Positions 1 to 64,000 of a stretch of 64,000 bases of DNA are shown one piece after another. Within the stretch, counting starts at the first letter, position 1; each line of letters begins with the position of its first letter. Origin of the DNA: Carpediemonas membranifera BICM. Lineage: Eukaryota > Protista > Fornicata. A program made the translations under genes and the position numbers. A model generated the notes under the pieces. That model did not search any database. It was not told the DNA's origin and was given only the letters and a program-made list of their open reading frames with translations. The DNA lies in the NCBI GenBank assembly GCA_019828565.1, contig JAHDYR010000008.1:316550-380549 (forward strand), read 5' to 3'.

Positions 1-1
1 T

Positions 2-337
2 GCTTCGAGCGTCTACCGCAAGTTCTGCCAGACCTTCCCCGGAGATACAGAGTCGGGCAGCCCCCCTGGCCTGCTCCCCCCCAGAGCAACAGTCGCCGCC
101 ACACCGCTGACAAACTTCACAGCCATGCTACTGAAACTGGTCCGGATGGCGAACAAGGGCGACGTAGAGTCGGCCACGCCCCTATTCCAGCACCTGCTCG
201 AGACGTACGGGCCCGAGCTGGGAAGGGATGAGTCATTCGCTGATGAAATCCAACGGATCTCGAAGATCTACTTTAAGATCATGCCGGCGCCAGCGGGGGG
301 ACTCCAAGGGATGCTGAGCTCGCTGTTTGGGATGTAA
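2..337 (+). CDS. GET4: GET4-like (Golgi-to-ER traffic protein 4), 3' part; 5' end outside window
   Basis: Frame open from base 2. PLTNFTAMLL...LFQHLLETY...IQRISKIYF...GGLQGMLSSLFG resembles the GET4 C-terminus. Confidence 0.65.
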   Translation, partial: ASSVYRKFCQTFPGDTESGSPPGLLPPRATVAATPLTNFTAMLLKLVRMANKGDVESATPLFQHLLETYGPELGRDESFADEIQRISKIYFKIMPAPAGGLQGMLSSLFGM

Positions 338-554
338 ATTCGGCTCTCATGCGGACTTGGCATATTGTGTAATCGCTCGTGGTAAGATCTGTCAATGGTG
401 GAAAAATGTCATTCCCCATAGTTTTCCAAGCCCTGGCGAATCCAGTGGGATGGGGCTTGGGCTTGAAGGAGGCGACACGCCACCGACCTCCATAAAATGT
501 GCAGTTTATGATACGAAAAATTCGAGCGAGTGCTCTGCATTAATCGCTGGAATA

Positions 555-2225
555 ATGGAGAATGTTATTGTGTTGAACAGTAGTGCGATGCGCCAAAAGA
601 ACAATGGCAACATTCAGGCCGCTAAGGCTGTAGCTGACGTGATTAGGACAACCCTCGGTCCCTCTGCAGCTCTCAAGATGATCCTGGACCCCATGGGCGG
701 TATTGTCATGACCAACGATGGTAACGCTATTCTTCGTGAGATCGATGTCTCGCATCCTGCTGCCAAGCTCATGCTAGAGATCTCCAGATCTCAGGATGAC
801 AGCGCTGGCGATGGAACGACTGCTGTGATCATTCTGGCTGGTGAGGCGCTTGCTGTCTCTCGCCGCCTGCTCGAGGTAGACCATCTTCACCCTACAATCG
901 TGATTAGCGGCTACTACAAGGCTCTCGAGGAGGCCGTTGCTCACACAAAGACTCTTACCAAGACGATCGACACAAACGACGACGATGAGATACGCACTGT
1001 CATCAAGAGCACTGTCGGCACCAAGTTCGTCAAGTCCTGGAGCGACCTCGTCTGCAACCTCGCGCTGAAGGCTGTCCGCACCGTTGCCGTCACCAAGGAG
1101 GGCCAGGCGACTCCCGAGATCGACATCAAGCGCTATGCTAAGGTCGAGAAGATCCCTGGCGGTGCCGTGGAGGACTGCCAGGTGCTCAACGGCGTTATGA
1201 TCAACAAGGACGTCGTCCACGCCGGCATGGACCGCTTCAAGCGCGACGCCCGTGTTGTTCTTCTGGACTCTTCGTTTGAGTACAAGAAGGCTGAGTCTAC
1301 CCTCGAGATCGACGTCTCCAAGGGCGAGGACTACACCAAGTTCCTCAAGCTCGAGCGGGAGTGGGTCCAGAAGCAGTGCTCGGCCATCCTCGCCGTCAAC
1401 CCCTCCGTGGTCATCACCGAGAAGGGGCTGGACGACGAGGCTCAGGAGATCTTTGCTCGTCACGGCGTTTCATGCATCCGCCGGCTCCGGAAGACCGACC
1501 TGCACCGTGTGGCCCGCGTAACGGGCGCCACTGTTGTCCACCGCATGGAGGACATCAAGGCGTCGGACGTCGGCACCGCCAGCACGTTTGAAATCAAGAA
1601 GATCGGCGATGAGTACTTCACGTTCATCACGCAGGACGAGGACGTCCCAGTCCAGCCCAAGGCCTGCTCCATCCTGCTCCGCGGCGCCAGTAAGGACGTC
1701 CTGAACGAGATTGAGCGCAACCTTGCCGACGCCATGAACGTTGCCCGTAACATCATCATCGACCCCCGTCTGCTGCCCGGCGGCGGCGCATACGAGATGG
1801 CCCTCGCCACCCACCTCGCCAAGTGCTCCCAAAAGATCACTGGGCTCGAGCAGAAGGCGTATGCGGCCCTAGCCTCGTCGTTCGAGGTCATCCCGCGCAC
1901 GCTCGCCCAAAACTGCGGCGCTGAGGTCATCCGCGTCGTGACTGAGCTCCGCTCGATGCACAACAAGCCCGGCATGGAGACCTGGGGCGTGGACGGCTAC
2001 ACCGGCAAGCTACAGGACATGGCTGCGGCCAACATCTGGGACCCCATGTCCGTCCGACTCCAGTGCGTCAAGACGGCCGTGGAGAACGCCACCCACCTCC
2101 TTCGTATCGACGACGTCATCTCCGGGACCACCCCCTCTGCCGGTCGGGGACAGCGGGCGGCCCAGGAGCAGGCGGCGGGCATGGACACGCAGGGCATGGA
2201 CGTCCGCGGGATGAACACGTTGTAA
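555..2225 (+). CDS. CCT3: T-complex protein 1 / CCT gamma subunit
   Basis: NIQAAKAVADVIRTTLGP, MILDPMGGIVMTNDGNAILREI, GDGTT, EIDIKRYAKVEKIPGG; first ATG at 555. Confidence 0.95.
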   Translation: MENVIVLNSSAMRQKNNGNIQAAKAVADVIRTTLGPSAALKMILDPMGGIVMTNDGNAILREIDVSHPAAKLMLEISRSQDDSAGDGTTAVIILAGEALAVSRRLLEVDHLHPTIVISGYYKALEEAVAHTKTLTKTIDTNDDDEIRTVIKSTVGTKFVKSWSDLVCNLALKAVRTVAVTKEGQATPEIDIKRYAKVEKIPGGAVEDCQVLNGVMINKDVVHAGMDRFKRDARVVLLDSSFEYKKAESTLEIDVSKGEDYTKFLKLEREWVQKQCSAILAVNPSVVITEKGLDDEAQEIFARHGVSCIRRLRKTDLHRVARVTGATVVHRMEDIKASDVGTASTFEIKKIGDEYFTFITQDEDVPVQPKACSILLRGASKDVLNEIERNLADAMNVARNIIIDPRLLPGGGAYEMALATHLAKCSQKITGLEQKAYAALASSFEVIPRTLAQNCGAEVIRVVTELRSMHNKPGMETWGVDGYTGKLQDMAAANIWDPMSVRLQCVKTAVENATHLLRIDDVISGTTPSAGRGQRAAQEQAAGMDTQGMDVRGMNTL

Positions 2226-2921
2226 ATTGCTGGCTTAGCGCCCGTTCTTTGGTCGGCTCCTGTCTTGTGTACTTTGTGAAAGCCACAGGGGAAGGGTGTT
2301 TTCTGGAGGGACCAAAGCGCGTGAGACGGGGCTTGCTAGTACTATACTTCACGCACCTCAATAAAGGTGTTGGAGGCCCTCTTACTCGAGGCTAACCCTA
2401 GCCGCGGTCGCCTCTTCACAGCTGACCATCGTATCATTTACGATCAACTTCTTTGTCTATCCGGAGTCATGTGAGCGACAACGCCCAATGAGACGTGGGG
2501 AGCTGGTGTAGCTTCAAGCATGAAATGATGCAGCTCGGCAGTGTCGAAGCAACATCCCCACTTCGGTCACCCACCAATGTCGGGTTGAGTCTGGAGATAG
2601 TCAAGTTATGCTGCTGTCGATATATTGTAACATGGCGTGGGCGACAGAGACTCAGCCACCGTCACCTTCTCTTGTCATGGTTCATACTCGTCCACACGGG
2701 ATGCAGGTGACCCACTCCCTCAGTCGACAGCCCTGGTCCGCCTCTATTTAGTATCCATTTCCAGTAGTAGCAACCTGTTTCCCCGGTAACATACCCAGCC
2801 CGACTGGTATACGTCCCTCCAACTCCCTCGTCCTTCACAGATCTCCAGTCGAGCCCATGCCCTGCCGAGTGCCCGGAGTTTGACCTCCCTTGCGTAACCT
2901 AGTCAGTACAAACCGAGTTCC

Positions 2922-4557
2922 TGTGCTGCGCAGGATTAGAATTGTTGAGTCCAAAACACACAGTGATCCAAGCAGCATCAGGATCGCAGTGTGGTTCATC
3001 ATACTCTATCAATCGTGCGCTGCATATCACGCGCGCTGCAGCGCGTGTTTGCTCAACTTAGCAAGTTAATGATAGCGAGGAAGAGCACCTCTCTGGGAGT
3101 CGTAGTGGAAAGGAGATTGCTCCATCTGATCTGAAGTTGCATCGAAGGTGCACCAAAGGATGTTCTCGCTGGCGCTCTTATCTCGGTGAGAGAGATTGAG
3201 AAGTATGTCTGCTCGGGAGCCGACGTAGCCGTTCAACGCGCCATGGAGCTCCCTCGCACGCGGGATTCTGGCAGAGCATGGTGCGGTGTGTGTGCACCAC
3301 GCGTCTGAAGTGTGCTTTGCAGTATGGGCACACGATGGAAGTGCGGAATTCGGAGACCATCGTGACAGTCACGACGACGTTGTGCCGGAGCATGATGCCA
3401 GGAAGAGCTCGAGCAAAGTGGCGGTACGGAGCACACGAGGGAGTGCTGGCGGAACCGAACAGTGCAGCCCCATACGCGACGGTGAATGGGCTCCGGGGGG
3501 CGCCCGCCGAGATCATCCAGGAGTTGACGTCCAGCCCGGGTGAAGTGCTTCAGGCGCAGACAGTGATTGGCAAAAGTCGCACGGCGGAAACACTTTCTCG
3601 TCCCCTCGTTGATGATCTGAACGATGTTCTCATGGACAAACCTAATCGACTGTTTGAGAGCCTCTAGACTTGTCGTTTTGAACGATGCTGCGCTCATATT
3701 CACACGGAAAGAGGGGGTGGCAGTGTAGCCACACTTAGCGAGCACGCCAGATACACTCTGCCCGTCTGGGCGGCGGATCGTGTAGCCGCCCAGCGACCGA
3801 GCACCAGGGTCGAAGCCCATGCGAGCTTGAATGTCCGGGGCAGGAGTAGCCTCGGCGTCATCCTGACCGAGCCGAGCCCGCTTGTTGCTGCTACCCTTTT
3901 TGTACGTGGGCCGGTCAGCCACCCGACCGCCACGGTATTTCTCGCGACCCACCCAAACCGTCACAGCAACAGAGACCCCGTCTATCGTCACAGAGAGCAC
4001 TCTGCGGAGCTTGGTGATGTCGCCGTGATCACGCTCGTATTCAGCCACCTGCTCGTCGGTCAAATTCTTGGTTGCTGACCAATTCACGTGCACACGGAGG
4101 CGCCTCTTCATCGCTGGGGTGAGCGCTGTTACTCCGCGGCAATGGACGACAGATGAGCGCGTAACAGACGAGCACAGACGCGAAAGAAGACAGCAGCGTT
4201 CGACACAGACGATGGACGGCAGACGACGCATCTTTTTGTGCAGACCGACGACTGAAAGCACGACAGCCCGATCGTACAGACGAGGGCTGAAGTGGGTGAG
4301 TGGAGGTAGTGTGCTGCGCAGGATTAGAATTGTTGAGTCTAAAAACAAGAAACTAGTTTCTGCTGGAGCGAGAACCAAGATCCCGCCCAGAACCGTCGCT
4401 CTTACCATCGCCGACGCCCTCATGTCCGCTACCCTTCTGGTGTACGACAGGTGGGCCGTCAGACTGAACCTGTGCAGTCCTCTGGAGTTCATCCCAGGGG
4501 GGTCGACAGCCTAAGTCACCTTTACATGAATCCTCCACATAAACCCTCTGAACACCA
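2922..4557 (-). mobile_element. Fanzor-carrying non-autonomous element 1 (TG...CA ends, 5-bp TSD GTTCC)
   Basis: GTTCC at 2917-2921 and 4558-4562. Starts TG and ends CA. Terminal 30 bp (2922-2951) exactly repeated at 4310-4339. Contains a Fanzor pseudogene. Confidence 0.8.
3066..4130 (-). pseudogene. 5'-truncated, frameshifted Fanzor1/TnpB-like RuvC nuclease
   Basis: SVTIDGVSV, RuvC-I GFDPG, VAYGAALF, SEFRTS, CPYC...CQNPAC zinc finger, SHRDKSASENI (RuvC-III). Motifs are spread over three frames (shifts near 3500 and 3200-3250); stop at 3066-3068. 5' limit approximate. Confidence 0.8.
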
Positions 4558-4596
4558 GTTCCCACTCACTAAACTGCACTCAAGACGACAACCGCG

Positions 4597-6195
4597 ATGG
4601 TCTCGATCACAGGACAGTTTCGAGCCCAAGAAGAACGATACAAGAAACGCATAGCAGAATTGAAAGACTGGCTAACGGCGAAGAAGGTAGAAAGCGTCCA
4701 AATCGAGGACTACGTAGCTGCAGACCGCTGCAAACGAGCGCTGCTAAAGATGGAGGAACTTGGAGACAACCTATTGCGTCTTCATGAGATGAAAGTCTCT
4801 GCTACCATCAACGAGGACTACGATTCGGCCCAAGAGATGAGCCTTGCCTCCCGAGAAATTTCCGACTACTTCTCTCGCCCCAACGAGGAGCTGCTGGTCT
4901 CCCTCAGCAAGGTGCAGACCACCCCCATTGTCGATGAACCCGAGCCAGTCCAGCAGCCTGCCGCCCGGACCCCCACCCCGCCCCCGCCGGTCTTGGACGA
5001 CAGACAGACCCAGCCCAGCCAAGCGAGGGAGACATACGAGCCCGAGCCTGTATACGAGGCAGTACGGGAGCCTACGCCCAAGGTGCCTTCCCGCGGCCCC
5101 ACGCCAGCCCCAGTCAAGCCAGTAGCCCAGCCTGCCCCGGCAGTGTCTGACCCCTTTGCCTCAAAGCGGATCACAGAAGATACCCCGATCATGCCGAAGA
5201 CGAACCCAGCCTCCATATACGGCCCACATACCGGCACAACCGGCCTCGCCCACGACGACATGCCCGTGGGCGGCGGGTCGGGTCCGTCCATCGCAGAATA
5301 CGCCGAGGACGAGCCCCAGGCGGAGGAGGAGGACGAGGCGCCGCCACCCATCCCCACGCGCGAGTCGAACAAAGAGGATGTCATGTTTATGCAGGGTTTC
5401 TTCGGCGAGGACTTCGTGCGGCGTCTGCTGTCGGCCAAGCACAGGCTTGGTCTGGTCGCCCAGATCGTCGAGGCGTTCGAGCTCAGGGTGGTCGATCGCC
5501 CAGAAGAGTGTGCCAGGGTGACGTCGTATCTCTTCGCACGACTGCTCAAGGACAGCAACGCCAAGATTGTCACCAAGAGCAACGAGGCATTCACCGCAGT
5601 GTTGGATCTCCTGATCGAGCACGAGATTGACCTTGGCACACTCCGGCCGGTCGTGGAAGTGTGCGCGTCTCGCCTTGCCGACCGTCAGAAGATTGCACGC
5701 GACACAATGGAGCTGATCCTTGTGGTCCTATCCGGAGTCATCGGAGTCCACAATATTTTCCCAATCGTATCAAATCTGAAGAAGACGAAGAATCAAAAGG
5801 CTTGGGGCAACCATGCCGTCCTGGTCTACGAGCTGATCAAGGACGTCACCCTTTCCCTCGACGGCGCCAACAACAGCGTGAGTGTGAAGGTCCTCGATCC
5901 CTTCGTGACCCAGCTGCTGACCTCAACAGACCCGGATGCCCGGGCGGCAGCGATCGATATACTTTGTTTCGTGTATCTCCTGCCCGACCGTAACGCCGTG
6001 GTACGTCACATCCAGAGCATGACGAGCAAGGTTACTAACCGGCCACTGCTGAACACCATTGCGAGTCGGCTGAGCGAGGTGCTGACGTCGATGCCCGACG
6101 ACACCCCGCCCGACCAGCTCCCGCCGAGCATGGGCGTGGTGGAGCACAGGTCGGAGAGCGAGGCCAAGGTTTATAAGCTTTGTGTGGTTGGATGA
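4597..6195 (+). CDS. CEP104-like protein (UVR-like coiled coils + TOG/HEAT domain); N-terminal exons may lie upstream
   Basis: K..SVQIEDYVAA and K.SATINEDYDSA repeats, Pro-rich linker, HEAT-like C-half (LLKDSNAKIV, LTSTDPDARAAAIDIL). Confidence 0.55.
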   Translation: MVSITGQFRAQEERYKKRIAELKDWLTAKKVESVQIEDYVAADRCKRALLKMEELGDNLLRLHEMKVSATINEDYDSAQEMSLASREISDYFSRPNEELLVSLSKVQTTPIVDEPEPVQQPAARTPTPPPPVLDDRQTQPSQARETYEPEPVYEAVREPTPKVPSRGPTPAPVKPVAQPAPAVSDPFASKRITEDTPIMPKTNPASIYGPHTGTTGLAHDDMPVGGGSGPSIAEYAEDEPQAEEEDEAPPPIPTRESNKEDVMFMQGFFGEDFVRRLLSAKHRLGLVAQIVEAFELRVVDRPEECARVTSYLFARLLKDSNAKIVTKSNEAFTAVLDLLIEHEIDLGTLRPVVEVCASRLADRQKIARDTMELILVVLSGVIGVHNIFPIVSNLKKTKNQKAWGNHAVLVYELIKDVTLSLDGANNSVSVKVLDPFVTQLLTSTDPDARAAAIDILCFVYLLPDRNAVVRHIQSMTSKVTNRPLLNTIASRLSEVLTSMPDDTPPDQLPPSMGVVEHRSESEAKVYKLCVVG

Positions 6196-6374
6196 GGGGC
6201 GGGGGTGCATATTATGGTAAATTGTTTATGTCAACAAAGTGAATGTCGTAAACGGCAGACGTCACGAGGATGCTCTTGGGATTGTTACCACAGCCGGGTG
6301 GCCGCATGGCCGGAGTGAGTCTGCCTATTGGCACATGTAGGGCTGTGATGGGGCTGTTTGCCATGTTTTCCATG

Positions 6375-6416
6375 TGAAGTATCATAGAGTGCACAGCACT
6401 GCGTCTCTCCACTTCA
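6375..6416 (-). ncRNA. Candidate omegaRNA 3' scaffold hairpin at the element right end
   Basis: UGAAGU...AGUGC-UGU-GCACU...ACUUCA nested stem-loop starting at the Fanzor stop codon and ending exactly at the terminus. Function inferred from known Fanzor/TnpB layout. Confidence 0.45.
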
Positions 6417-8399
6417 ATTAGCTTGCCCGGAGGCGAAGACTAGCCGCTGGTTAGCCGTAATTGGTGTATTGGGGTTATAGTTGGGAAGACGGGCTGGATT
6501 TCTGAAAGCACTGGCTTGATACTGTGCATCCGTCATGAGGCCGCAATCCAAGATGTTCTGTGCAGCAGTCTTGTCTCTGTGGGAGAGATTGAGTTAAGTG
6601 GTGGTGGTAGGATCGGAATTGAGGCGTTGCTGTCTGTACCATGGAGCACCTTGACAATTCGGGTTGTGGCATCGCATCGTGCGCCTCGTGTAGCGAGTTC
6701 TACGGAACCTCGCGCGGCAGAGGGGGCAGACGAGTGAGGTTCAGAACTTGTTAGTCATCCGCACTTCAGCAGTGATGTTGAAAGCTCTCATGATGTGTGC
6801 TAGTAAGGTAGCAAAGCGACCATACGGCGCGCATGGATGCACCCGACGGGGCGTCTTGAATCTAGCGCTTCCGTAGAAGACAACCAGCCTGGTGGGGGCT
6901 GCCCGGGGAGGGGCAATACTGCGAGGGAGTCGCCGAGGAGTCCATCCTAGGGTGCGAGCAAGCTGCTCCCCAGCTCTGTGGAAGTGCTTTGGACGCAAGA
7001 TGTGGTTCGTCAGGCGCACTCTGCGGAAGCTCTTGACCATCCCAGCGTCGAATATTTCCTGCTCGTGGAGGAGCACAAACCTAATCGAGTTTTGTAGACT
7101 ATCTAGATTTGTACTTTTGAATGACGCAGGAGTCATATCGAACGCGAAGCTGGGGGTCTTGGTGTACCCACACTTCGGGACCACACCGGAGCTGGTGGTG
7201 CCATCTGGGTGGCGGATGAAGAATCCACCCAGAGCCCGAGCAACCGGGTCGAAACCCATGAGGTGGGCATCGGGGTCTGGCGCGGGGCGAGCATCTGCGT
7301 CATCCACACCCAGACGCTCCCGAGCCTTTCGCTTCATCGTCGGGTTGCCACTGGCACGTCTGTTGACGTATGGCAGAGCACCAACTTGGACCGTGAGGTC
7401 CACGGCGACCCCATCTGTCTTGACAGACAGCACCCGACGGATGTTCGGAGGAAGAGCCTCCAGCTGCTCTCGCGTCATGCGCTCAGTGGCGTGATGCTCC
7501 GGGTCGACCCCAAATTGGGCAAGCCAAGCCGGGTTCAGCACGTTGAGAGAACAGGGAACGTGCATGAACCCGGGGCGGACCGGAGCCATCGGGACAAGCG
7601 GAACAAGTTTGGGGCCCGCCAGCGGCTTGTCACCCGGAAGAGGTGGATGGGCGGTGTTGAATGCCGCAACCATATCCGTGAGCTCTCCCAGAGCCGCGGA
7701 GATCCGCCAGACGCAGGGCAGCGTGAGTAGAACGCCCTCGTCGACTCGTCCCGGAGTTGAGATCTTTGCAAGGTGCTCATCAACGATCGCCTTGACAGCG
7801 CGTTGTTCGGTGCGCAACCGGGTGATGTCGTCCCGGGGCACGTCTGGATCACGCTGAGTCAGGGCAGTGTCGACCCGAGTGATGATCTTCGCCAGGCGCC
7901 AGCAGTAACCTTCAAGGGCATTGACGAGCGACAGCTTGGTGCTCGTGGCATATTCGCCCAGCCACACGTCGAACTCGCGAGGGCACTGTTGACGAGCTGC
8001 CCTGAAGGCGGTGCAGAGGCGGATGATGAACTCGTCATGCCACAGTGGCATCTCGGCTATTGAGGTGACAACCTGCCGAACTGCGGCGTATTTTTTCGCG
8101 CCCAGGAAGCGGTCGACGAGTGAGTCGGCGGCGAGGTTTCGGTACTCTCCACTTCGTCGGTAGGCGACGATAACGATGGCCTGGTGCAGAGCCTGGTCAT
8201 GCACGGGCAAGGAGAGATTGGCGTGGTGGCAACACGCGGCGATGTATGACAGAAGGCAAGTGTGAAAGTACTTGGCCTTCGTGAACGAGCAGAGCCTGTT
8301 CTCCAATCCGGCGTAGAAGTCCGCGATGAAAGGAATCACGTTTCTACGGTTATGGAGAACGGAGGATATGGAGAACTTGACCGTATAGATGCTGGTCAT
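6414..8399 (-). pseudogene. Full-length (~660 codons) Fanzor1-like nuclease with two in-frame stops
   Basis: One frame: SVKTDGVAV, GFDPV, FYGSARF, NKF*TS (element 1 has SEFRTS), CPLC...CHNPNC, then TAA at 6594-6596, then SHRDKTAAQNI; natural stop at 6414-6416. Confidence 0.88.
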
Positions 8400-8885
8400 G
8401 CGAAGCTCTGCGTTTTGCGGTGAATGAACCGATCACTTGTTAACAACACACATCAAAGACGACAGACGTTTAATGAACGAGACTATGCAGTGATAATGGC
8501 GAGAATTAGAAGAACTGAAGTGTTTTATCTTCAGGCAGCGGCATAGAAGAGCCCGCTGTGCGATGGAAGGCCATGGTGATGATTGCAAGGACGTCATGAT
8601 CAAGACCCCGAAATCCGACAAGCGGAAGAGAGCGGATGGAAGTAAGATGGGGTAGACGATAGGTGGGAAGCTAGTTGCTTGGCGAGAGGACTGGAGAAGC
8701 ACTGATTGATGACCCCCGACGATGATGACTGACTATCGAAATATCACTCTCAAGAAGAAGGAAGGGAGAGCGGGAAGGGGTAATGAAGTATCATAGAGTG
8801 CACAGTGCAAGCAGTAAAGTAAGACTCTTGTTGTATCGAGTCCTCACCATGATCGATCGCAGGATAGTGGCAGTGAAGTTTGGGC

Positions 8886-10322
8886 ATGAGCGAGGACGAC
8901 GACGATCTCTTCGCGAAGCTCATACACAGTGTGGATGACGAGGAGTTGAGCTTTATAGACGACTATGACGATGTCGGTGGCTACTACAATATTTCCGAAC
9001 GAATGCTCCCGCCAGTTGATCCTTTCTTTGCTGCGGGGACATTTCCGAACGCAGAGCCCCTTGGACATGATCAAGCCCATTCATTTTTCCAATCCAATCC
9101 GCCACAGTTGCCATCTCCCTCCTTCAGGATGGACTTTGGCGCGCCATCTTGGAGCCCCGCGAGCTCCGCCCCCGTGCCGCCGTCCGAGCCGGATCCGGCA
9201 CCTGCTCAGCCTGCAGACAAGCCACCTACAGACTCGAAGCCGAAGGATCCCGCCCCTGCAACAAGGGAGAGGTCGAAGTCCCACTCCAAGCCCAGGGCCC
9301 CGTCGACCCAGACCAGCCCGGCCTCGTTCGCATACGAGGACCCTGACCTCACGATGCCAGACATCCCCAAGCTCGACATAGCGACGTATACTCCTGGTCT
9401 GGGCAAGAAGCAGGTGTCCAGGTTGAGGAGACGGCGCCATGACCGAGACGATACGCCGGCCAAGGGCAAGGAGAGCAACGTAGAGGCCAACGATAGACCC
9501 ACCCCGCCCGCTGTGGCGACGTCTATCCCCATTGCCGAGCTGAGCCTTGAGTTCCCCCTCTGTCTTGGGGCGTTCAGACGGCTGCTGGAGGTACTGTTCG
9601 TGGGGGCCGGTGCGGGTCTGCTAATCGGCTCACAGATACTCTCGACGCTCATGGACGTCCACCGCAGCGCCCTCCGTGGGCTTATAGTGCACTGGGTCCA
9701 TGTGACGAGCCTGCTTGCCCTAGCTCTCGGCCTGCCCGTTCTAGTGAGGCTGGACGAGGCGCTGCTGCCCCTAGTCCTGCTGTACATCAGCGTCTTCACC
9801 CTCTGCCCCACCGCGGCCCCGCTGACGGGTCGGACCGTTCTCACCAACATCCGACACCGCTGGCTTTATCTCACAGTCACCCTCGCGGTCATAGGCGTGC
9901 TTAGGACACCTCTCATCACCTGGCTGGGCCTAGTGGCCGAGTTCAACGCTCCCCTGCGAATGTGCACGGCGTACATGGTGCTCATTTTCCACACGGGCCT
10001 GACGTTCTGCATGCCAGTCGTGATCCACTGGCTCATCGTCTCGGTCCTATCCATCCTGGGAGGCGGGTCGACCCTCGTGCTGTACGTGGTCGCCCTCACC
10101 ATAGTCATCTCATCCACCAGCGCCGCCTTCTGTGCTGCTGAGGGGTCTATTGTCGGCCCGGCTCTCCCCAAGGGAGCCAAGCTGGACCCCGGGAAACCAG
10201 GGGTGGCACTGGCTATGTCGGGGGACCTTACCAAGAAGGCAGAGGTCGAGGCCACTGTGCATGTGACCAAGAGGAAGAGGCCGCCCTCTCTCAAGCCGAG
10301 GCGTGGTCGGCGGGGCCGGTGA
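8886..10322 (+). CDS. Hypothetical multi-pass membrane protein
   Basis: Long ORF with acidic/Pro-rich N-half, several hydrophobic segments and a basic tail; TAAA 8 nt after the stop. Confidence 0.7.
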   Translation: MSEDDDDLFAKLIHSVDDEELSFIDDYDDVGGYYNISERMLPPVDPFFAAGTFPNAEPLGHDQAHSFFQSNPPQLPSPSFRMDFGAPSWSPASSAPVPPSEPDPAPAQPADKPPTDSKPKDPAPATRERSKSHSKPRAPSTQTSPASFAYEDPDLTMPDIPKLDIATYTPGLGKKQVSRLRRRRHDRDDTPAKGKESNVEANDRPTPPAVATSIPIAELSLEFPLCLGAFRRLLEVLFVGAGAGLLIGSQILSTLMDVHRSALRGLIVHWVHVTSLLALALGLPVLVRLDEALLPLVLLYISVFTLCPTAAPLTGRTVLTNIRHRWLYLTVTLAVIGVLRTPLITWLGLVAEFNAPLRMCTAYMVLIFHTGLTFCMPVVIHWLIVSVLSILGGGSTLVLYVVALTIVISSTSAAFCAAEGSIVGPALPKGAKLDPGKPGVALAMSGDLTKKAEVEATVHVTKRKRPPSLKPRRGRRGR

Positions 10323-10498
10323 GTCTGTACTAAATATCTCTCGCGGTGTCGGTAATGAGGGAGTGCGGTAGGATACACGCGCTACTGGTTATCGTCAGTC
10401 GCCCAGCGGCCATGGTATCCCTGATATCTGGCAGAACCTGGAAATTTTGCAAATTCCCAACTGTGCATTTTAGGAAACGGGTGAACGATATTTGCCCA

Positions 10499-11707
10499 AT
10501 GAGCGAGACTGATAGCCATCCTCGGGTAGAAAATGAGCAGTCTTCGGACCATCCTCGTGCTGAGATTGAGCAATACCTGGAGCAGTACAACGTAGAGCGG
10601 ATCTTCCAGACGCTGGTGGCCAAGGTCATCGAGAACAGGCCCCAGAACGTAGTATCATTCCTTCTTGATCAGCTCAACGAGCTTTTCATGTCTGAGCTGA
10701 TTGAGGACGGTAACAAATCCGATGAAAACGAAGACGTCGACGTTGTTGGCGCCACTACACACAAGCCGCGTCCCCGTCAGCGCCGTGGCGCCGTCTCAGG
10801 CCCCACCCGCACGAAGGACGACGATGAAGAGACCAAGACCCGCGAGAAGGTGCCTAAGTCCGACGAGCAGATGCAGATGATCGACAAGGCCCTCATGCGG
10901 AACTGCCTCTCCTCCTTCCTCGATGCCGAGCAGCGCCAGGAGGTCGCCGAGTACATGCACATGGTCGAGGCCGCCGAGGACGAGGTCATCATCCGCCAGG
11001 GTGAGTTCGGCGACACGTTCTACATTTTGGAGTCTGGCGAGTGCGAGATCTTCGTCGCTAAGAAGTCCGAGGAGACGACCGCGGAGGACTCCGAGTCTGA
11101 GCTCGACCCCGACGCCGAGGAGATGCCCGAGCCCGCTGCCGGCCAGCCCGCCGACTTCGGTACGATGGTCTACCGCCCCGTGCCTGGCGACTCTTTCGGC
11201 GAGCTCGCATTGATGTATGCCGCCCCTAGAGCTGCCACGATCGTAGCAAAGACGCCGTGCCGACTCTGGGCGATCGAGGGCCACATGTACCAGGCGATGG
11301 TGCAGGACACTGTCAAGGAGCGCCGGTCGAAGTACGAGGGCTTCCTTGGTCAGGTCCCCGTGCTCTCCAACCTCACCCCGTCCGAGCGGTCGACCATATC
11401 AGACGCCCTGGTCTCCGTGGAGTACGGCGAGGGCGACGTGATCATCAGGGAGGGCGAGGTCGGCGACGCTTTCTACTTTATCGAGCGCGGCACAGTCGAG
11501 GTGTCCCGGACCATGGATGGTGAGGCCCAGGTCCTCGCACAGCTCGAGGAGAACAACTTCTTCGGTGAGGCTGCGCTGATCTCGCAGCAGCCGAGGAATG
11601 CGACCGTAACTGCTGTGACTGCGGTGAAGTGCGTGTCGCTCGACAGGTCCTCGTTCTACAGGCTCCTCGGGCCCATCCAGAACATCATCACGCGGAAGTG
11701 CTTCTAG
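10499..11707 (+). CDS. PKAR: cAMP-dependent protein kinase regulatory subunit
   Basis: N-terminal D/D domain, RRGAVS pseudosubstrate, two cNMP cassettes (FGELALMYAAPRAATI, FGEAALISQQPRNATV). Confidence 0.95.
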   Translation: MSETDSHPRVENEQSSDHPRAEIEQYLEQYNVERIFQTLVAKVIENRPQNVVSFLLDQLNELFMSELIEDGNKSDENEDVDVVGATTHKPRPRQRRGAVSGPTRTKDDDEETKTREKVPKSDEQMQMIDKALMRNCLSSFLDAEQRQEVAEYMHMVEAAEDEVIIRQGEFGDTFYILESGECEIFVAKKSEETTAEDSESELDPDAEEMPEPAAGQPADFGTMVYRPVPGDSFGELALMYAAPRAATIVAKTPCRLWAIEGHMYQAMVQDTVKERRSKYEGFLGQVPVLSNLTPSERSTISDALVSVEYGEGDVIIREGEVGDAFYFIERGTVEVSRTMDGEAQVLAQLEENNFFGEAALISQQPRNATVTAVTAVKCVSLDRSSFYRLLGPIQNIITRKCF

Positions 11708-12045
11708 GGGTATAAAATATTAAGACGCAGTTGTTGTTTAATGGTGAGGATCACGGGTTAAAGTGCGTGACCAGACGAACCCAGGAGTAATCGAGGAGGC
11801 TAAACCATCAGTGTCAGTGAGGTCTATGCCTACAACTCAGCCACTACTGGCCAAACCCTGCTGATGGCCATCGATTCAGGTCGATTTCGACTAGCCTTAA
11901 CATGCACCTTGTTCGATCAGCCCAAGTATGCCGAGCCTCGCAACACTGCTCGATTCTGAGCGCTGTCCGTGGCCCACACTCATTGCAACATATCTTACCG
12001 TTCGTTCCATGCGCATATCTTACTCAGTACTTCCTCATCGTGGTA

Positions 12046-13749
12046 ATGGGCACAGTTGCAGATGTTTTCGGAAAGATACTGGCCTTTATAACATTTAACC
12101 GCCCCAATAAGAACTATGCGTCACTGTTCTCCAACTTTGATCGCTTTTTCCACTACCGCATCTACTTCCGTGGTGTCCACTGCTTCAATCACCCCATCCG
12201 CTCCGCCCCAGGCGCCTGGATCGACGTTGTGAAGCGTGCCTCCAAGGACCACTTCAAGACGTGGTACTGCACTGACGAGACGTACCGTGCGCTGAACTTT
12301 GGCTCGTACAACTACCTCGGCTTTGCCTCGGGGAAGGCCAACGCTCAGAACGAGGCCAAGGTCGTTGAATCCTTCAGCAACTTCGGCATAACGATGGCCT
12401 CGCCCCGTGCCAACTCGGGCTACAGCCACCTGCACGCCGAGCTCGAGCAGACGATGGCGGACTTCATCCACAAGGAGGCGGCCATCATATTCGCCATGGG
12501 GTTCGCCACCAACAGCACCACGATCCCCGCCCTCGTCGGACCCGACGGCCTTATCATTTCGGACTCTCTGAACCACGCTTCGATCGTCGTCGGCGGGCGG
12601 GCGTCGGTGGGACACAAGAAGGTCTTCAGACACGACGACATGGCGCACCTGGAGAAGACTGTGCGCAACGCCATCCTCAACGGCATGCCCCGCACCCACA
12701 ACCACTGGAGCAAGATCGTCATCGTCGTCGAGGGCATCTACTCTATGGAGGGCGGCATATGCAACCTCCCCGAGATTGTCCGCATCGCCAAGCAGTACGG
12801 CTGCTACCTCTACGTCGACGAGGCCCACTCCATCGGTGCCCTCGGCCACCATGCGGGCGGTGTGTGCGACTTTTACGACGACCGCTTTGCCCTGCTCGAC
12901 TGGGCCGACGCCCACCTCCTCTCCGTGCCCGGTAAGAAGGAGAAGGCCTGGACCACGCCCTCTCTGTGGGGCAGCGTCTTCCACGGTCGCCAGCCCGACC
13001 TCGAGGACCTTCGCCAGCTCCATGACGACCACGTGAGGTTCGCCGGGACCCGCAAGGCCCTCCACGGCATGCTCGGGCCGCAGTTCTCGTTCTTCGACCA
13101 GGTGGACGTTCTCATGGGCACGTACACCAAGTCCTTTGCCTCTGTCGGCGGCTACATCGCCGGCAGCGCCGACCTCATCGACTACCTCCGCCGCGAGACG
13201 TTCGGCGCCGTCTCCGCTGAGCCCATGGCCCCCGGCTGCGTCTGCCAGATCAAGAGCGTCATCGACTCTTTCACCCCCGCCAAGGGGGCGCCCCGTGAGT
13301 CGGCCAACGGGCTCGTCCAGGTCGACCGGCTCGCCCGGAACACGCAGATCTTCCGCCGCTTCCTCTACGACCACGGCTTCCAGATCATGGGGGACCACCA
13401 CTCGCCCGTCGTCCCCATGCTCTTGTACGCCCCCAACAAGATCCCTGCATTCTTCCAGGAGGCGATCAACAGAGGCATCGCTACTGTGGTCGTGGCCTAC
13501 CCCGCGTGCTCCCTTATCGCGTCCCGGGTGCGGTTCTGCCTGTCCGCAGCCATGACGGAGGAGGACATCGCATGGGCCCTGGAGCACATCGACGAGCTCG
13601 GTGACGTGTGCAGTCTCAAGTACGACCGGAAGAAGGTCAGGAAGGAGCTCAAGGCGAGGGCGAGGGCTGATGCGGAGGGTTCTCGGTTCAATGATGGGTA
13701 CGACGACGAGACCGAGACGGCCCCGGTCACCGACGATGAGAGCGACTAA
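12046..13749 (+). CDS. LCB2: Serine palmitoyltransferase LCB2 subunit (start uncertain; upstream ATG at 11902)
   Basis: LNFGSYNYLGF, SDSLNHASI, VEGIYSMEG, YVDEAHSIGA, GTYTKSF (PLP lysine), SRVRFCLSA. Confidence 0.92.
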   Translation: MGTVADVFGKILAFITFNRPNKNYASLFSNFDRFFHYRIYFRGVHCFNHPIRSAPGAWIDVVKRASKDHFKTWYCTDETYRALNFGSYNYLGFASGKANAQNEAKVVESFSNFGITMASPRANSGYSHLHAELEQTMADFIHKEAAIIFAMGFATNSTTIPALVGPDGLIISDSLNHASIVVGGRASVGHKKVFRHDDMAHLEKTVRNAILNGMPRTHNHWSKIVIVVEGIYSMEGGICNLPEIVRIAKQYGCYLYVDEAHSIGALGHHAGGVCDFYDDRFALLDWADAHLLSVPGKKEKAWTTPSLWGSVFHGRQPDLEDLRQLHDDHVRFAGTRKALHGMLGPQFSFFDQVDVLMGTYTKSFASVGGYIAGSADLIDYLRRETFGAVSAEPMAPGCVCQIKSVIDSFTPAKGAPRESANGLVQVDRLARNTQIFRRFLYDHGFQIMGDHHSPVVPMLLYAPNKIPAFFQEAINRGIATVVVAYPACSLIASRVRFCLSAAMTEEDIAWALEHIDELGDVCSLKYDRKKVRKELKARARADAEGSRFNDGYDDETETAPVTDDESD

Positions 13750-13890
13750 ACTGCCATATACGGTGATGTTTGAGTGTTTATGGGTGTATGTGCCGAGCCT
13801 TTGATGCTGCCTGATGCTGGTAAATCTAGAGTCGATTCGAGTCGAGCACCCCAAATCAGGTACTTCCCTGATAGGAAAGACACAAGGAAA

Positions 13891-15589
13891 ATGGTTCAAA
13901 GACTTGAAAAGTGTGGCATCAATGCTGAGGGGCGCCCTGTCGTCTTCTGTGTGATGGACGGCGTCGGTGTCTTTAAGGAAGGTCCCGGCAACGCCTTCTG
14001 GCTCGCCAAGCCCGAGAACATCCTCAAGTTCATCAAGGAGGCCAAGCAGAACAAGCTCTACCGCGAGATCCACGCCCACGGCGAGTATGTCGGCCTTACC
14101 GACGAGGACATGGGCAACAGCGAGGTCGGCCACAACGCCCTCGGCTCAGGCAACATCTACACGCAGGGCGCCCGCCTCGTCATCGAGTCCATGCGCGAGG
14201 GCACCTTCTGGAACACCCAGCAGTGGAAGGACATGGTCGTGGACACCATTAAGGCCGGCAAGACGGTCCACCTCTTCGGGCTTCTGTCCAGCGGTAACGT
14301 CCACTCCCACATCGACCAGCAGATCATGATCATCCAGAAGGTCGTCGACTGCGGCGGCAAGCGCATCCGCTTCCACCCCCTGCTGGACGGCCGCGACGTC
14401 GCCCCCGACTCCGGCCTCGAGTTCATCGCCCAGCTCGAGGAGGCCCTCGCCAAGGCCCGTGATGCCGGCTGCGATGCCTGCATTGCCTCTGGCGGCGGCC
14501 GCATGCACCTTGTAATGGACCGGTACAACGCCGAATGGTCCATGGTCGAGCGCGGCTTCAACCAGATTGTCCACGGTGTGGTCGACCCCGCGGACATCAA
14601 GGACGGCTACAAGGGCTACTACACCACCGCCAAGGAGGCTATCGAGGAGGGTCGCCGCCTGTTCCCGACCCTGTTGGACCAGTACGCACCTGGCTTCGTC
14701 ATCGTCGACGCCGAGGGCAAGCCCGTCGGCAAGCTCGAGGAGGGCGACGTCGTCATCAACACCAACTTCAGAGGCGACCGTGCCCTCGAGATCTCTAACA
14801 CGTTCGACCAGGGCGCGGAGTTCGACAAGTTCGACCGTGCGGCCCACGGCCCCTTCCCCGCAGTCAAGTACGCCGGCATGCTCCAGTACGACTCTGACCT
14901 GGGCATCCCCAAAACGTACCTCGTGCCCCCGCCGTCCATCTCTGACGTTATGTCCGAGTACACCTGCGAGCTCGGCATCAAGTCATTCGCCATCGCCGAG
15001 ACTCACAAGTACGGCCGTAAGTACCCTTTATTTACATTGTTACATAGACGTTACGTTCTTCTGGAACGGCAACAGGCTTGGCTATATCAACAAGGCCCTC
15101 GAGAAGTACGTCGAGATCCCCTCTGAGCCCAGCGACATGATCGAGGCCAACCCCGCCATGAAGGCCAAGGAGGTCACCGACGAGCTCGTCGCCGCCATCG
15201 AAGCGGGAGAGTTCGACTACTACCGCGTGAACTACGCCAACGGCGACATGGTCGGCCACACTGGGTCCGTCCCCGCCGCCGTGGAGGCCGTCAAGACCGT
15301 CGACGAGAGCCTCGGCAGGCTGTGGGAGGCAGTGAAGGCCAAGGGCGGCATCCTCGTCGTCACGGCCGACCACGGCAACTGCGAGGAGGTGCTCGACGGC
15401 AAGGGCAAGCCCAAGACGTCTCACACGACGAACCCCGTGCCCTTCTGGATCATGGACGCCAAGTACGATGGCAAGTACACCGTCAACCAGGACATCGACG
15501 GTGGTCTGGCCAACTGTGCGGCGACGACCATGAACCTCCTCGGGTATGAGAAGCCAGAGGGCTACATGCAGAGCCTCATCGACTATTAA
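13891..15589 (+). CDS. gpmI: 2,3-bisphosphoglycerate-independent phosphoglycerate mutase; exons 13891-15016 and 15048-15589
   Basis: MDGVG, MGNSEVGH, NFRGDRA, NGDMVGHTG, TADHGN. Removing GTAAGT...TAG (15017-15047) restores ETHKYGHVTFFWNG. Confidence 0.95.
15017..15047 (+). other. 31-nt GT-AG spliceosomal intron
   Basis: GTAAGTACCCTTTATTTACATTGTTACATAG, AT-rich; splicing repairs the conserved motif and the frame. Confidence 0.93.
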
Positions 15590-15797
15590 ACGTGTTTAGG
15601 GCATGTGGGCTGAGTGTGTCATGGGTTCCTTCGTCTGACGGCCGTCCAGGCTCAATTTCTCGACCCCTCTCATACCATAGCAGCTGCGTGTATTCCGGGC
15701 TGAGGTGAGTGGAGAGGGGCATCATTTATTGACCAAACGCCCACAGACGCGTGTGAAGTCTTAACCTGCGTTTTTCTGATCATTGTCGCTTTGGCAG

Positions 15798-16229
15798 ATG
15801 TCCGGTTCTGGATCGACATTCTTCAGTAGTTCTGCTGCAGATGACTTTACATCGCCAGTTGTGCCCAAATGGGTTGATACTGCCTTCGAGGAGGCGAAGC
15901 TGGAGGCGTGCCGTATCAAGTCGCTTGATGGCGACAAGCTTGCTGTATTCCGTCATGACAGTGAAATTATCGACATCAAGCGTCCGAGGAAGTTTAGCAA
16001 GATCCACCCCTGTGTTGGCCACTTTATCCTCTTGGACGTATCAACGATGGAACTCGCCCACATCCTGAACGATCGCCAGACCAAGCTCCTGATGAAGAGC
16101 GAGCACTGGCCGGAGGAGTTTGCCCCTGAAGCCACTGAGGAGGAAGAGGCAGATCCATTTGAGGCGGGGAACCCCAACCAGAAGAAGTACGCCGAGGCGC
16201 ACTCTGACGAGGAGGACTCGGACTTCTAA
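15798..16229 (+). CDS. eIF1A-domain (S1/OB-fold) protein, eIF1AD-like
   Basis: PRKF...GHFILL...HIL...WPEEF...NPN followed by an acidic tail. Confidence 0.65.
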   Translation: MSGSGSTFFSSSAADDFTSPVVPKWVDTAFEEAKLEACRIKSLDGDKLAVFRHDSEIIDIKRPRKFSKIHPCVGHFILLDVSTMELAHILNDRQTKLLMKSEHWPEEFAPEATEEEEADPFEAGNPNQKKYAEAHSDEEDSDF

Positions 16230-16356
16230 GGACTGCCCAGTACGGCGAGTAGTACACGGTGTTGGTTGGGTAATTCTCTGGTCACTTCATTTTGTGATAC
16301 ATACAGTTCCGTAAATGCCATAAAGGACTCTCATTTTGAAGTGATTGTGTTTCATC

Positions 16357-17061
16357 ATGGAAATGCGAGAAGGCGCAGAAGGTGGAATGGACGTTCCGAA
16401 GGCTACAATGAGCCCACAAAAGGGATCTGGTCTACTTTCGAACCTCACTGAGGAAGAGGCTGTTTTAGCCGACATGTCCAAGGATGTTTCGGCTGACGTT
16501 CCCCCGATCAAGAAGCAAATTACCAAGAAACAGCGTACAACGCAGTCAAGAGGGCGTAGAGGACGCTCGTATTCGCCCACTCAATATAGCGCACTCGTTG
16601 CTTGCTTGCAAGCTGAGCGGTATCCGAACCGCGAGCAGCTCATCAACATCGCCAGATATGTCAGCCTCGACCTCATTCGTGTCCGCACCTGGTACCAGAA
16701 CGCCCGTATCCGTGGCGTGTCGGATGCTGGCACGATCGACATCCCTGTCACGGCTCAGGAAATCCTCAACGGCACCGCCGCCCCCGCTGGCGAGTCCAAG
16801 GACCCCAACGTCACGGTCGCCAAGAAGGACACGGCGACCCAGTGTGACCTCCTCCCCTCCTCGCTCTTCGGCCTCTACGCCACAGGTGCCCTCAACACCA
16901 TCCTCATCGGCCTCGGCAAGGTCCCCAGCAGACCCGCAGGCACCCCCGAGCAGGCCCCAGTACCAGCGGTGGAGTCTGAGACGATCCCTCAGCCCGGGTT
17001 CCCTGTCCTCGACATCGAGATCCCTTACCCCGCCCCGGAGGTCGGCGGAAACAAACTCTGA
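16357..17061 (+). CDS. Homeodomain-containing protein
   Basis: RRGRSYSPTQYSAL...RYPNREQLINIARYVSLDLIRVRTWYQNARIR matches homeodomain helices 1-3. Confidence 0.8.
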   Translation: MEMREGAEGGMDVPKATMSPQKGSGLLSNLTEEEAVLADMSKDVSADVPPIKKQITKKQRTTQSRGRRGRSYSPTQYSALVACLQAERYPNREQLINIARYVSLDLIRVRTWYQNARIRGVSDAGTIDIPVTAQEILNGTAAPAGESKDPNVTVAKKDTATQCDLLPSSLFGLYATGALNTILIGLGKVPSRPAGTPEQAPVPAVESETIPQPGFPVLDIEIPYPAPEVGGNKL

Positions 17062-17505
17062 CCTGTAAATATATGCTAAGTGTGTAATGGAAGGTGGGGT
17101 GTGGAGTTGGCGGCAGCCATTATTAGATTTGTGGTGGAATATGATGAAATCATTGCTGATACAATATTGGGAAGCGAGATCATCTGAGGCAGGGGATGCG
17201 ATGGGTATGGCCATGTATTTAGTGGGGACTGTCACCACATATACCGATTGATGATCTCTTGTTCCTTGGATTCCGAAAATAGCCAGAGAATCTGCGAATC
17301 TGGAGATGCAAACAGATACCACACACCACGGCACCCTGTTACACCAGCAGCCATACTCGATCAGGCATGCTCGATCTGAGAAGCTATTTTGATCGCGGTA
17401 TCAGACCATCCTTGACTGATTTACGATAAAATGATGGAATCAGGCGGATTAACCGAACCTGCAGACTTAAAAACAGCATGCGGTGATGTTTACATCGACT
17501 AAGAC

Positions 17506-18495
17506 ATGATTGGCACAGTCTGGTGGTGGCCAGATGACACTCTGCGAACACCAATCAAATATCCACTCAGTGCAATCAGGCAGGCAGACGACAGTACTTT
17601 GTCTTTCAGCAGTATGATGAACGAAAACGAAGCTATCAACAACCAAATGTCCTCTCTGAGCGTTAGCGATCATATTGCGATGAAGCTCACAGATCACCAG
17701 CGCCAACGCCTAGAAAAGCCCACAGACTCCGCCTGGAACTGGCCAGTGGACAAACCGGACATCAAGGTGGGCTTTCAAGTGGGTCTCTCAGGGCCAGGCA
17801 TCTACAGCGTCTATCTCGACTACATTATCGACAACCCCATGACAGAGGCGCTGTCCGTGTCCACAGACGTCGAGCGGTGGGCCGATTGGGTCCCTACATG
17901 CCACAAGCTCAACAACATGACGGCGGAGCTCGGTGAGAACGACTGGCACCAGGTCGGGCAGATCATCATCAAGCTGCCCCTCGTCTTCCTCCCCAAGAAG
18001 TACAAGGTCCGTGAGATCCTGCTCTCTGGCCAGTACTTCACCGACGAGACCGACAAGGACGCTCTCTTCATGACCTTCATTACCCACCCCGGCGACGACA
18101 TCCCACTGCCCAAGGGCGTCCCCGCCGAGTGCCGCATGAGCATGCCCGACGGCATCAGCCGCATCTACCCCGTTGTCGACAAAGCCACGGGGCGCCATCA
18201 GACCCGCATCACGGTCTTCTGTGACCTTGACCCGAAGCTGCCCCTGCCCGAGGGCCCCATCTGGGGTGCATTCCTCTCCTGGCTCTTCAACAAGATTGTC
18301 CCGTTCGCGATGCGGGCGTTCCGTAAGCAGGCGTCCGTTGTCCATAAGAAGGGACTCGTCACCCCCCTCTCCCAGGCTCTGGTGGCGTACGCCAAGACAG
18401 GACTCAGCTTCCCATCGGCACTGCTCTTTAGGGCCGGGAACCAGGAGAGCGTGCCGGTCAGCGAGCACGGCAGCGATGATGACCTCGAATGTTAG
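17506..18495 (+). CDS. START/Bet v1-like lipid-binding protein (tentative)
   Basis: DVERWADWVP, VREILL and CDLDPKLPLP patterns typical of protist START domains. Confidence 0.5.
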   Translation: MIGTVWWWPDDTLRTPIKYPLSAIRQADDSTLSFSSMMNENEAINNQMSSLSVSDHIAMKLTDHQRQRLEKPTDSAWNWPVDKPDIKVGFQVGLSGPGIYSVYLDYIIDNPMTEALSVSTDVERWADWVPTCHKLNNMTAELGENDWHQVGQIIIKLPLVFLPKKYKVREILLSGQYFTDETDKDALFMTFITHPGDDIPLPKGVPAECRMSMPDGISRIYPVVDKATGRHQTRITVFCDLDPKLPLPEGPIWGAFLSWLFNKIVPFAMRAFRKQASVVHKKGLVTPLSQALVAYAKTGLSFPSALLFRAGNQESVPVSEHGSDDDLEC

Positions 18496-18894
18496 TGGCG
18501 AGAAGAGACGGGGTGAGGCAGTATTTTTTATCTTGTTTAAACTCAATTTATTAGCAGAGAAGGTCAGCTGGAAGCTGTATGGGCGAGTTACATCGAGCAG
18601 ACCCTTGCAGCGGGCAAAATCTTGATTTACGTTGTGTGTCAATGTAACTATGTATTCCTGGAAACAAAGGTGCTTCTTGTTGACGTCAGCAATGAGTTCG
18701 TCCGCATTTGCAACATGGACGAAAGCAAAGTGGACAAAGGAGAAGAATATACCTGTTACCTATGGTTTGCACCAGTTTGAGTCCGTTATGTAGTTGATAC
18801 GACATCATTTGTAGCGAATGCAGAGAAGGCGTTCTGTGAGAGCCAAACAGAAGAGTATTGGAGTACTATCAATCTGCTTCAGGCTAATGAGGAC

Positions 18895-21800
18895 ATGTTT
18901 GAATTCATTCAGACGGCCATTAAGCGATTGAGCTCATTGATGCAGCTAGTCTTAGTAGTTAGCGAGTTTTCAGCCGAGTTTGCCCCGGGATCCAGCACCC
19001 AAACACTAGATGAGTGGATCTCCAAAGGTTCACCGGTCAAGGACACACTAATTCCCCTCACCGACCGGGTTGTGGGCCATTTCATGGCTCACCGATCAAT
19101 AGCAATCATCGCAGCTCCCCAGACCATACCAAACACCATCACGCTGATCGCACAGGGAACGTTGACCATGGAACGGGTGAACGGCAGCCTCAGGAAGGGC
19201 ATTGCTCCCGCCCCCGCGGCCCCCACGATGATTATCTCTTATGACCCAGCCCCAGAGTTTGCAGACGCTAACCTGCCCATCATGGCACCGGATATGGCCG
19301 ACCTGGTCAAGGAAGGGGCACTTACATCATTTACATACCAACGTAGCGTGTCTATCATCGCCCCGCTGACCTACCTCGACCTGTCACACGCCAGGGTTGC
19401 TAGGTTTGTCACTACGACAGTGAAGGCGGGCGTGGTGCCGGTGGAGGTGCTCAAGGCCCTCACCACCCATCCTATGCCCTGTGCGGACGCCCTCACCCCT
19501 GTCTCCCCCGCAGTTTTAGACATCAGCAAGGAGTTCGGGACCATAGCCGAGTGTTTCGACTCCCTCGCCCGCCTCCTTCCCGGGGCGACCGGTCATGACC
19601 TCGCCTCATTCTACCAGCAGCACCAGTGCGGGCCCACTGGGACCGACGGGATCGAATACTCCTCGGCACGGTTCGACTCGCCCCTCGCCGGGATCAGACC
19701 TCACGCCGTCCTGGCCCCGCCCGGCCCTGATGTGCCCAGCCTCACCGCCGTTCTCTCCGGGACCCGCATGCCCGTGGCCGTGGAGCACATCCCCCAGACA
19801 CTCTGCCCCAGAGCAACGTCCACGTCGACATGGGCCGCAGTGGTCGGGGCACTGGGTACTGTCACCCACCCCGCTGTGCCCATCGTGGTGAAGGCGCTGC
19901 TGGACATCGTAGCCCACGGGTCGCAGACCCCATCCCTCTACGTCGACCCCAGCGCAGCCACGGACGGCGCTGTCCTCCGAGAGAGGGTCACCCCCACGCC
20001 TCGTAGTCGGGCGGTGGAGGTGCTCATGGCCCAGTCCGCGATCCTGGCAAATGCACAAAACTGCGGGATCGTGTCAGAGTCGACAGTACATCCCCTGTGG
20101 GACACGGAGGACGACACCGTGGACGTCGCTTGGGCGATCGGTGTGGGTCTGGCCCAGGAGCTCGAGGTCAGGAAAAAGGAACAGGCCGCTGCTAAGGCTG
20201 CCGAACGTGTGGCGACAGCCGGGATTAATGATAAGCCGCAGCCCCAAAAGGCCAAGCCCGATGCCAATAAGACACGCCCCGCGCCAGTCGAGGCCGCCCG
20301 CCCCAGTCCCGATACGGTCGCACGGGCACTGGTCGAGACGGGCCTGTGCGTGAAGGCCAGATGGAGCAGCAACTGGCGCATCACCAAGCCTGCAGGCGCC
20401 CCCATGGTATTTACAACGCTGTCTACGCCACTGTCAACGTTCTCTCAGCTCATAGGGGCACTGGCACCCTTGTATGAACCTGCCCCCCGCCGCATCCTCG
20501 TGGTCAGCGGGAGCAAGAGGTCGAAATCATCGCTCTCGGGCATCCAGCAGTGCGCCGTCGACCTCAAGTACACATCTTCGACCGACGCCAGTAAGGACGT
20601 CGCTATTACCGTCATTGCCCCACCCGCCCTCCTCGCCGACCCGGCCCTCGCTGACAAGTACGGCGTCGTGCTCGTCACCGTGGACCTCCAGAAGAGCCGA
20701 GACGGAAGTCTGGATCTGCTTGCATCAATCAAATGCAACAATTTGATCGTTATCGTTACTGGAATACCGATGAGGCCGGAGAAGAAGGCTGAAAAGACCG
20801 AGAGCCCTCCCAACCCCGTCCCCGCCAGCACACCCCCTCCTCGACCCCCGCCCGCAAGGTCGACGTGACCAGCCTCTTCCCTGCCCTCCCCACGCAGCCC
20901 CAGGCCCAGGGCCCGTCAGCCCCCACGACGACGGCCTCCTCAGCCATGTCCTCGCCCTCCTCGTGGCAGTCATCCCTTGCCTCTGCGGCCAGGGCGCTGG
21001 GTTTGTCTGTGATGCCCGGCCCCGAGATGTCTGGCATCATCCCGAGCCCCGACCCAGCCCGACTCGTCACGGCACTGCAGCACACCCTGCCCGCTCACGA
21101 CGTCGTGGTCGACAGCATGAATCTGTCGCATTGGGGCCCTCAGCTGTCCATGAACGGTATAGCACCCGTCACCGCCATTTCTCAGAATTCTCCGGCAGTC
21201 GTACTCGGAATACCATGCCACAACTTCGCCCCGTCACCCACAGTGCTATACCTCGTCCCTCCGGCCCGGCTCAGCTTGCCGCCAGGCCAACCCATCGTCG
21301 GTGATGAGGCGGTGCAGTTTAAGGTCAATCCAGGAGTTGTCAAGGTCAGGGAGGCCACCGACGAGGATGCCGGTGCCGCCGTAGCCCAGCTCCTAGACCT
21401 TGTTTACCAGAACAATAAGATGGCTCTGGCTAGCTTTAGTCCGGCCATCGCCCTGGTCGGCCCCGACGTCACAATGGCGTCCATTTCATCGCCCCTCATT
21501 GGTCCGGGCGCTGTGGCGGCAGTGATGACCGTGGACGAGGTCCAGGCCTCCCACTCGGTGCAGCTCGTCATCGCCGTCTGCCCCGCTGTGGACCTCACAG
21601 GCGTCCGCGTCCCCGTGTTCGTCGTGGCCGTCCCAGTCAACCCCGAGTCCGCTGAGGAGGCCGTCACCGAGCCCCTGCCCGGCTTTCCTGCCGGGTCTGG
21701 TCTCGGCGGACTGTCCGACCTCGACGACAGCATGTGCTATGAGCTGAGCCCCGACTTACCCTTTGAACCACTCTCTATGGTCCAAATTTATGACAAAAGA

Positions 21801-22250
21801 ATGTGCGAAGTCGCGCTCAAGCATAACACGACCATCTACCAGGTCAACCCCGTTGCTGTGTCGACCTCCATGGACGGTGTGGCTCCCCGCCAGGCTCTTG
21901 TCCAGCATCTGGGAGATCAGGAGCTGCTGCAGGGCCTGGTGAGCCACGAGGTGCTGCTAATCCATGGCAGAGACGACGCAGAGGCATGGCGGGAAGCGAT
22001 TGATGATGCCATCAGCACGCTTAATCTGCGGCAGATTACTCGGGGCAAGTATTTAAGCATGGACCGCGGGTTCCGGCTCTGTCCCACTATTGCGACAGTC
22101 GAGCTCGACGACATCGAGGGACTCAAGAAGGGGGCCCGGGCGGAGAGCTTCAGGGCCATCGTCGTGGACGTTCCCGGAAATAGGCTTGGTGGCGTCATGA
22201 AATTGCAGATGGTTCACAGTTGCAAGAATGTTTTTTGTCTCAAAAAATAA
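18895..22250 (+). CDS. Large hypothetical protein; ORFs 18895-20868 and 20865-22250 probably one gene split by an indel near 20820-20860
   Basis: Abutting ORFs with the same composition; C homopolymers at the junction; TAAA only at the second stop. Confidence 0.55.
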
Positions 22251-22416
22251 ATGGTGAAGTTTGGTCGTCGTCGTTGGACGGGGCGGGTTCACGGTGGGAA
22301 TCCGCTGCCGTCGAGGTCAGCTTGTGGCCGTGCAGGAGTTGATGGACATACATGTAGAGAATGTGAGGGCAGGGGAGTTGCAAGTGAGTGAGCGGTGAAT
22401 TTATGCTGGGTTAATG

Positions 22417-22479
22417 TGAAGTATCATAGAGTGCACAGTGCAAGCAGTAAAGTAAGACTCTTGTTGTATCGAGACCTCA
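22417..22479. mobile_element. 63-bp mini-element (Fanzor-less form of element 2), TSD TAATG
   Basis: 62/63 identical to 8784-8846; TAATG at 22412-22416 and 22480-22484; TG...CA ends. Confidence 0.88.
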
Positions 22480-22481
22480 TA

Positions 22482-25091
22482 ATGTATATGCGCAGTTTAT
22501 GCTCAATGTCGGCCGTTGAGATTGTGCGATGCGTGCACTGGACGGAGGATCACTTTCTACTATCTGAATCAATCAAGAACGAGGACTTGTATGGCATGGT
22601 TTCACTTCATGAAGAATTCAACTCTATGCAGTATGGCCCCGGCTGGTGCGCTCTCATCACCAATGACAACACCCCGACGTTTTGGACCACTGATCGGGTG
22701 GTTGTGAAGCGCTTTAGTGATGGTGTATTCGTTGAATTCCCGATATCCCGCGTCATTCCCATCGTTGCCTCTCTTGTACCGCCCCACTTCGTCCCAGGGC
22801 TCGTATCCACGACCATAGACCTCCCTGTCTTCATCCAATCCATAGAGGACGAGCTATACCGCCTTGATGAATCACTGGACGACCATGCCGCGGCCCTCAG
22901 CCCCGCCACATACCGGGCCGACCGAGAGGGGCTTGTGCGACGCCTCCACAGGACCTGGGAGTTGGTCACTACGGGGCTGCAGAACACCATGCGGCCTCTC
23001 GCTGATAACCCGGCCAACTTTCCCACGGTGGCCGCTGCAAAGCGGTTTGTCACAAGCGACAGTCATGACTTCGGGGCAGTCGTCAAACTGGCCTCAGCAG
23101 TTGGTGTTGGTGAGAGGCCAGTCGTGATCACAGAGGCTGACCTGAGATCTGACGCTGATCTGCTTCCCGGTCACCATGAGGCGCCCACCGACCACGCCTC
23201 TGCGGACCAGGCGAGGGTAACGGCAAGAGCGAATGCCGCCCTCGCCGCCATGTACAGGCTGTCCTGGCTTCTGTCAAATAGCACCGAGCCAGCCCACGCC
23301 GAGACCCTTGCCGCCGTCGCCGCTCTCACCCACCCGACGTCCCCCGCCCGCTTCCTCGGGGACTGGGTCCGCAGTTGCTCTGAGTGGTGGCCCGTGGCGT
23401 GTACCGCCCTCGCTCCTGTCCCATGGTCGGACTCAGTAGCCCCAGTCGAAGTGTCCAGGAGGGTGGCGGCCCTGCTCGGGGGAGTCGATGCCGAGTTCCC
23501 GGCCCCACCCCAGCTCCAGCAGAGTGTCGCCCCAAGCTACCCTGTACCCGATCTGGGTCGACTCACGGGGCGGGTGCAGTCGGCTGAGTTCTTCTTCTGG
23601 TTGCTGTACTTTCTCAGGAACCTGTACAACCACAGCGGCGACATCAACCCCGCAGTTGATATCACCGCGTTACATAGGGCGCTAAACTGCATAACTGGAC
23701 ACAACACAAAGTTCTGGCCCGAGCTGCAGGCCGAGCTGGAGGCGGCCATCACAGCAATAGCCCAATCATCCATGCTTCCACGTCTGAACCAGACCACTAA
23801 GCTGACACCTGACACCATCAGAACAATACTGGCGCCCCGACACACACAGCTGTGCCCCGATCCAGCCTGGTCGATCGGGGTGAGAGTCTTCGCCGCAGTT
23901 TACCGGGAGGTCTTCCAGGACAAGACCCAGACCCATACAAGCTCGGCGGTCACCACAGTGCTGGCGCTGTCGGATCTGAGGCTCTGTGCGGCCGTCGTCA
24001 GGTCAGTTATTGGGTGGGTTCTTGACGTAGCTTCCACTATACATGATGAAGCTGACAGACTGACTCCGCACGACTCAGCTGAGTTGATCGCCCAGATCTT
24101 GTGCGACAGGGTCACCCTGCACATCAAGACACCATCCATACCTCCGGACGAGACCCGCATCGCCCCCTCTGGCCATGTGCCCGTGCTCGGCCTGGTCCGA
24201 CTGCTGCTCGACGAGGGAGTTCTGATGCTCACCCCGCCCCACGAGACGATGTCACTGCCCCACATGGCCGGGCGGGTGGTCGAATACTACCGAAACGCCC
24301 CCATGGTGCTGGCTAACGTCTCCAACGTCCTCGGCGGGCTGTGGGGCGCCGTGCTCCCGGCCGTGGACAGGCTCGACGACATATGGTCCGGGTCAGCTCC
24401 ATGGCAGCTCCCCCTGGTATACGGCGCCCTCGTCTGGCTTGGCGTTGTCCGACCCCCCTCGCTGGTCGTCGGGTACGGCCCTGTTCTATACCGATTCTCC
24501 TCAGTGGGCTCGGCGTCGAACCGGCGGTCCTTCAAGGTTGTCGTCACTAGCGAGGGAACCCGGAGACCACTGCCCAACTTCTCCAATGGAGTCTGGTCGA
24601 TCTTCTACCCCGCCCCCGTCACCCTACCGGATCCGACCGGTCTCACGTCCAGTCAACCGTGCAGGTTTCACGAGACTGACCCACCCCGACCCAGTCTGGT
24701 GGGTGTTGGTCGCGTGCTTGTACCAGATCACGAGGATTTTAGCGCTGCTAGAGTTGTCCGGGCTGTGTTTGGGCTGACAACACCCGTGTCAGAAATCATG
24801 CGGATCGTGACCCGTGCTATCACTGATAGACCACACCTCCGTGGTGTACTGCATCTGGCGGACCCAGTGTCGGCTGCCCTTGTTGCAGCCATGCCAGATG
24901 CCCAGGCAGCAGTCGTCTTCGCCGGACTCGTCTGGGGCGGGGTTGTCGAGGCCGAGGCGGATATTGTCATCGGAACCACGCGGTTCTTCATTGAAGGCGA
25001 TCAGTTGAAGAAGGAGACGGGCACCCACCCAGGAAAGCTCGAATATTGCTTTGATCGATGGGGCATTTGTTGTGAACAGGAAATGCCCTGA
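22482..25091 (+). CDS. Hypothetical protein (~870 aa)
   Basis: Long ORF; first in-frame ATG at 22482; TAAA 4 nt after the stop; no recognised motif. Confidence 0.65.
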   Translation: MYMRSLCSMSAVEIVRCVHWTEDHFLLSESIKNEDLYGMVSLHEEFNSMQYGPGWCALITNDNTPTFWTTDRVVVKRFSDGVFVEFPISRVIPIVASLVPPHFVPGLVSTTIDLPVFIQSIEDELYRLDESLDDHAAALSPATYRADREGLVRRLHRTWELVTTGLQNTMRPLADNPANFPTVAAAKRFVTSDSHDFGAVVKLASAVGVGERPVVITEADLRSDADLLPGHHEAPTDHASADQARVTARANAALAAMYRLSWLLSNSTEPAHAETLAAVAALTHPTSPARFLGDWVRSCSEWWPVACTALAPVPWSDSVAPVEVSRRVAALLGGVDAEFPAPPQLQQSVAPSYPVPDLGRLTGRVQSAEFFFWLLYFLRNLYNHSGDINPAVDITALHRALNCITGHNTKFWPELQAELEAAITAIAQSSMLPRLNQTTKLTPDTIRTILAPRHTQLCPDPAWSIGVRVFAAVYREVFQDKTQTHTSSAVTTVLALSDLRLCAAVVRSVIGWVLDVASTIHDEADRLTPHDSAELIAQILCDRVTLHIKTPSIPPDETRIAPSGHVPVLGLVRLLLDEGVLMLTPPHETMSLPHMAGRVVEYYRNAPMVLANVSNVLGGLWGAVLPAVDRLDDIWSGSAPWQLPLVYGALVWLGVVRPPSLVVGYGPVLYRFSSVGSASNRRSFKVVVTSEGTRRPLPNFSNGVWSIFYPAPVTLPDPTGLTSSQPCRFHETDPPRPSLVGVGRVLVPDHEDFSAARVVRAVFGLTTPVSEIMRIVTRAITDRPHLRGVLHLADPVSAALVAAMPDAQAAVVFAGLVWGGVVEAEADIVIGTTRFFIEGDQLKKETGTHPGKLEYCFDRWGICCEQEMP

Positions 25092-26194
25092 GAGATAAAC
25101 ACTGCAAGCTGCTCGTTCATATAGACTGAAAGAAACATTTGAGAGCACCAGAATGCTGGGATACGGGCCATTCGTGTGAGCAGATCAATGAGCAGTTTAA
25201 GGTTACAGAGGAGTACTCTGCGAGTGAGAGGGCGCGTAGATGCGCCGACACGACTCCGGCGCGAGAAGCGCGGACCCAAAATTCGGTCGCTCGATTTTGG
25301 CGCGGAGTCGCCAAGTCAAGAACAGAAGCTCGAAAACTCGAGTTGCAAGCAGGGTTAGAGGGTTCTACACAGAACCGTGGACGCCTGGGGTGTCGATGCC
25401 TCGGGCAGTTTATGTCAGTCGTGGCGCAGAAATTTGGATTTCGACACGCGAGCGCGATGTCGACGCACTGCAAGACGCAGACCGGGCGGAGATCCCGAGC
25501 GAACATTGCTATGGTTACAATAAATGTTCTTCCCCCCGTTTGGAATGATTGTGTTATCTAGCCAGCAAGCCTGGCTGGCATTTTCAGGCCCCAACAAGGC
25601 CTAGTTCGTGAGTTCTGAGAAATCAACCTGAAATGAAACATAGGAACCCTGGTTGCGGGTAGACCTTGGAATAGAGTAGGGGTATAGGTAGGAGGAGCAC
25701 TGTTAGTGTGCCAGATTGTCCTGGCGGCTAGGACAGCTAGCTGGCGTTACATCGCGCTGACAGGTTACCTCGGGTAACGGGCCGTGAGCGGAGGGCAATG
25801 AGATCGCCTCGCTCCGGCATGGTGATGCGCCGACCAGGCGAGCCGCGCAGTTTATGCGGGCAGAATGGTAGAAAATTCGGAACATCCAGATCCGACGGCA
25901 ACGAGGCTCAATAACCTAGAAGCCTCAATCGCTACCATCTCGCAACAGCTTGCAAAGCTTAATCCGCCTCCTCCGCCGCCCGAGACCGAGCCGCCGAAGA
26001 AATCTCAAATTGATTTCTTCCCTGAACAAGATGAAGCGGATATTGACCAAACACTGGCAGAGATGGATGCATACGGCGAGCTTCCGACAAAGAGACCACT
26101 TAAGGCGGAAGCAAAGTGGCTTCGCCGCGTGATGGTGATCGTCAACGCCCTCGACGACGAGCCGCTCAAAGCAAGACTCCAAATTTTCCGCACC

Positions 26195-29100
26195 ATGGGC
26201 AAAAGTAGTTCTGGCTACAGAGGCCCAATCTTAGCGAAAGACACTGGTCCGCAACCACAAAGTACCACTGCTGCTCAAAGCAGTATCGCCGACCAACGCT
26301 TCCTGACGAGGAAGCACCTCAAATATGTTTCATCCGCCCCTCCTGTCCTCAAAAGACAACTACTAGCAGGCATTGCCTTTATTGGGGACCCCGTAATCAT
26401 CCATCCCTTCAAAACTGAGCTTGCAACACACTCATCGACGGGCAATTTCGTCTCGGTGGCAATCCCAAACCTAAAACGGGACAACGCCCGCTATAAGCGG
26501 GCTAAGGATGCCTGTAATGACCTACTCCAAGATGCTGAGCACCTTGCAGCTGCATTTGGGCTCTCCATCCGGGAAGGTATCCTCAAACTCTTTCCCCTCA
26601 TTGCCTATGATCTTGTCCACACGGTTGGAACGCTTAAGGCTGCCCTAATCCACTGCAGGTTCACGGGACTCCCCCCAGCTAGCAGCATGGACTGGAGCAA
26701 GTTCGCAGATTTCATCTCCGCCAGATGCCCTACAGTGTTAGACCAACGGAACGATCCTTGGCCTCCAACCATATCCACTGTCCCGAACTCTCCGAGCCTG
26801 ACATGGCAGGCAGTCGGTCAAAGAGAGCCTCTTGGTCCCCGCATCGCTCACTCCGGCCGGCCCGGCCCCATTGTATCTCCGGATGGTCTCAACCTCACGC
26901 CGTTCATGGGCCTCGAGGTAATCCACTTACTGTATGGCGCCTCTCCCGTGTTGGGAGGACATGCGATGACTGAGCTTTATGCCGAATGGGGTGGAGCCAC
27001 AGCGGCCGACCTTCAGTCTTCCTTATCGAATACCTTATCAGACAGCCTTATCTCTCCCATTCGCCGGAAGGCCTATCCAGTCGATGACTCTACTATATCC
27101 ATAAGTTCCTGTTCAAACTCTGATGTTGAGCTCGCAAGCCCGATCCCTGTTAGCGTGGAAGAGGTTGCGCGGCAGATTCGGAAAGAAATATCGTCTTGCG
27201 AAGAGAACAGCATTTATCCATCATCCCCGATCGTAGCTGAGGAGCCTAACGCCCGTTGGGGCCCTCTCATGAGCATCCCAGTTCACGCCGACGGCAACTG
27301 TGGCCTTCACTCACTTGCTGTCTCTCTGGGTATGACGGGCCTGACGAGACGAGAAGCCGTGTCGAAACTTGCCTCCGCCATCCAGAATGGTACAGTGGAT
27401 CTTAACTCCTCGTGGAGATCCACGGTGCGCACTTTAACCACACACACCACCGCTAGCGACATTGGTAGTGCCTTCCTATCCACCACAGACCTCCGCAATA
27501 TTGCATCGCTCTTTGGAAAAAATGTGCTTATTGCTCATCGATATGATGCCAACACAGTCTCAGTAACCATCCCAGCATTATCCGAGTTCTCTACACTTCC
27601 TCTCAATATTGACGCGCTCAAAACGATGCTCAAAACCGATTACATCCTCATTAGACTGAGTGCTCTGCACTTCACGCCTCTTTTTCCGTCTGTGAGGAGC
27701 GCAGAAGCAAGGCGCCTGCAATATGCTGAATATCGTCCAAGAAGAGCCCCCTCTAGTGTGGCTCGCAACAACATCGCCGCTGAAGGCCTCGATAGCGCCC
27801 CCTCTAGTGTGGCCCGCAACAACATCGCCGCTGAAGGCCTCGATAGCGCCCCCTCTAGTGTGGCCCGCAACAACATCGCCGCTGAAGGCCTCGATAGCGC
27901 CCCCTCTAGTGTGGCCCGCAACAACCGTGATGGCGTCCATGGCGCTCTCATAGGCTTGTCTGGCAAGAGAGAGGGTCCTGTTTCTCATATCCTAGTGGTC
28001 GACTTTGAAGGACTAGGAACTGCCGTAGACCGCAGAGCCACCAAACAGAGTCGCGTCTCATATCCCGTAGAGGCCGGCGCCACACTCCTAGCCCGCGTCA
28101 AGGATCCTGAAACGGGGATAATGATGTGGGACGTCGCAGGGGTCCACTGGGGCGGCTTAGAAGTTGATATCCCAGCGCAGTTAATGCAGACAGCTTTATA
28201 CCAAGCGGCAGTTGTTCATGGGTGTCCTCCCATGAGCTTCAGAGTACACCCCGACCACCCCGGGATCTCATTCCCCAGCCCGACCGACTGGCTTCACCAC
28301 CTCACGGTCATAGTGAGCTCCCTCCCGAACTGCATCATGGTCGCCAAAGACCCGAGACTTGAGAACTCCGTCCTAGAGTCATGGGTCTCGGAAAGCGATG
28401 CCCCCTTCCTTGACAAGGTCTATGACATAAGTGATCTAGAGTCCATAGACAAAAGATCCTTTGGGCATATCCATGACTACTGCCGTTCACCCGAGTTCTC
28501 TGAGGCGATGTCGATAGCCCAATGTCTCACAATGGTGAAGTGCCCCTGCCCGTACCACATTGGAACAGATCCAGGCTACCATTGTGCTCTCAGTGACACT
28601 GTAGCTTTCGCGGCGGTACTGCACACAGTCTCATGTCTCGACCGAACATCTAGGGGAGCTATCACATCCACGTACTCTGAAATCACTGATGCATGGAGGA
28701 AAGACTTGGATGTCCTCATCGGCAACTGGTCCTCTCTCCTGCCCGACCTGGCCGTGCTACTACTCCAAGACCTCCACCTGCCAACGCTTGAGGAGCTGCA
28801 CCACATCCTCAAGGAGTACGTAATAGCACCTAAGGGTGGCTGCTCCTTCCCCACAGGTGATAGGGCCAGACAGGCTATGACGTGCCGTCAATTTATTGCA
28901 GTGCGGAGCCCAGCTCGGCGAGGGTGGGAATGGTTTGATCCTCTTGCCAAGATGATAGCGGTGGCGGATGCGGCAGGCATAGTCCCTCCAAACAGCCTAG
29001 AACAGCCATTCATCAGGATAGCGACGGTGAATAACGACAGCTCCTTCAGCAATCAGTTGACGGCTCAGCAAGTTTACTGGGAGTGCCCTCCTCACCGAGA

Positions 29101-32100
29101 CCTACCGCAATCTGCTGCAGAGCTTCTGGCTCTCAACGTTCCTCCCTCGGCAGACAACTCCAAAGGAGTAGTCAAGAGGTCCTACAGAGCGCCGGATCAT
29201 TGGTTTCTAGTCCCGAGAATCCCCAACAAGCCAGTGCGAGGGCTCCGCAAAGTCAGACTGAGAGGGCCCATGACTCGAGGAGACATGGATGCCCTCATAC
29301 AGAAGGCAGAAACAGCATGGGTCAGCGAAGCGTGGGACCTTTCTCCGGTGTTCAAAGCTCTCCAGAGTGCCCGAGCTCACGACGGTAACTGGAGTAAGGT
29401 TGAGCCACCGGCTTCTTCCACGCCAGCTCCAAGCTTAGCCACGCGAGTCTCGCCTGCGACCTTCAGGAATCAGAGAGGGCGAAGTCAAGCAGGTAGACGA
29501 CCAGTAAATGGTCACCTCTACTCGTGGAATTGCACATCACTCAACATCACCAAGATGACTCTTGCTCTAGTACAAGACGTGGACATCATGGCCATTCAGG
29601 AGCTATGGTGGTGGGCCCAGTCCCCGGAGCTGCCCACAACGAATGACAAGGTCCTGCTATACCACGGAGTGATCAAGTCAGAGTCCGAGACAAAGCATCT
29701 AGGCGTAGGCATCATGCTGAGGAAGGAATTAGCTGAGCTCTGCACATACGTCGAGAACCAACCCCACTCTCCAAGGTTGATTCAAGCTGACCTAGGCTGC
29801 GTGTTTGTAACAGCTGGCAAACTGAAGGTCCGTGTCATGTCCATCTATAGTCCATGCACGGGAGCACAAGCCAAGAAAGAGTTCCACACTCTACTGTCCT
29901 CCGAGGTGAAGAAAGCTATTGAGCAAGGGCTCCAAGTTCTTGTCATGGGAGACTTCAACACGAACCTACTAGATCCATCGACGCTGTGGGCTACCACCCT
30001 AAAGGAGTGTGGCTTGAGACTGGTAGTGCCCGACGGCCCGACCTTCATGGACAGAGTAATTGATGGCATCGCAGCAACACCTAAGCTGGCTGATCTCATC
30101 AAGAAGCCGCTCACAGTATCCCTTGAACCCAAAGGACACAGAGCGGTTGTAGCAAGATCAGGCATAACGGGTTACTTTCGCACGAGGAGCAAGGCAACAG
30201 CAGTCCTCAACGAAAGACATGTGGCTAACGTACTTGAATGCAGCAAGGATCATCGAAAGGCGAGGACTCTCCTGAGGAACATCAGCCACCTTGATGTCGA
30301 CCAAGCCTTTCAAAGCCTGACGTCGACTATCAACCGATGGGCGTTGGTGGACACTGCGGCCTCACATGAAGTGAGAGAAGTCGAGAGAGCAGAAGACTAC
30401 GACCACTGGTTTGTCGCCGGAGAGCAGATCGGTATTTCCCCTGAACGGCTCTATGAGCTCATCATTGAGGATCATCGCCACCAACATCAGCTCAAGGAGA
30501 GGACGAGCAGAGGCCCCAAAGCTCTCGTGTGCTCTGAGCTATCATCAGCAATGCTATCAGTAGCGTTAGCATCCTCGGAGAGCCACGCCCACTCAACACT
30601 CAAAGCCTACCATGCCCGAGCCAAGCGAGTCTCTGAGAGCATGGATGTCATGTCCCCTGAATTCTTTAGATACGTCCATTGGAAGCTTTTTGAAGGGGCA
30701 GGCCAGAGTGTCTGGTCTTCGCAGAGACCTGGAAGGCTTACTCAGAGGACCCGGCCTTCCTGCTACCACCACAGTAGGAGGCAGAGTGATCACCAACCGA
30801 GAAGAAGTAGCCAAGGCCTTCGAGGAGTGGTATGCGTCAGTATCATATGTGGCAGGAGCAGTAGAACCATCCATCTCTCGCCCCGATATAGAGCTCGAAA
30901 TCACGGACACTCTCCTGGAAGGGGCTCTCAAATCTGCCAAGAATAGATCAGCCCCAGGCAGTGATGGACTAACCCCGGCAATTTTCAAATATTGCCCAGT
31001 CCTCAAGGAGGCGCTCAAGACTCTGCTACAGAAGTGCATTGACCAACTCAAGACCCCAGCAGAGTGGCATACCGCCGTGGTAATTCCATTGAAAAAGCCC
31101 GGCTCTACTAGCGATGCTCCTGTGGCGTTCAGACCTATCTCCCTACTTTCCACAGCCCACAAGGTGCTCGGCACAATGATGATCCGCACGATTGACCGAG
31201 ACAACCCTCTTCCCCCTGAACAATACGGTGCAAGGCCGGGTGTTTCATCGGTTGATGCACTATGGGCTATTGAGCACGCGAGACGTGGGTTCAAAGCGAC
31301 CCACATTGGGACTCTGGACGTGGCTAAGGCCTTTGACCGTGTCCCGAGGAGAGATGCATTGGACTCGTTGAGGGGGAACAGAAGGGCCATTGAGATGTTG
31401 AAGGAGATGCATTTGCACACAAGGATCTCTATGCGAGGTAGCAGCACTAGCGCCGCTACCAACACAGGAGTACGGCAAGGATGCACCACTGCTCCCTTCA
31501 TCTTCACAAGATACCTTGCGGAAGTCCCTCACATCATTGCAAGCTTAACTGCTCTAGGGAAGGAAGCAATTGAGAAGCTTCCTCCCGACATAGAGACCCT
31601 GAGACGAGTGGCAGCAAGGCCGTGCGTTCCCTGGATTGTCACAGTCCTGTTCGTTGATGACATTACAATAGTAGCTCCCTCCCTTAAGTGGTTGGAGGCA
31701 GCACTTACGGCGGCATGGACATGCATGCTAGCGCTATCCTTGGAGCCCAACGATAAGACCACCTATGTCTCAGAGGACGACACCCCCTCCCTCACCATCC
31801 ATGGCAATCCAGTCATTAAGAGAGACGCGGTCAAGCTCCTAGGGGTCCTCTTCGATACGTCCCGAGACTTCTCCACCCAGAATAGGACTATGGGCGAAAG
31901 GATAGACAGAGAGCTACGACTACTGAGAGCTAGCGGCGTGATGCACTCCAAGTTCTGTCCTCGCATTGTAGAGGTCTACACCCTCCCCAAGCTGCTGTAC
32001 GGGTGGAGCGTCTGGGCTAATCATAAGGCTGTCTCCCAGGTAGGCAAGCTTGCATCGGCAGCCCTAAGGATCAGCCCAACTGCATCGGAGGCGAAGTACC

Positions 32101-32793
32101 TGGAGCTAGGCTGGCTGCATCCAGAGGCAATGCTCCTGCTGGACAGATTCAAGCAAGGGGGTGAGATGGGCGAGAATCCATCCGGGCAAGGATCTCCCAG
32201 ACTGCATTGCTGAGGCACAAGGCAGCCTTGGCCTGTCCCACTCCGACAGCCTTGACCTAGCAGCCTGTCGAGCAGCCCAGCTCTCTCACGACATAATCTG
32301 CCGTGGTAACAAAGTGGCTGTCAGGAGATACGTCACGGAGTCGGCACTCACCCGCCCTTTTACCCGCTCTAACTACCCGGCCAGGCAGCCATACCTCGAC
32401 CATCTAACGGCTGGGCCAGCGAAGCGCCTCGCGATGCTACGGCTATCGTGTCTACCAATGCCAACGAGAGGGGCTCTTCCTGACGCGTGGCAGCCGGTCA
32501 GGGGAATCCTACAGGACCTGAAGGATGAACCGGAAGCCGCCGCAGCTCTTGAGGCATGTCCTCTCTGTCAGGGTGAGGCCATCGCCGCGGCTGTGATTGA
32601 GATCCTGACGTCCCCTACCAAGACCTTAGCAGTGCTGAGATCCAGGACGTGGGTTGTCCTGAACCAGACCCACTTGGCTAAGTGCGACCACTTCAAGATT
32701 AACCCCATCCTCCTTTTCAAGGACCCCCTGACCCTGAGCAGGCGTGACGACGCCAAGCTCACACATATGTTGAGTGTACTTTGTGACGCGTGA
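26195..32793 (+). CDS. LINE polyprotein: OTU-like protease, Maelstrom/DEDDh-like domain, AP endonuclease, reverse transcriptase (frameshifts near 30710 and 32160)
   Basis: ADGNCGLHSL...LHF; VVDFEG...YPVEAG...CPYH...HCALSD; SWNC, IQE, IYSP, MGDFN, GHRAV; FRPISLL, DVAKAFD, GVRQG, FVDD. Confidence 0.85.
27746..27925 (+). repeat. 51-bp coding tandem repeat, ~3.5 copies (APSSVARNNIAAEGLDS)
   Basis: Units start at 27746, 27797, 27848 and 27899. Confidence 0.95.
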
Positions 32794-33419
32794 CTGGTAG
32801 GTTCCCTCGCTTACATAGGAAAACGCCACCGTCCTCCCCGGTCTCAGGACCTCCTCGATCATCGTCCTGAGGGAGCCCCATCGGGCTCGGAGCACAGAGT
32901 CCCGCAGCGCCAAGAGCTGGAAGTTGTGAGCTGGCCGACCCGCGTGGGTCATCTTTTTACCCTTCTTCGAAGGGGTTTTAGGCCCTCCTCTCCCTGCAGC
33001 TTCAGAACAGTACTCTTGGGCGCCGCAGCTCTGGCTTCCAATGTTATGAGAACCGTTGCCCTCCTGCGGCTGATCACCGCTCGTCTGGCTCGGGTTGTGG
33101 CCAGTGCCTGGAGGTGGACACCCCGGCACTGTATCAAAAAATAAACTCAAAAACTCAAAACTCAAAAAGCAAGACTCCTGGTGGAACTCCAAGCACGCCG
33201 TACCCTTCTGGACCTCAAGGACGACAACTGGTCGGACGCAACCTGCGAACTGTTTCTCGACTTGTTCAACACGTCCCAGACCAAAACCCCCCGTGCCATC
33301 TCCTACTGCGCAGCCAAAGCCAGAGCCAAGGGTAAGAGAAAGGACCAGCCCCAGAACAAAGGGGGGTTTCACAAGAAGCACAAGAAGTAGCCCTTGCCAC
33401 AGATGTTCAGTTCCCGTCA

Positions 33420-35437
33420 ATGAACAAAAAGTGGCCGGTGTGGGCAAGACTCGGTGCCTCCCCCGAGGTAGTAAGCTGGCTGCGGGATGGCGTCCCTATC
33501 CACCTCACCTCTGCGCCCCCTCCACCAGAACCGCAAAGGCGAGTGGACCCCCGCCTACTCCCGAAGATCGAAGAGCTAGTCGCCAAGGGCGTCCTCTCCC
33601 CGTGCCCGATAGACGAACTGCGTCACAGCGCACCCCTGTTCGCGGTGTCGAAGGGCAAAGACGATGTCCGCCCCGTGCACGACCTCCGAGCCCTGAACGA
33701 GTTGACAGCAGAGCTGAGGGTGTTTCGTCTGTTCGGCATCAGACGGGCGGTCCGCAATCTCCACAAGAACGACTACATGATCAAGATAGACCTAGCATCG
33801 GGATACCACCAACTTGGCGTCGCCTCGCGAGACTCCCCCCTCCTAGGCGTGGTCCTACCGGACGGCCGCGCATTCAGGTACAACACACTCGGCTTCGGAT
33901 GGACAGCGGCGCCGTACGTGTTCCAGAGCACGACCATACAGCTTGCAAAGATCATCGCACACAGGTTCGGGGTGACCATCGCGGTCTATCTCGACGACTT
34001 CTTAGTGTCCCATGCCTCCCCATCGTACCTAGCTTCGGTCACCCCGCAGATCATCGACCTCATGCTATCGCTGGGGGCGATACCGGGCCTCAACAAGTGC
34101 GTCCTCACGCCGACCCAGCAGGTAGACTACCTAGGTGTCCACATAGACACCGCAAGCGAGTCCCTAAGAATCTCAAAAGACAAGGCCGAGGCCTACACGG
34201 CCACGATCTCCAAGGCCCTCCGGGTCGGGTCCATCACAGCTTCAGACTGGCAGAAGCTCCTAGGCCGTCTGTCATTCTTCGCAGGGACCACACAGTTCGC
34301 CCGCCTCGCACTCAGACCACTGCAGGCCACCCCTACGACGGAGACCGTCCACCTCTCCAGCCAAATCCGCAGGCAGCTGGCGGCGTGGCAAGTCCTCCTC
34401 CGCGATCGCCCACCCAAGAGGTTCGCCGAAGCAAGAGCGGACTGGGAAATACGCGATACGCTCCAGATTTCTGTCACCTCAGACGCATCAACGTCCGGCT
34501 GGGGAGCATGCCTGTTCAATGGGGAGAAGGGAGCGGCATCACAGGGTGCCTTCCCCCCTCATCTCAAGGGGGAACACATTGGCGTCAAGGAGCTCTTCGC
34601 GATCGCTCAGGCGATCAATCTCGTGCCCCAGCAGGAGTCACGCTCCTCTCTCACAGTCTTTGCCGACAACTCAGCTGCCATCAGCTGGGTAAACAGACGG
34701 GGATCGCCGAACCTCCCCCAGCCGCACACCAGATCCTACAGGACATCTACAACACGGCAGAAACCAAGCGCCTCGACGTCCACTGCTTCCATATTGCCGG
34801 ACACCTGAATGTCCAGGCGGACAGGCTCTCCAGGTTCGCCAAGCTCGACTGGTCGTCACCCCGAGAAGTCTTGGAAACCATCATGCGCAAGTGGGGGCCG
34901 GTCGAGATCGACGTCACAGCACGCCCCGACAAGGTTCTGGCCTTACCAGGCTTTGCAGAAATAGCCTGGTCAATCCACGACAACGGCTTCCAGATGGACT
35001 GGAGGGGAGTCAGGATTTATATAGCTCCTCCTATAGCCCTTCTTGGAGTGACGTGTCGTCGCCTCCAGACAATACGCGCCTCGACCCAGACTGGGAACCC
35101 TCGACACTGGAGATCAGCGGCGATAGTCCTGTGCCCGGACCTCAACTCGCCCGAGGTCCGAGCCATCAAACGTTTGACACCCCTCAAGTTGTACCTCAGA
35201 GTCCAGGCGAAACACCTCCTGCAGTCCGAGCTAGCCTGGACAGCGACAGACAAGGGCAAGATCCGCTTCGTGGCGCTTATCCTGAAAACCCGTTCCAAGC
35301 CCTCCTCGCTGACGACCGACTATCACATTTCAGAAACGAATCGTCGCGCCGCACAGCAGCGGGCTGGGTCGCCAAATTCCTCCAATCCCGCAACGCGAGC
35401 CACTCACACGCGCAACAGCTCAAAGAGTTCCTTCTGA
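33420..35437 (+). CDS. RT-RNase H-adenine methyltransferase-like polyprotein of YR retrotransposon copy 1 (1-nt indel near 34715)
   Basis: KIDLASGYHQ, LGFG, VYLDD; TSDASTSGWGA, ADN, NVQADRLSR; WGPVEID...DW....YIAPP. Confidence 0.88.
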
Positions 35438-35765
35438 CCGAGGGTACCACGTCGGGCCCACAGTCGATACACAGGAAAGGCTACTGGATTTGCGAGGCCG
35501 CCCCACTCGTGTCTGACTGGCGCCCCCCGATCGCTGCCAAGCAGATAATCGCCGCCGCCCGGAACGTCGCCTCTGTAGAAGGCCTGACCGGGGGTGCGAA
35601 GCCTGTCACGTCCGCGAGAGTCCGCAGGGTCATAGACAGACGTCGGAAGTCACCCCAAGCCTTCCAGGCCGCCCTCTTTTCTGCTCTCTGCTTTATCACC
35701 GTGAGTAGAGGCGCAGAGATCTTTGGGCTCAGACGAAGAGACGTCGAGTTCGACGCTGATGGCAA

Positions 35766-35886
35766 TGTAGTCCGTTAGGGACAAGAAAGCTTTACAGGGA
35801 AAAGAGACGACACCAAATGTGTCGACAGAAACCTGAAGACGATGTAAATAATACAACTATGTAAATATTGGGTAAGACCCACGACA
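35766..35886 (-). repeat. 3' LTR (121 bp)
   Basis: Identical to 41789-41909. Confidence 0.95.
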
Positions 35887-36537
35887 CCGCCCCTCCATGG
35901 ACCCCAAAGGGGCCATGGCCTCAGGCGTATGCCACTCGAACGAATGTGCGATGAGGGACTTAGCCAGTCCCGAGACCTCCGATGCCACTCATTGGTCTAC
36001 GAGACTCTGTACCATGGCAGGGTACAGGGTGAATGCCTTGTTCAAGTCGGGAGCCAGAATTAGCGGGGTGAATCTGAAAGATTCGGAAAATATCTGCGGA
36101 TCTCAAAATCCTATCGTGGTACCACTTGTTAGCGCGCTGTGTAATTAGAATGATCTTACGTGAGGCATTCCGCCCCTCCACGGTCGTAAAACGGCCGTTT
36201 GAATATTGATTAGATCAAATGAGCGCCTAAAACTGCTCACTGTGATGATCTTTGTGTTTCTCTTGGTATGTACTTCACGTCGCCGTCCTTATTACATAGA
36301 GATCGAAAAACGTCATTAGAAGCCTCAATTCGGCTTCGTTCGCGAGTTCTCGCGTTTTTTTGCTCTCGACGGTGCGACGTTCTCTCTCGCGGCTGCAAAA
36401 GGCCGCGTTCATCCCTAATAACATCAATCGGGCTTGAATTAGCCGTAAAACAGTGTCTTTCAGGTTCCATTGAGGTTGGTTGCTACTTCTTTCGAGTTGT
36501 TGTTTTCTCAGTGAAAACGGGAAGTGACGAACGAGCA

Positions 36538-37786
36538 ATGTCCGACGTACGTGAGCAGATTACGCAGATGCTGGCGCTATTTGATGAGGAGAAAGCCCGA
36601 AAGGCCTTCAAACGCTTCTTGAACCGCTATCTCGATCGTGCCCGTTTTTTTCAACTCAGCCAGCGACTACCACGCTTTGTTCAGCGCACCTGCTCCTACA
36701 AACGTGACATCTATCCGGGACACCTCTACTGAGAGCGTTACGAGTGCTCCGGTCACTTCTTGTGTGCGTTCGCCGACGCCGGGCGGTGACGAAAGCCCGG
36801 AGGAGGCTGAGACGGTGAGTTGTGATGCTGGCTCTCCACGTGAGAACCGTGGTGACTCGTGCGAGGCCGAGACCGCTCGTAGCGATGATGAATCCCGGCC
36901 GACGGGTCACGGCGACTCGGGGTCGGGGAGTGAGGAAACCGAGGTCTCGCCGCTCTTCTCTCTGGAGGAGATGATCACCGCTGTTGCCGCAGAGGGCGTG
37001 AGTTACATCACTCTAGACATGTCTGGTACCTTGCGGGCGCTCCGCGCCGGGATGCTCAACTCATATGGGCATCTCGCCGCAACGGAGAACTCTTCTTCCG
37101 TTGCGCGTGACATCTGTCGCGATGGTCTCGTGTTGCTGGCGCTATCGCGCGAGTACCACACTCGGGCTATGTGTGGTCGGCCTGGCGATCCCACCGATCA
37201 GGATCTGGTGGCTTTGCACCTCTGCCGCCTCGACGCGACCTCGCGTACGCTCTGTCATCAGGGTTTGCGCGAGCGTATTCAGCTTCTCTCGGGGCGTGGT
37301 TACACCGTCATGACCCCTCATCTGCGCCGCGCCATAATGTTAGGTAATGACCCAGACCTGTATGACATGATGGTCGTGGGCCATGCGCAGGGCATCCTAG
37401 ACGCTGCTGACGTGCGAGAGTTCAGCCGCCAATACATTGAAGCAATCCGGACCCCCACTGGTTTCGGTCATGTGCGCCACTCTTTGATGGACAACTTCCT
37501 GTTCGATGTCCCCAGCAATGACGTCCTGCCCGTCGCGCTCGATCATAACGAGCCACGTCGTGTGTATGTGCTTGAGGCAATCGTTGGCCACCATCTGCAT
37601 GAGAATTCCCTGCGTCTGCTCGTGCACTATGCTCGACGCGAGTACAGCTCGATTATCCTGGCAACCGAGGCAATCCGTGATAGTCAGGCTGGGGTCAAGT
37701 TCTTTGCTGCTCATCCCGAGCTAGTTCGCTATTGTACCCGGTCTGAGGACGCGAACGGTGCTCTCAGCGGGGGTGTTTTGGAGTGA
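36538..37786 (+). CDS. Antisense extra ORF of the chromovirus with C-terminal chromo/chromoshadow-like segment (probable indel at T7 run ~36645)
   Basis: ATG 36538 frame appears to join the 36638-37786 frame; YVLEAIVGHH...LRLLVHY...ILATEA...VKFF; TAAA 2 nt after the stop. Confidence 0.6.
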
Positions 37787-37819
37787 GATAAAGGTTTGGA
37801 TTGAGTAGCTGCTGAAGGT

Positions 37820-38905
37820 TTACAGACCGGCTCGCTTGGCCTCTTCTGACTTCAGGAATATGTCTAGCGCCTCTAGGTCCTTGACTGACGAATAGTCTTG
37901 CCACGTAGCCTCTTCGTCTTCGCACCCAGCCCAATGGACGAGGTATTCCCGCTTGGACATCGGGCCTCGACCTCGAGATCGACTGATTCGCTCAACTTCC
38001 CACTCGTCGTCAGCCGTGGCTGCGAGTGCTTTGATCTGATCTTCTGTCAGCCTGCCGGGATTGAACTTCCGAACTCTCGATGCGTCTACCGTGATCGCTT
38101 TCGAGTTGTCCTTCTCAGCTAGGTCTAAAACCTTATACGCGACAACGAAACCGTGTTGTTTCACTCCGGCGAGCCTTCGCATTGGCCCTCTCCATCCAGG
38201 TGACAACTTGTTCGGTGGTCTAGAGGGGTACTTGACTAGGACGAACCTGCTAATAATCTCATTCCTCGAGGCAGTAGCCTTTGCGAGGGCGTCCTCTCTC
38301 ATCGCCTGGACTCGGCTGCTGGCGAGTTGGACAGCCGCTGCGGCCGCTTCCCTGTGAGACTCACTCGCGCTCGCTGTACTAGAATCAGTCACATACACGT
38401 TCTGTGGTATTCTCAGGTCGTACCCGAGAACTATCTCGGCTGGTGACAGGCGTGTAGACGTGCGCGGGGATGAATTAACGATGAACTGGGCGACAGGTAG
38501 ATTCTCGATCCAGGTTGACCCTCTGAGCTGAAACTTACGCGCCTTGAGGATGCGTAATACTTGCTGGTTGGCGCGCTCTACCATCCCATTGGATTGCGGG
38601 TGGTGAGCCGTGGTAATATGGATCTTGAACCCCATCTCATCTGCGATGCGCTTGAAGAGTTGGTTCTTGAACTCTGGTCCTCCGTCGGATTGGAGAACCT
38701 CAGGGCACCCGAAACGCAATATCCAGTTGTTGACCAGGGCGTCCGCTGCTGCCGCGCCGGTGGTACTCGAAGATGCGACTAGCTCAGTCCACCGACTGCA
38801 CATGTCGATCATGACTGTGATGTAAGCCTTGCCGTCGACGGAGGGGAAAGGCCCCATCGTGTCAACTGCCACCCTACGGAACGGGCGATCTACGGCTGTG
38901 TGCAA
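37820..38905 (-). CDS. Integrase core + GPY/F + chromodomain (pol C-terminal part)
   Basis: PFRRVAVDTMGP, SDGGPEF, HPQSNGMVER, KLSPGWRGP, EWEVERI...EYLVHWAG...ATWQ. Confidence 0.93.
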   Translation of the reverse strand: MHTAVDRPFRRVAVDTMGPFPSVDGKAYITVMIDMCSRWTELVASSSTTGAAAADALVNNWILRFGCPEVLQSDGGPEFKNQLFKRIADEMGFKIHITTAHHPQSNGMVERANQQVLRILKARKFQLRGSTWIENLPVAQFIVNSSPRTSTRLSPAEIVLGYDLRIPQNVYVTDSSTASASESHREAAAAAVQLASSRVQAMREDALAKATASRNEIISRFVLVKYPSRPPNKLSPGWRGPMRRLAGVKQHGFVVAYKVLDLAEKDNSKAITVDASRVRKFNPGRLTEDQIKALAATADDEWEVERISRSRGRGPMSKREYLVHWAGCEDEEATWQDYSSVKDLEALDIFLKSEEAKRAGL

Positions 38906-40730
38906 TCTGACGGGCTGTCAACCGGAGGGCGTCTAATCACCTGGCACACCGGGCAGTTTTCGATGACCTTGCTGACAGTCTCACGTGATACTGACTTGCC
39001 TTGGTCCTTGAGTCGTTCAGTAACTACACGTCGGGAGAGGTGGGCCCCGGCGGTGAGGTGTTCTGCTTCAACGTCATCTTCTGATGCGGACTGCATAACG
39101 TACACTCGCGATAAGCCGTCTGCCCCACCGTTATCAAGGCCAGCGACGTGCTTGACGTCGAAGTCCATGTCGGACATAGCCTCAGCCCATCTGCGGACCT
39201 TGGCGTTAGTCGACTTGTACATGTAAATCAGGTTGCGATGGTCCGTGAGAAGGGTGAACTTTCCCCAGGAGAGGTACTTGTTCCATCGCTTAATGGCGGC
39301 GACGATGGCGAATGCCTCCTTCTCTCCGACCGACCATCGCGATTGCACTTGGTCAAAGGCCTTGCTCATAAAGCACACGGGTTGGCCTTCCTGCAATAGC
39401 ACAGCGCCGTAGCCAACTCCTGACGCGTCGGTCATGATGGTGTGTTCCTTGGACGCATCGAAGATGGCGAGTGCTTCTGCTTGGGCGAGGAGTGTCTTGA
39501 CTTTGCGTAGGGCTTGCTCTTGCTCGTCGCCACCCAGCGGGATCTTGGAGGCCATCGCTTGAGTTAAGGGGTGTACTACTTCTGCGAAACCAGGGACATG
39601 ATCCCGGAAATAGTTAAGAAATCCGACGAGCGCTTGCATTCCCTTGACCGACTTAGGCATTTCGAGATCCAGGATGTCTTGAATGCGGTCCGCTGCGATG
39701 CGTTGACAGCCATGGGATATGACCCTGCCCAGGAACTCGACCTCGGCCCTCGAAAACTGGCACTTGTCACGGTTGAGTTGTAACTTGATCTGTCTAGTAC
39801 GCTGCAGCACGCTCTCCAGGTTCTTGAGGTAATCCTCCTCGTTTTCCCCGACGACAATGATATCGTCGATATAGATATAACAGGCGTGACCAACCAGTTC
39901 GGCGAAAGCCGACTCCATGGCACGCTGAAAGTGAGCTCCTGCGTTCCTTAGCCAGAAGGGCATCCTAGTGTATTGATATTGACCTAGAATGGTGGTGAAC
40001 GCAGTGTACTTGCGGCAGCGTTTGGTCAGTTCGACCTGGTGATAACCCGACGACAGGTCTAGTGTGGCGAAGATCTTCTTGTTGGGTAGTTGGGCGATCA
40101 CCTCGTCGATCATTGGGATCGGGTAGTCGAAAGTGGGGGTGATCTCGTTGATCTGCCGGAAATCCACGACGAAGCGCGACTTCCCGCCCTTCTTCGGCAC
40201 CGTCATGGCCGGGGATGCGTACGGTGAGTTGCTTCTCTCGATAAACCCCTTCAAGGACAGCTCGTCGATGTGCTCCCGTATTATGTCGACCTTGGCTGGT
40301 GGGACGAAGTATGGTCTGGCGTTGACCACTCGGTCCTCGCGTAGGATGAGGTCATACGGCTCGAGGCGGCTGGGTTCGCTACGGTCCTCGAACACGTCGC
40401 TATAACGTCTGATTAGCTCGGCCTGCCGGTCGATGCTGGTCTGCGACAAAGAAAACAATAGTGCCTGATACTTGTACACGTCCGGAATCTCGATCTCGTC
40501 ATCATCTTGCTCGTCTGTGTAGGCTTGGGGAAGGATTCCCAGTGCTACCATGTCTGGATATCCGATAATCATGTCGAACTCAGTGTCAAGTAGCATCATA
40601 CGTGGCTTGTAGGAGCACGCCTTGGGTGTAAACGCTGACGCTAGCAGTCTTACGTCGCCTTCAACAGCGCCTTGCGCGTGAAGAATACCCTTGTTGGCGG
40701 TACGGATCGGAATAACCTCGGAGCTAACTT
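38890..40730 (-). CDS. Protease C-half, RT, RNase H and integrase zinc finger (pol middle part)
   Basis: IRTAN, DMIIG, LDLSSGYHQ, YIDD, TDASGVGYGAVL, TDHRNL, ADGLSR, H-H-CPVC. Confidence 0.93.
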
Positions 40731-41770
40731 TTTGTCAGCTTGGACGCCCACGTGCTCTTGATGATCGTGACTCCGGCACCTGAATCAAGTAGAGCAGTGA
40801 GGTTGTGACCATTAATCTGGACTTTGATCAAGGGAACAGATGGCTTAGTCTCGGTCTCGCCCTTAGTCTTTGACGGTTCGCCCTCGGCCGGTGACTCCTT
40901 GGAACTTAAAACACACACGCACTTGGAGGATTTACAGTAATCCTCCAGGTGGCCGACACGACCACACTTCTTACATGTGTGCTTGGGCTTCTTACACTTG
41001 AACACCGAGTGACCCTTGCCACCGCAGTTATAGCAGGTGTAGTTAGAGTAGTCCTTTGCCGGCTTCTCCTTCTTGATTGCCTTGTGGCCCTTGTTGGTTT
41101 CAGCCGACCGGTTATCGGACGAGGGCTTCTTCGGGATCACAGACGAGTCGTGTCTGCGGTCATGGCGGGACGTGTAGGGTTGACGAGAGGGAGCGTCTTC
41201 GAAAGCGCTTAGTAGATCCCGTGACTCTTGGACTTCACGTGCTAGGGCTAGGACGGCGGGCATAGCCTTTTCCAGAGGCTGGTCCTCGATGAGCTCTTGG
41301 ATGCGGTACATGGCCTTGGGGTTGCTCTTAAAGGCACGCGTATACGCCTCCTTGAGGTTGTCCTCGTTGAGGGACTTCCCATCGAACAGGGACAAGAGGA
41401 GAGTGAACTTCCGATTGACGCGTGCGACCTGTACCGTGTCGAAGCTGTTGGCTCTTAGACGGAACAGCTGGAGGCGTGAGGTCTTGGTTCTGGGTTGCAG
41501 GGCTTGTCCGAGCCGCTTGAGAGTTCTCTGATCCTTCAGATCGCGGATGTTCTTCCTTGAGGCTACTAGGGGAGTGTGATCGTCGTCTTCGTCCTGCGTA
41601 GTGGATAGGATCGTGGCAATGAGGTCTTGTACCGAGCTATCAATCAAGTCTGAGATATCCCGATGGCCTCCGTAAGCGCGATAGTCGCGGAAGGCCTCGG
41701 CGAAAGTGATGAGAGCCTCAACTGACGGAACCGTTAGTAGAGGAGGTATAAGGCGTTTCTTATCGTTCAT
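40724..41770 (-). CDS. Gag with two CCHC zinc knuckles + aspartic protease N-half
   Basis: CYNCGGKGHSVFKC, CKKCGRVGHLEDYC, LLDSGA. Confidence 0.93.
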   Translation of the reverse strand: MNDKKRLIPPLLTVPSVEALITFAEAFRDYRAYGGHRDISDLIDSSVQDLIATILSTTQDEDDDHTPLVASRKNIRDLKDQRTLKRLGQALQPRTKTSRLQLFRLRANSFDTVQVARVNRKFTLLLSLFDGKSLNEDNLKEAYTRAFKSNPKAMYRIQELIEDQPLEKAMPAVLALAREVQESRDLLSAFEDAPSRQPYTSRHDRRHDSSVIPKKPSSDNRSAETNKGHKAIKKEKPAKDYSNYTCYNCGGKGHSVFKCKKPKHTCKKCGRVGHLEDYCKSSKCVCVLSSKESPAEGEPSKTKGETETKPSVPLIKVQINGHNLTALLDSGAGVTIIKSTWASKLTKS

Positions 41771-41788
41771 GGCTTGAATTTCTAGAAA

Positions 41789-41909
41789 TGTAGTCCGTTA
41801 GGGACAAGAAAGCTTTACAGGGAAAAGAGACGACACCAAATGTGTCGACAGAAACCTGAAGACGATGTAAATAATACAACTATGTAAATATTGGGTAAGA
41901 CCCACGACA
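41789..41909 (-). repeat. 5' LTR (121 bp)
   Basis: Identical to 35766-35886; gag ATG 18 nt downstream. Confidence 0.95.
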
Positions 41910-42688
41910 GCAATGCCCTCCTTCTGTTCGCGAGAACTAAGACTGCCACAGGCGTCCGCAAGCTGGTACCAAACCAATCGTGGGCCCGCTTTAACCCAGC
42001 AAGGGCCCTGAAGGCATGGGTCCCCACGGCAACGCGCCGCGACGACGACCTCATCTGGCGGGCGATCACCTCAACCGGTGGTATTTCACTATCGAAGCCG
42101 CTACCGGCGTCAACCCTCCGCCACTGGATCCACCAGGCGTACGGCACCGACATTTCGTGGCACTCATTCCGCAAGGGCGCCACCACGGAGTTGGCGGTAG
42201 CCCACACGAGTACCGAAGTCCTCCTGTCCATGGGGACGTGGGCCTCCACGAAAAGCATGCTGAGATATATGGGCAACGGGGTCCGCACACACCCGGGGGT
42301 CCAGGGACACCTGGCCTCCATCCTTCTCCAACCACCACTTTAAATCTCTGACGGGAGCTAGTGGCTGGGAGAGCTAGGTAGGGTGGGGCTGACACGCGTT
42401 ACAACGGCAGATGTAAGCCACAACAGACATTCTTTGACGCGGTCTCTCGAGGAGACGGTCGGTTTGGGCTCGCAAGCGTGCCTGCAAGCCATTCCACTAT
42501 GCTCGTTGCCGGTGGGATATCCCCGTTGGGTAGAGCAAGTATGTCTAGAGGCTAGGACAGCTAGCTGGCGTTACATCGCGCTGACAGGTTACCTCGGGTA
42601 ACGGGCCGTGAGCGGAGGGCAATGAGATCGCCTCGCTCCGGCATGGTGATGCGCCGACCAGGCGAGCCGCGCAGTTTATGCGGGCAGA

Positions 42689-43216
42689 ATGGTAGAAAAT
42701 TCGGAACATCCAGATCCGACGGCAACGAGGCTCAATAACCTAGAAGCCTCAATCGCTACCATCTCGCAACAGCTTGCAAAGCTTAATCCGCCTCCTCCGC
42801 CGCCCGAGACCGAGCCGCCGAAGGAATCTCAAATTGATTTCTTCCCTGAACAAGATGAAGCGGATATTGACCAAACACTGGCAGAGATGGATGCATACGG
42901 CGAGCTTCCGACAAAGAGACCACTTAAGGCGGAAGCAAAGTGGCTTCGCCGCGTGATGGTGATCGTCAACGCCCTCGACGACGAGCCGCTCAAAGCAAGA
43001 CTCCTGGTGGAACTCCAAGCACGCCGTACCCTTCTGGACCTCAAGGACGACAACTGGTCGGACGCAACCTGCGAACTGTTTCTCGACTTGTTCAACACGT
43101 CCCAGACCAAAACCCCCCGTGCCATCTCCTACTGCGCAGCCAAAGCCAGAGCCAAGGGTAAGAGAAAGGACCAGCCCCAGAACAAAGGGGGGTTTCACAA
43201 GAAGCACAAGAAGTAG
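42689..43216 (+). CDS. ORF1 (gag-like, 175 aa) of YR retrotransposon
   Basis: Position before RT; coiled-coil N-terminus and basic C-terminus; same sequence split in copy 1. Confidence 0.75.
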   Translation: MVENSEHPDPTATRLNNLEASIATISQQLAKLNPPPPPPETEPPKESQIDFFPEQDEADIDQTLAEMDAYGELPTKRPLKAEAKWLRRVMVIVNALDDEPLKARLLVELQARRTLLDLKDDNWSDATCELFLDLFNTSQTKTPRAISYCAAKARAKGKRKDQPQNKGGFHKKHKK

Positions 43217-43245
43217 CCCTTGCCACAGATGTTCAGTTCCCGTCA

Positions 43246-45263
43246 ATGAACAAAAAGTGGCCGGTGTGGGCAAGACTCGGTGCCTCCCCCGAGGTAGTAA
43301 GCTGGCTGCGGGATGGCGTCCCTATCCACCTCACCTCTGCGCCCCCTCCACCAGAACCGCAAAGGCGAGTGGACCCCCGCCTACTCCCGAAGATCGAAGA
43401 GCTAGTCGCCAAGGGCGTCCTCTCCCCGTGCCCGATAGACGAACTGCGTCACAGCGCACCCCTGTTCGCGGTGTCGAAGGGCAAAGACGATGTCCGCCCC
43501 GTGCACGACCTCCGAGCCCTGAACGAGTTGACAGCAGAGCTGAGGGTGTTTCGTCTGTTCGGCATCAGACGGGCGGTCCGCAATCTGCACAAGAACGACT
43601 ACATGATCAAGATAGACCTAGCATCGGGATACCACCAACTTGGCGTCGCCTCGCGAGACTCCCCCCTCCTAGGCGTGGTCCTACCGGACGGCCGCGCATT
43701 CAGGTACAACACACTCGGCTTCGGATGGACAGCGGCGCCGTACGTGTTCCAGAGCACGACCATACAGCTTGCAAAGATCATCGCACACAGGTTCGGGGTG
43801 ACCATCGCGGTCTATCTCGACGACTTCTTAGTGTCCCATGCCTCCCCATCGTACCTAGCTTCGGTCACCCCGCAGATCATCGACCTCATGCTATCGCTGG
43901 GGGCGATACCGGGCCTCAACAAGTGCGTCCTCACGCCGACCCAGCAGGTAGACTACCTAGGTGTCCACATAGACACCGCAAGCGAGTCCCTAAGAATCTC
44001 AAAAGACAAGGCCGAGGCCTACACGGCCACGATCTCCAAGGCCCTCCGGGTCGGGTCCATCACAGCTTCAGACTGGCAGAAGCTCCTAGGCCGTCTGTCA
44101 TTCTTCGCAGGGACCACACAGTTCGCCCGCCTCGCACTCAGACCACTGCAGGCCACCCCTACGACGGAGACCGTCCACCTCTCCAGCCAAATCCGCAGGC
44201 AGCTGGCGGCGTGGCAAGTCCTCCTCCGCGATCGCCCACCCAAGAGGTTCGCCGAAGCAAGAGCGGACTGGGAAATACGCGATACGCTCCAGATTTCTGT
44301 CACCTCAGACGCATCAACGTCCGGCTGGGGAGCATGCCTGTTCAATGGGGAGAAGGGAGCGGCATCACAGGGTGCCTTCCCCCTCATCTCAAGGGGGAAC
44401 ACATTGGCGTCAAGGAGCTCTTCGCGATCGCTCAGGCGATCAATCTCGTGCCCCAGCAGGAGTCACGCTCCTCTCTCACAGTCTTTGCCGACAACTCAGC
44501 TGCCATCAGCTGGGTAAACAGACGGGGATCGCCGAACCTCCCCCCAGCCGCACACCAGATCCTACAGGACATCTACAACACGGCAGAAACCAAGCGCCTC
44601 GACGTCCACTGCTTCCATATTGCCGGACACCTGAATGTCCAGGCGGACAGGCTCTCCAGGTTCGCCAAGCTCGACTGGTCGTCACCCCGAGAAGTCTTGG
44701 AAACCATCATGCGCAAGTGGGGGCCGGTCGAGATCGACGTCACAGCACGCCCCGACAAGGTTCTGGCCTTACCAGGCTTTGCAGAAATAGCCTGGTCAAT
44801 CCACGACAACGGCTTCCAGATGGACTGGAGGGGAGTCAGGATTTATATAGCTCCTCCTATAGCCCTTCTTGGAGTGACGTGTCGTCGCCTCCAGACAATA
44901 CGCGCCTCGACCCAGACTGGGAACCCTCGACACTGGAGATCAGCGGCGATAGTCCTGTGCCCGGACCTCAACTCGCCCGAGGTCCGAGCCATCAAACGTT
45001 TGACACCCCTCAAGTTGTACCTCAGAGTCCAGGCGAAACACCTCCTGCAGTCCGAGCTAGCCTGGACAGCGACAGACAAGGGCAAGATCCGCTTCGTGGC
45101 GCTTATCCTGAAAACCCGTTCCAAGCCCTCCTCGCTGACGACCGACTATCACATTTCAGAAACGAATCGTCGCGCCGCACAGCAGCGGGCTGGGTCGCCA
45201 AATTCCTCCAATCCCGCAACGCGAGCCACTCACACGCGCAACAGCTCAAAGAGTTCCTTCTGA
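43246..45263 (+). CDS. RT-RNase H-methyltransferase-like polyprotein, copy 2 (1-nt indel near 44380)
   Basis: Same motifs as copy 1. Confidence 0.88.
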
Positions 45264-46021
45264 CCGAGGGTACCACGTCGGGCCCACAGTCGATACACAG
45301 GAAAGGCTACTGGATTTGCGAGGCCGCCCCACTCGTGTCTGACTGGCGCCCCCCGATCGCTGCCAAGCAGATAATCGCCGCCGCCCGGAACGTCGCCTCT
45401 GTAGAAGGCCTGACCGGGGGTGCGAAGCCTGTCACGTCCGCGAGAGTCCGCAGGGTCATAGACAGACGTCGGAAGTCACCCCAAGCCTTCCAGGCCGCCC
45501 TCTTTTCTGCTCTCTGCTTTATCACCGTGAGTAGAGGCGCAGAGATCTTTGGGCTCAGACGAAGAGACGTCGAGTTCGACGCTGATGGCAATGCCCTCCT
45601 TCTGTTCGCGAGAACTAAGACTGCCACAGGCGTCCGCAAGCTGGTACCAAACCAATCGTGGGCCCGCTTTAACCCAGCAAGGGCCCTGAAGGCATGGGTC
45701 CCCACGGCAACGCGCCGCGACGACGACCTCATCTGGCGGGCGATCACCTCAACCGGTGGTATTTCACTATCGAAGCCGCTACCGGCGTCAACCCTCCGCC
45801 ACTGGATCCACCAGGCGTACGGCACCGACATTTCGTGGCACTCATTCCGCAAGGGCGCCACCACGGAGTTGGCGGTAGCCCACACGAGTACCGAAGTCCT
45901 CCTGTCCATGGGGACGTGGGCCTCCACGAAAAGCATGCTGAGATATATGGGCAACGGGGTCCGCACACACCCGGGGGTCCAGGGACACCTGGCCTCCATC
46001 CTTCTCCAACCACCACTTTAA
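45100..46021 (+). CDS. Tyrosine recombinase domain (overlapping frame; true start unresolved)
   Basis: SRGAEI (R), RTKT (K), HSFRKG (HxxR), GTW (W), MLRY (Y). Confidence 0.9.
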
Positions 46022-46589
46022 ATCTCTGACGGGAGCTAGTGGCTGGGAGAGCTAGGTAGGGTGGGGCTGACACGCGTTACAACGGCAGATGTAAGCCACA
46101 ACAGACATTCTTTGACGCGGTCTCTCGAGGAGACGGTCGGTTTGGGCTCGCAAGCGTGCCTGCAAGCCATTCCACTATGCTCGTTGCCGGTGGGATATCC
46201 CCGTTGGGTAGAGCAAGTATGTCTAGAGGCTAGGACAGCTAGCTGGCGTTACATCGCGCTGACAGGTTACCTCGGGTAACGGGCCGTGAGCGGAGGGCAA
46301 TGAGATCGCCTCGCTCCGGCATGGTGATGCGCCGACCAGGCGAGCCGCGCAGTTTATGCGGGCAGAATGGTAGAAAATTCGGAACATCCAGATCCGACGG
46401 CACGATACTGGTCAAGACCGGTATATCCGCCCAGTAGGTAAGCTGGCCGGAGTCCCCTGATCGTTTACACTAGCTCTCTTCTTTAATAAACGATCGCCCC
46501 CCCCCGTTGGGTAGAGCAAGTATGTCTAGAGGCTAGGACAGCTAGCCTGGCGAATGCCGTTGGCATCTAAGTGCGTCACAGGGCAAAAC

Positions 46590-46662
46590 TGGTCCACGTG
46601 GGGCTCGAACCCACGACCTTTGGCTTATCAGACCAACGATCTACCGACTGATCTAGCAGACC
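46590..46662 (-). tRNA. tRNA-Ile (anticodon GAU)
   Basis: Cloverleaf: GGTCTGC/GTGGACC acceptor, GATC D-stem, TTGGT-CT GAT AA-GCCAA, GTGGG-TTCGAGC-CCCAC; T4 tract downstream. Confidence 0.93.
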
Positions 46663-47086
46663 TATATACACCCGATTTTTCGATCTATACATAACTGTTA
46701 TCAGCTCGACTAAATCCCGTCTGACTTGGCAGACGCCTCGGCTGTCTAGCCAAACCTAACGGAGTGAATTTACGGGTCAGCCTCCAGGTCTCGCGCGTGA
46801 ATTCGGCTGTCGGGAGACTCGCCCGACGCCTAGTGCTCGCCCCAGGAGCTAAGCGGTGGCCGCCGTCTTGTCGGCCATTTCTCTCCAGCATGTGCCAAAT
46901 CAATTCATCAATTGATTGGGCGGGACTACAGTGCCCTCCGCCCGTTCCCATCATAGGCCAGGCCGTTCCTGGCGTGCGGTGCCCATCACCGCGGAGCCGC
47001 AGACCTACGTACGAACACGTTTCCAAGTGCAATGATTATGTCTCCAATCGAATGCACAACAAGGCAAATAACCTCAGCCCATTCCT

Positions 47087-48445
47087 TTATTGCTTCACCG
47101 AGACGAATCTGACCTTGGACAATCCGTCAACATTACCAGTAACCCGCCCATCCGAATGGATGAACGCCGGCCCACCTTCCCCGTCGAGAATTCCAGCGAA
47201 CCCCTGCCCACACACCTCCCAGCAGCTGTGGGAGTCCTCGGTGGTTGTTCGGACACGCCACACCCCCTTGCTATCGATAGCGAAAAGGCGATCGTGTCCA
47301 ATGCCAATTTTCCTTATGTCTGGAGCAAGCTTCATAGGGGATGGTCGCCGCACCAGGTCATCGCCCAGGCCGAGCAGGCCGTAGTCAAGCCCGCAGCACA
47401 TTATGGCTTCAGGGCATATAAATATTGTCCGCAGACCATCTGAGACGATATTTGTGACCTTGAATGGCAGTTGGGTGAAGTCCCTGACCATCTCTGCCTC
47501 ATCTCCCACACCGAGCTGACAGAGATGGTTGTCCCCACCAGCGAAGGCCACACCGCTTTCACACAGCACATAGGTCGTCCATGACGTGGCTAGCACGTCG
47601 ACTATCGGGGGGAACTTGTCGGAACCAACCGGGCCGACGTCGATCGTGCCCGTTCTATCCCCAGGACCGACCAGATGCCGGGGCCCGCAGATGAGTAACC
47701 TGCCCTCTGTCTCGATCATGGTGCAGAATGGGCCAGTCCACACGGCAGCCGCGCCGCCCAGGCGGATCCACCCGCAGTCCCCCACCTTGGGGTCGAGCGA
47801 CTGCCGCGTGACAGAGGAGGTGACAAAGATCGCCCAGTATGTCCAGGCGATAATGGCGTCATGTTCAATCTTCACTCCGACGACGTCCTCGAGGCCCAGC
47901 CCGCGGGGCTTTCTCCAGCAACCACTCGGCCCGACAAGCTTGTGGCCGGTCCCATGCCCCCAGCCAACCAGGCCCCGCACCGTGCTCGCCACTGTTGTCC
48001 CATGGGCGCACCACACAGCCCAGACGGGCGGGACCCTTATCCACACGAGCGAGGGGATCCACGCCGCCCTGGCAGCGAGTTGGCCACTAGTGTTGTTCCC
48101 TCTGCCGAAAAGCCTGCCGTGATAGTGGTGAATCGTTGTACCCATGTCTGTGATACTGCGGCGTGCTCGGCAGAACTCGTGGTGGACAAAGAGGAACTTC
48201 CTGCAGATGAAGCGGGCATCGGAGACGCCGCTGTGGATGAGGATGGCGACTATGGTGCATGGCATAAGCGTGTATATCTCATCTGGTAACTGTTCGCCAA
48301 TATTTAGCGGGATATTGATTGTCACCCGCCTTTGGGAAGCTTGTTTCTCAGTATCCGGGGTTTGCAGCAGAATTTCCTCATTCACCTTCCCAATCTCAGG
48401 TCTATGAGCACTTGTTTGCATATTGCTGCAGTGCATTGCTTTCAT
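47087..48445 (-). CDS. RCC1/BLIP-II-like beta-propeller protein (start may be ATG at 48145)
   Basis: GRLFGRGNNTSGQL, AGGDNHLCQLGVG, CGLDYGLLGLG. Confidence 0.75.
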   Translation of the reverse strand: MKAMHCSNMQTSAHRPEIGKVNEEILLQTPDTEKQASQRRVTINIPLNIGEQLPDEIYTLMPCTIVAILIHSGVSDARFICRKFLFVHHEFCRARRSITDMGTTIHHYHGRLFGRGNNTSGQLAARAAWIPSLVWIRVPPVWAVWCAHGTTVASTVRGLVGWGHGTGHKLVGPSGCWRKPRGLGLEDVVGVKIEHDAIIAWTYWAIFVTSSVTRQSLDPKVGDCGWIRLGGAAAVWTGPFCTMIETEGRLLICGPRHLVGPGDRTGTIDVGPVGSDKFPPIVDVLATSWTTYVLCESGVAFAGGDNHLCQLGVGDEAEMVRDFTQLPFKVTNIVSDGLRTIFICPEAIMCCGLDYGLLGLGDDLVRRPSPMKLAPDIRKIGIGHDRLFAIDSKGVWRVRTTTEDSHSCWEVCGQGFAGILDGEGGPAFIHSDGRVTGNVDGLSKVRFVSVKQ

Positions 48446-48753
48446 CTCACGTTCACTTTCATGACACCATCGAAGTTCGCATTGTTTCTTGGTACGTGGG
48501 AGCGATCAATAACATAACCCTATGTATCATCTGACCTCATCCGTTGCACAGCTGTAAGTCACCCAGCACGAATGAGAGGCTTGTCCAGCAGGGAATCGGT
48601 GTCGGCCTTCGTCGGCACATCACGCCCCTGAAACAACTCAGGCTCCTGTATAGGGTGTCTGGGCATGTTGCACGCGCTTCACTTCCTCGACCTCAGCGGA
48701 TGTGACTTGGTTTGGAGTCGAGCTTCTCCAGACATCCAGTATGACATGCCAAG

Positions 48754-50298
48754 ATGGAGAGCAGGACGCCCCATGAGGCATCCAACGTCCGAAAGGGTTT
48801 CAACCCAATGACGCATAAGCGAGAATTGCACGAGAACATCAATACTCTGAGAAAGATGAAGAGGGAGCATTCCTTTGCTTCCCTGCAGCGCCCGCTTGGG
48901 TTTAGGGACAGCCAGGAGGCTGTTGATACAGACATCTTTGAAGACCTATCATTGCTCCGCACCGACGAGGACTTCGCCCTTTGTGCCGACCGGCTGGAGC
49001 ACGGAGACATCCCCACGAAGCTCCAGGCCGCCGTGGAGATCCGCAGAACAATAGCCACAGCCGAGCACGGTGTGGTCGACTCGCTCGTCCAGGTCGGAGT
49101 TATCCCCATTGCCATCGCACTGTTGGGGTCGTCATCCTCGTCCCGAGTCAGGCTCGAAGCCGCATGGTTGCTGACCACCGTGGGAGAAGGGGAGTACGCC
49201 GCGGTTGCTATCAGCGAGGGGGCACTGGCCGTGCTTTACGAGGCTATGTCGGACACAGACGATGCAGTGGAGACCCAGGCCCTCTGGGCCCTTGCAACCC
49301 TGGCCTCATCCGTTGAAGGGCTAGCCTCAGAGATCGCCGCCAGTGGCTTTATGGACAGGGTCGCGACACTCCTGGACGAGGATCCGCCCCTAGACGACGT
49401 CCGCACGCTGGCCTGGTCTGCCGGAGTGATCGCCCAGAGTCTCAGTGGTCCAGACCGCCGCCACAGCCACGCGGTGCTCCCACCGCTGGGCCGCACGCTG
49501 GGCAGGCTGGCTGGGAATCTGGGCGATCATGACTCAGACACGGCCTTGGTGGATCTGCTCATCGCTGTCGCCTTTATAAGTCACGGAGGTGACAGTGACA
49601 TAGCCGCGGTGTGTCAGGCGGGCATCGTACCGTCTGTGGTCGACCTTGTCGCCGGCCCAAGGACTGTGGCGACGTCGGCCATCAGGGTGCTCGGTAACAT
49701 CACCTCCAGTGACGATAACAGGTACATAGACGTCGTCATTGATGCGCTGGGCCTGGCTGCGCTGGTTTCCGTGCTCGCGACAGCACCGGACCCCTTGAAG
49801 CGGGAAGCGCTATGGGCCTTGGCGAACGTCGCAGCAGGCACACCCGCCCAGCTGACAGCTGTGTTGAACGAGGGCGCGCTCCCTCTTGTGATCAGGTTGG
49901 CCGAGCAAGGTTCCCAGGGCGTCCAGCAGGAGGCGCTCTTCTTCATCCGGAACTTCACGATGAACGCATCCTTGCCCCAGCTCACCGAGGCCGCAGACCT
50001 CGGCCTCATCCGCGTCTTGTCAGACTCCCTTGCGGCCAGGCTTGGACGGACGGCGGCCTGGTTCCTGGTCGCCATGGACTGCATCCGGAACATGATCGCT
50101 GCGAGCGGCACACTTGACCCGACCTCCAACGTGTTCCTGGACCAGCTACAGTCGTTCCGGGGGGTCGACCGAATCCACCGTCTCGCGACCCACCCCAAGA
50201 ACAGGGTCCATGCGGCCGCCGTGGGGATGCTCGAAGAGTTCGGCCTGGGTGACGAGGACGAAGGTGGTATCGACGACGGTAGGCTCTCGTTTGCTTGA
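48754..50298 (+). CDS. Importin-alpha-like ARM repeat protein
   Basis: IBB-like basic N-terminus; EAAWLLT, QALWALA, AIRVLGNI, KREALWALANVAAG. Confidence 0.85.
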   Translation: MESRTPHEASNVRKGFNPMTHKRELHENINTLRKMKREHSFASLQRPLGFRDSQEAVDTDIFEDLSLLRTDEDFALCADRLEHGDIPTKLQAAVEIRRTIATAEHGVVDSLVQVGVIPIAIALLGSSSSSRVRLEAAWLLTTVGEGEYAAVAISEGALAVLYEAMSDTDDAVETQALWALATLASSVEGLASEIAASGFMDRVATLLDEDPPLDDVRTLAWSAGVIAQSLSGPDRRHSHAVLPPLGRTLGRLAGNLGDHDSDTALVDLLIAVAFISHGGDSDIAAVCQAGIVPSVVDLVAGPRTVATSAIRVLGNITSSDDNRYIDVVIDALGLAALVSVLATAPDPLKREALWALANVAAGTPAQLTAVLNEGALPLVIRLAEQGSQGVQQEALFFIRNFTMNASLPQLTEAADLGLIRVLSDSLAARLGRTAAWFLVAMDCIRNMIAASGTLDPTSNVFLDQLQSFRGVDRIHRLATHPKNRVHAAAVGMLEEFGLGDEDEGGIDDGRLSFA

Positions 50299-50571
50299 CT
50301 GGGTGCGTCGTGGTAAATGACATTCCGAGATGGGTGTTTTGCTGATCAGGATTTGCTCGGAAAGGGAGTGATAAAGAGATCATAGAGCAGCTCACATAGC
50401 TCTACGACACTCACTGGGCGTCATCCCGACCTGAAGGGGCCGAACCGATGACGAGATCATTTCGATCTCAAAGCGATTCGCAGCGCCCCGATGCTTCGGT
50501 CCTCGCATTTCAAAGCCGGCAAGCGAGCAAAGATCGGTTAGATGACGGTTGATTGCCAGCGTACACACACG

Positions 50572-52074
50572 ATGAGCAAGGTTCTTGCGACCCTTGGCCC
50601 GAATACCACGAAGGAGGATATTCGCGCTTACTTCGACGCAGGTCTGGACTTGGTGCGCATCAACTGCTCCCATTTGCGCGATAAGGACGCGAAGATGGCC
50701 GAGCTGATCACCGCCATTCGCCAGATCTCGGACGAGGTCGGCGTCCACATCGGTATCCTCGTCGATCTCCAGGGCCCCAAGATCCGTTGCGGGTCCTTCG
50801 CCAACGGCCCCTACGTGCTCGAGCGGGAGCAGAGCTTCACCTTCGACATGGATCTCGACACCCCCGGAGACCGGACCCGCGTGGGCCTGCCCCACCCTGA
50901 GATCTTCAAGGCCATCGAGGTCGGCCACAACATCCTCGTGAACGACGGCGCCATCGCCATGCGGGTCGATGCAGTGGACCGCGAGAACCTCGTCATCGAG
51001 ACGACGGTCACCCAGGAAGGCGAGATCAACAACCGCAAAGGCGTCAACGTCCCTGACACCATCCTGCAGCTTTCGGCCATGACAGCTAAGGACCGCCGTG
51101 ACCTTGCCTTCGCCCTCGAGCACTCGCCCGACTGGATCGCCCTGTCGTTTGTCCAGACTGCCAGCGACGTCCAGGAGTGCCAGGCTATGGTCCAGGGCAG
51201 GGCCCGCGTCATGGCAAAGATCGAGAAGCCCCAGGCCCTCGAGAACCTCGTCGAGATCGTCGAGACCGCGGACGGCATCATGGTAGCCCGCGGCGACCTT
51301 GGCGTCGAGCTCAGTCTGTCCCAGGTGCCTGCCGCCCAGAAGCGGTGCATCAAGCTCGCCCGCTCCCACGGCAAGCCCGTCGTCGTCGCCACACAGATGC
51401 TCGAGTCCATGATCAGCCGGCCCGTCCCCACCAGGGCCGAGGTTAACGACGTCGCCTGTGCCGTGTTCGACGGGGCCGACTGCCTCATGCTGTCCGCCGA
51501 GACGGCCATTGGTCAGTTCCCCACCCGCGCCATCGCGACTATGGCTGGTACGATCAGCGAGGTGCAGGCTGACCCCCTCTACCTCAAGAGCGTGCACGCC
51601 ACATCCCTCGCCCGGACCCACCTCGTCACCCCAGACGCCATCGCCGCGGCCGCCTGCCTCACCGTCAAGGCGCTGAGTGCGTCTGTAGTCGTGGTGTACA
51701 CCCGCACGGGCGGTGCGGCCGTCCGGATGTCCCGGGAGCGACCCGACGCCCTCATCGTGGCCATGACACCGTCCCTGCAGACCGCCCGCGCCCTCTCCCT
51801 CGTATGGGGCGTGCGGGCAGTCCACATCAAGGAGGACGCCGCCAGCTTCATGGACATGTGCGCCAAGGCCGACAACACCGTCACTGGTCTCAGCGTGGCT
51901 CAGCCCGGCGACCAGGTCGTCGTCATCGCCGGCGTGCCGTTCGGTGCCCAGGCGATCAACCTCATGCACGTCCTCGAGGTTACGGGGACCGTTGGGCGGC
52001 AGGCTATGGAGAGTAGGCGGAGCAACGAAGACATGGTGTCGGAGCTCGCTGATAGGCATGGGGACGAGGAATAG
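50572..52074 (+). CDS. pyk: Pyruvate kinase (alternative start 50542)
   Basis: KVLATLGP, RINCSH, DLQGPKIR, AKIEK, MVARGDLGVE, ATQMLESM, PTRAE, MLSAETA. Confidence 0.96.
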   Translation: MSKVLATLGPNTTKEDIRAYFDAGLDLVRINCSHLRDKDAKMAELITAIRQISDEVGVHIGILVDLQGPKIRCGSFANGPYVLEREQSFTFDMDLDTPGDRTRVGLPHPEIFKAIEVGHNILVNDGAIAMRVDAVDRENLVIETTVTQEGEINNRKGVNVPDTILQLSAMTAKDRRDLAFALEHSPDWIALSFVQTASDVQECQAMVQGRARVMAKIEKPQALENLVEIVETADGIMVARGDLGVELSLSQVPAAQKRCIKLARSHGKPVVVATQMLESMISRPVPTRAEVNDVACAVFDGADCLMLSAETAIGQFPTRAIATMAGTISEVQADPLYLKSVHATSLARTHLVTPDAIAAAACLTVKALSASVVVVYTRTGGAAVRMSRERPDALIVAMTPSLQTARALSLVWGVRAVHIKEDAASFMDMCAKADNTVTGLSVAQPGDQVVVIAGVPFGAQAINLMHVLEVTGTVGRQAMESRRSNEDMVSELADRHGDEE

Positions 52075-52186
52075 TTTATTTTGGTCGTTTAAATCGGATT
52101 GGCGGGGCTTTATGGAGCGTTATGTATGCGATAAATCGATCATGCATTCCCCTGCTTTGGTCACGCACTAAATTGGAGGAAGAAGA

Positions 52187-53416
52187 ATGTCCAACGACGA
52201 TCGCTCATTCTATGAAATCCTCGGCGTGGGGAAGAACGCCACAGATGCCGAGATTAAGAAGGCCTATCGCAAGCTTGCGGCGAAGTATCACCCTGATAAG
52301 GCTGGCGATGACCCTGAAGCCATGGCGAAGTTCAAGGAGATGTCCGAGGCGTACCAGGTGCTCTCTGATAGCCAAAAGAAGAACATCTACGACCAATACG
52401 GCAAAGAGGGTCTCAAGAACGACGGCATGGGCGGCATGGGCGGGTTCGGCGGAATGGCCGACCTGTTCGACATGATGGGCGGTGGCTTCGGCGGTATGCG
52501 CGGCGGACGTCGCGCCGGCCCCCGCAAGGGCGAGGACATTGTCCACCGCCTGGCCGTTTCCCTCGACGACCTCTACAAGGGCCGCTCCTCCAAGATGGCC
52601 GTCACCCGCGACATCATGTGCCCCGACTGCCACGGCTCAGGTTCCATCAGCGGCAAGAGCGCGACCTGCCCCGACTGCCGCGGCCAGGGCGTCCGTCTCG
52701 TCATGCGTCAGATCGGGCCCGGTATGGTGCAGCAGATGCAGCAGCGGTGCGGGAAGTGCAACGGCACAGGCCAGTCCGTAGCTGCTGGAGATCTGTGCAA
52801 GAAGTGCAAGGGCCACCGCACTGTCAAGGACAAGAAGGTTCTCGAGGTTACCATCGAGAAGGGCATGTCCAACGGCAAGAAGATCGTTTTCCGCGGCGAG
52901 GGTCAGGCTGAGCCTGAAGGCGAGCCGGGTGACATCGTCTTTGTCATCGCCGAGAAGGAGCACCCGACTTTCAAGCGGCAGGGGCAGCACCTCATCATCG
53001 GCAAGACGATCCCCCTCGGGTCAGCGCTGACGGGCGTGTCGTTCCACATCACCCACATGGACGGCCGTAAGCTGCTTGTCCAGACGCAGCCGGGTCAGGT
53101 TATCACACCCGAGATGGTGCTGTGTGTTGATGGCGAAGGCATGCCTGTACACCGCCGGCCGTTCGAGAAGGGCAACCTGTTCATCAAGTTTGAAGTGCAG
53201 TTCCCGAATAGGCTGGACGCCACCCAGACGGGGCTCCTGAAGAAGCTCCTGCCCTGCTCCCCTATGGAGACGGAGAAGGCCGACGATGAGACCATCACGA
53301 TGACGCCCTTCGACCAGTCCAAGCTGCGCGAGACGATGACTGGGGGGAACGCGTACGACAGCGACGAGGACATCGGTCACGGCGGTGGGCCGGGCATGCA
53401 GTGCCAGTCCCAGTAA
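52187..53416 (+). CDS. DNAJA: Type I DnaJ/Hsp40 (DNAJA/Ydj1-like)
   Basis: HPD J-domain, G/F region, four CxxCxGxG-type motifs, C-terminal CQSQ CaaX box. Confidence 0.96.
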
Positions 53417-53681
53417 TGTATAAAGACGGTAACTGATAGATGCTGTGGTAGGCCATGCCTGGGCTCCCGTAGGGGGACGTGTCGCGCCACGAGGGCCCTC
53501 CTTAAATTTGTCGCGAAAATACCCATCCAACGACGATGAAGAAGCTAATCCTGTTAATTTCGTTCTTTATCGCGGTGGCATGGGCGTGTTCATCTGGAGA
53601 ATACGTCCATCCCGATTTCGTCGGTGAATGTCTCCCTTGTCCAACAGGGTTTTAGTTCGTTGCCGCATTCCCCCTCACACA

Positions 53682-56600
53682 GTTGCACAGACGGAATAAC
53701 AGCCACACCCTGTTCAGCAGGAACGTCTTATCCAGATACAGGGTCCCGCAAGGCGTCCAACTGTGATGATTGCGCAGCAGGCACTTATTCGATCGCTGGT
53801 TCGGCAGCCTGCTTGCTCTGCCCCGCTGGGACGTACTCGAATGCCGGCGCGTCGTCATGCACGGACTGTGTGAGCGGCGAGTATGCGCTCAGTGGCGCTG
53901 CATCGTGCACAGCGTGTCCTGCTGGCTCGGCGTGCGCCACGACAACATCCGCGCCCGTTGCTTGCTCATACGGCTACTACTCCGAGGAAGGCGCCACTGT
54001 GTGCACCATATGCCCTGCTGGCTCCAAGTGCGCCGCCCCATCGTCCTCTCCCGTGGCCTGCTCGACGGGCACGTACTCACCAGCCGGGTCGACCTCGTGT
54101 AGCACGTGTCCTGACGGCTACGAGTGCTCCGATCCGGCGTCACCGAGTGCTTGTGCGGACGGCCAGTACGTGGCCTCGAACAGACAGTCGTGCGTTGACT
54201 GCGAGGCCGGGTACTACTGCCCCAGCCCCGACGAGGCGCACGTCGCTTGCGCAGACGGCTACTATCAAGACTCCACCGGCCAGCAATCCTGTATTGCCTG
54301 TCCCGCCGGCTACGAGTGCTCTGACAAGACCACTGCGACGTCCTGTCCCGCTGGCTACTACTCTGACGCCATGTCGATGGCCTGCACCGAGTGCGCGGCC
54401 GGGTCAACCTGCTCGGCGACACCCACGACGTGCCCGCTAGGCACGTATGCCCTTGCTGGTGACACATCCTGCACCACCTGCCCGGCGGGCTACGGATGCC
54501 CGACGACGTCCTCCGCCCCCGTGGCCTGCTCCAGCGGCCAGTACGTCAGCCCGACGACCTACGCCTGCCTCGCAGTCCCCGCCGGGTACTACGCCGCGAC
54601 GCCCGCAGACAGTATTGACACCTGCGCCGCAGGCTATTACTCCACCGGGAGCGCGACCGCCTGCACGGCGTGCCCCGCTGGTCAGGCCTGCCCCAACGCC
54701 GACGGCACTGGCATCGTCAGCTGCCTCGCTGGCTACTACAGCGAGGCCGGGTCAACCGAGTGCACCGAGTGCCCTGAGGGCTTCTACTGCCCGGATACGG
54801 ACGCCGCGACAACCACTGCGTGTTCCTCAGGCTACTACACTTCCAGCGGCTCCAAGGTCTGTACCAAATGCGAGCCCGGTTTCGCCTGCCCCACGGGCGC
54901 CCTCGCCGACCGGGTGCGGTGCGACCAGGGAGAGTACGCTCCCGCCGGGTCGACCGACTGTACCGCGTGCCCCGCTGGGTACGAGTGTGCTGACACCGTT
55001 TCCACGCCTGTGGCCTGCTCCTCCGGTGAGTACGCCGTTGCCGGGTCGACAGCCTGTACTGTCTGCCCCGAAGGCTACTACTGCCCCGACACCGATGCCG
55101 CCACTGTCACAGCGTGTGACGCTGGTGAGTACTCGACCGGCGGTGCGACGTCTTGCACCGCGTGTGACGCCGGGTATTACTGCCCTGATAAGGTCGGCAC
55201 GATGAACGCTTGCTCCCCCGGCACCTACTCGCTCGGCGGCACCACCACATGTACCACCTGCCCCGCTGGCTACAAGTGCGCCGACAGCAGTGTCGCGCCC
55301 GTCGCCTGCGCCTCGGGCTGGTACTCTGGCCAGGGCGCCACGACCTGCACGATCTGCCCGGCTGGGTATCAATGCCCCTCTGCCTCTAACGGCCCCTCGG
55401 GCTGTCCCGCCGGGTACTACTCGTACGAGGGTGCGATAACCTGCACTGCCTGTGACGCCGGCTACGTCTGCCCGGCCACGTCCGACACGGCCACCCCTGC
55501 CGCGTCGATCTGCTCCATCGGGTACTACTGCCCCTCCGGGACGACCGCGCAGTTCCCCTGCGCCTCTGGCACTTATGGAGCTTCAACTGGCCTGGGTGCC
55601 GCCGGTGAGTGCACCACGTGCCCTGAGGGATACTACTGCCCCTCCGGCATCACAAACCCCGCCGACCAGGGTGACAAGTACGTCTGCCCCGCTGGGTACT
55701 ACTGCCCCGACGGCACTGCCACTGCTCGCGCCAACCCGTGCGGCGCAGGAACGTTCTCACCCACGACCGGGGCGACCTCATCCGCGACTTGCATCGACTG
55801 CGATGCTGGCTTCTACTGCCCAGCTGGCTCATCCCGCAAGACACCGTGCCCGGCAGGGTACTACTGCCCGGCCAACGCCGGCTCTTACGCCGCCACGCCG
55901 TGCCCCGCTGGGTCCTACTACGCGAACGTCGCCGCTGAGAACACCGGAGATTGCGAGGCCTGCCCAGCCGGCCACTACTGTCTCCAGGCTTCAACTGCCC
56001 CGACCCCCTGCCCGGATGGCACGTACCGGCCGACAGTTGGCGGGAGCTCCCTGACCAGCTGCACTGAATGCACGGCCAGCTTCGTCTGCTCCGGCACCGG
56101 CACCGTCACACCAGCCATATCCTGCGCGGCCGGCCACTACTGCCCCACCGGCACTGTCTCCACCACTGAGTACCCCTGCCCCGCCGGGACGTACACTGAT
56201 CTGACGAATCTGACGGACTGGTCACAGTGTGACACCTGCCCCGCTGGCCACTATTGTCTGTCCGGCACCGGCGGAACTACGCCACCCGCAACATGCCCCA
56301 CCGGTTACTACTGCCCCGCCGGCACTTCATTCGCCACCGAGTTCCCCTGCCCAGCAAGCTCATACAACGACCTGACTGGCCAGAGGTCAATGGACAACTG
56401 CACGATCTGCCCCGAGGGGTCGTACTGCGAGGAGGCCTCGAGTACCCCAACCGCAACATGCCCCGCGGGCTACTACTGCCCCGAAGGGACCTCATACGAC
56501 ACCCAGCACCCCTGCCCCGCCGGCACGTACAACACTCTGACGGGCCAGAAGAACGACCTGTGCTGCGACCCCTGTCCCACCGGGAACTACTGCCCCGAAG

Positions 56601-59600
56601 GCAGCTCCACCCCAACCCAGTGCCCCGCCACCACATTCTCCAGCGTCACGGGCGCCCAGAGTGCGGGGCCAGGCGTGCTCGGGACTGAGTGTGCCTCGTG
56701 CCCCGCCGGGTACTACTGCGGGCTGGAGACTTCTGACCCCGCCGAGTGCACGGCCGGCTCATATTCTGCCTCGGGTGCGTCTGCCTGCACCTCGTGCACC
56801 GCGGGCCACTACTGCTGGACCGAGACCACCACCCAGACTGAGATGACTGCCCAGGTCTGCAGTGCCGGGCTCTACTGCCCCACGGGCCAGGACAAGATCC
56901 CCGAGCTGACCAACGAGCCCTGCCCCGTTGGCCAGTACTGCGAGGCCGGTGTCGCCGCCCCTGTGGATTGCCCTCCTGGCACTTTCAGGTCGACCACTGG
57001 CGCTGAGGCCGAGGGCGACTGCGAGACTTGCCCCGCCGGGTCATACTGCGTCGGCGGCGAGTCAGCTGTCACTGGTGTCTGCGACGAGGGCTACTACTGC
57101 CCCGCGGGGTCGTCGGCGTCCACCGAGATCTCATGCCCTGCCGGAACCTACCGCAACCTGACCGGTGCAGGTGAGGTTGGCGCATGTTCCGTTTGCCCCT
57201 CCGGCTTCTACTGCCCCACGGCCACTAACGATCCAGTCGCCTGTCCGAACGGCTACTACTGCATCGAGGGGTCCTATACGCCCCAGCCCTGCCCTCTCGG
57301 CACCTACGGCAACTCCCTCAGCATGAAGTCCACTGAGGACTGCATCGACTGTCCCGCCGGGTCATACTGCGATGGTCTCGGGCTCTCGGCCGCCACCGGC
57401 CTCTGTGACCGCGGCTACTACTGCGTGGGAGCGGCTTACACCTCAGCGCCCCCCGGCCTGCCCACCGGCGGCCCCTGCCCCGTCGGCAAGTACTGCCCCG
57501 AGGGCTCAGCAACCGGCACCAACTGCCCGGCCGGGACGTACAACCCGTACACGGGCGCCCGGTACGCCTCGGACTGCACCGATTGCCCGCCCGGGTCCTA
57601 CTGCGCCGGCTCAGAGAAGAACGCCACGACAGGCTACTGTGCCGCCGGGTACTACTGCACTGGCGGCTCGTCCACGCCGACCCAGTTCGAGGTCTCCGTC
57701 GGTCACTACTCTGAGGAGGGCGCCATCGCCGAGTCCCCCTGCGACCCCGGCACGTACCAGCCCCAGGCCGGCCAAGGGTCTTGTTTGCCCTGCCCCGCCG
57801 GCAGCTACTGCCCGAACTCGGCCATGGACTCGACCCAGACCTGCCCCAAGGGGTCCTACTGCCCCGCCGGGTCCAGTACCCCGACCTCGTGCCCCGCAGG
57901 CACATACGCCACTGCCAGCGGGCTCGCCAGTCTGTCTGAGTGCACGGCATGCCCTGGTGGACAGTACTGCGAGACGGCCGGCCTGCTCGACACACCCACT
58001 GGGGACTGCACGGCCGGGTACTACTGCTCAGGCTCCTCCACCGAGCCCGCGCCTGTGAGCCAACCCTACGGCGACCGCTGTCCCGCCGGGTACTACTGCC
58101 CTGACGCGACCTCAAGCCCGCTCGCCTGCCCCGCCGGGACATTCCTGAACAGCCAGGGCGCCGACGCCCTCGGCGACTGTGTTGAGTGCACTGCCGGAAA
58201 GTACTGTGAGACCACCGGCCTCGCCGCCGTCACTGGCGACTGTGCAGAGGGATACTACTGCTCGGGCGGCGCCAAGACCTCGACGCCGCTCGCTGCCTCA
58301 GGTGAGGGTGACATTTGCGGCGCTGGGCACTACTGCCCAGCTGGCTCGTCCGTCCAGATTCCATGCTCTGCCGGCACATACACCGATGTGTCCGGCCTCG
58401 CCACATGCAAGACATGCCCGGCAGGTTACTACTGTGCTAGCACAACGTCGACCCCAACCGACTGCCCCGCCGGCAAGTACTGCCCCGCTGGGTCGTCTAG
58501 CGGCACTAACTGCCCCGCTGGCACTTATAACCCTGACACGCATGGCGAGTCTGTCTTTGACTGCATAGCCTGCACCGCCGGGTACTACTGCCCCACCACT
58601 GGCCTGTCCGCCGCGACGTTGCTCTGCGAGGAGGGATATTACTGCCCCGGTGGCGCGACTGACGCCTACGGCGCCGACTCTGCCGGCGGCGACTGCCCCA
58701 AGGGGTACTACTGCCCCGAGGGGTCCAGCGCCCCCGAGCCGTGCGTGGCCGGGGGCTACCAGGATCAGCTCAACCAGGCGTCCGCGGACGACTGCAAGCC
58801 CTGCACCGGCGGGTACTACTGCCCCGACGACCACATGGAGGCTGTCGGCAGCCAGTGCACGGCCGGCTACTACTGCACGGAGAACGCGACCTCCGCCACG
58901 CCCATTGATGGTGTCACTGGCGCAATCTGCCCCGCCGGCTATTATTGCCCCACCGGCACCAGCAGCCCCATCCCGTGTGCTGCGGGCACGTACCAGGACC
59001 AGGCCGGCCAGACCTCGTGTACGGCCTGCCCCGCCGGGTACTACTGCCTGTCGGGCACGGGCGACTACACGCTGACCCCATGCCCCCAAGGCTACTACTG
59101 CCCCGTCTCGACGACGGACTCGCACCTCTACAGCTGCCCCGCTGGCACATACGGCGCGGCGACTGGCCTTACTGAGCTGGACGCCTGCACCGACTGCGAC
59201 CCCGGTTACTACTGCGAGAACCCCGCGCAGACAGACGTCTCGGGTGAGTGTGCCGCGGGTTACTACTGTGTCGGGTCTGCAGAGTCGGCCACGCCGACTG
59301 ATACGACTGGTGCACAGTGCTCTGCGGGCTACTACTGCCCCGCTGGGTCGTCCTCGCAGACGCCCTGCAGCGCCGGTCAGTACTGTAACACGGTCGGTCT
59401 CGCCACCCCCACAGGCAACTGCTCGGCCGGCTACTACTGCGTGTCTGGCGCGACCACGTCTACCCCGACTGACGGCGCGACTGGAAACGTCTGTGGTGCC
59501 GGCAAGTACTGCCCCGCTGGCTCATCTTCGCCAAACGCATGTCCCAAGGGCACATACAACCCCATCACCACCGGCGGCGATCTTGATGCCTGCCTAAGCT

Positions 59601-62600
59601 GCACGGCCGGGTCCTACTGCAGCTCCAGCTCGCTGTCTACACCCACTGAGCTGTGCTCGGCGGGCTACTACTGCACTGGCGGCTCCCAGTCTGCCAACCC
59701 CATCGACGGCACCACTGGTAATATCTGCCCTGCCGGCTACTACTGCGAGTCCGGATCAGGCAGCCCCGTCCCATGCGCCGCGGGCACGTACCAGGAACAG
59801 GCCGGCCAGAGCGAGTGTGAGACCTGCGTGTCCGGGTATTACTGCCCCGAGGGCACAGCTGCCTATACCGCCAACGTCTGCCCCGCCGGCCACTATTGTC
59901 CTGCCGGCACCGAGTCGGCAACACAGTACCCCTGCTTCGCCGGCACGTTCTCAGCGTCCACCGGCCGGTCGGCCCCTGGCCAGTGCACCTCCTGCACTGC
60001 CGGGAAGTATTGCGAGACGACTGGGCTTACCGAGCCCACTGGAAACTGCACTGCTGGCTACTACTGCCCCGCCGGCAGCTCCTCGTCGACGTCGACCATC
60101 TGCCCAGTCGGGTACTACTGCCCAGCTGGCTCCGCTGCCCCGACCCCGTGCACTGCTGGCAAGTACTGCGGCGCCACTGGTCTGTCGGAGCCTTCTGGAA
60201 GCTGTGCCGCCGGCTACTACTGCCTGTCCGCCGCGACCACGTCTACCCCGACTGACGGCGCAACTGGCGCTGTCTGTGGCGCTGGCACGTACTGCCCCAC
60301 CGGGTCCAGCTCGCCTACCTCATGCCCTAAGGGCACATACAACCCGGACACCACCGGTGGCGACCTCGACGCCTGCCTAAGCTGCACTGCAGGCTACTAC
60401 TGCGGCAGCTCCAGCCTGTCAGCCGTGAGCGGACCTTGCTCGGCCGGCTACTACTGCACCGGCGGCGCGACAACCCCGACCCCCATCGACGGGTCGACCG
60501 GCGACGAGTGCCCCGCGGGCCACATGTGCCCCACTGCAACAGAAGCCCCCATTGCTTGTGCCGCGGGCACTTACCAGGATATCGACGGCCAGAGCACGTG
60601 CAAGACCTGCGTCTCTGGCTACCACTGCCCCGAGGGCACTTCCACATACGCCAGCAACGTCTGCCCAGCAGGTTACTACTGCCCGACCGGCACGCAGACG
60701 TCCACGGAGAACCCCTGTCCAGCCGGCACGTTCTCAGCGTCCACCGGCCGCACCGCCCAGTCCCAGTGCAAGTCCTGCACCGCAGGGTCATACTGCGAGG
60801 GCGGCGGGCTGACTGCCCCCAGCGGTTCCTGCCCCGAGGGCTACTACTGCCCCTCCGGCACTGACTCGGCGACACCCACGACCGTGTGCGGCATCGGCTA
60901 CTACTGCCCCGCTGGGTCGTCCTCGCAGACGCCCTGCAGCGCCGGTCAGTACTGTAACACGGTCGGTCTCGCCACCCCCACAGGCAACTGCTCGGCCGGC
61001 TACTACTGCGTGTCTGGCGCGACCACGTCTACCCCGACTGACGGCGCGACTGGAAACGTCTGTGGTGCCGGCAAGTACTGCCCCGCTGGCTCATCTTCGC
61101 CAAACGCATGTCCCAAGGGTACATACAACCCCATTGACACGGGCACTGACTCCGACGCCTGTGTCACGTGCACAGCCGGGTCCTACTGCAGCAGCTCCGG
61201 CCTCGCCGCCGTCACTGGCGCTTGTGCCGCCGGGTACTACTGCTCGGGCGGCGCGAAGACCTCGACCCCAACAGACGGTCTCACCGGAGACAAGTGCCCC
61301 GCCGGCTCCATGTGCGAGGCCGGGTCTGCGGCGCCCGTCCCCTGTGACCCAGGCACCTTCCAGCCCAACAGCGGCGGTAGCACGTGCGCCGACTGCCCCG
61401 CCGGGTACTACTGCCCCAACACCGAGATGACTGCCGGCATTGAGTGCCCCGCAGGCTACTACTGCCTCAGCGGCCAGGACTCTCGCTACGACAACCCCTG
61501 CCCTGCCGGCTCCTTCTCGAACATCACTGGCCTCGCCTCTAGCGGCGAGTGCACCGCCTGCACCGCCGGGAAGTACTGTTCTGGCACTGGCAACACCGCG
61601 GTCACGGGCGACTGCACTGCCGGCTACTACTGTGCGTCTGGTGCATCCACGTCAACCCCGAACGACGGCGCGACTGGAAACGTCTGCACGGCCGGCCGCT
61701 ACTGCCCTGCCGGGTCCTCTGCCGGCACCGACTGCCCTGTTGGCACCTACAGCTCAGCCACTGGGCTGCAGACAAGCGGCCAGTGCACTGCCTGCCCTGC
61801 TGGTAAGTACTGCGCGACCACGGGCCTGACGTCGGTCACCGGAACGTGCTCGGCAGGCTACTACTGCCTTGGTGGAGCAACCACTCCCGCGCCGACTGAC
61901 GGCATGACAGGCGACGAGTGCCCCGCCGGGTCTGCCTGCATCTCGGGGTCGACCACCTACCAGGAGTGCGACCCCGGCACGTACCAGCCCGACGTCGCCC
62001 AGAGCACCTGCGACACCTGTCCCTCAGGGTACTACTGCGACGCCGAGGGCATGTCTGCTGCGCTCATCTGCCCGGCCGGCCACTACTGCCCTGCTGGCAC
62101 TTCCCTGCCGTACTCGAACCCCTGCCCGGCCGGCACCTACTCCAACACCACCGGCCTCCAGGCCGAGGACGAGTGCGCGCCGTGCCCTGCTGGCAATGTC
62201 TGCACGACGACCGGCCTGTCTACGCCTGATAGAGACTGCGCTGCCGGCTTCTACTGCACAGGCGGTGCTTCCACGACGACCCCGACTGACGGACTAACCG
62301 GTGCCATCTGCCCCAAGGGCTATTACTGCCCCGAGGGGTCCAGCACCTTCACCCCATGCGGTCTCGGCACTTACAACCCGTCCACCGGCGGCGAGGGCCC
62401 AGAGGACTGTTCAGAGTGCCCCGCCGGCAAGTACTGCGCCTCCACCGGCATCTCCTCGGCAGCAGGCACTGGCGACTGCACGGCCGGCTACTACTGCCTT
62501 GGTGGCGCGTCAACTGCGACCCCCACCGACGGCGCCACTGGTGATATCTGTCCTGTTGGTCACTACTGCCCAGTCGGCTCGAGCTCTCCCGTCGCCTGCG

Positions 62601-63976
62601 AGGCCGGCACGTTCCAGCCCGACACCCAGCAGTCCTCATGCGACCCCTGCCCCAGCGGCTACACGTGTGCCGCCGACGGACAGGGCGTCGGCACGGTCTG
62701 CCCGGCCGGCTACTACTGCGAGGAGGGCAGCACCGCGGCTACACCCTGCCCCAAGGGAACCTACTCCGACACCACCGGCCTCCAGGCCGAAGATCAGTGC
62801 GCGCCGTGCCCTGCTGGCCAGGTTTGCTCGGCCACTGGTCTGACTGCGCCCAACGACGTCTGCACCGCTGGTTACTACTGCGAAGAGGGCGCGACGACTC
62901 CCTCTGACGCCGCCAAGACTTGCCCGACCGGGTTCTATTGCGAGGAGGGCACTGCAGTGCCGACCGAGTGCCCGCCCGGCACCATCGGCACGTTCACTGG
63001 CCGCCAGTCAGCATCCCAGTGCGCCCCTTGCAGCGGCGGGTTCTACTGCGAGAGCACCGGCCAGACCACTGTCACGGGGTCCTGCTCGGCCGGCTACTAC
63101 TGCGAGACCGGCGCGTCTGTGCCCGACCCAACCGACGGCATCACCGGAGACAAGTGTCCGGTTGGCTACTACTGCCCCTCCGGGTCGTCTGAGGCGACCG
63201 CCTGCTGGATCGGGTCCTACCAGGACGCCACTGGCCAGAGCACATGCAAGTCCTGTCCCGCGGGCTACTACTGCGGCGAGCTCGGCACGGTAGACCCCAC
63301 TGAGTGCCCCGCCGGGTACTACTGCCCTGCCGGGTCGACCACCGGCACAGCTTACCCCTGCCCCGCTGGCACCGCGTCCAGCTCCACCGGCCTCAACGAG
63401 GAATCCGACTGCCCCGCTTGTGAGGAGGCCGTCGCCTGCACTGTCGTGGGTCTGACCGTTGCCAACGCCGAATGTGCCGCTGGCTACTACTGCAGCGGCG
63501 GCGCGTCTGTCACCAACCCGACTGACGGCATCACCGGCGACCAGTGCTCCAAGGGCCACTACTGCCCGGCCGGGTCTTACGAGGAGACGGCCTGCCCCAC
63601 GGGCACCTACAACCCGACCAAGGGCGGCAGCTCCCTCGCCGACTGCCTTGACTGCCCCGGCGGCTACTACTGCGACACGGAGGGTCAGACAACCTACTCC
63701 AAGACCTGCGCGGCCGGCTATTACTGCCAGTCGCGGGCCTCGGTCTCGACTCCCATCGACGGCACGACCGGCAGCAAGTGCCCTGCAGGCTACTACTGTC
63801 CCGCCGGGTCCTCCTCGCCAAAGGCATGCCCAGCCGGGACGTACCAGGACGGTACTGGTGCGACCTCGTGCAAGACATGCGTCGCTGGGTACTACTGCCC
63901 TGAGGCGACCTCGGCCTACACCGACCACGTCTGTCAGGCTAAGGTGTTAGCCGTTCAGTGGTCGGTAGGTAACTAA
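53682..63976 (+). CDS. Giant Cys-rich surface protein with GCC2_GCC3/ephrin-receptor-like repeats (5' exon structure and 3' end uncertain)
   Basis: More than 3400 codons of CPAGYYC/CPAGTY repeats; pyrimidine-rich ...CACAG at 53677-53681 looks like a 3' splice site. Confidence 0.85.
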
Positions 63977-64000
63977 CCTTAGTGGCAATACGTAAACGTT

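What the first reader, a model, noticed from the sequence alone, without database searches (positions are those of the whole stretch)
2917..8851. Fanzor elements with a shared unusual architecture: TG...CA ends, 5-bp TSD and an internally duplicated right end
Seen: two divergent Fanzor1-like elements with different terminal sequences have the same plan on the Fanzor sense strand: [left unit ending in R]-Fanzor-[R]. Element 1: left unit 4310-4557 (248 bp), R = 30 bp, TSD GTTCC. Element 2: left unit 8784-8846 (63 bp), R = 22 bp, TSD CCATG. Neither encodes a transposase. Established: Fanzors ride Mariner, Helitron, MuDR, IS607 and other elements, and TG...CA ends with 4-6-bp TSDs mark retroviral-type DDE integrases (LTR elements, Ginger). 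Inference: the Fanzor plus omegaRNA cassette appends itself to a complete mini-transposon by duplicating its right end, so the element can move with or without the nuclease. I do not recognise this carrier or architecture as described.
Basis: partly seen in the sequence, partly recalled or inferred. Interest (0 to 1): 0.9.

Follow-up and report, generated by a model that had tools for sequence, protein, structure and literature searches.

The report
Fanzor nucleases riding retrotransposon LTR ends
In the protist Carpediemonas, three families of RNA-guided Fanzor nuclease genes sit between a short LTR-like unit and a 30-base copy of that unit's tip, and likely spread by cutting and copying themselves onto retrotransposon ends, a carrier not previously reported for Fanzors in the papers searched.

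Summary
Both elements have TG...CA ends, perfect 5-bp TSDs and an internal copy (R) of one end. R is 30 nt in both families; the window's element 2 lost 6 nt of it. The proteins are Fanzor1, but both window copies are broken. New here: a solo copy of the 63-bp unit with its own TSD; a third family with the same plan; no terminal inverted repeats; and a purine tract abutting each internal unit, like the PPT before a 3' LTR. The units therefore look like LTRs of Ty3-type retroelements read on the opposite strand, not DNA-transposon ends. Four family-1 insertions lie 13-15 nt from one host motif. A copy's nearest relative lies on the same contig in 23 of 91 cases (3.7 expected), which points to DNA-level copying. 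Best reading (0.4): the guide is R, so Fanzor cuts LTR tips and repair appends the cassette. Rivals: a DDE mini-transposon (0.25) and helper retrotransposition (0.2). No helper element, omegaRNA or TAM was shown, and no genome DNA beyond the window was available.

The parts
2917..2921 (.). Element 1 TSD (GTTCC)
2922..2951 (-). Terminal R1, 30 nt; the TG tip of the unit on the + strand; proposed guide (inferred)
2952..3065 (-). Putative omegaRNA scaffold, family 1 (between stop codon and R; inferred from position only)
   Evidence: no Rfam match
3066..4138 (-). Fanzor1 family-1 remnant: 5' deletion, two frameshifts; RuvC-I 3806-3817, RuvC-II 3337-3351, C4 finger 3256-3330, RuvC-III 3177-3188
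4289..4309 (+). Purine tract (17 of 21), PPT-like, ending GGTAG at the unit's TG
4310..4557 (+). Unit 1, 248 bp, TG...CA, no TIR; LTR-like (inferred). Internal R1 = 4310-4339
4558..4562 (.). Element 1 TSD (GTTCC)
4570..4577 (+). Host motif TAAACTGC, 13 nt from the element end; at offset 15 in three other family-1 flanks
6370..6374 (.). Element 2 TSD (CCATG)
6375..6398 (-). Terminal R2; 24 nt in this copy, 30 nt in most contigs of the family
6414..8399 (-). Fanzor1 family-2 gene, full length but with Glu-to-Lys at 6747-6749 and stops at 6741-6743 and 6594-6596; the 3' end likely overlaps the omegaRNA scaffold
8752..8783 (+). Purine tract (30 of 32), PPT-like, ending GGTAA at the unit's TG
8784..8846 (+). 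Unit 2, 63 bp, TG...CA, no TIR. Internal R2 = 8784-8813
8847..8851 (.). Element 2 TSD (CCATG)
22417..22479 (+). Solo unit 2 with its own 5-bp TSD TAATG (22412-22416, 22480-22484) and no purine tract

Best explanation
These are Fanzor1 cassettes placed antisense between a short, likely LTR-derived unit with its purine tract and a 30-nt copy of that unit's tip, and they likely spread as RNA-guided homing parasites of LTR ends. Shown: the architecture, Fanzor1 membership, three families, a solo unit, absence of TIRs. Inferred: (1) the unit is the LTR of a Ty3-type retroelement whose integrase made the TG...CA ends and the 5-bp TSD; (2) the omegaRNA scaffold ends just before R, so R is the guide; (3) Fanzor cuts inside R of a solo or terminal LTR, next to a T-rich TAM that precedes the internal R but not the terminal R; (4) in a host without NHEJ the broken end invades the unit of a cassette-bearing copy, copies through tract, gene, scaffold and R, and rejoins the flank through the last 9-16 nt of R. 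This gives [unit incl. R]-Fanzor-[R] inside the old TSD. Broken and shortened copies would be spread in trans by intact Fanzors.
For: LTR-like ends: TG...CA with 5-bp TSD at 3 of 3 window sites; no TIR, p 0.43 and 0.83, like the window's own Ty3 LTR, p 0.23; purine tract abutting the internal TG in both elements (element 2: 23 of 25 purines, matched by 9 of 127,952 25-mers; element 1: 19 of 25, 1.1%), absent at the solo and at both outer ends. Third family: four gene models run through a 3' end related to R1 (two frames agree at 33 of 33 positions) and two begin with the same end followed by Leu/Pro codons, i.e. an antisense purine tract. The window's Ty3 element has 121-bp LTRs and a 387-codon antisense open frame in the same slot upstream of its PPT. 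Insertion near a host motif at fixed spacing: TAAAC(TGC) at offset 15 in 3 of 3 readable outer flanks and 13 in element 1; the 8-mer occurs 12 times in 128,000 positions. DNA-level local copying: nearest relative on the same contig for 23 of 91 proteins against 3.7 +/- 2.1, 0 of 10,000 shuffles; 19 of 91 without neighbours within 3 locus tags. A second gene model on the window's contig has element 1's unit, R, tract, deletion and frameshift (13 differences in 419 aa). TTTA lies 0-1 nt before internal R in both families and not before terminal R (0.12% of positions; noticed post hoc). Fanzor1 enzymes cut 14-21 nt from the TAM (PMC10432273), which leaves R homology on both sides of a cut. The host lacks NHEJ (PMC8516963). 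32 of 111 retrieved family proteins keep all four motif patterns, 11 of them at 500 aa or more.
Against: No autonomous element with these units as LTRs and no PBS was found: the 3 outer flanks read look like ordinary insertion sites, and none of the 7 proteins of one annotated Ty3 family is adjacent in accession order to a Fanzor that I listed (compared by eye, list incomplete). 63 bp is very short for an LTR (recalled). The product keeps TAM plus R and should be re-cut. In SpuFz1 the terminal 30-nt IR is part of the scaffold and the guide is the flank (PMC10432273), so a 30-nt R fits that model too. Element 1's tract is no richer than pyrimidine runs upstream of 10 host genes (13-21 of 25), so it may be promoter sequence. 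68 of 91 proteins have their nearest relative elsewhere, and local similarity can also come from local hopping, segmental duplication or conversion between resident copies. Homing does not by itself explain why the tract is kept in three families. Element 2 lacks TAAACTGC at its unit end.
Confidence: 0.4

Rival explanations
1. Non-autonomous DNA transposon. The unit is a mini-element moved by an integrase-like DDE transposase in trans; [unit]-Fanzor-[R] is a composite that uses the outer ends. R is part of the omegaRNA scaffold, the guide is flank DNA, and Fanzor restores the element after excision.
For: Solo unit with TSD; local enrichment of near relatives fits local hopping; SpuFz1 has a 30-nt end inside the scaffold; all Fanzor carriers listed in the review are DNA transposons (PMC13565253); CMe-1A begins with a whole other element (PMC3627910); TDD-4/5 make 5-bp TSDs (PMC2836005).
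Against: No TIRs, whereas Ginger has about 40-300 bp TIRs and IS481EU has TIRs with about 4, 15 or 25 bp TSDs; PPT-like tract in three families; the six TSD or first-flank pentamers seen share no fixed TAM; pairing of R with upstream scaffold is not beyond controls (57 and 17 of 500 shuffles; 92 of 424 and 91 of 423 random windows as good). No transposase was found, though I could not search the genome.
Confidence: 0.25
2. Helper-dependent LTR retrotransposon. The element is a Ty3 derivative that lost gag-pol and all of the 5' LTR except the 30-nt U3 tip that integrase needs. It is copied by the RT and integrase of an intact element through template switches at R. Fanzor is a passenger or a helper of inheritance.
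For: Explains retention of the PPT-like tract in three families; Ty3 gag-pol genes exist in this genome; chimeric gene models join families (P0004, P0081, P0039, P0102); contigs of runs guessed to be RNA cover the elements deeply, including short deletion forms (weak).
Against: Canonical reverse transcription regenerates two full LTRs and needs a PBS (established knowledge); none seen. Particle-based retrotransposition should scatter copies, but near relatives cluster on one contig. Chimeric models may be gene-calling artefacts.
Confidence: 0.2
3. Guard against self-deletion. Recombination between the two R copies deletes the cassette and leaves a solo unit. A guide spanning the end of R and the flank cuts only that solo allele, and repair from the sister chromatid restores the cassette; excised circles may re-enter other solo units, as proposed for KolobokP.
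For: R-R recombination yields exactly the solo unit with an unchanged TSD; it avoids self-cutting at the internal R; KolobokP model (PMC9587614).
Against: Explains maintenance better than spread; nothing here locates the scaffold-guide boundary inside R; no circle junction was listed among the joints.
Confidence: 0.1

Closest known systems
Fanzor1 (SpuFz1, GtFz1, PpFz1) in Mariner and other DNA transposons
   Same: RuvC D-E-D with C4 finger, about 640-660 aa, gene next to one element end, short gene-less derivatives like 'ghost' loci
   Different: No TIRs, random 5-bp TSD, a direct internal copy of the end, PPT-like tract; only about 19-22% identity to the nearest proteins outside this organism
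CMe-1A / TE-N2_CMe of Cyanidioschyzon merolae (PMC3627910)
   Same: A Fanzor1 element whose 5' part is an entire other element, without TIRs
   Different: There TSDs were undetermined and the carrier unclassified; the section read mentions no duplicated end or purine tract
Ty3/gypsy LTR retrotransposons, solo LTRs and TRIMs
   Same: TG...CA, 5-bp TSD, no TIR, purine tract before the unit, solo units, apparent promoter-proximal insertion
   Different: Only one whole unit plus a 30-nt tip; no PBS, gag or pol; carries a Fanzor, for which the 2026 review finds no evidence in retrotransposons
KolobokP (PMC9587614)
   Same: Direct terminal repeats, solo units with TSD, an encoded nuclease proposed to cut the repeat and drive recombination
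   Different: LTDRs of about 450 or 660 bp at both ends, own DDE transposase, His-Me nuclease rather than RNA-guided
Ginger2/TDD and IS481EU DNA transposons
   Same: Integrase-like TG...CA type ends; TDD-4/5 make 5-bp TSDs
   Different: They have TIRs and encode a transposase; tested here and not met

Membership tests
Fanzor1 | D-X(125,275)-[TS][TS]-XX-C4 finger-RD motif | tested here: met
   Alignments; motif positions; pattern kept in 32 of 111 proteins. Broken in both window copies.
Fanzor1 | Profile or fold closer to Fanzor1 than to Fanzor2/TnpB | tested here: met
   Profile A2 (12 family proteins plus 4 distant hits) hits PpFz1 1.4e-12, GtFz1 3.7e-9, SpuFz1 6.2e-9, then Cas12f 1.7e-4. The family-only profile was weak (E 0.6). 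Foldseek on a poor model (pLDDT 50) gives Cas12f and SpuFz at ranks 1-5 and cannot separate clades. KAG9392881.1 (P0054) is a Fanzor HMM hit in Table S2 of PMC10711439. No tree with named Fanzor1/2 references was built.
Fanzor1 | omegaRNA from the element's 3' end and RNA-guided cleavage | not testable with these tools
   Only contigs of runs guessed to be RNA; folds not beyond shuffles (z -1.7 to +1.5); no Rfam hit
LTR retroelement | TG...CA ends with 4-6 bp TSD, no long TIR | tested here: met
LTR retroelement | PPT directly 5' of the 3' LTR | tested here: met
   Strong for family 2, moderate for family 1, inferred from peptides for family 3; function as a primer untested
LTR retroelement | Two full LTRs and a PBS | tested here: not met
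   Second repeat is 30 nt; no PBS after it or in 3 outer flanks
LTR retroelement | Autonomous partner with the same LTR around gag-pol | tested here: inconclusive
Ginger1/Ginger2/TDD | TIRs of about 40-300 bp | tested here: not met
IS481EU | TIRs and TSDs of about 4, 15 or 25 bp | tested here: not met
KolobokP | Two LTDRs of about 450 or 660 bp, DDE transposase and His-Me nuclease | tested here: not met

The most novel reading that the evidence does not exclude
An RNA-guided homing parasite of LTR retrotransposons: a Fanzor1 whose fixed guide is the U3 tip of its host LTR, so that it cuts every LTR of the family and appends itself by break repair. It has done so on at least two unrelated LTR sequences, and in an ORC-less protist it may be a standing source of programmed double-strand breaks.
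Probability: 0.35. Interest if true: 0.9.

Novelty: new variant of a known kind. Interest (0 to 1): 0.75.

Why it matters
The current model holds that Fanzors help only elements that excise, and a 2026 review finds no evidence for retrotransposons encoding one (PMC13565253). Elements built from LTR-like ends would extend the carriers to retroelements. A constant guide aimed at the carrier's own end would be a new use of the system and may show how Fanzor1 cassettes get captured by so many unrelated elements. The test is direct: the genome is public, full-length genes with the catalytic pattern exist, and small-RNA sequencing plus a TAM screen would settle the guide. The host lacks NHEJ and ORC and is proposed to depend on recombination (PMC8516963), so about a hundred nuclease loci may matter to its biology.

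Tried and rejected
No whole genome was held, so no genome-wide table of TSDs or units. Pfam gave only sub-threshold TnpB-finger hits for family proteins. Metagenome scans with the family profile and with R1 found nothing; the viral scan could not run on that alignment. Earlier findings: 0 in 5 look-ups. Pairing of R with an upstream anti-R looked good by eye but failed controls. No integrase or pol remnant between tract and gene: no tblastn hit better than E 0.13 for 106 pol proteins on the elements; codon scores negative or near zero. No RNA holder was listed as such; contig depths (10^4 on 3' ends against 12 on the host gene; a fall near 4340) cannot show expression or a start site and are not used as evidence. 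A 432-nt unlike arm at 4545 first looked like a longer unit; it is another insertion flank. The tree is the quick version and only shows three clusters on long branches. Literature: 'Carpediemonas'+'Fanzor' 0 papers; 'Fanzor1'+'long terminal repeat' 2 papers, both read in part; listings showed no description of this plan by title or abstract start. Supplements: no Carpediemonas hit in PMC10530073 (2 files) or PMC10432273 (9 files, 1 not searchable); 2 rows in PMC10711439. Repbase and subscription papers were not searchable.
Full report
1. Observation. Element 1 is 2922-4557 with GTTCC on both sides and its first 30 nt repeated at 4310; element 2 is 6375-8846 with CCATG on both sides and its first 22 nt repeated at 8784. 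TG..CA stretches with a 5-bp flank repeat are common by chance (98 of 50-299 bp in the window), but these boundaries are fixed by the repeats themselves. A third site confirms them: a solo copy of the 63-bp unit at 22417-22479, 62 of 63 nt identical, with TSD TAATG. Contigs of public runs show 6 extra nt behind 6394 in nearly all depth there, so R is 30 nt in both families. Three further junctions of unit 1 end at the same CA before different flanks; their other ends, hence TSDs, could not be seen.

2. The proteins. All 24 hits of element 2's ORF are named Carpediemonas membranifera, and two close relatives lie on a contig of the same length as the window's own proteins. The retrieved proteins form three clusters about 40-49% identical. 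A profile search of 1.84 billion representatives gave 34 hits, the 3 distant long ones carrying the TnpB finger (2 above the Pfam cut-off). A profile including them hits the three solved Fanzor1 enzymes first (E 1e-12 to 6e-9); the family-only profile was weak. A low-confidence model (pLDDT 50) matches Cas12f and SpuFz. One family-3 protein is already a row among Fanzor HMM hits in a supplement of PMC10711439, whose main text does not mention the organism, LTRs or direct repeats. Both window copies are broken, but 32 of 111 retrieved proteins keep all four motif patterns, 11 at 500 aa or more.

3. The plan is general. Gene models that run through element ends show it elsewhere. P0105 reads unit 1, R1 and the tract; P0086 and P0102 start in unit 1; P0233 repeats element 1 with the same deletion and frameshift. 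In family 3, four models run through a 3' end whose two reading frames agree at 33 of 33 positions and resemble R1, then diverge; two other models begin with that end followed by Leu/Pro codons. This is indirect, from peptides. R2 does not resemble R1 by eye, so the plan sits on at least two unrelated end sequences. Variants that lack the internal R and tract also exist (joints 4204-4358 and 4125-4361; P0102), so R is not always duplicated.

4. What the unit is. It has no TIR (p 0.43, 0.83; the window's Ty3 LTR 0.23). On the strand opposite to Fanzor each internal unit is preceded directly by purines ending GG-TA(A/G): 30 of 32 in element 2, 17 of 21 in element 1. Only 9 of 127,952 25-mers are as purine-rich as element 2's; element 1's is matched by 1.1% and by some host upstream regions. 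The solo and the outer ends lack it. This is the layout of a PPT before a 3' LTR (established knowledge). The window's own chromodomain Ty3 element has 121-bp LTRs, a 4-bp TSD and an antisense open frame upstream of its PPT, the slot that Fanzor occupies. Family-1 insertions lie at a fixed distance from TAAAC(TGC): offset 15 in 3 of 3 contig flanks and 13 in element 1; both window elements end 40 nt before the next ATG (starts unverified). The motif was noticed post hoc, RNA-type contigs favour gene-adjacent copies, and element 2 lacks it on that side. I put an LTR origin at about 0.65. Against it: no PBS, no helper found, and a 63-bp unit.

5. How it spreads. For 91 of 96 proteins with a contig label and a relative under 10% mismatch, the nearest relative was on the same contig in 23 cases, against 3.7 +/- 2.1 in 10,000 shuffles within clusters (none as high); 19 after removing neighbours within 3 locus tags. 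Contig length served as label and the sample is incomplete. This favours DNA-level copying over particle-based retrotransposition, but does not separate homing from local hopping, duplication or conversion. TTTA precedes the internal R by 0-1 nt in both families and not the terminal R. Fanzor1 enzymes cut 14-21 nt from the TAM (PMC10432273, section read), so a cut in a 30-nt R leaves homology on both sides. The host lacks NHEJ, keeps HR and alternative end joining and is probably haploid (PMC8516963, passages). Hence the best reading (0.4): guide = R, cut at an LTR tip, repair by copying from a cassette-bearing copy, giving [unit]-Fanzor-[R] inside the old TSD. All four mechanistic steps are inferred. 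Its main weakness is that the product keeps its own target. Rivals: DDE mini-transposon with a flank guide (0.25), helper-driven retrotransposition with a 5' LTR reduced to the U3 tip (0.2), guard against R-R deletion (0.1).

6. Comparison. Member of Fanzor1: yes by motif and profile; activity untested. Member of LTR retrotransposons: no, since two full LTRs and a PBS are not met, but it looks built from their ends. Not Ginger, IS481EU or KolobokP (passages of PMC2836005, PMC10045372, PMC9587614). Closest precedents: CMe-1A, which begins with a whole other element (PMC3627910, section and passages), and the KolobokP model of a nuclease cutting its own terminal repeat. [quoted passage not shown] PMC10530073 and PMC11423790 were seen as passages. 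My searches (supplements 97-99) found no description of this architecture; Repbase and subscription papers were out of reach.

7. Verdict. Real, repeated in three families, and not described in what I could search: a new variant of Fanzor1 elements with a probably LTR-derived carrier. Interest 0.75; 0.9 if the guide is the LTR tip (probability about 0.35).

Noticed in passing
window 35766-41909 (- strand): Ty3/gypsy element with chromodomain integrase, identical 121-bp LTRs and 4-bp TSD GCAA, inserted in a copy of a tyrosine-recombinase retroelement; carries a 387-codon antisense open frame (36623-37783, +) with no Pfam hit
   Followed up: partly
window 33166-35767 with 41910-42724, 42992-46402, 25726-26180: Near-identical copies (99.8-100%) and a fragment of a DIRS/Ngaro-like element with RT and tyrosine recombinase and split direct repeats
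   Followed up: no
window 25865-32213: Non-LTR-type element: long ORF with AP endonuclease, then an RT ORF in another frame
   Followed up: no
window 4570, 13747, 23683 (+); 508, 21321, 22499, 23902, 25199, 25412, 25854, 42678, 46356 (-): TAAACTGC occurs 12 times, several times shortly before an ATG; candidate core promoter motif of this organism
   Followed up: partly
proteins P0004, P0081, P0039, P0102: Gene models chimeric between Fanzor families, P0004 switching at the RuvC-I motif; real recombinants or gene-calling artefacts
   Followed up: partly
window 3407-4161 and 6738/8365: Short internally deleted derivatives of both families appear in contigs at high depth; ghost-like loci
   Followed up: no
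window 54371-63976: Cys-rich repetitive ORF of 3201 codons, likely a surface protein
   Followed up: no
window 27743-27925: Tandem array with a 51-bp period inside the long non-LTR ORF
   Followed up: no
run X6: A run labelled with a second organism code holds pieces of both families at 90-99% identity and low depth, including the 3407-4161 deletion joint
   Followed up: no
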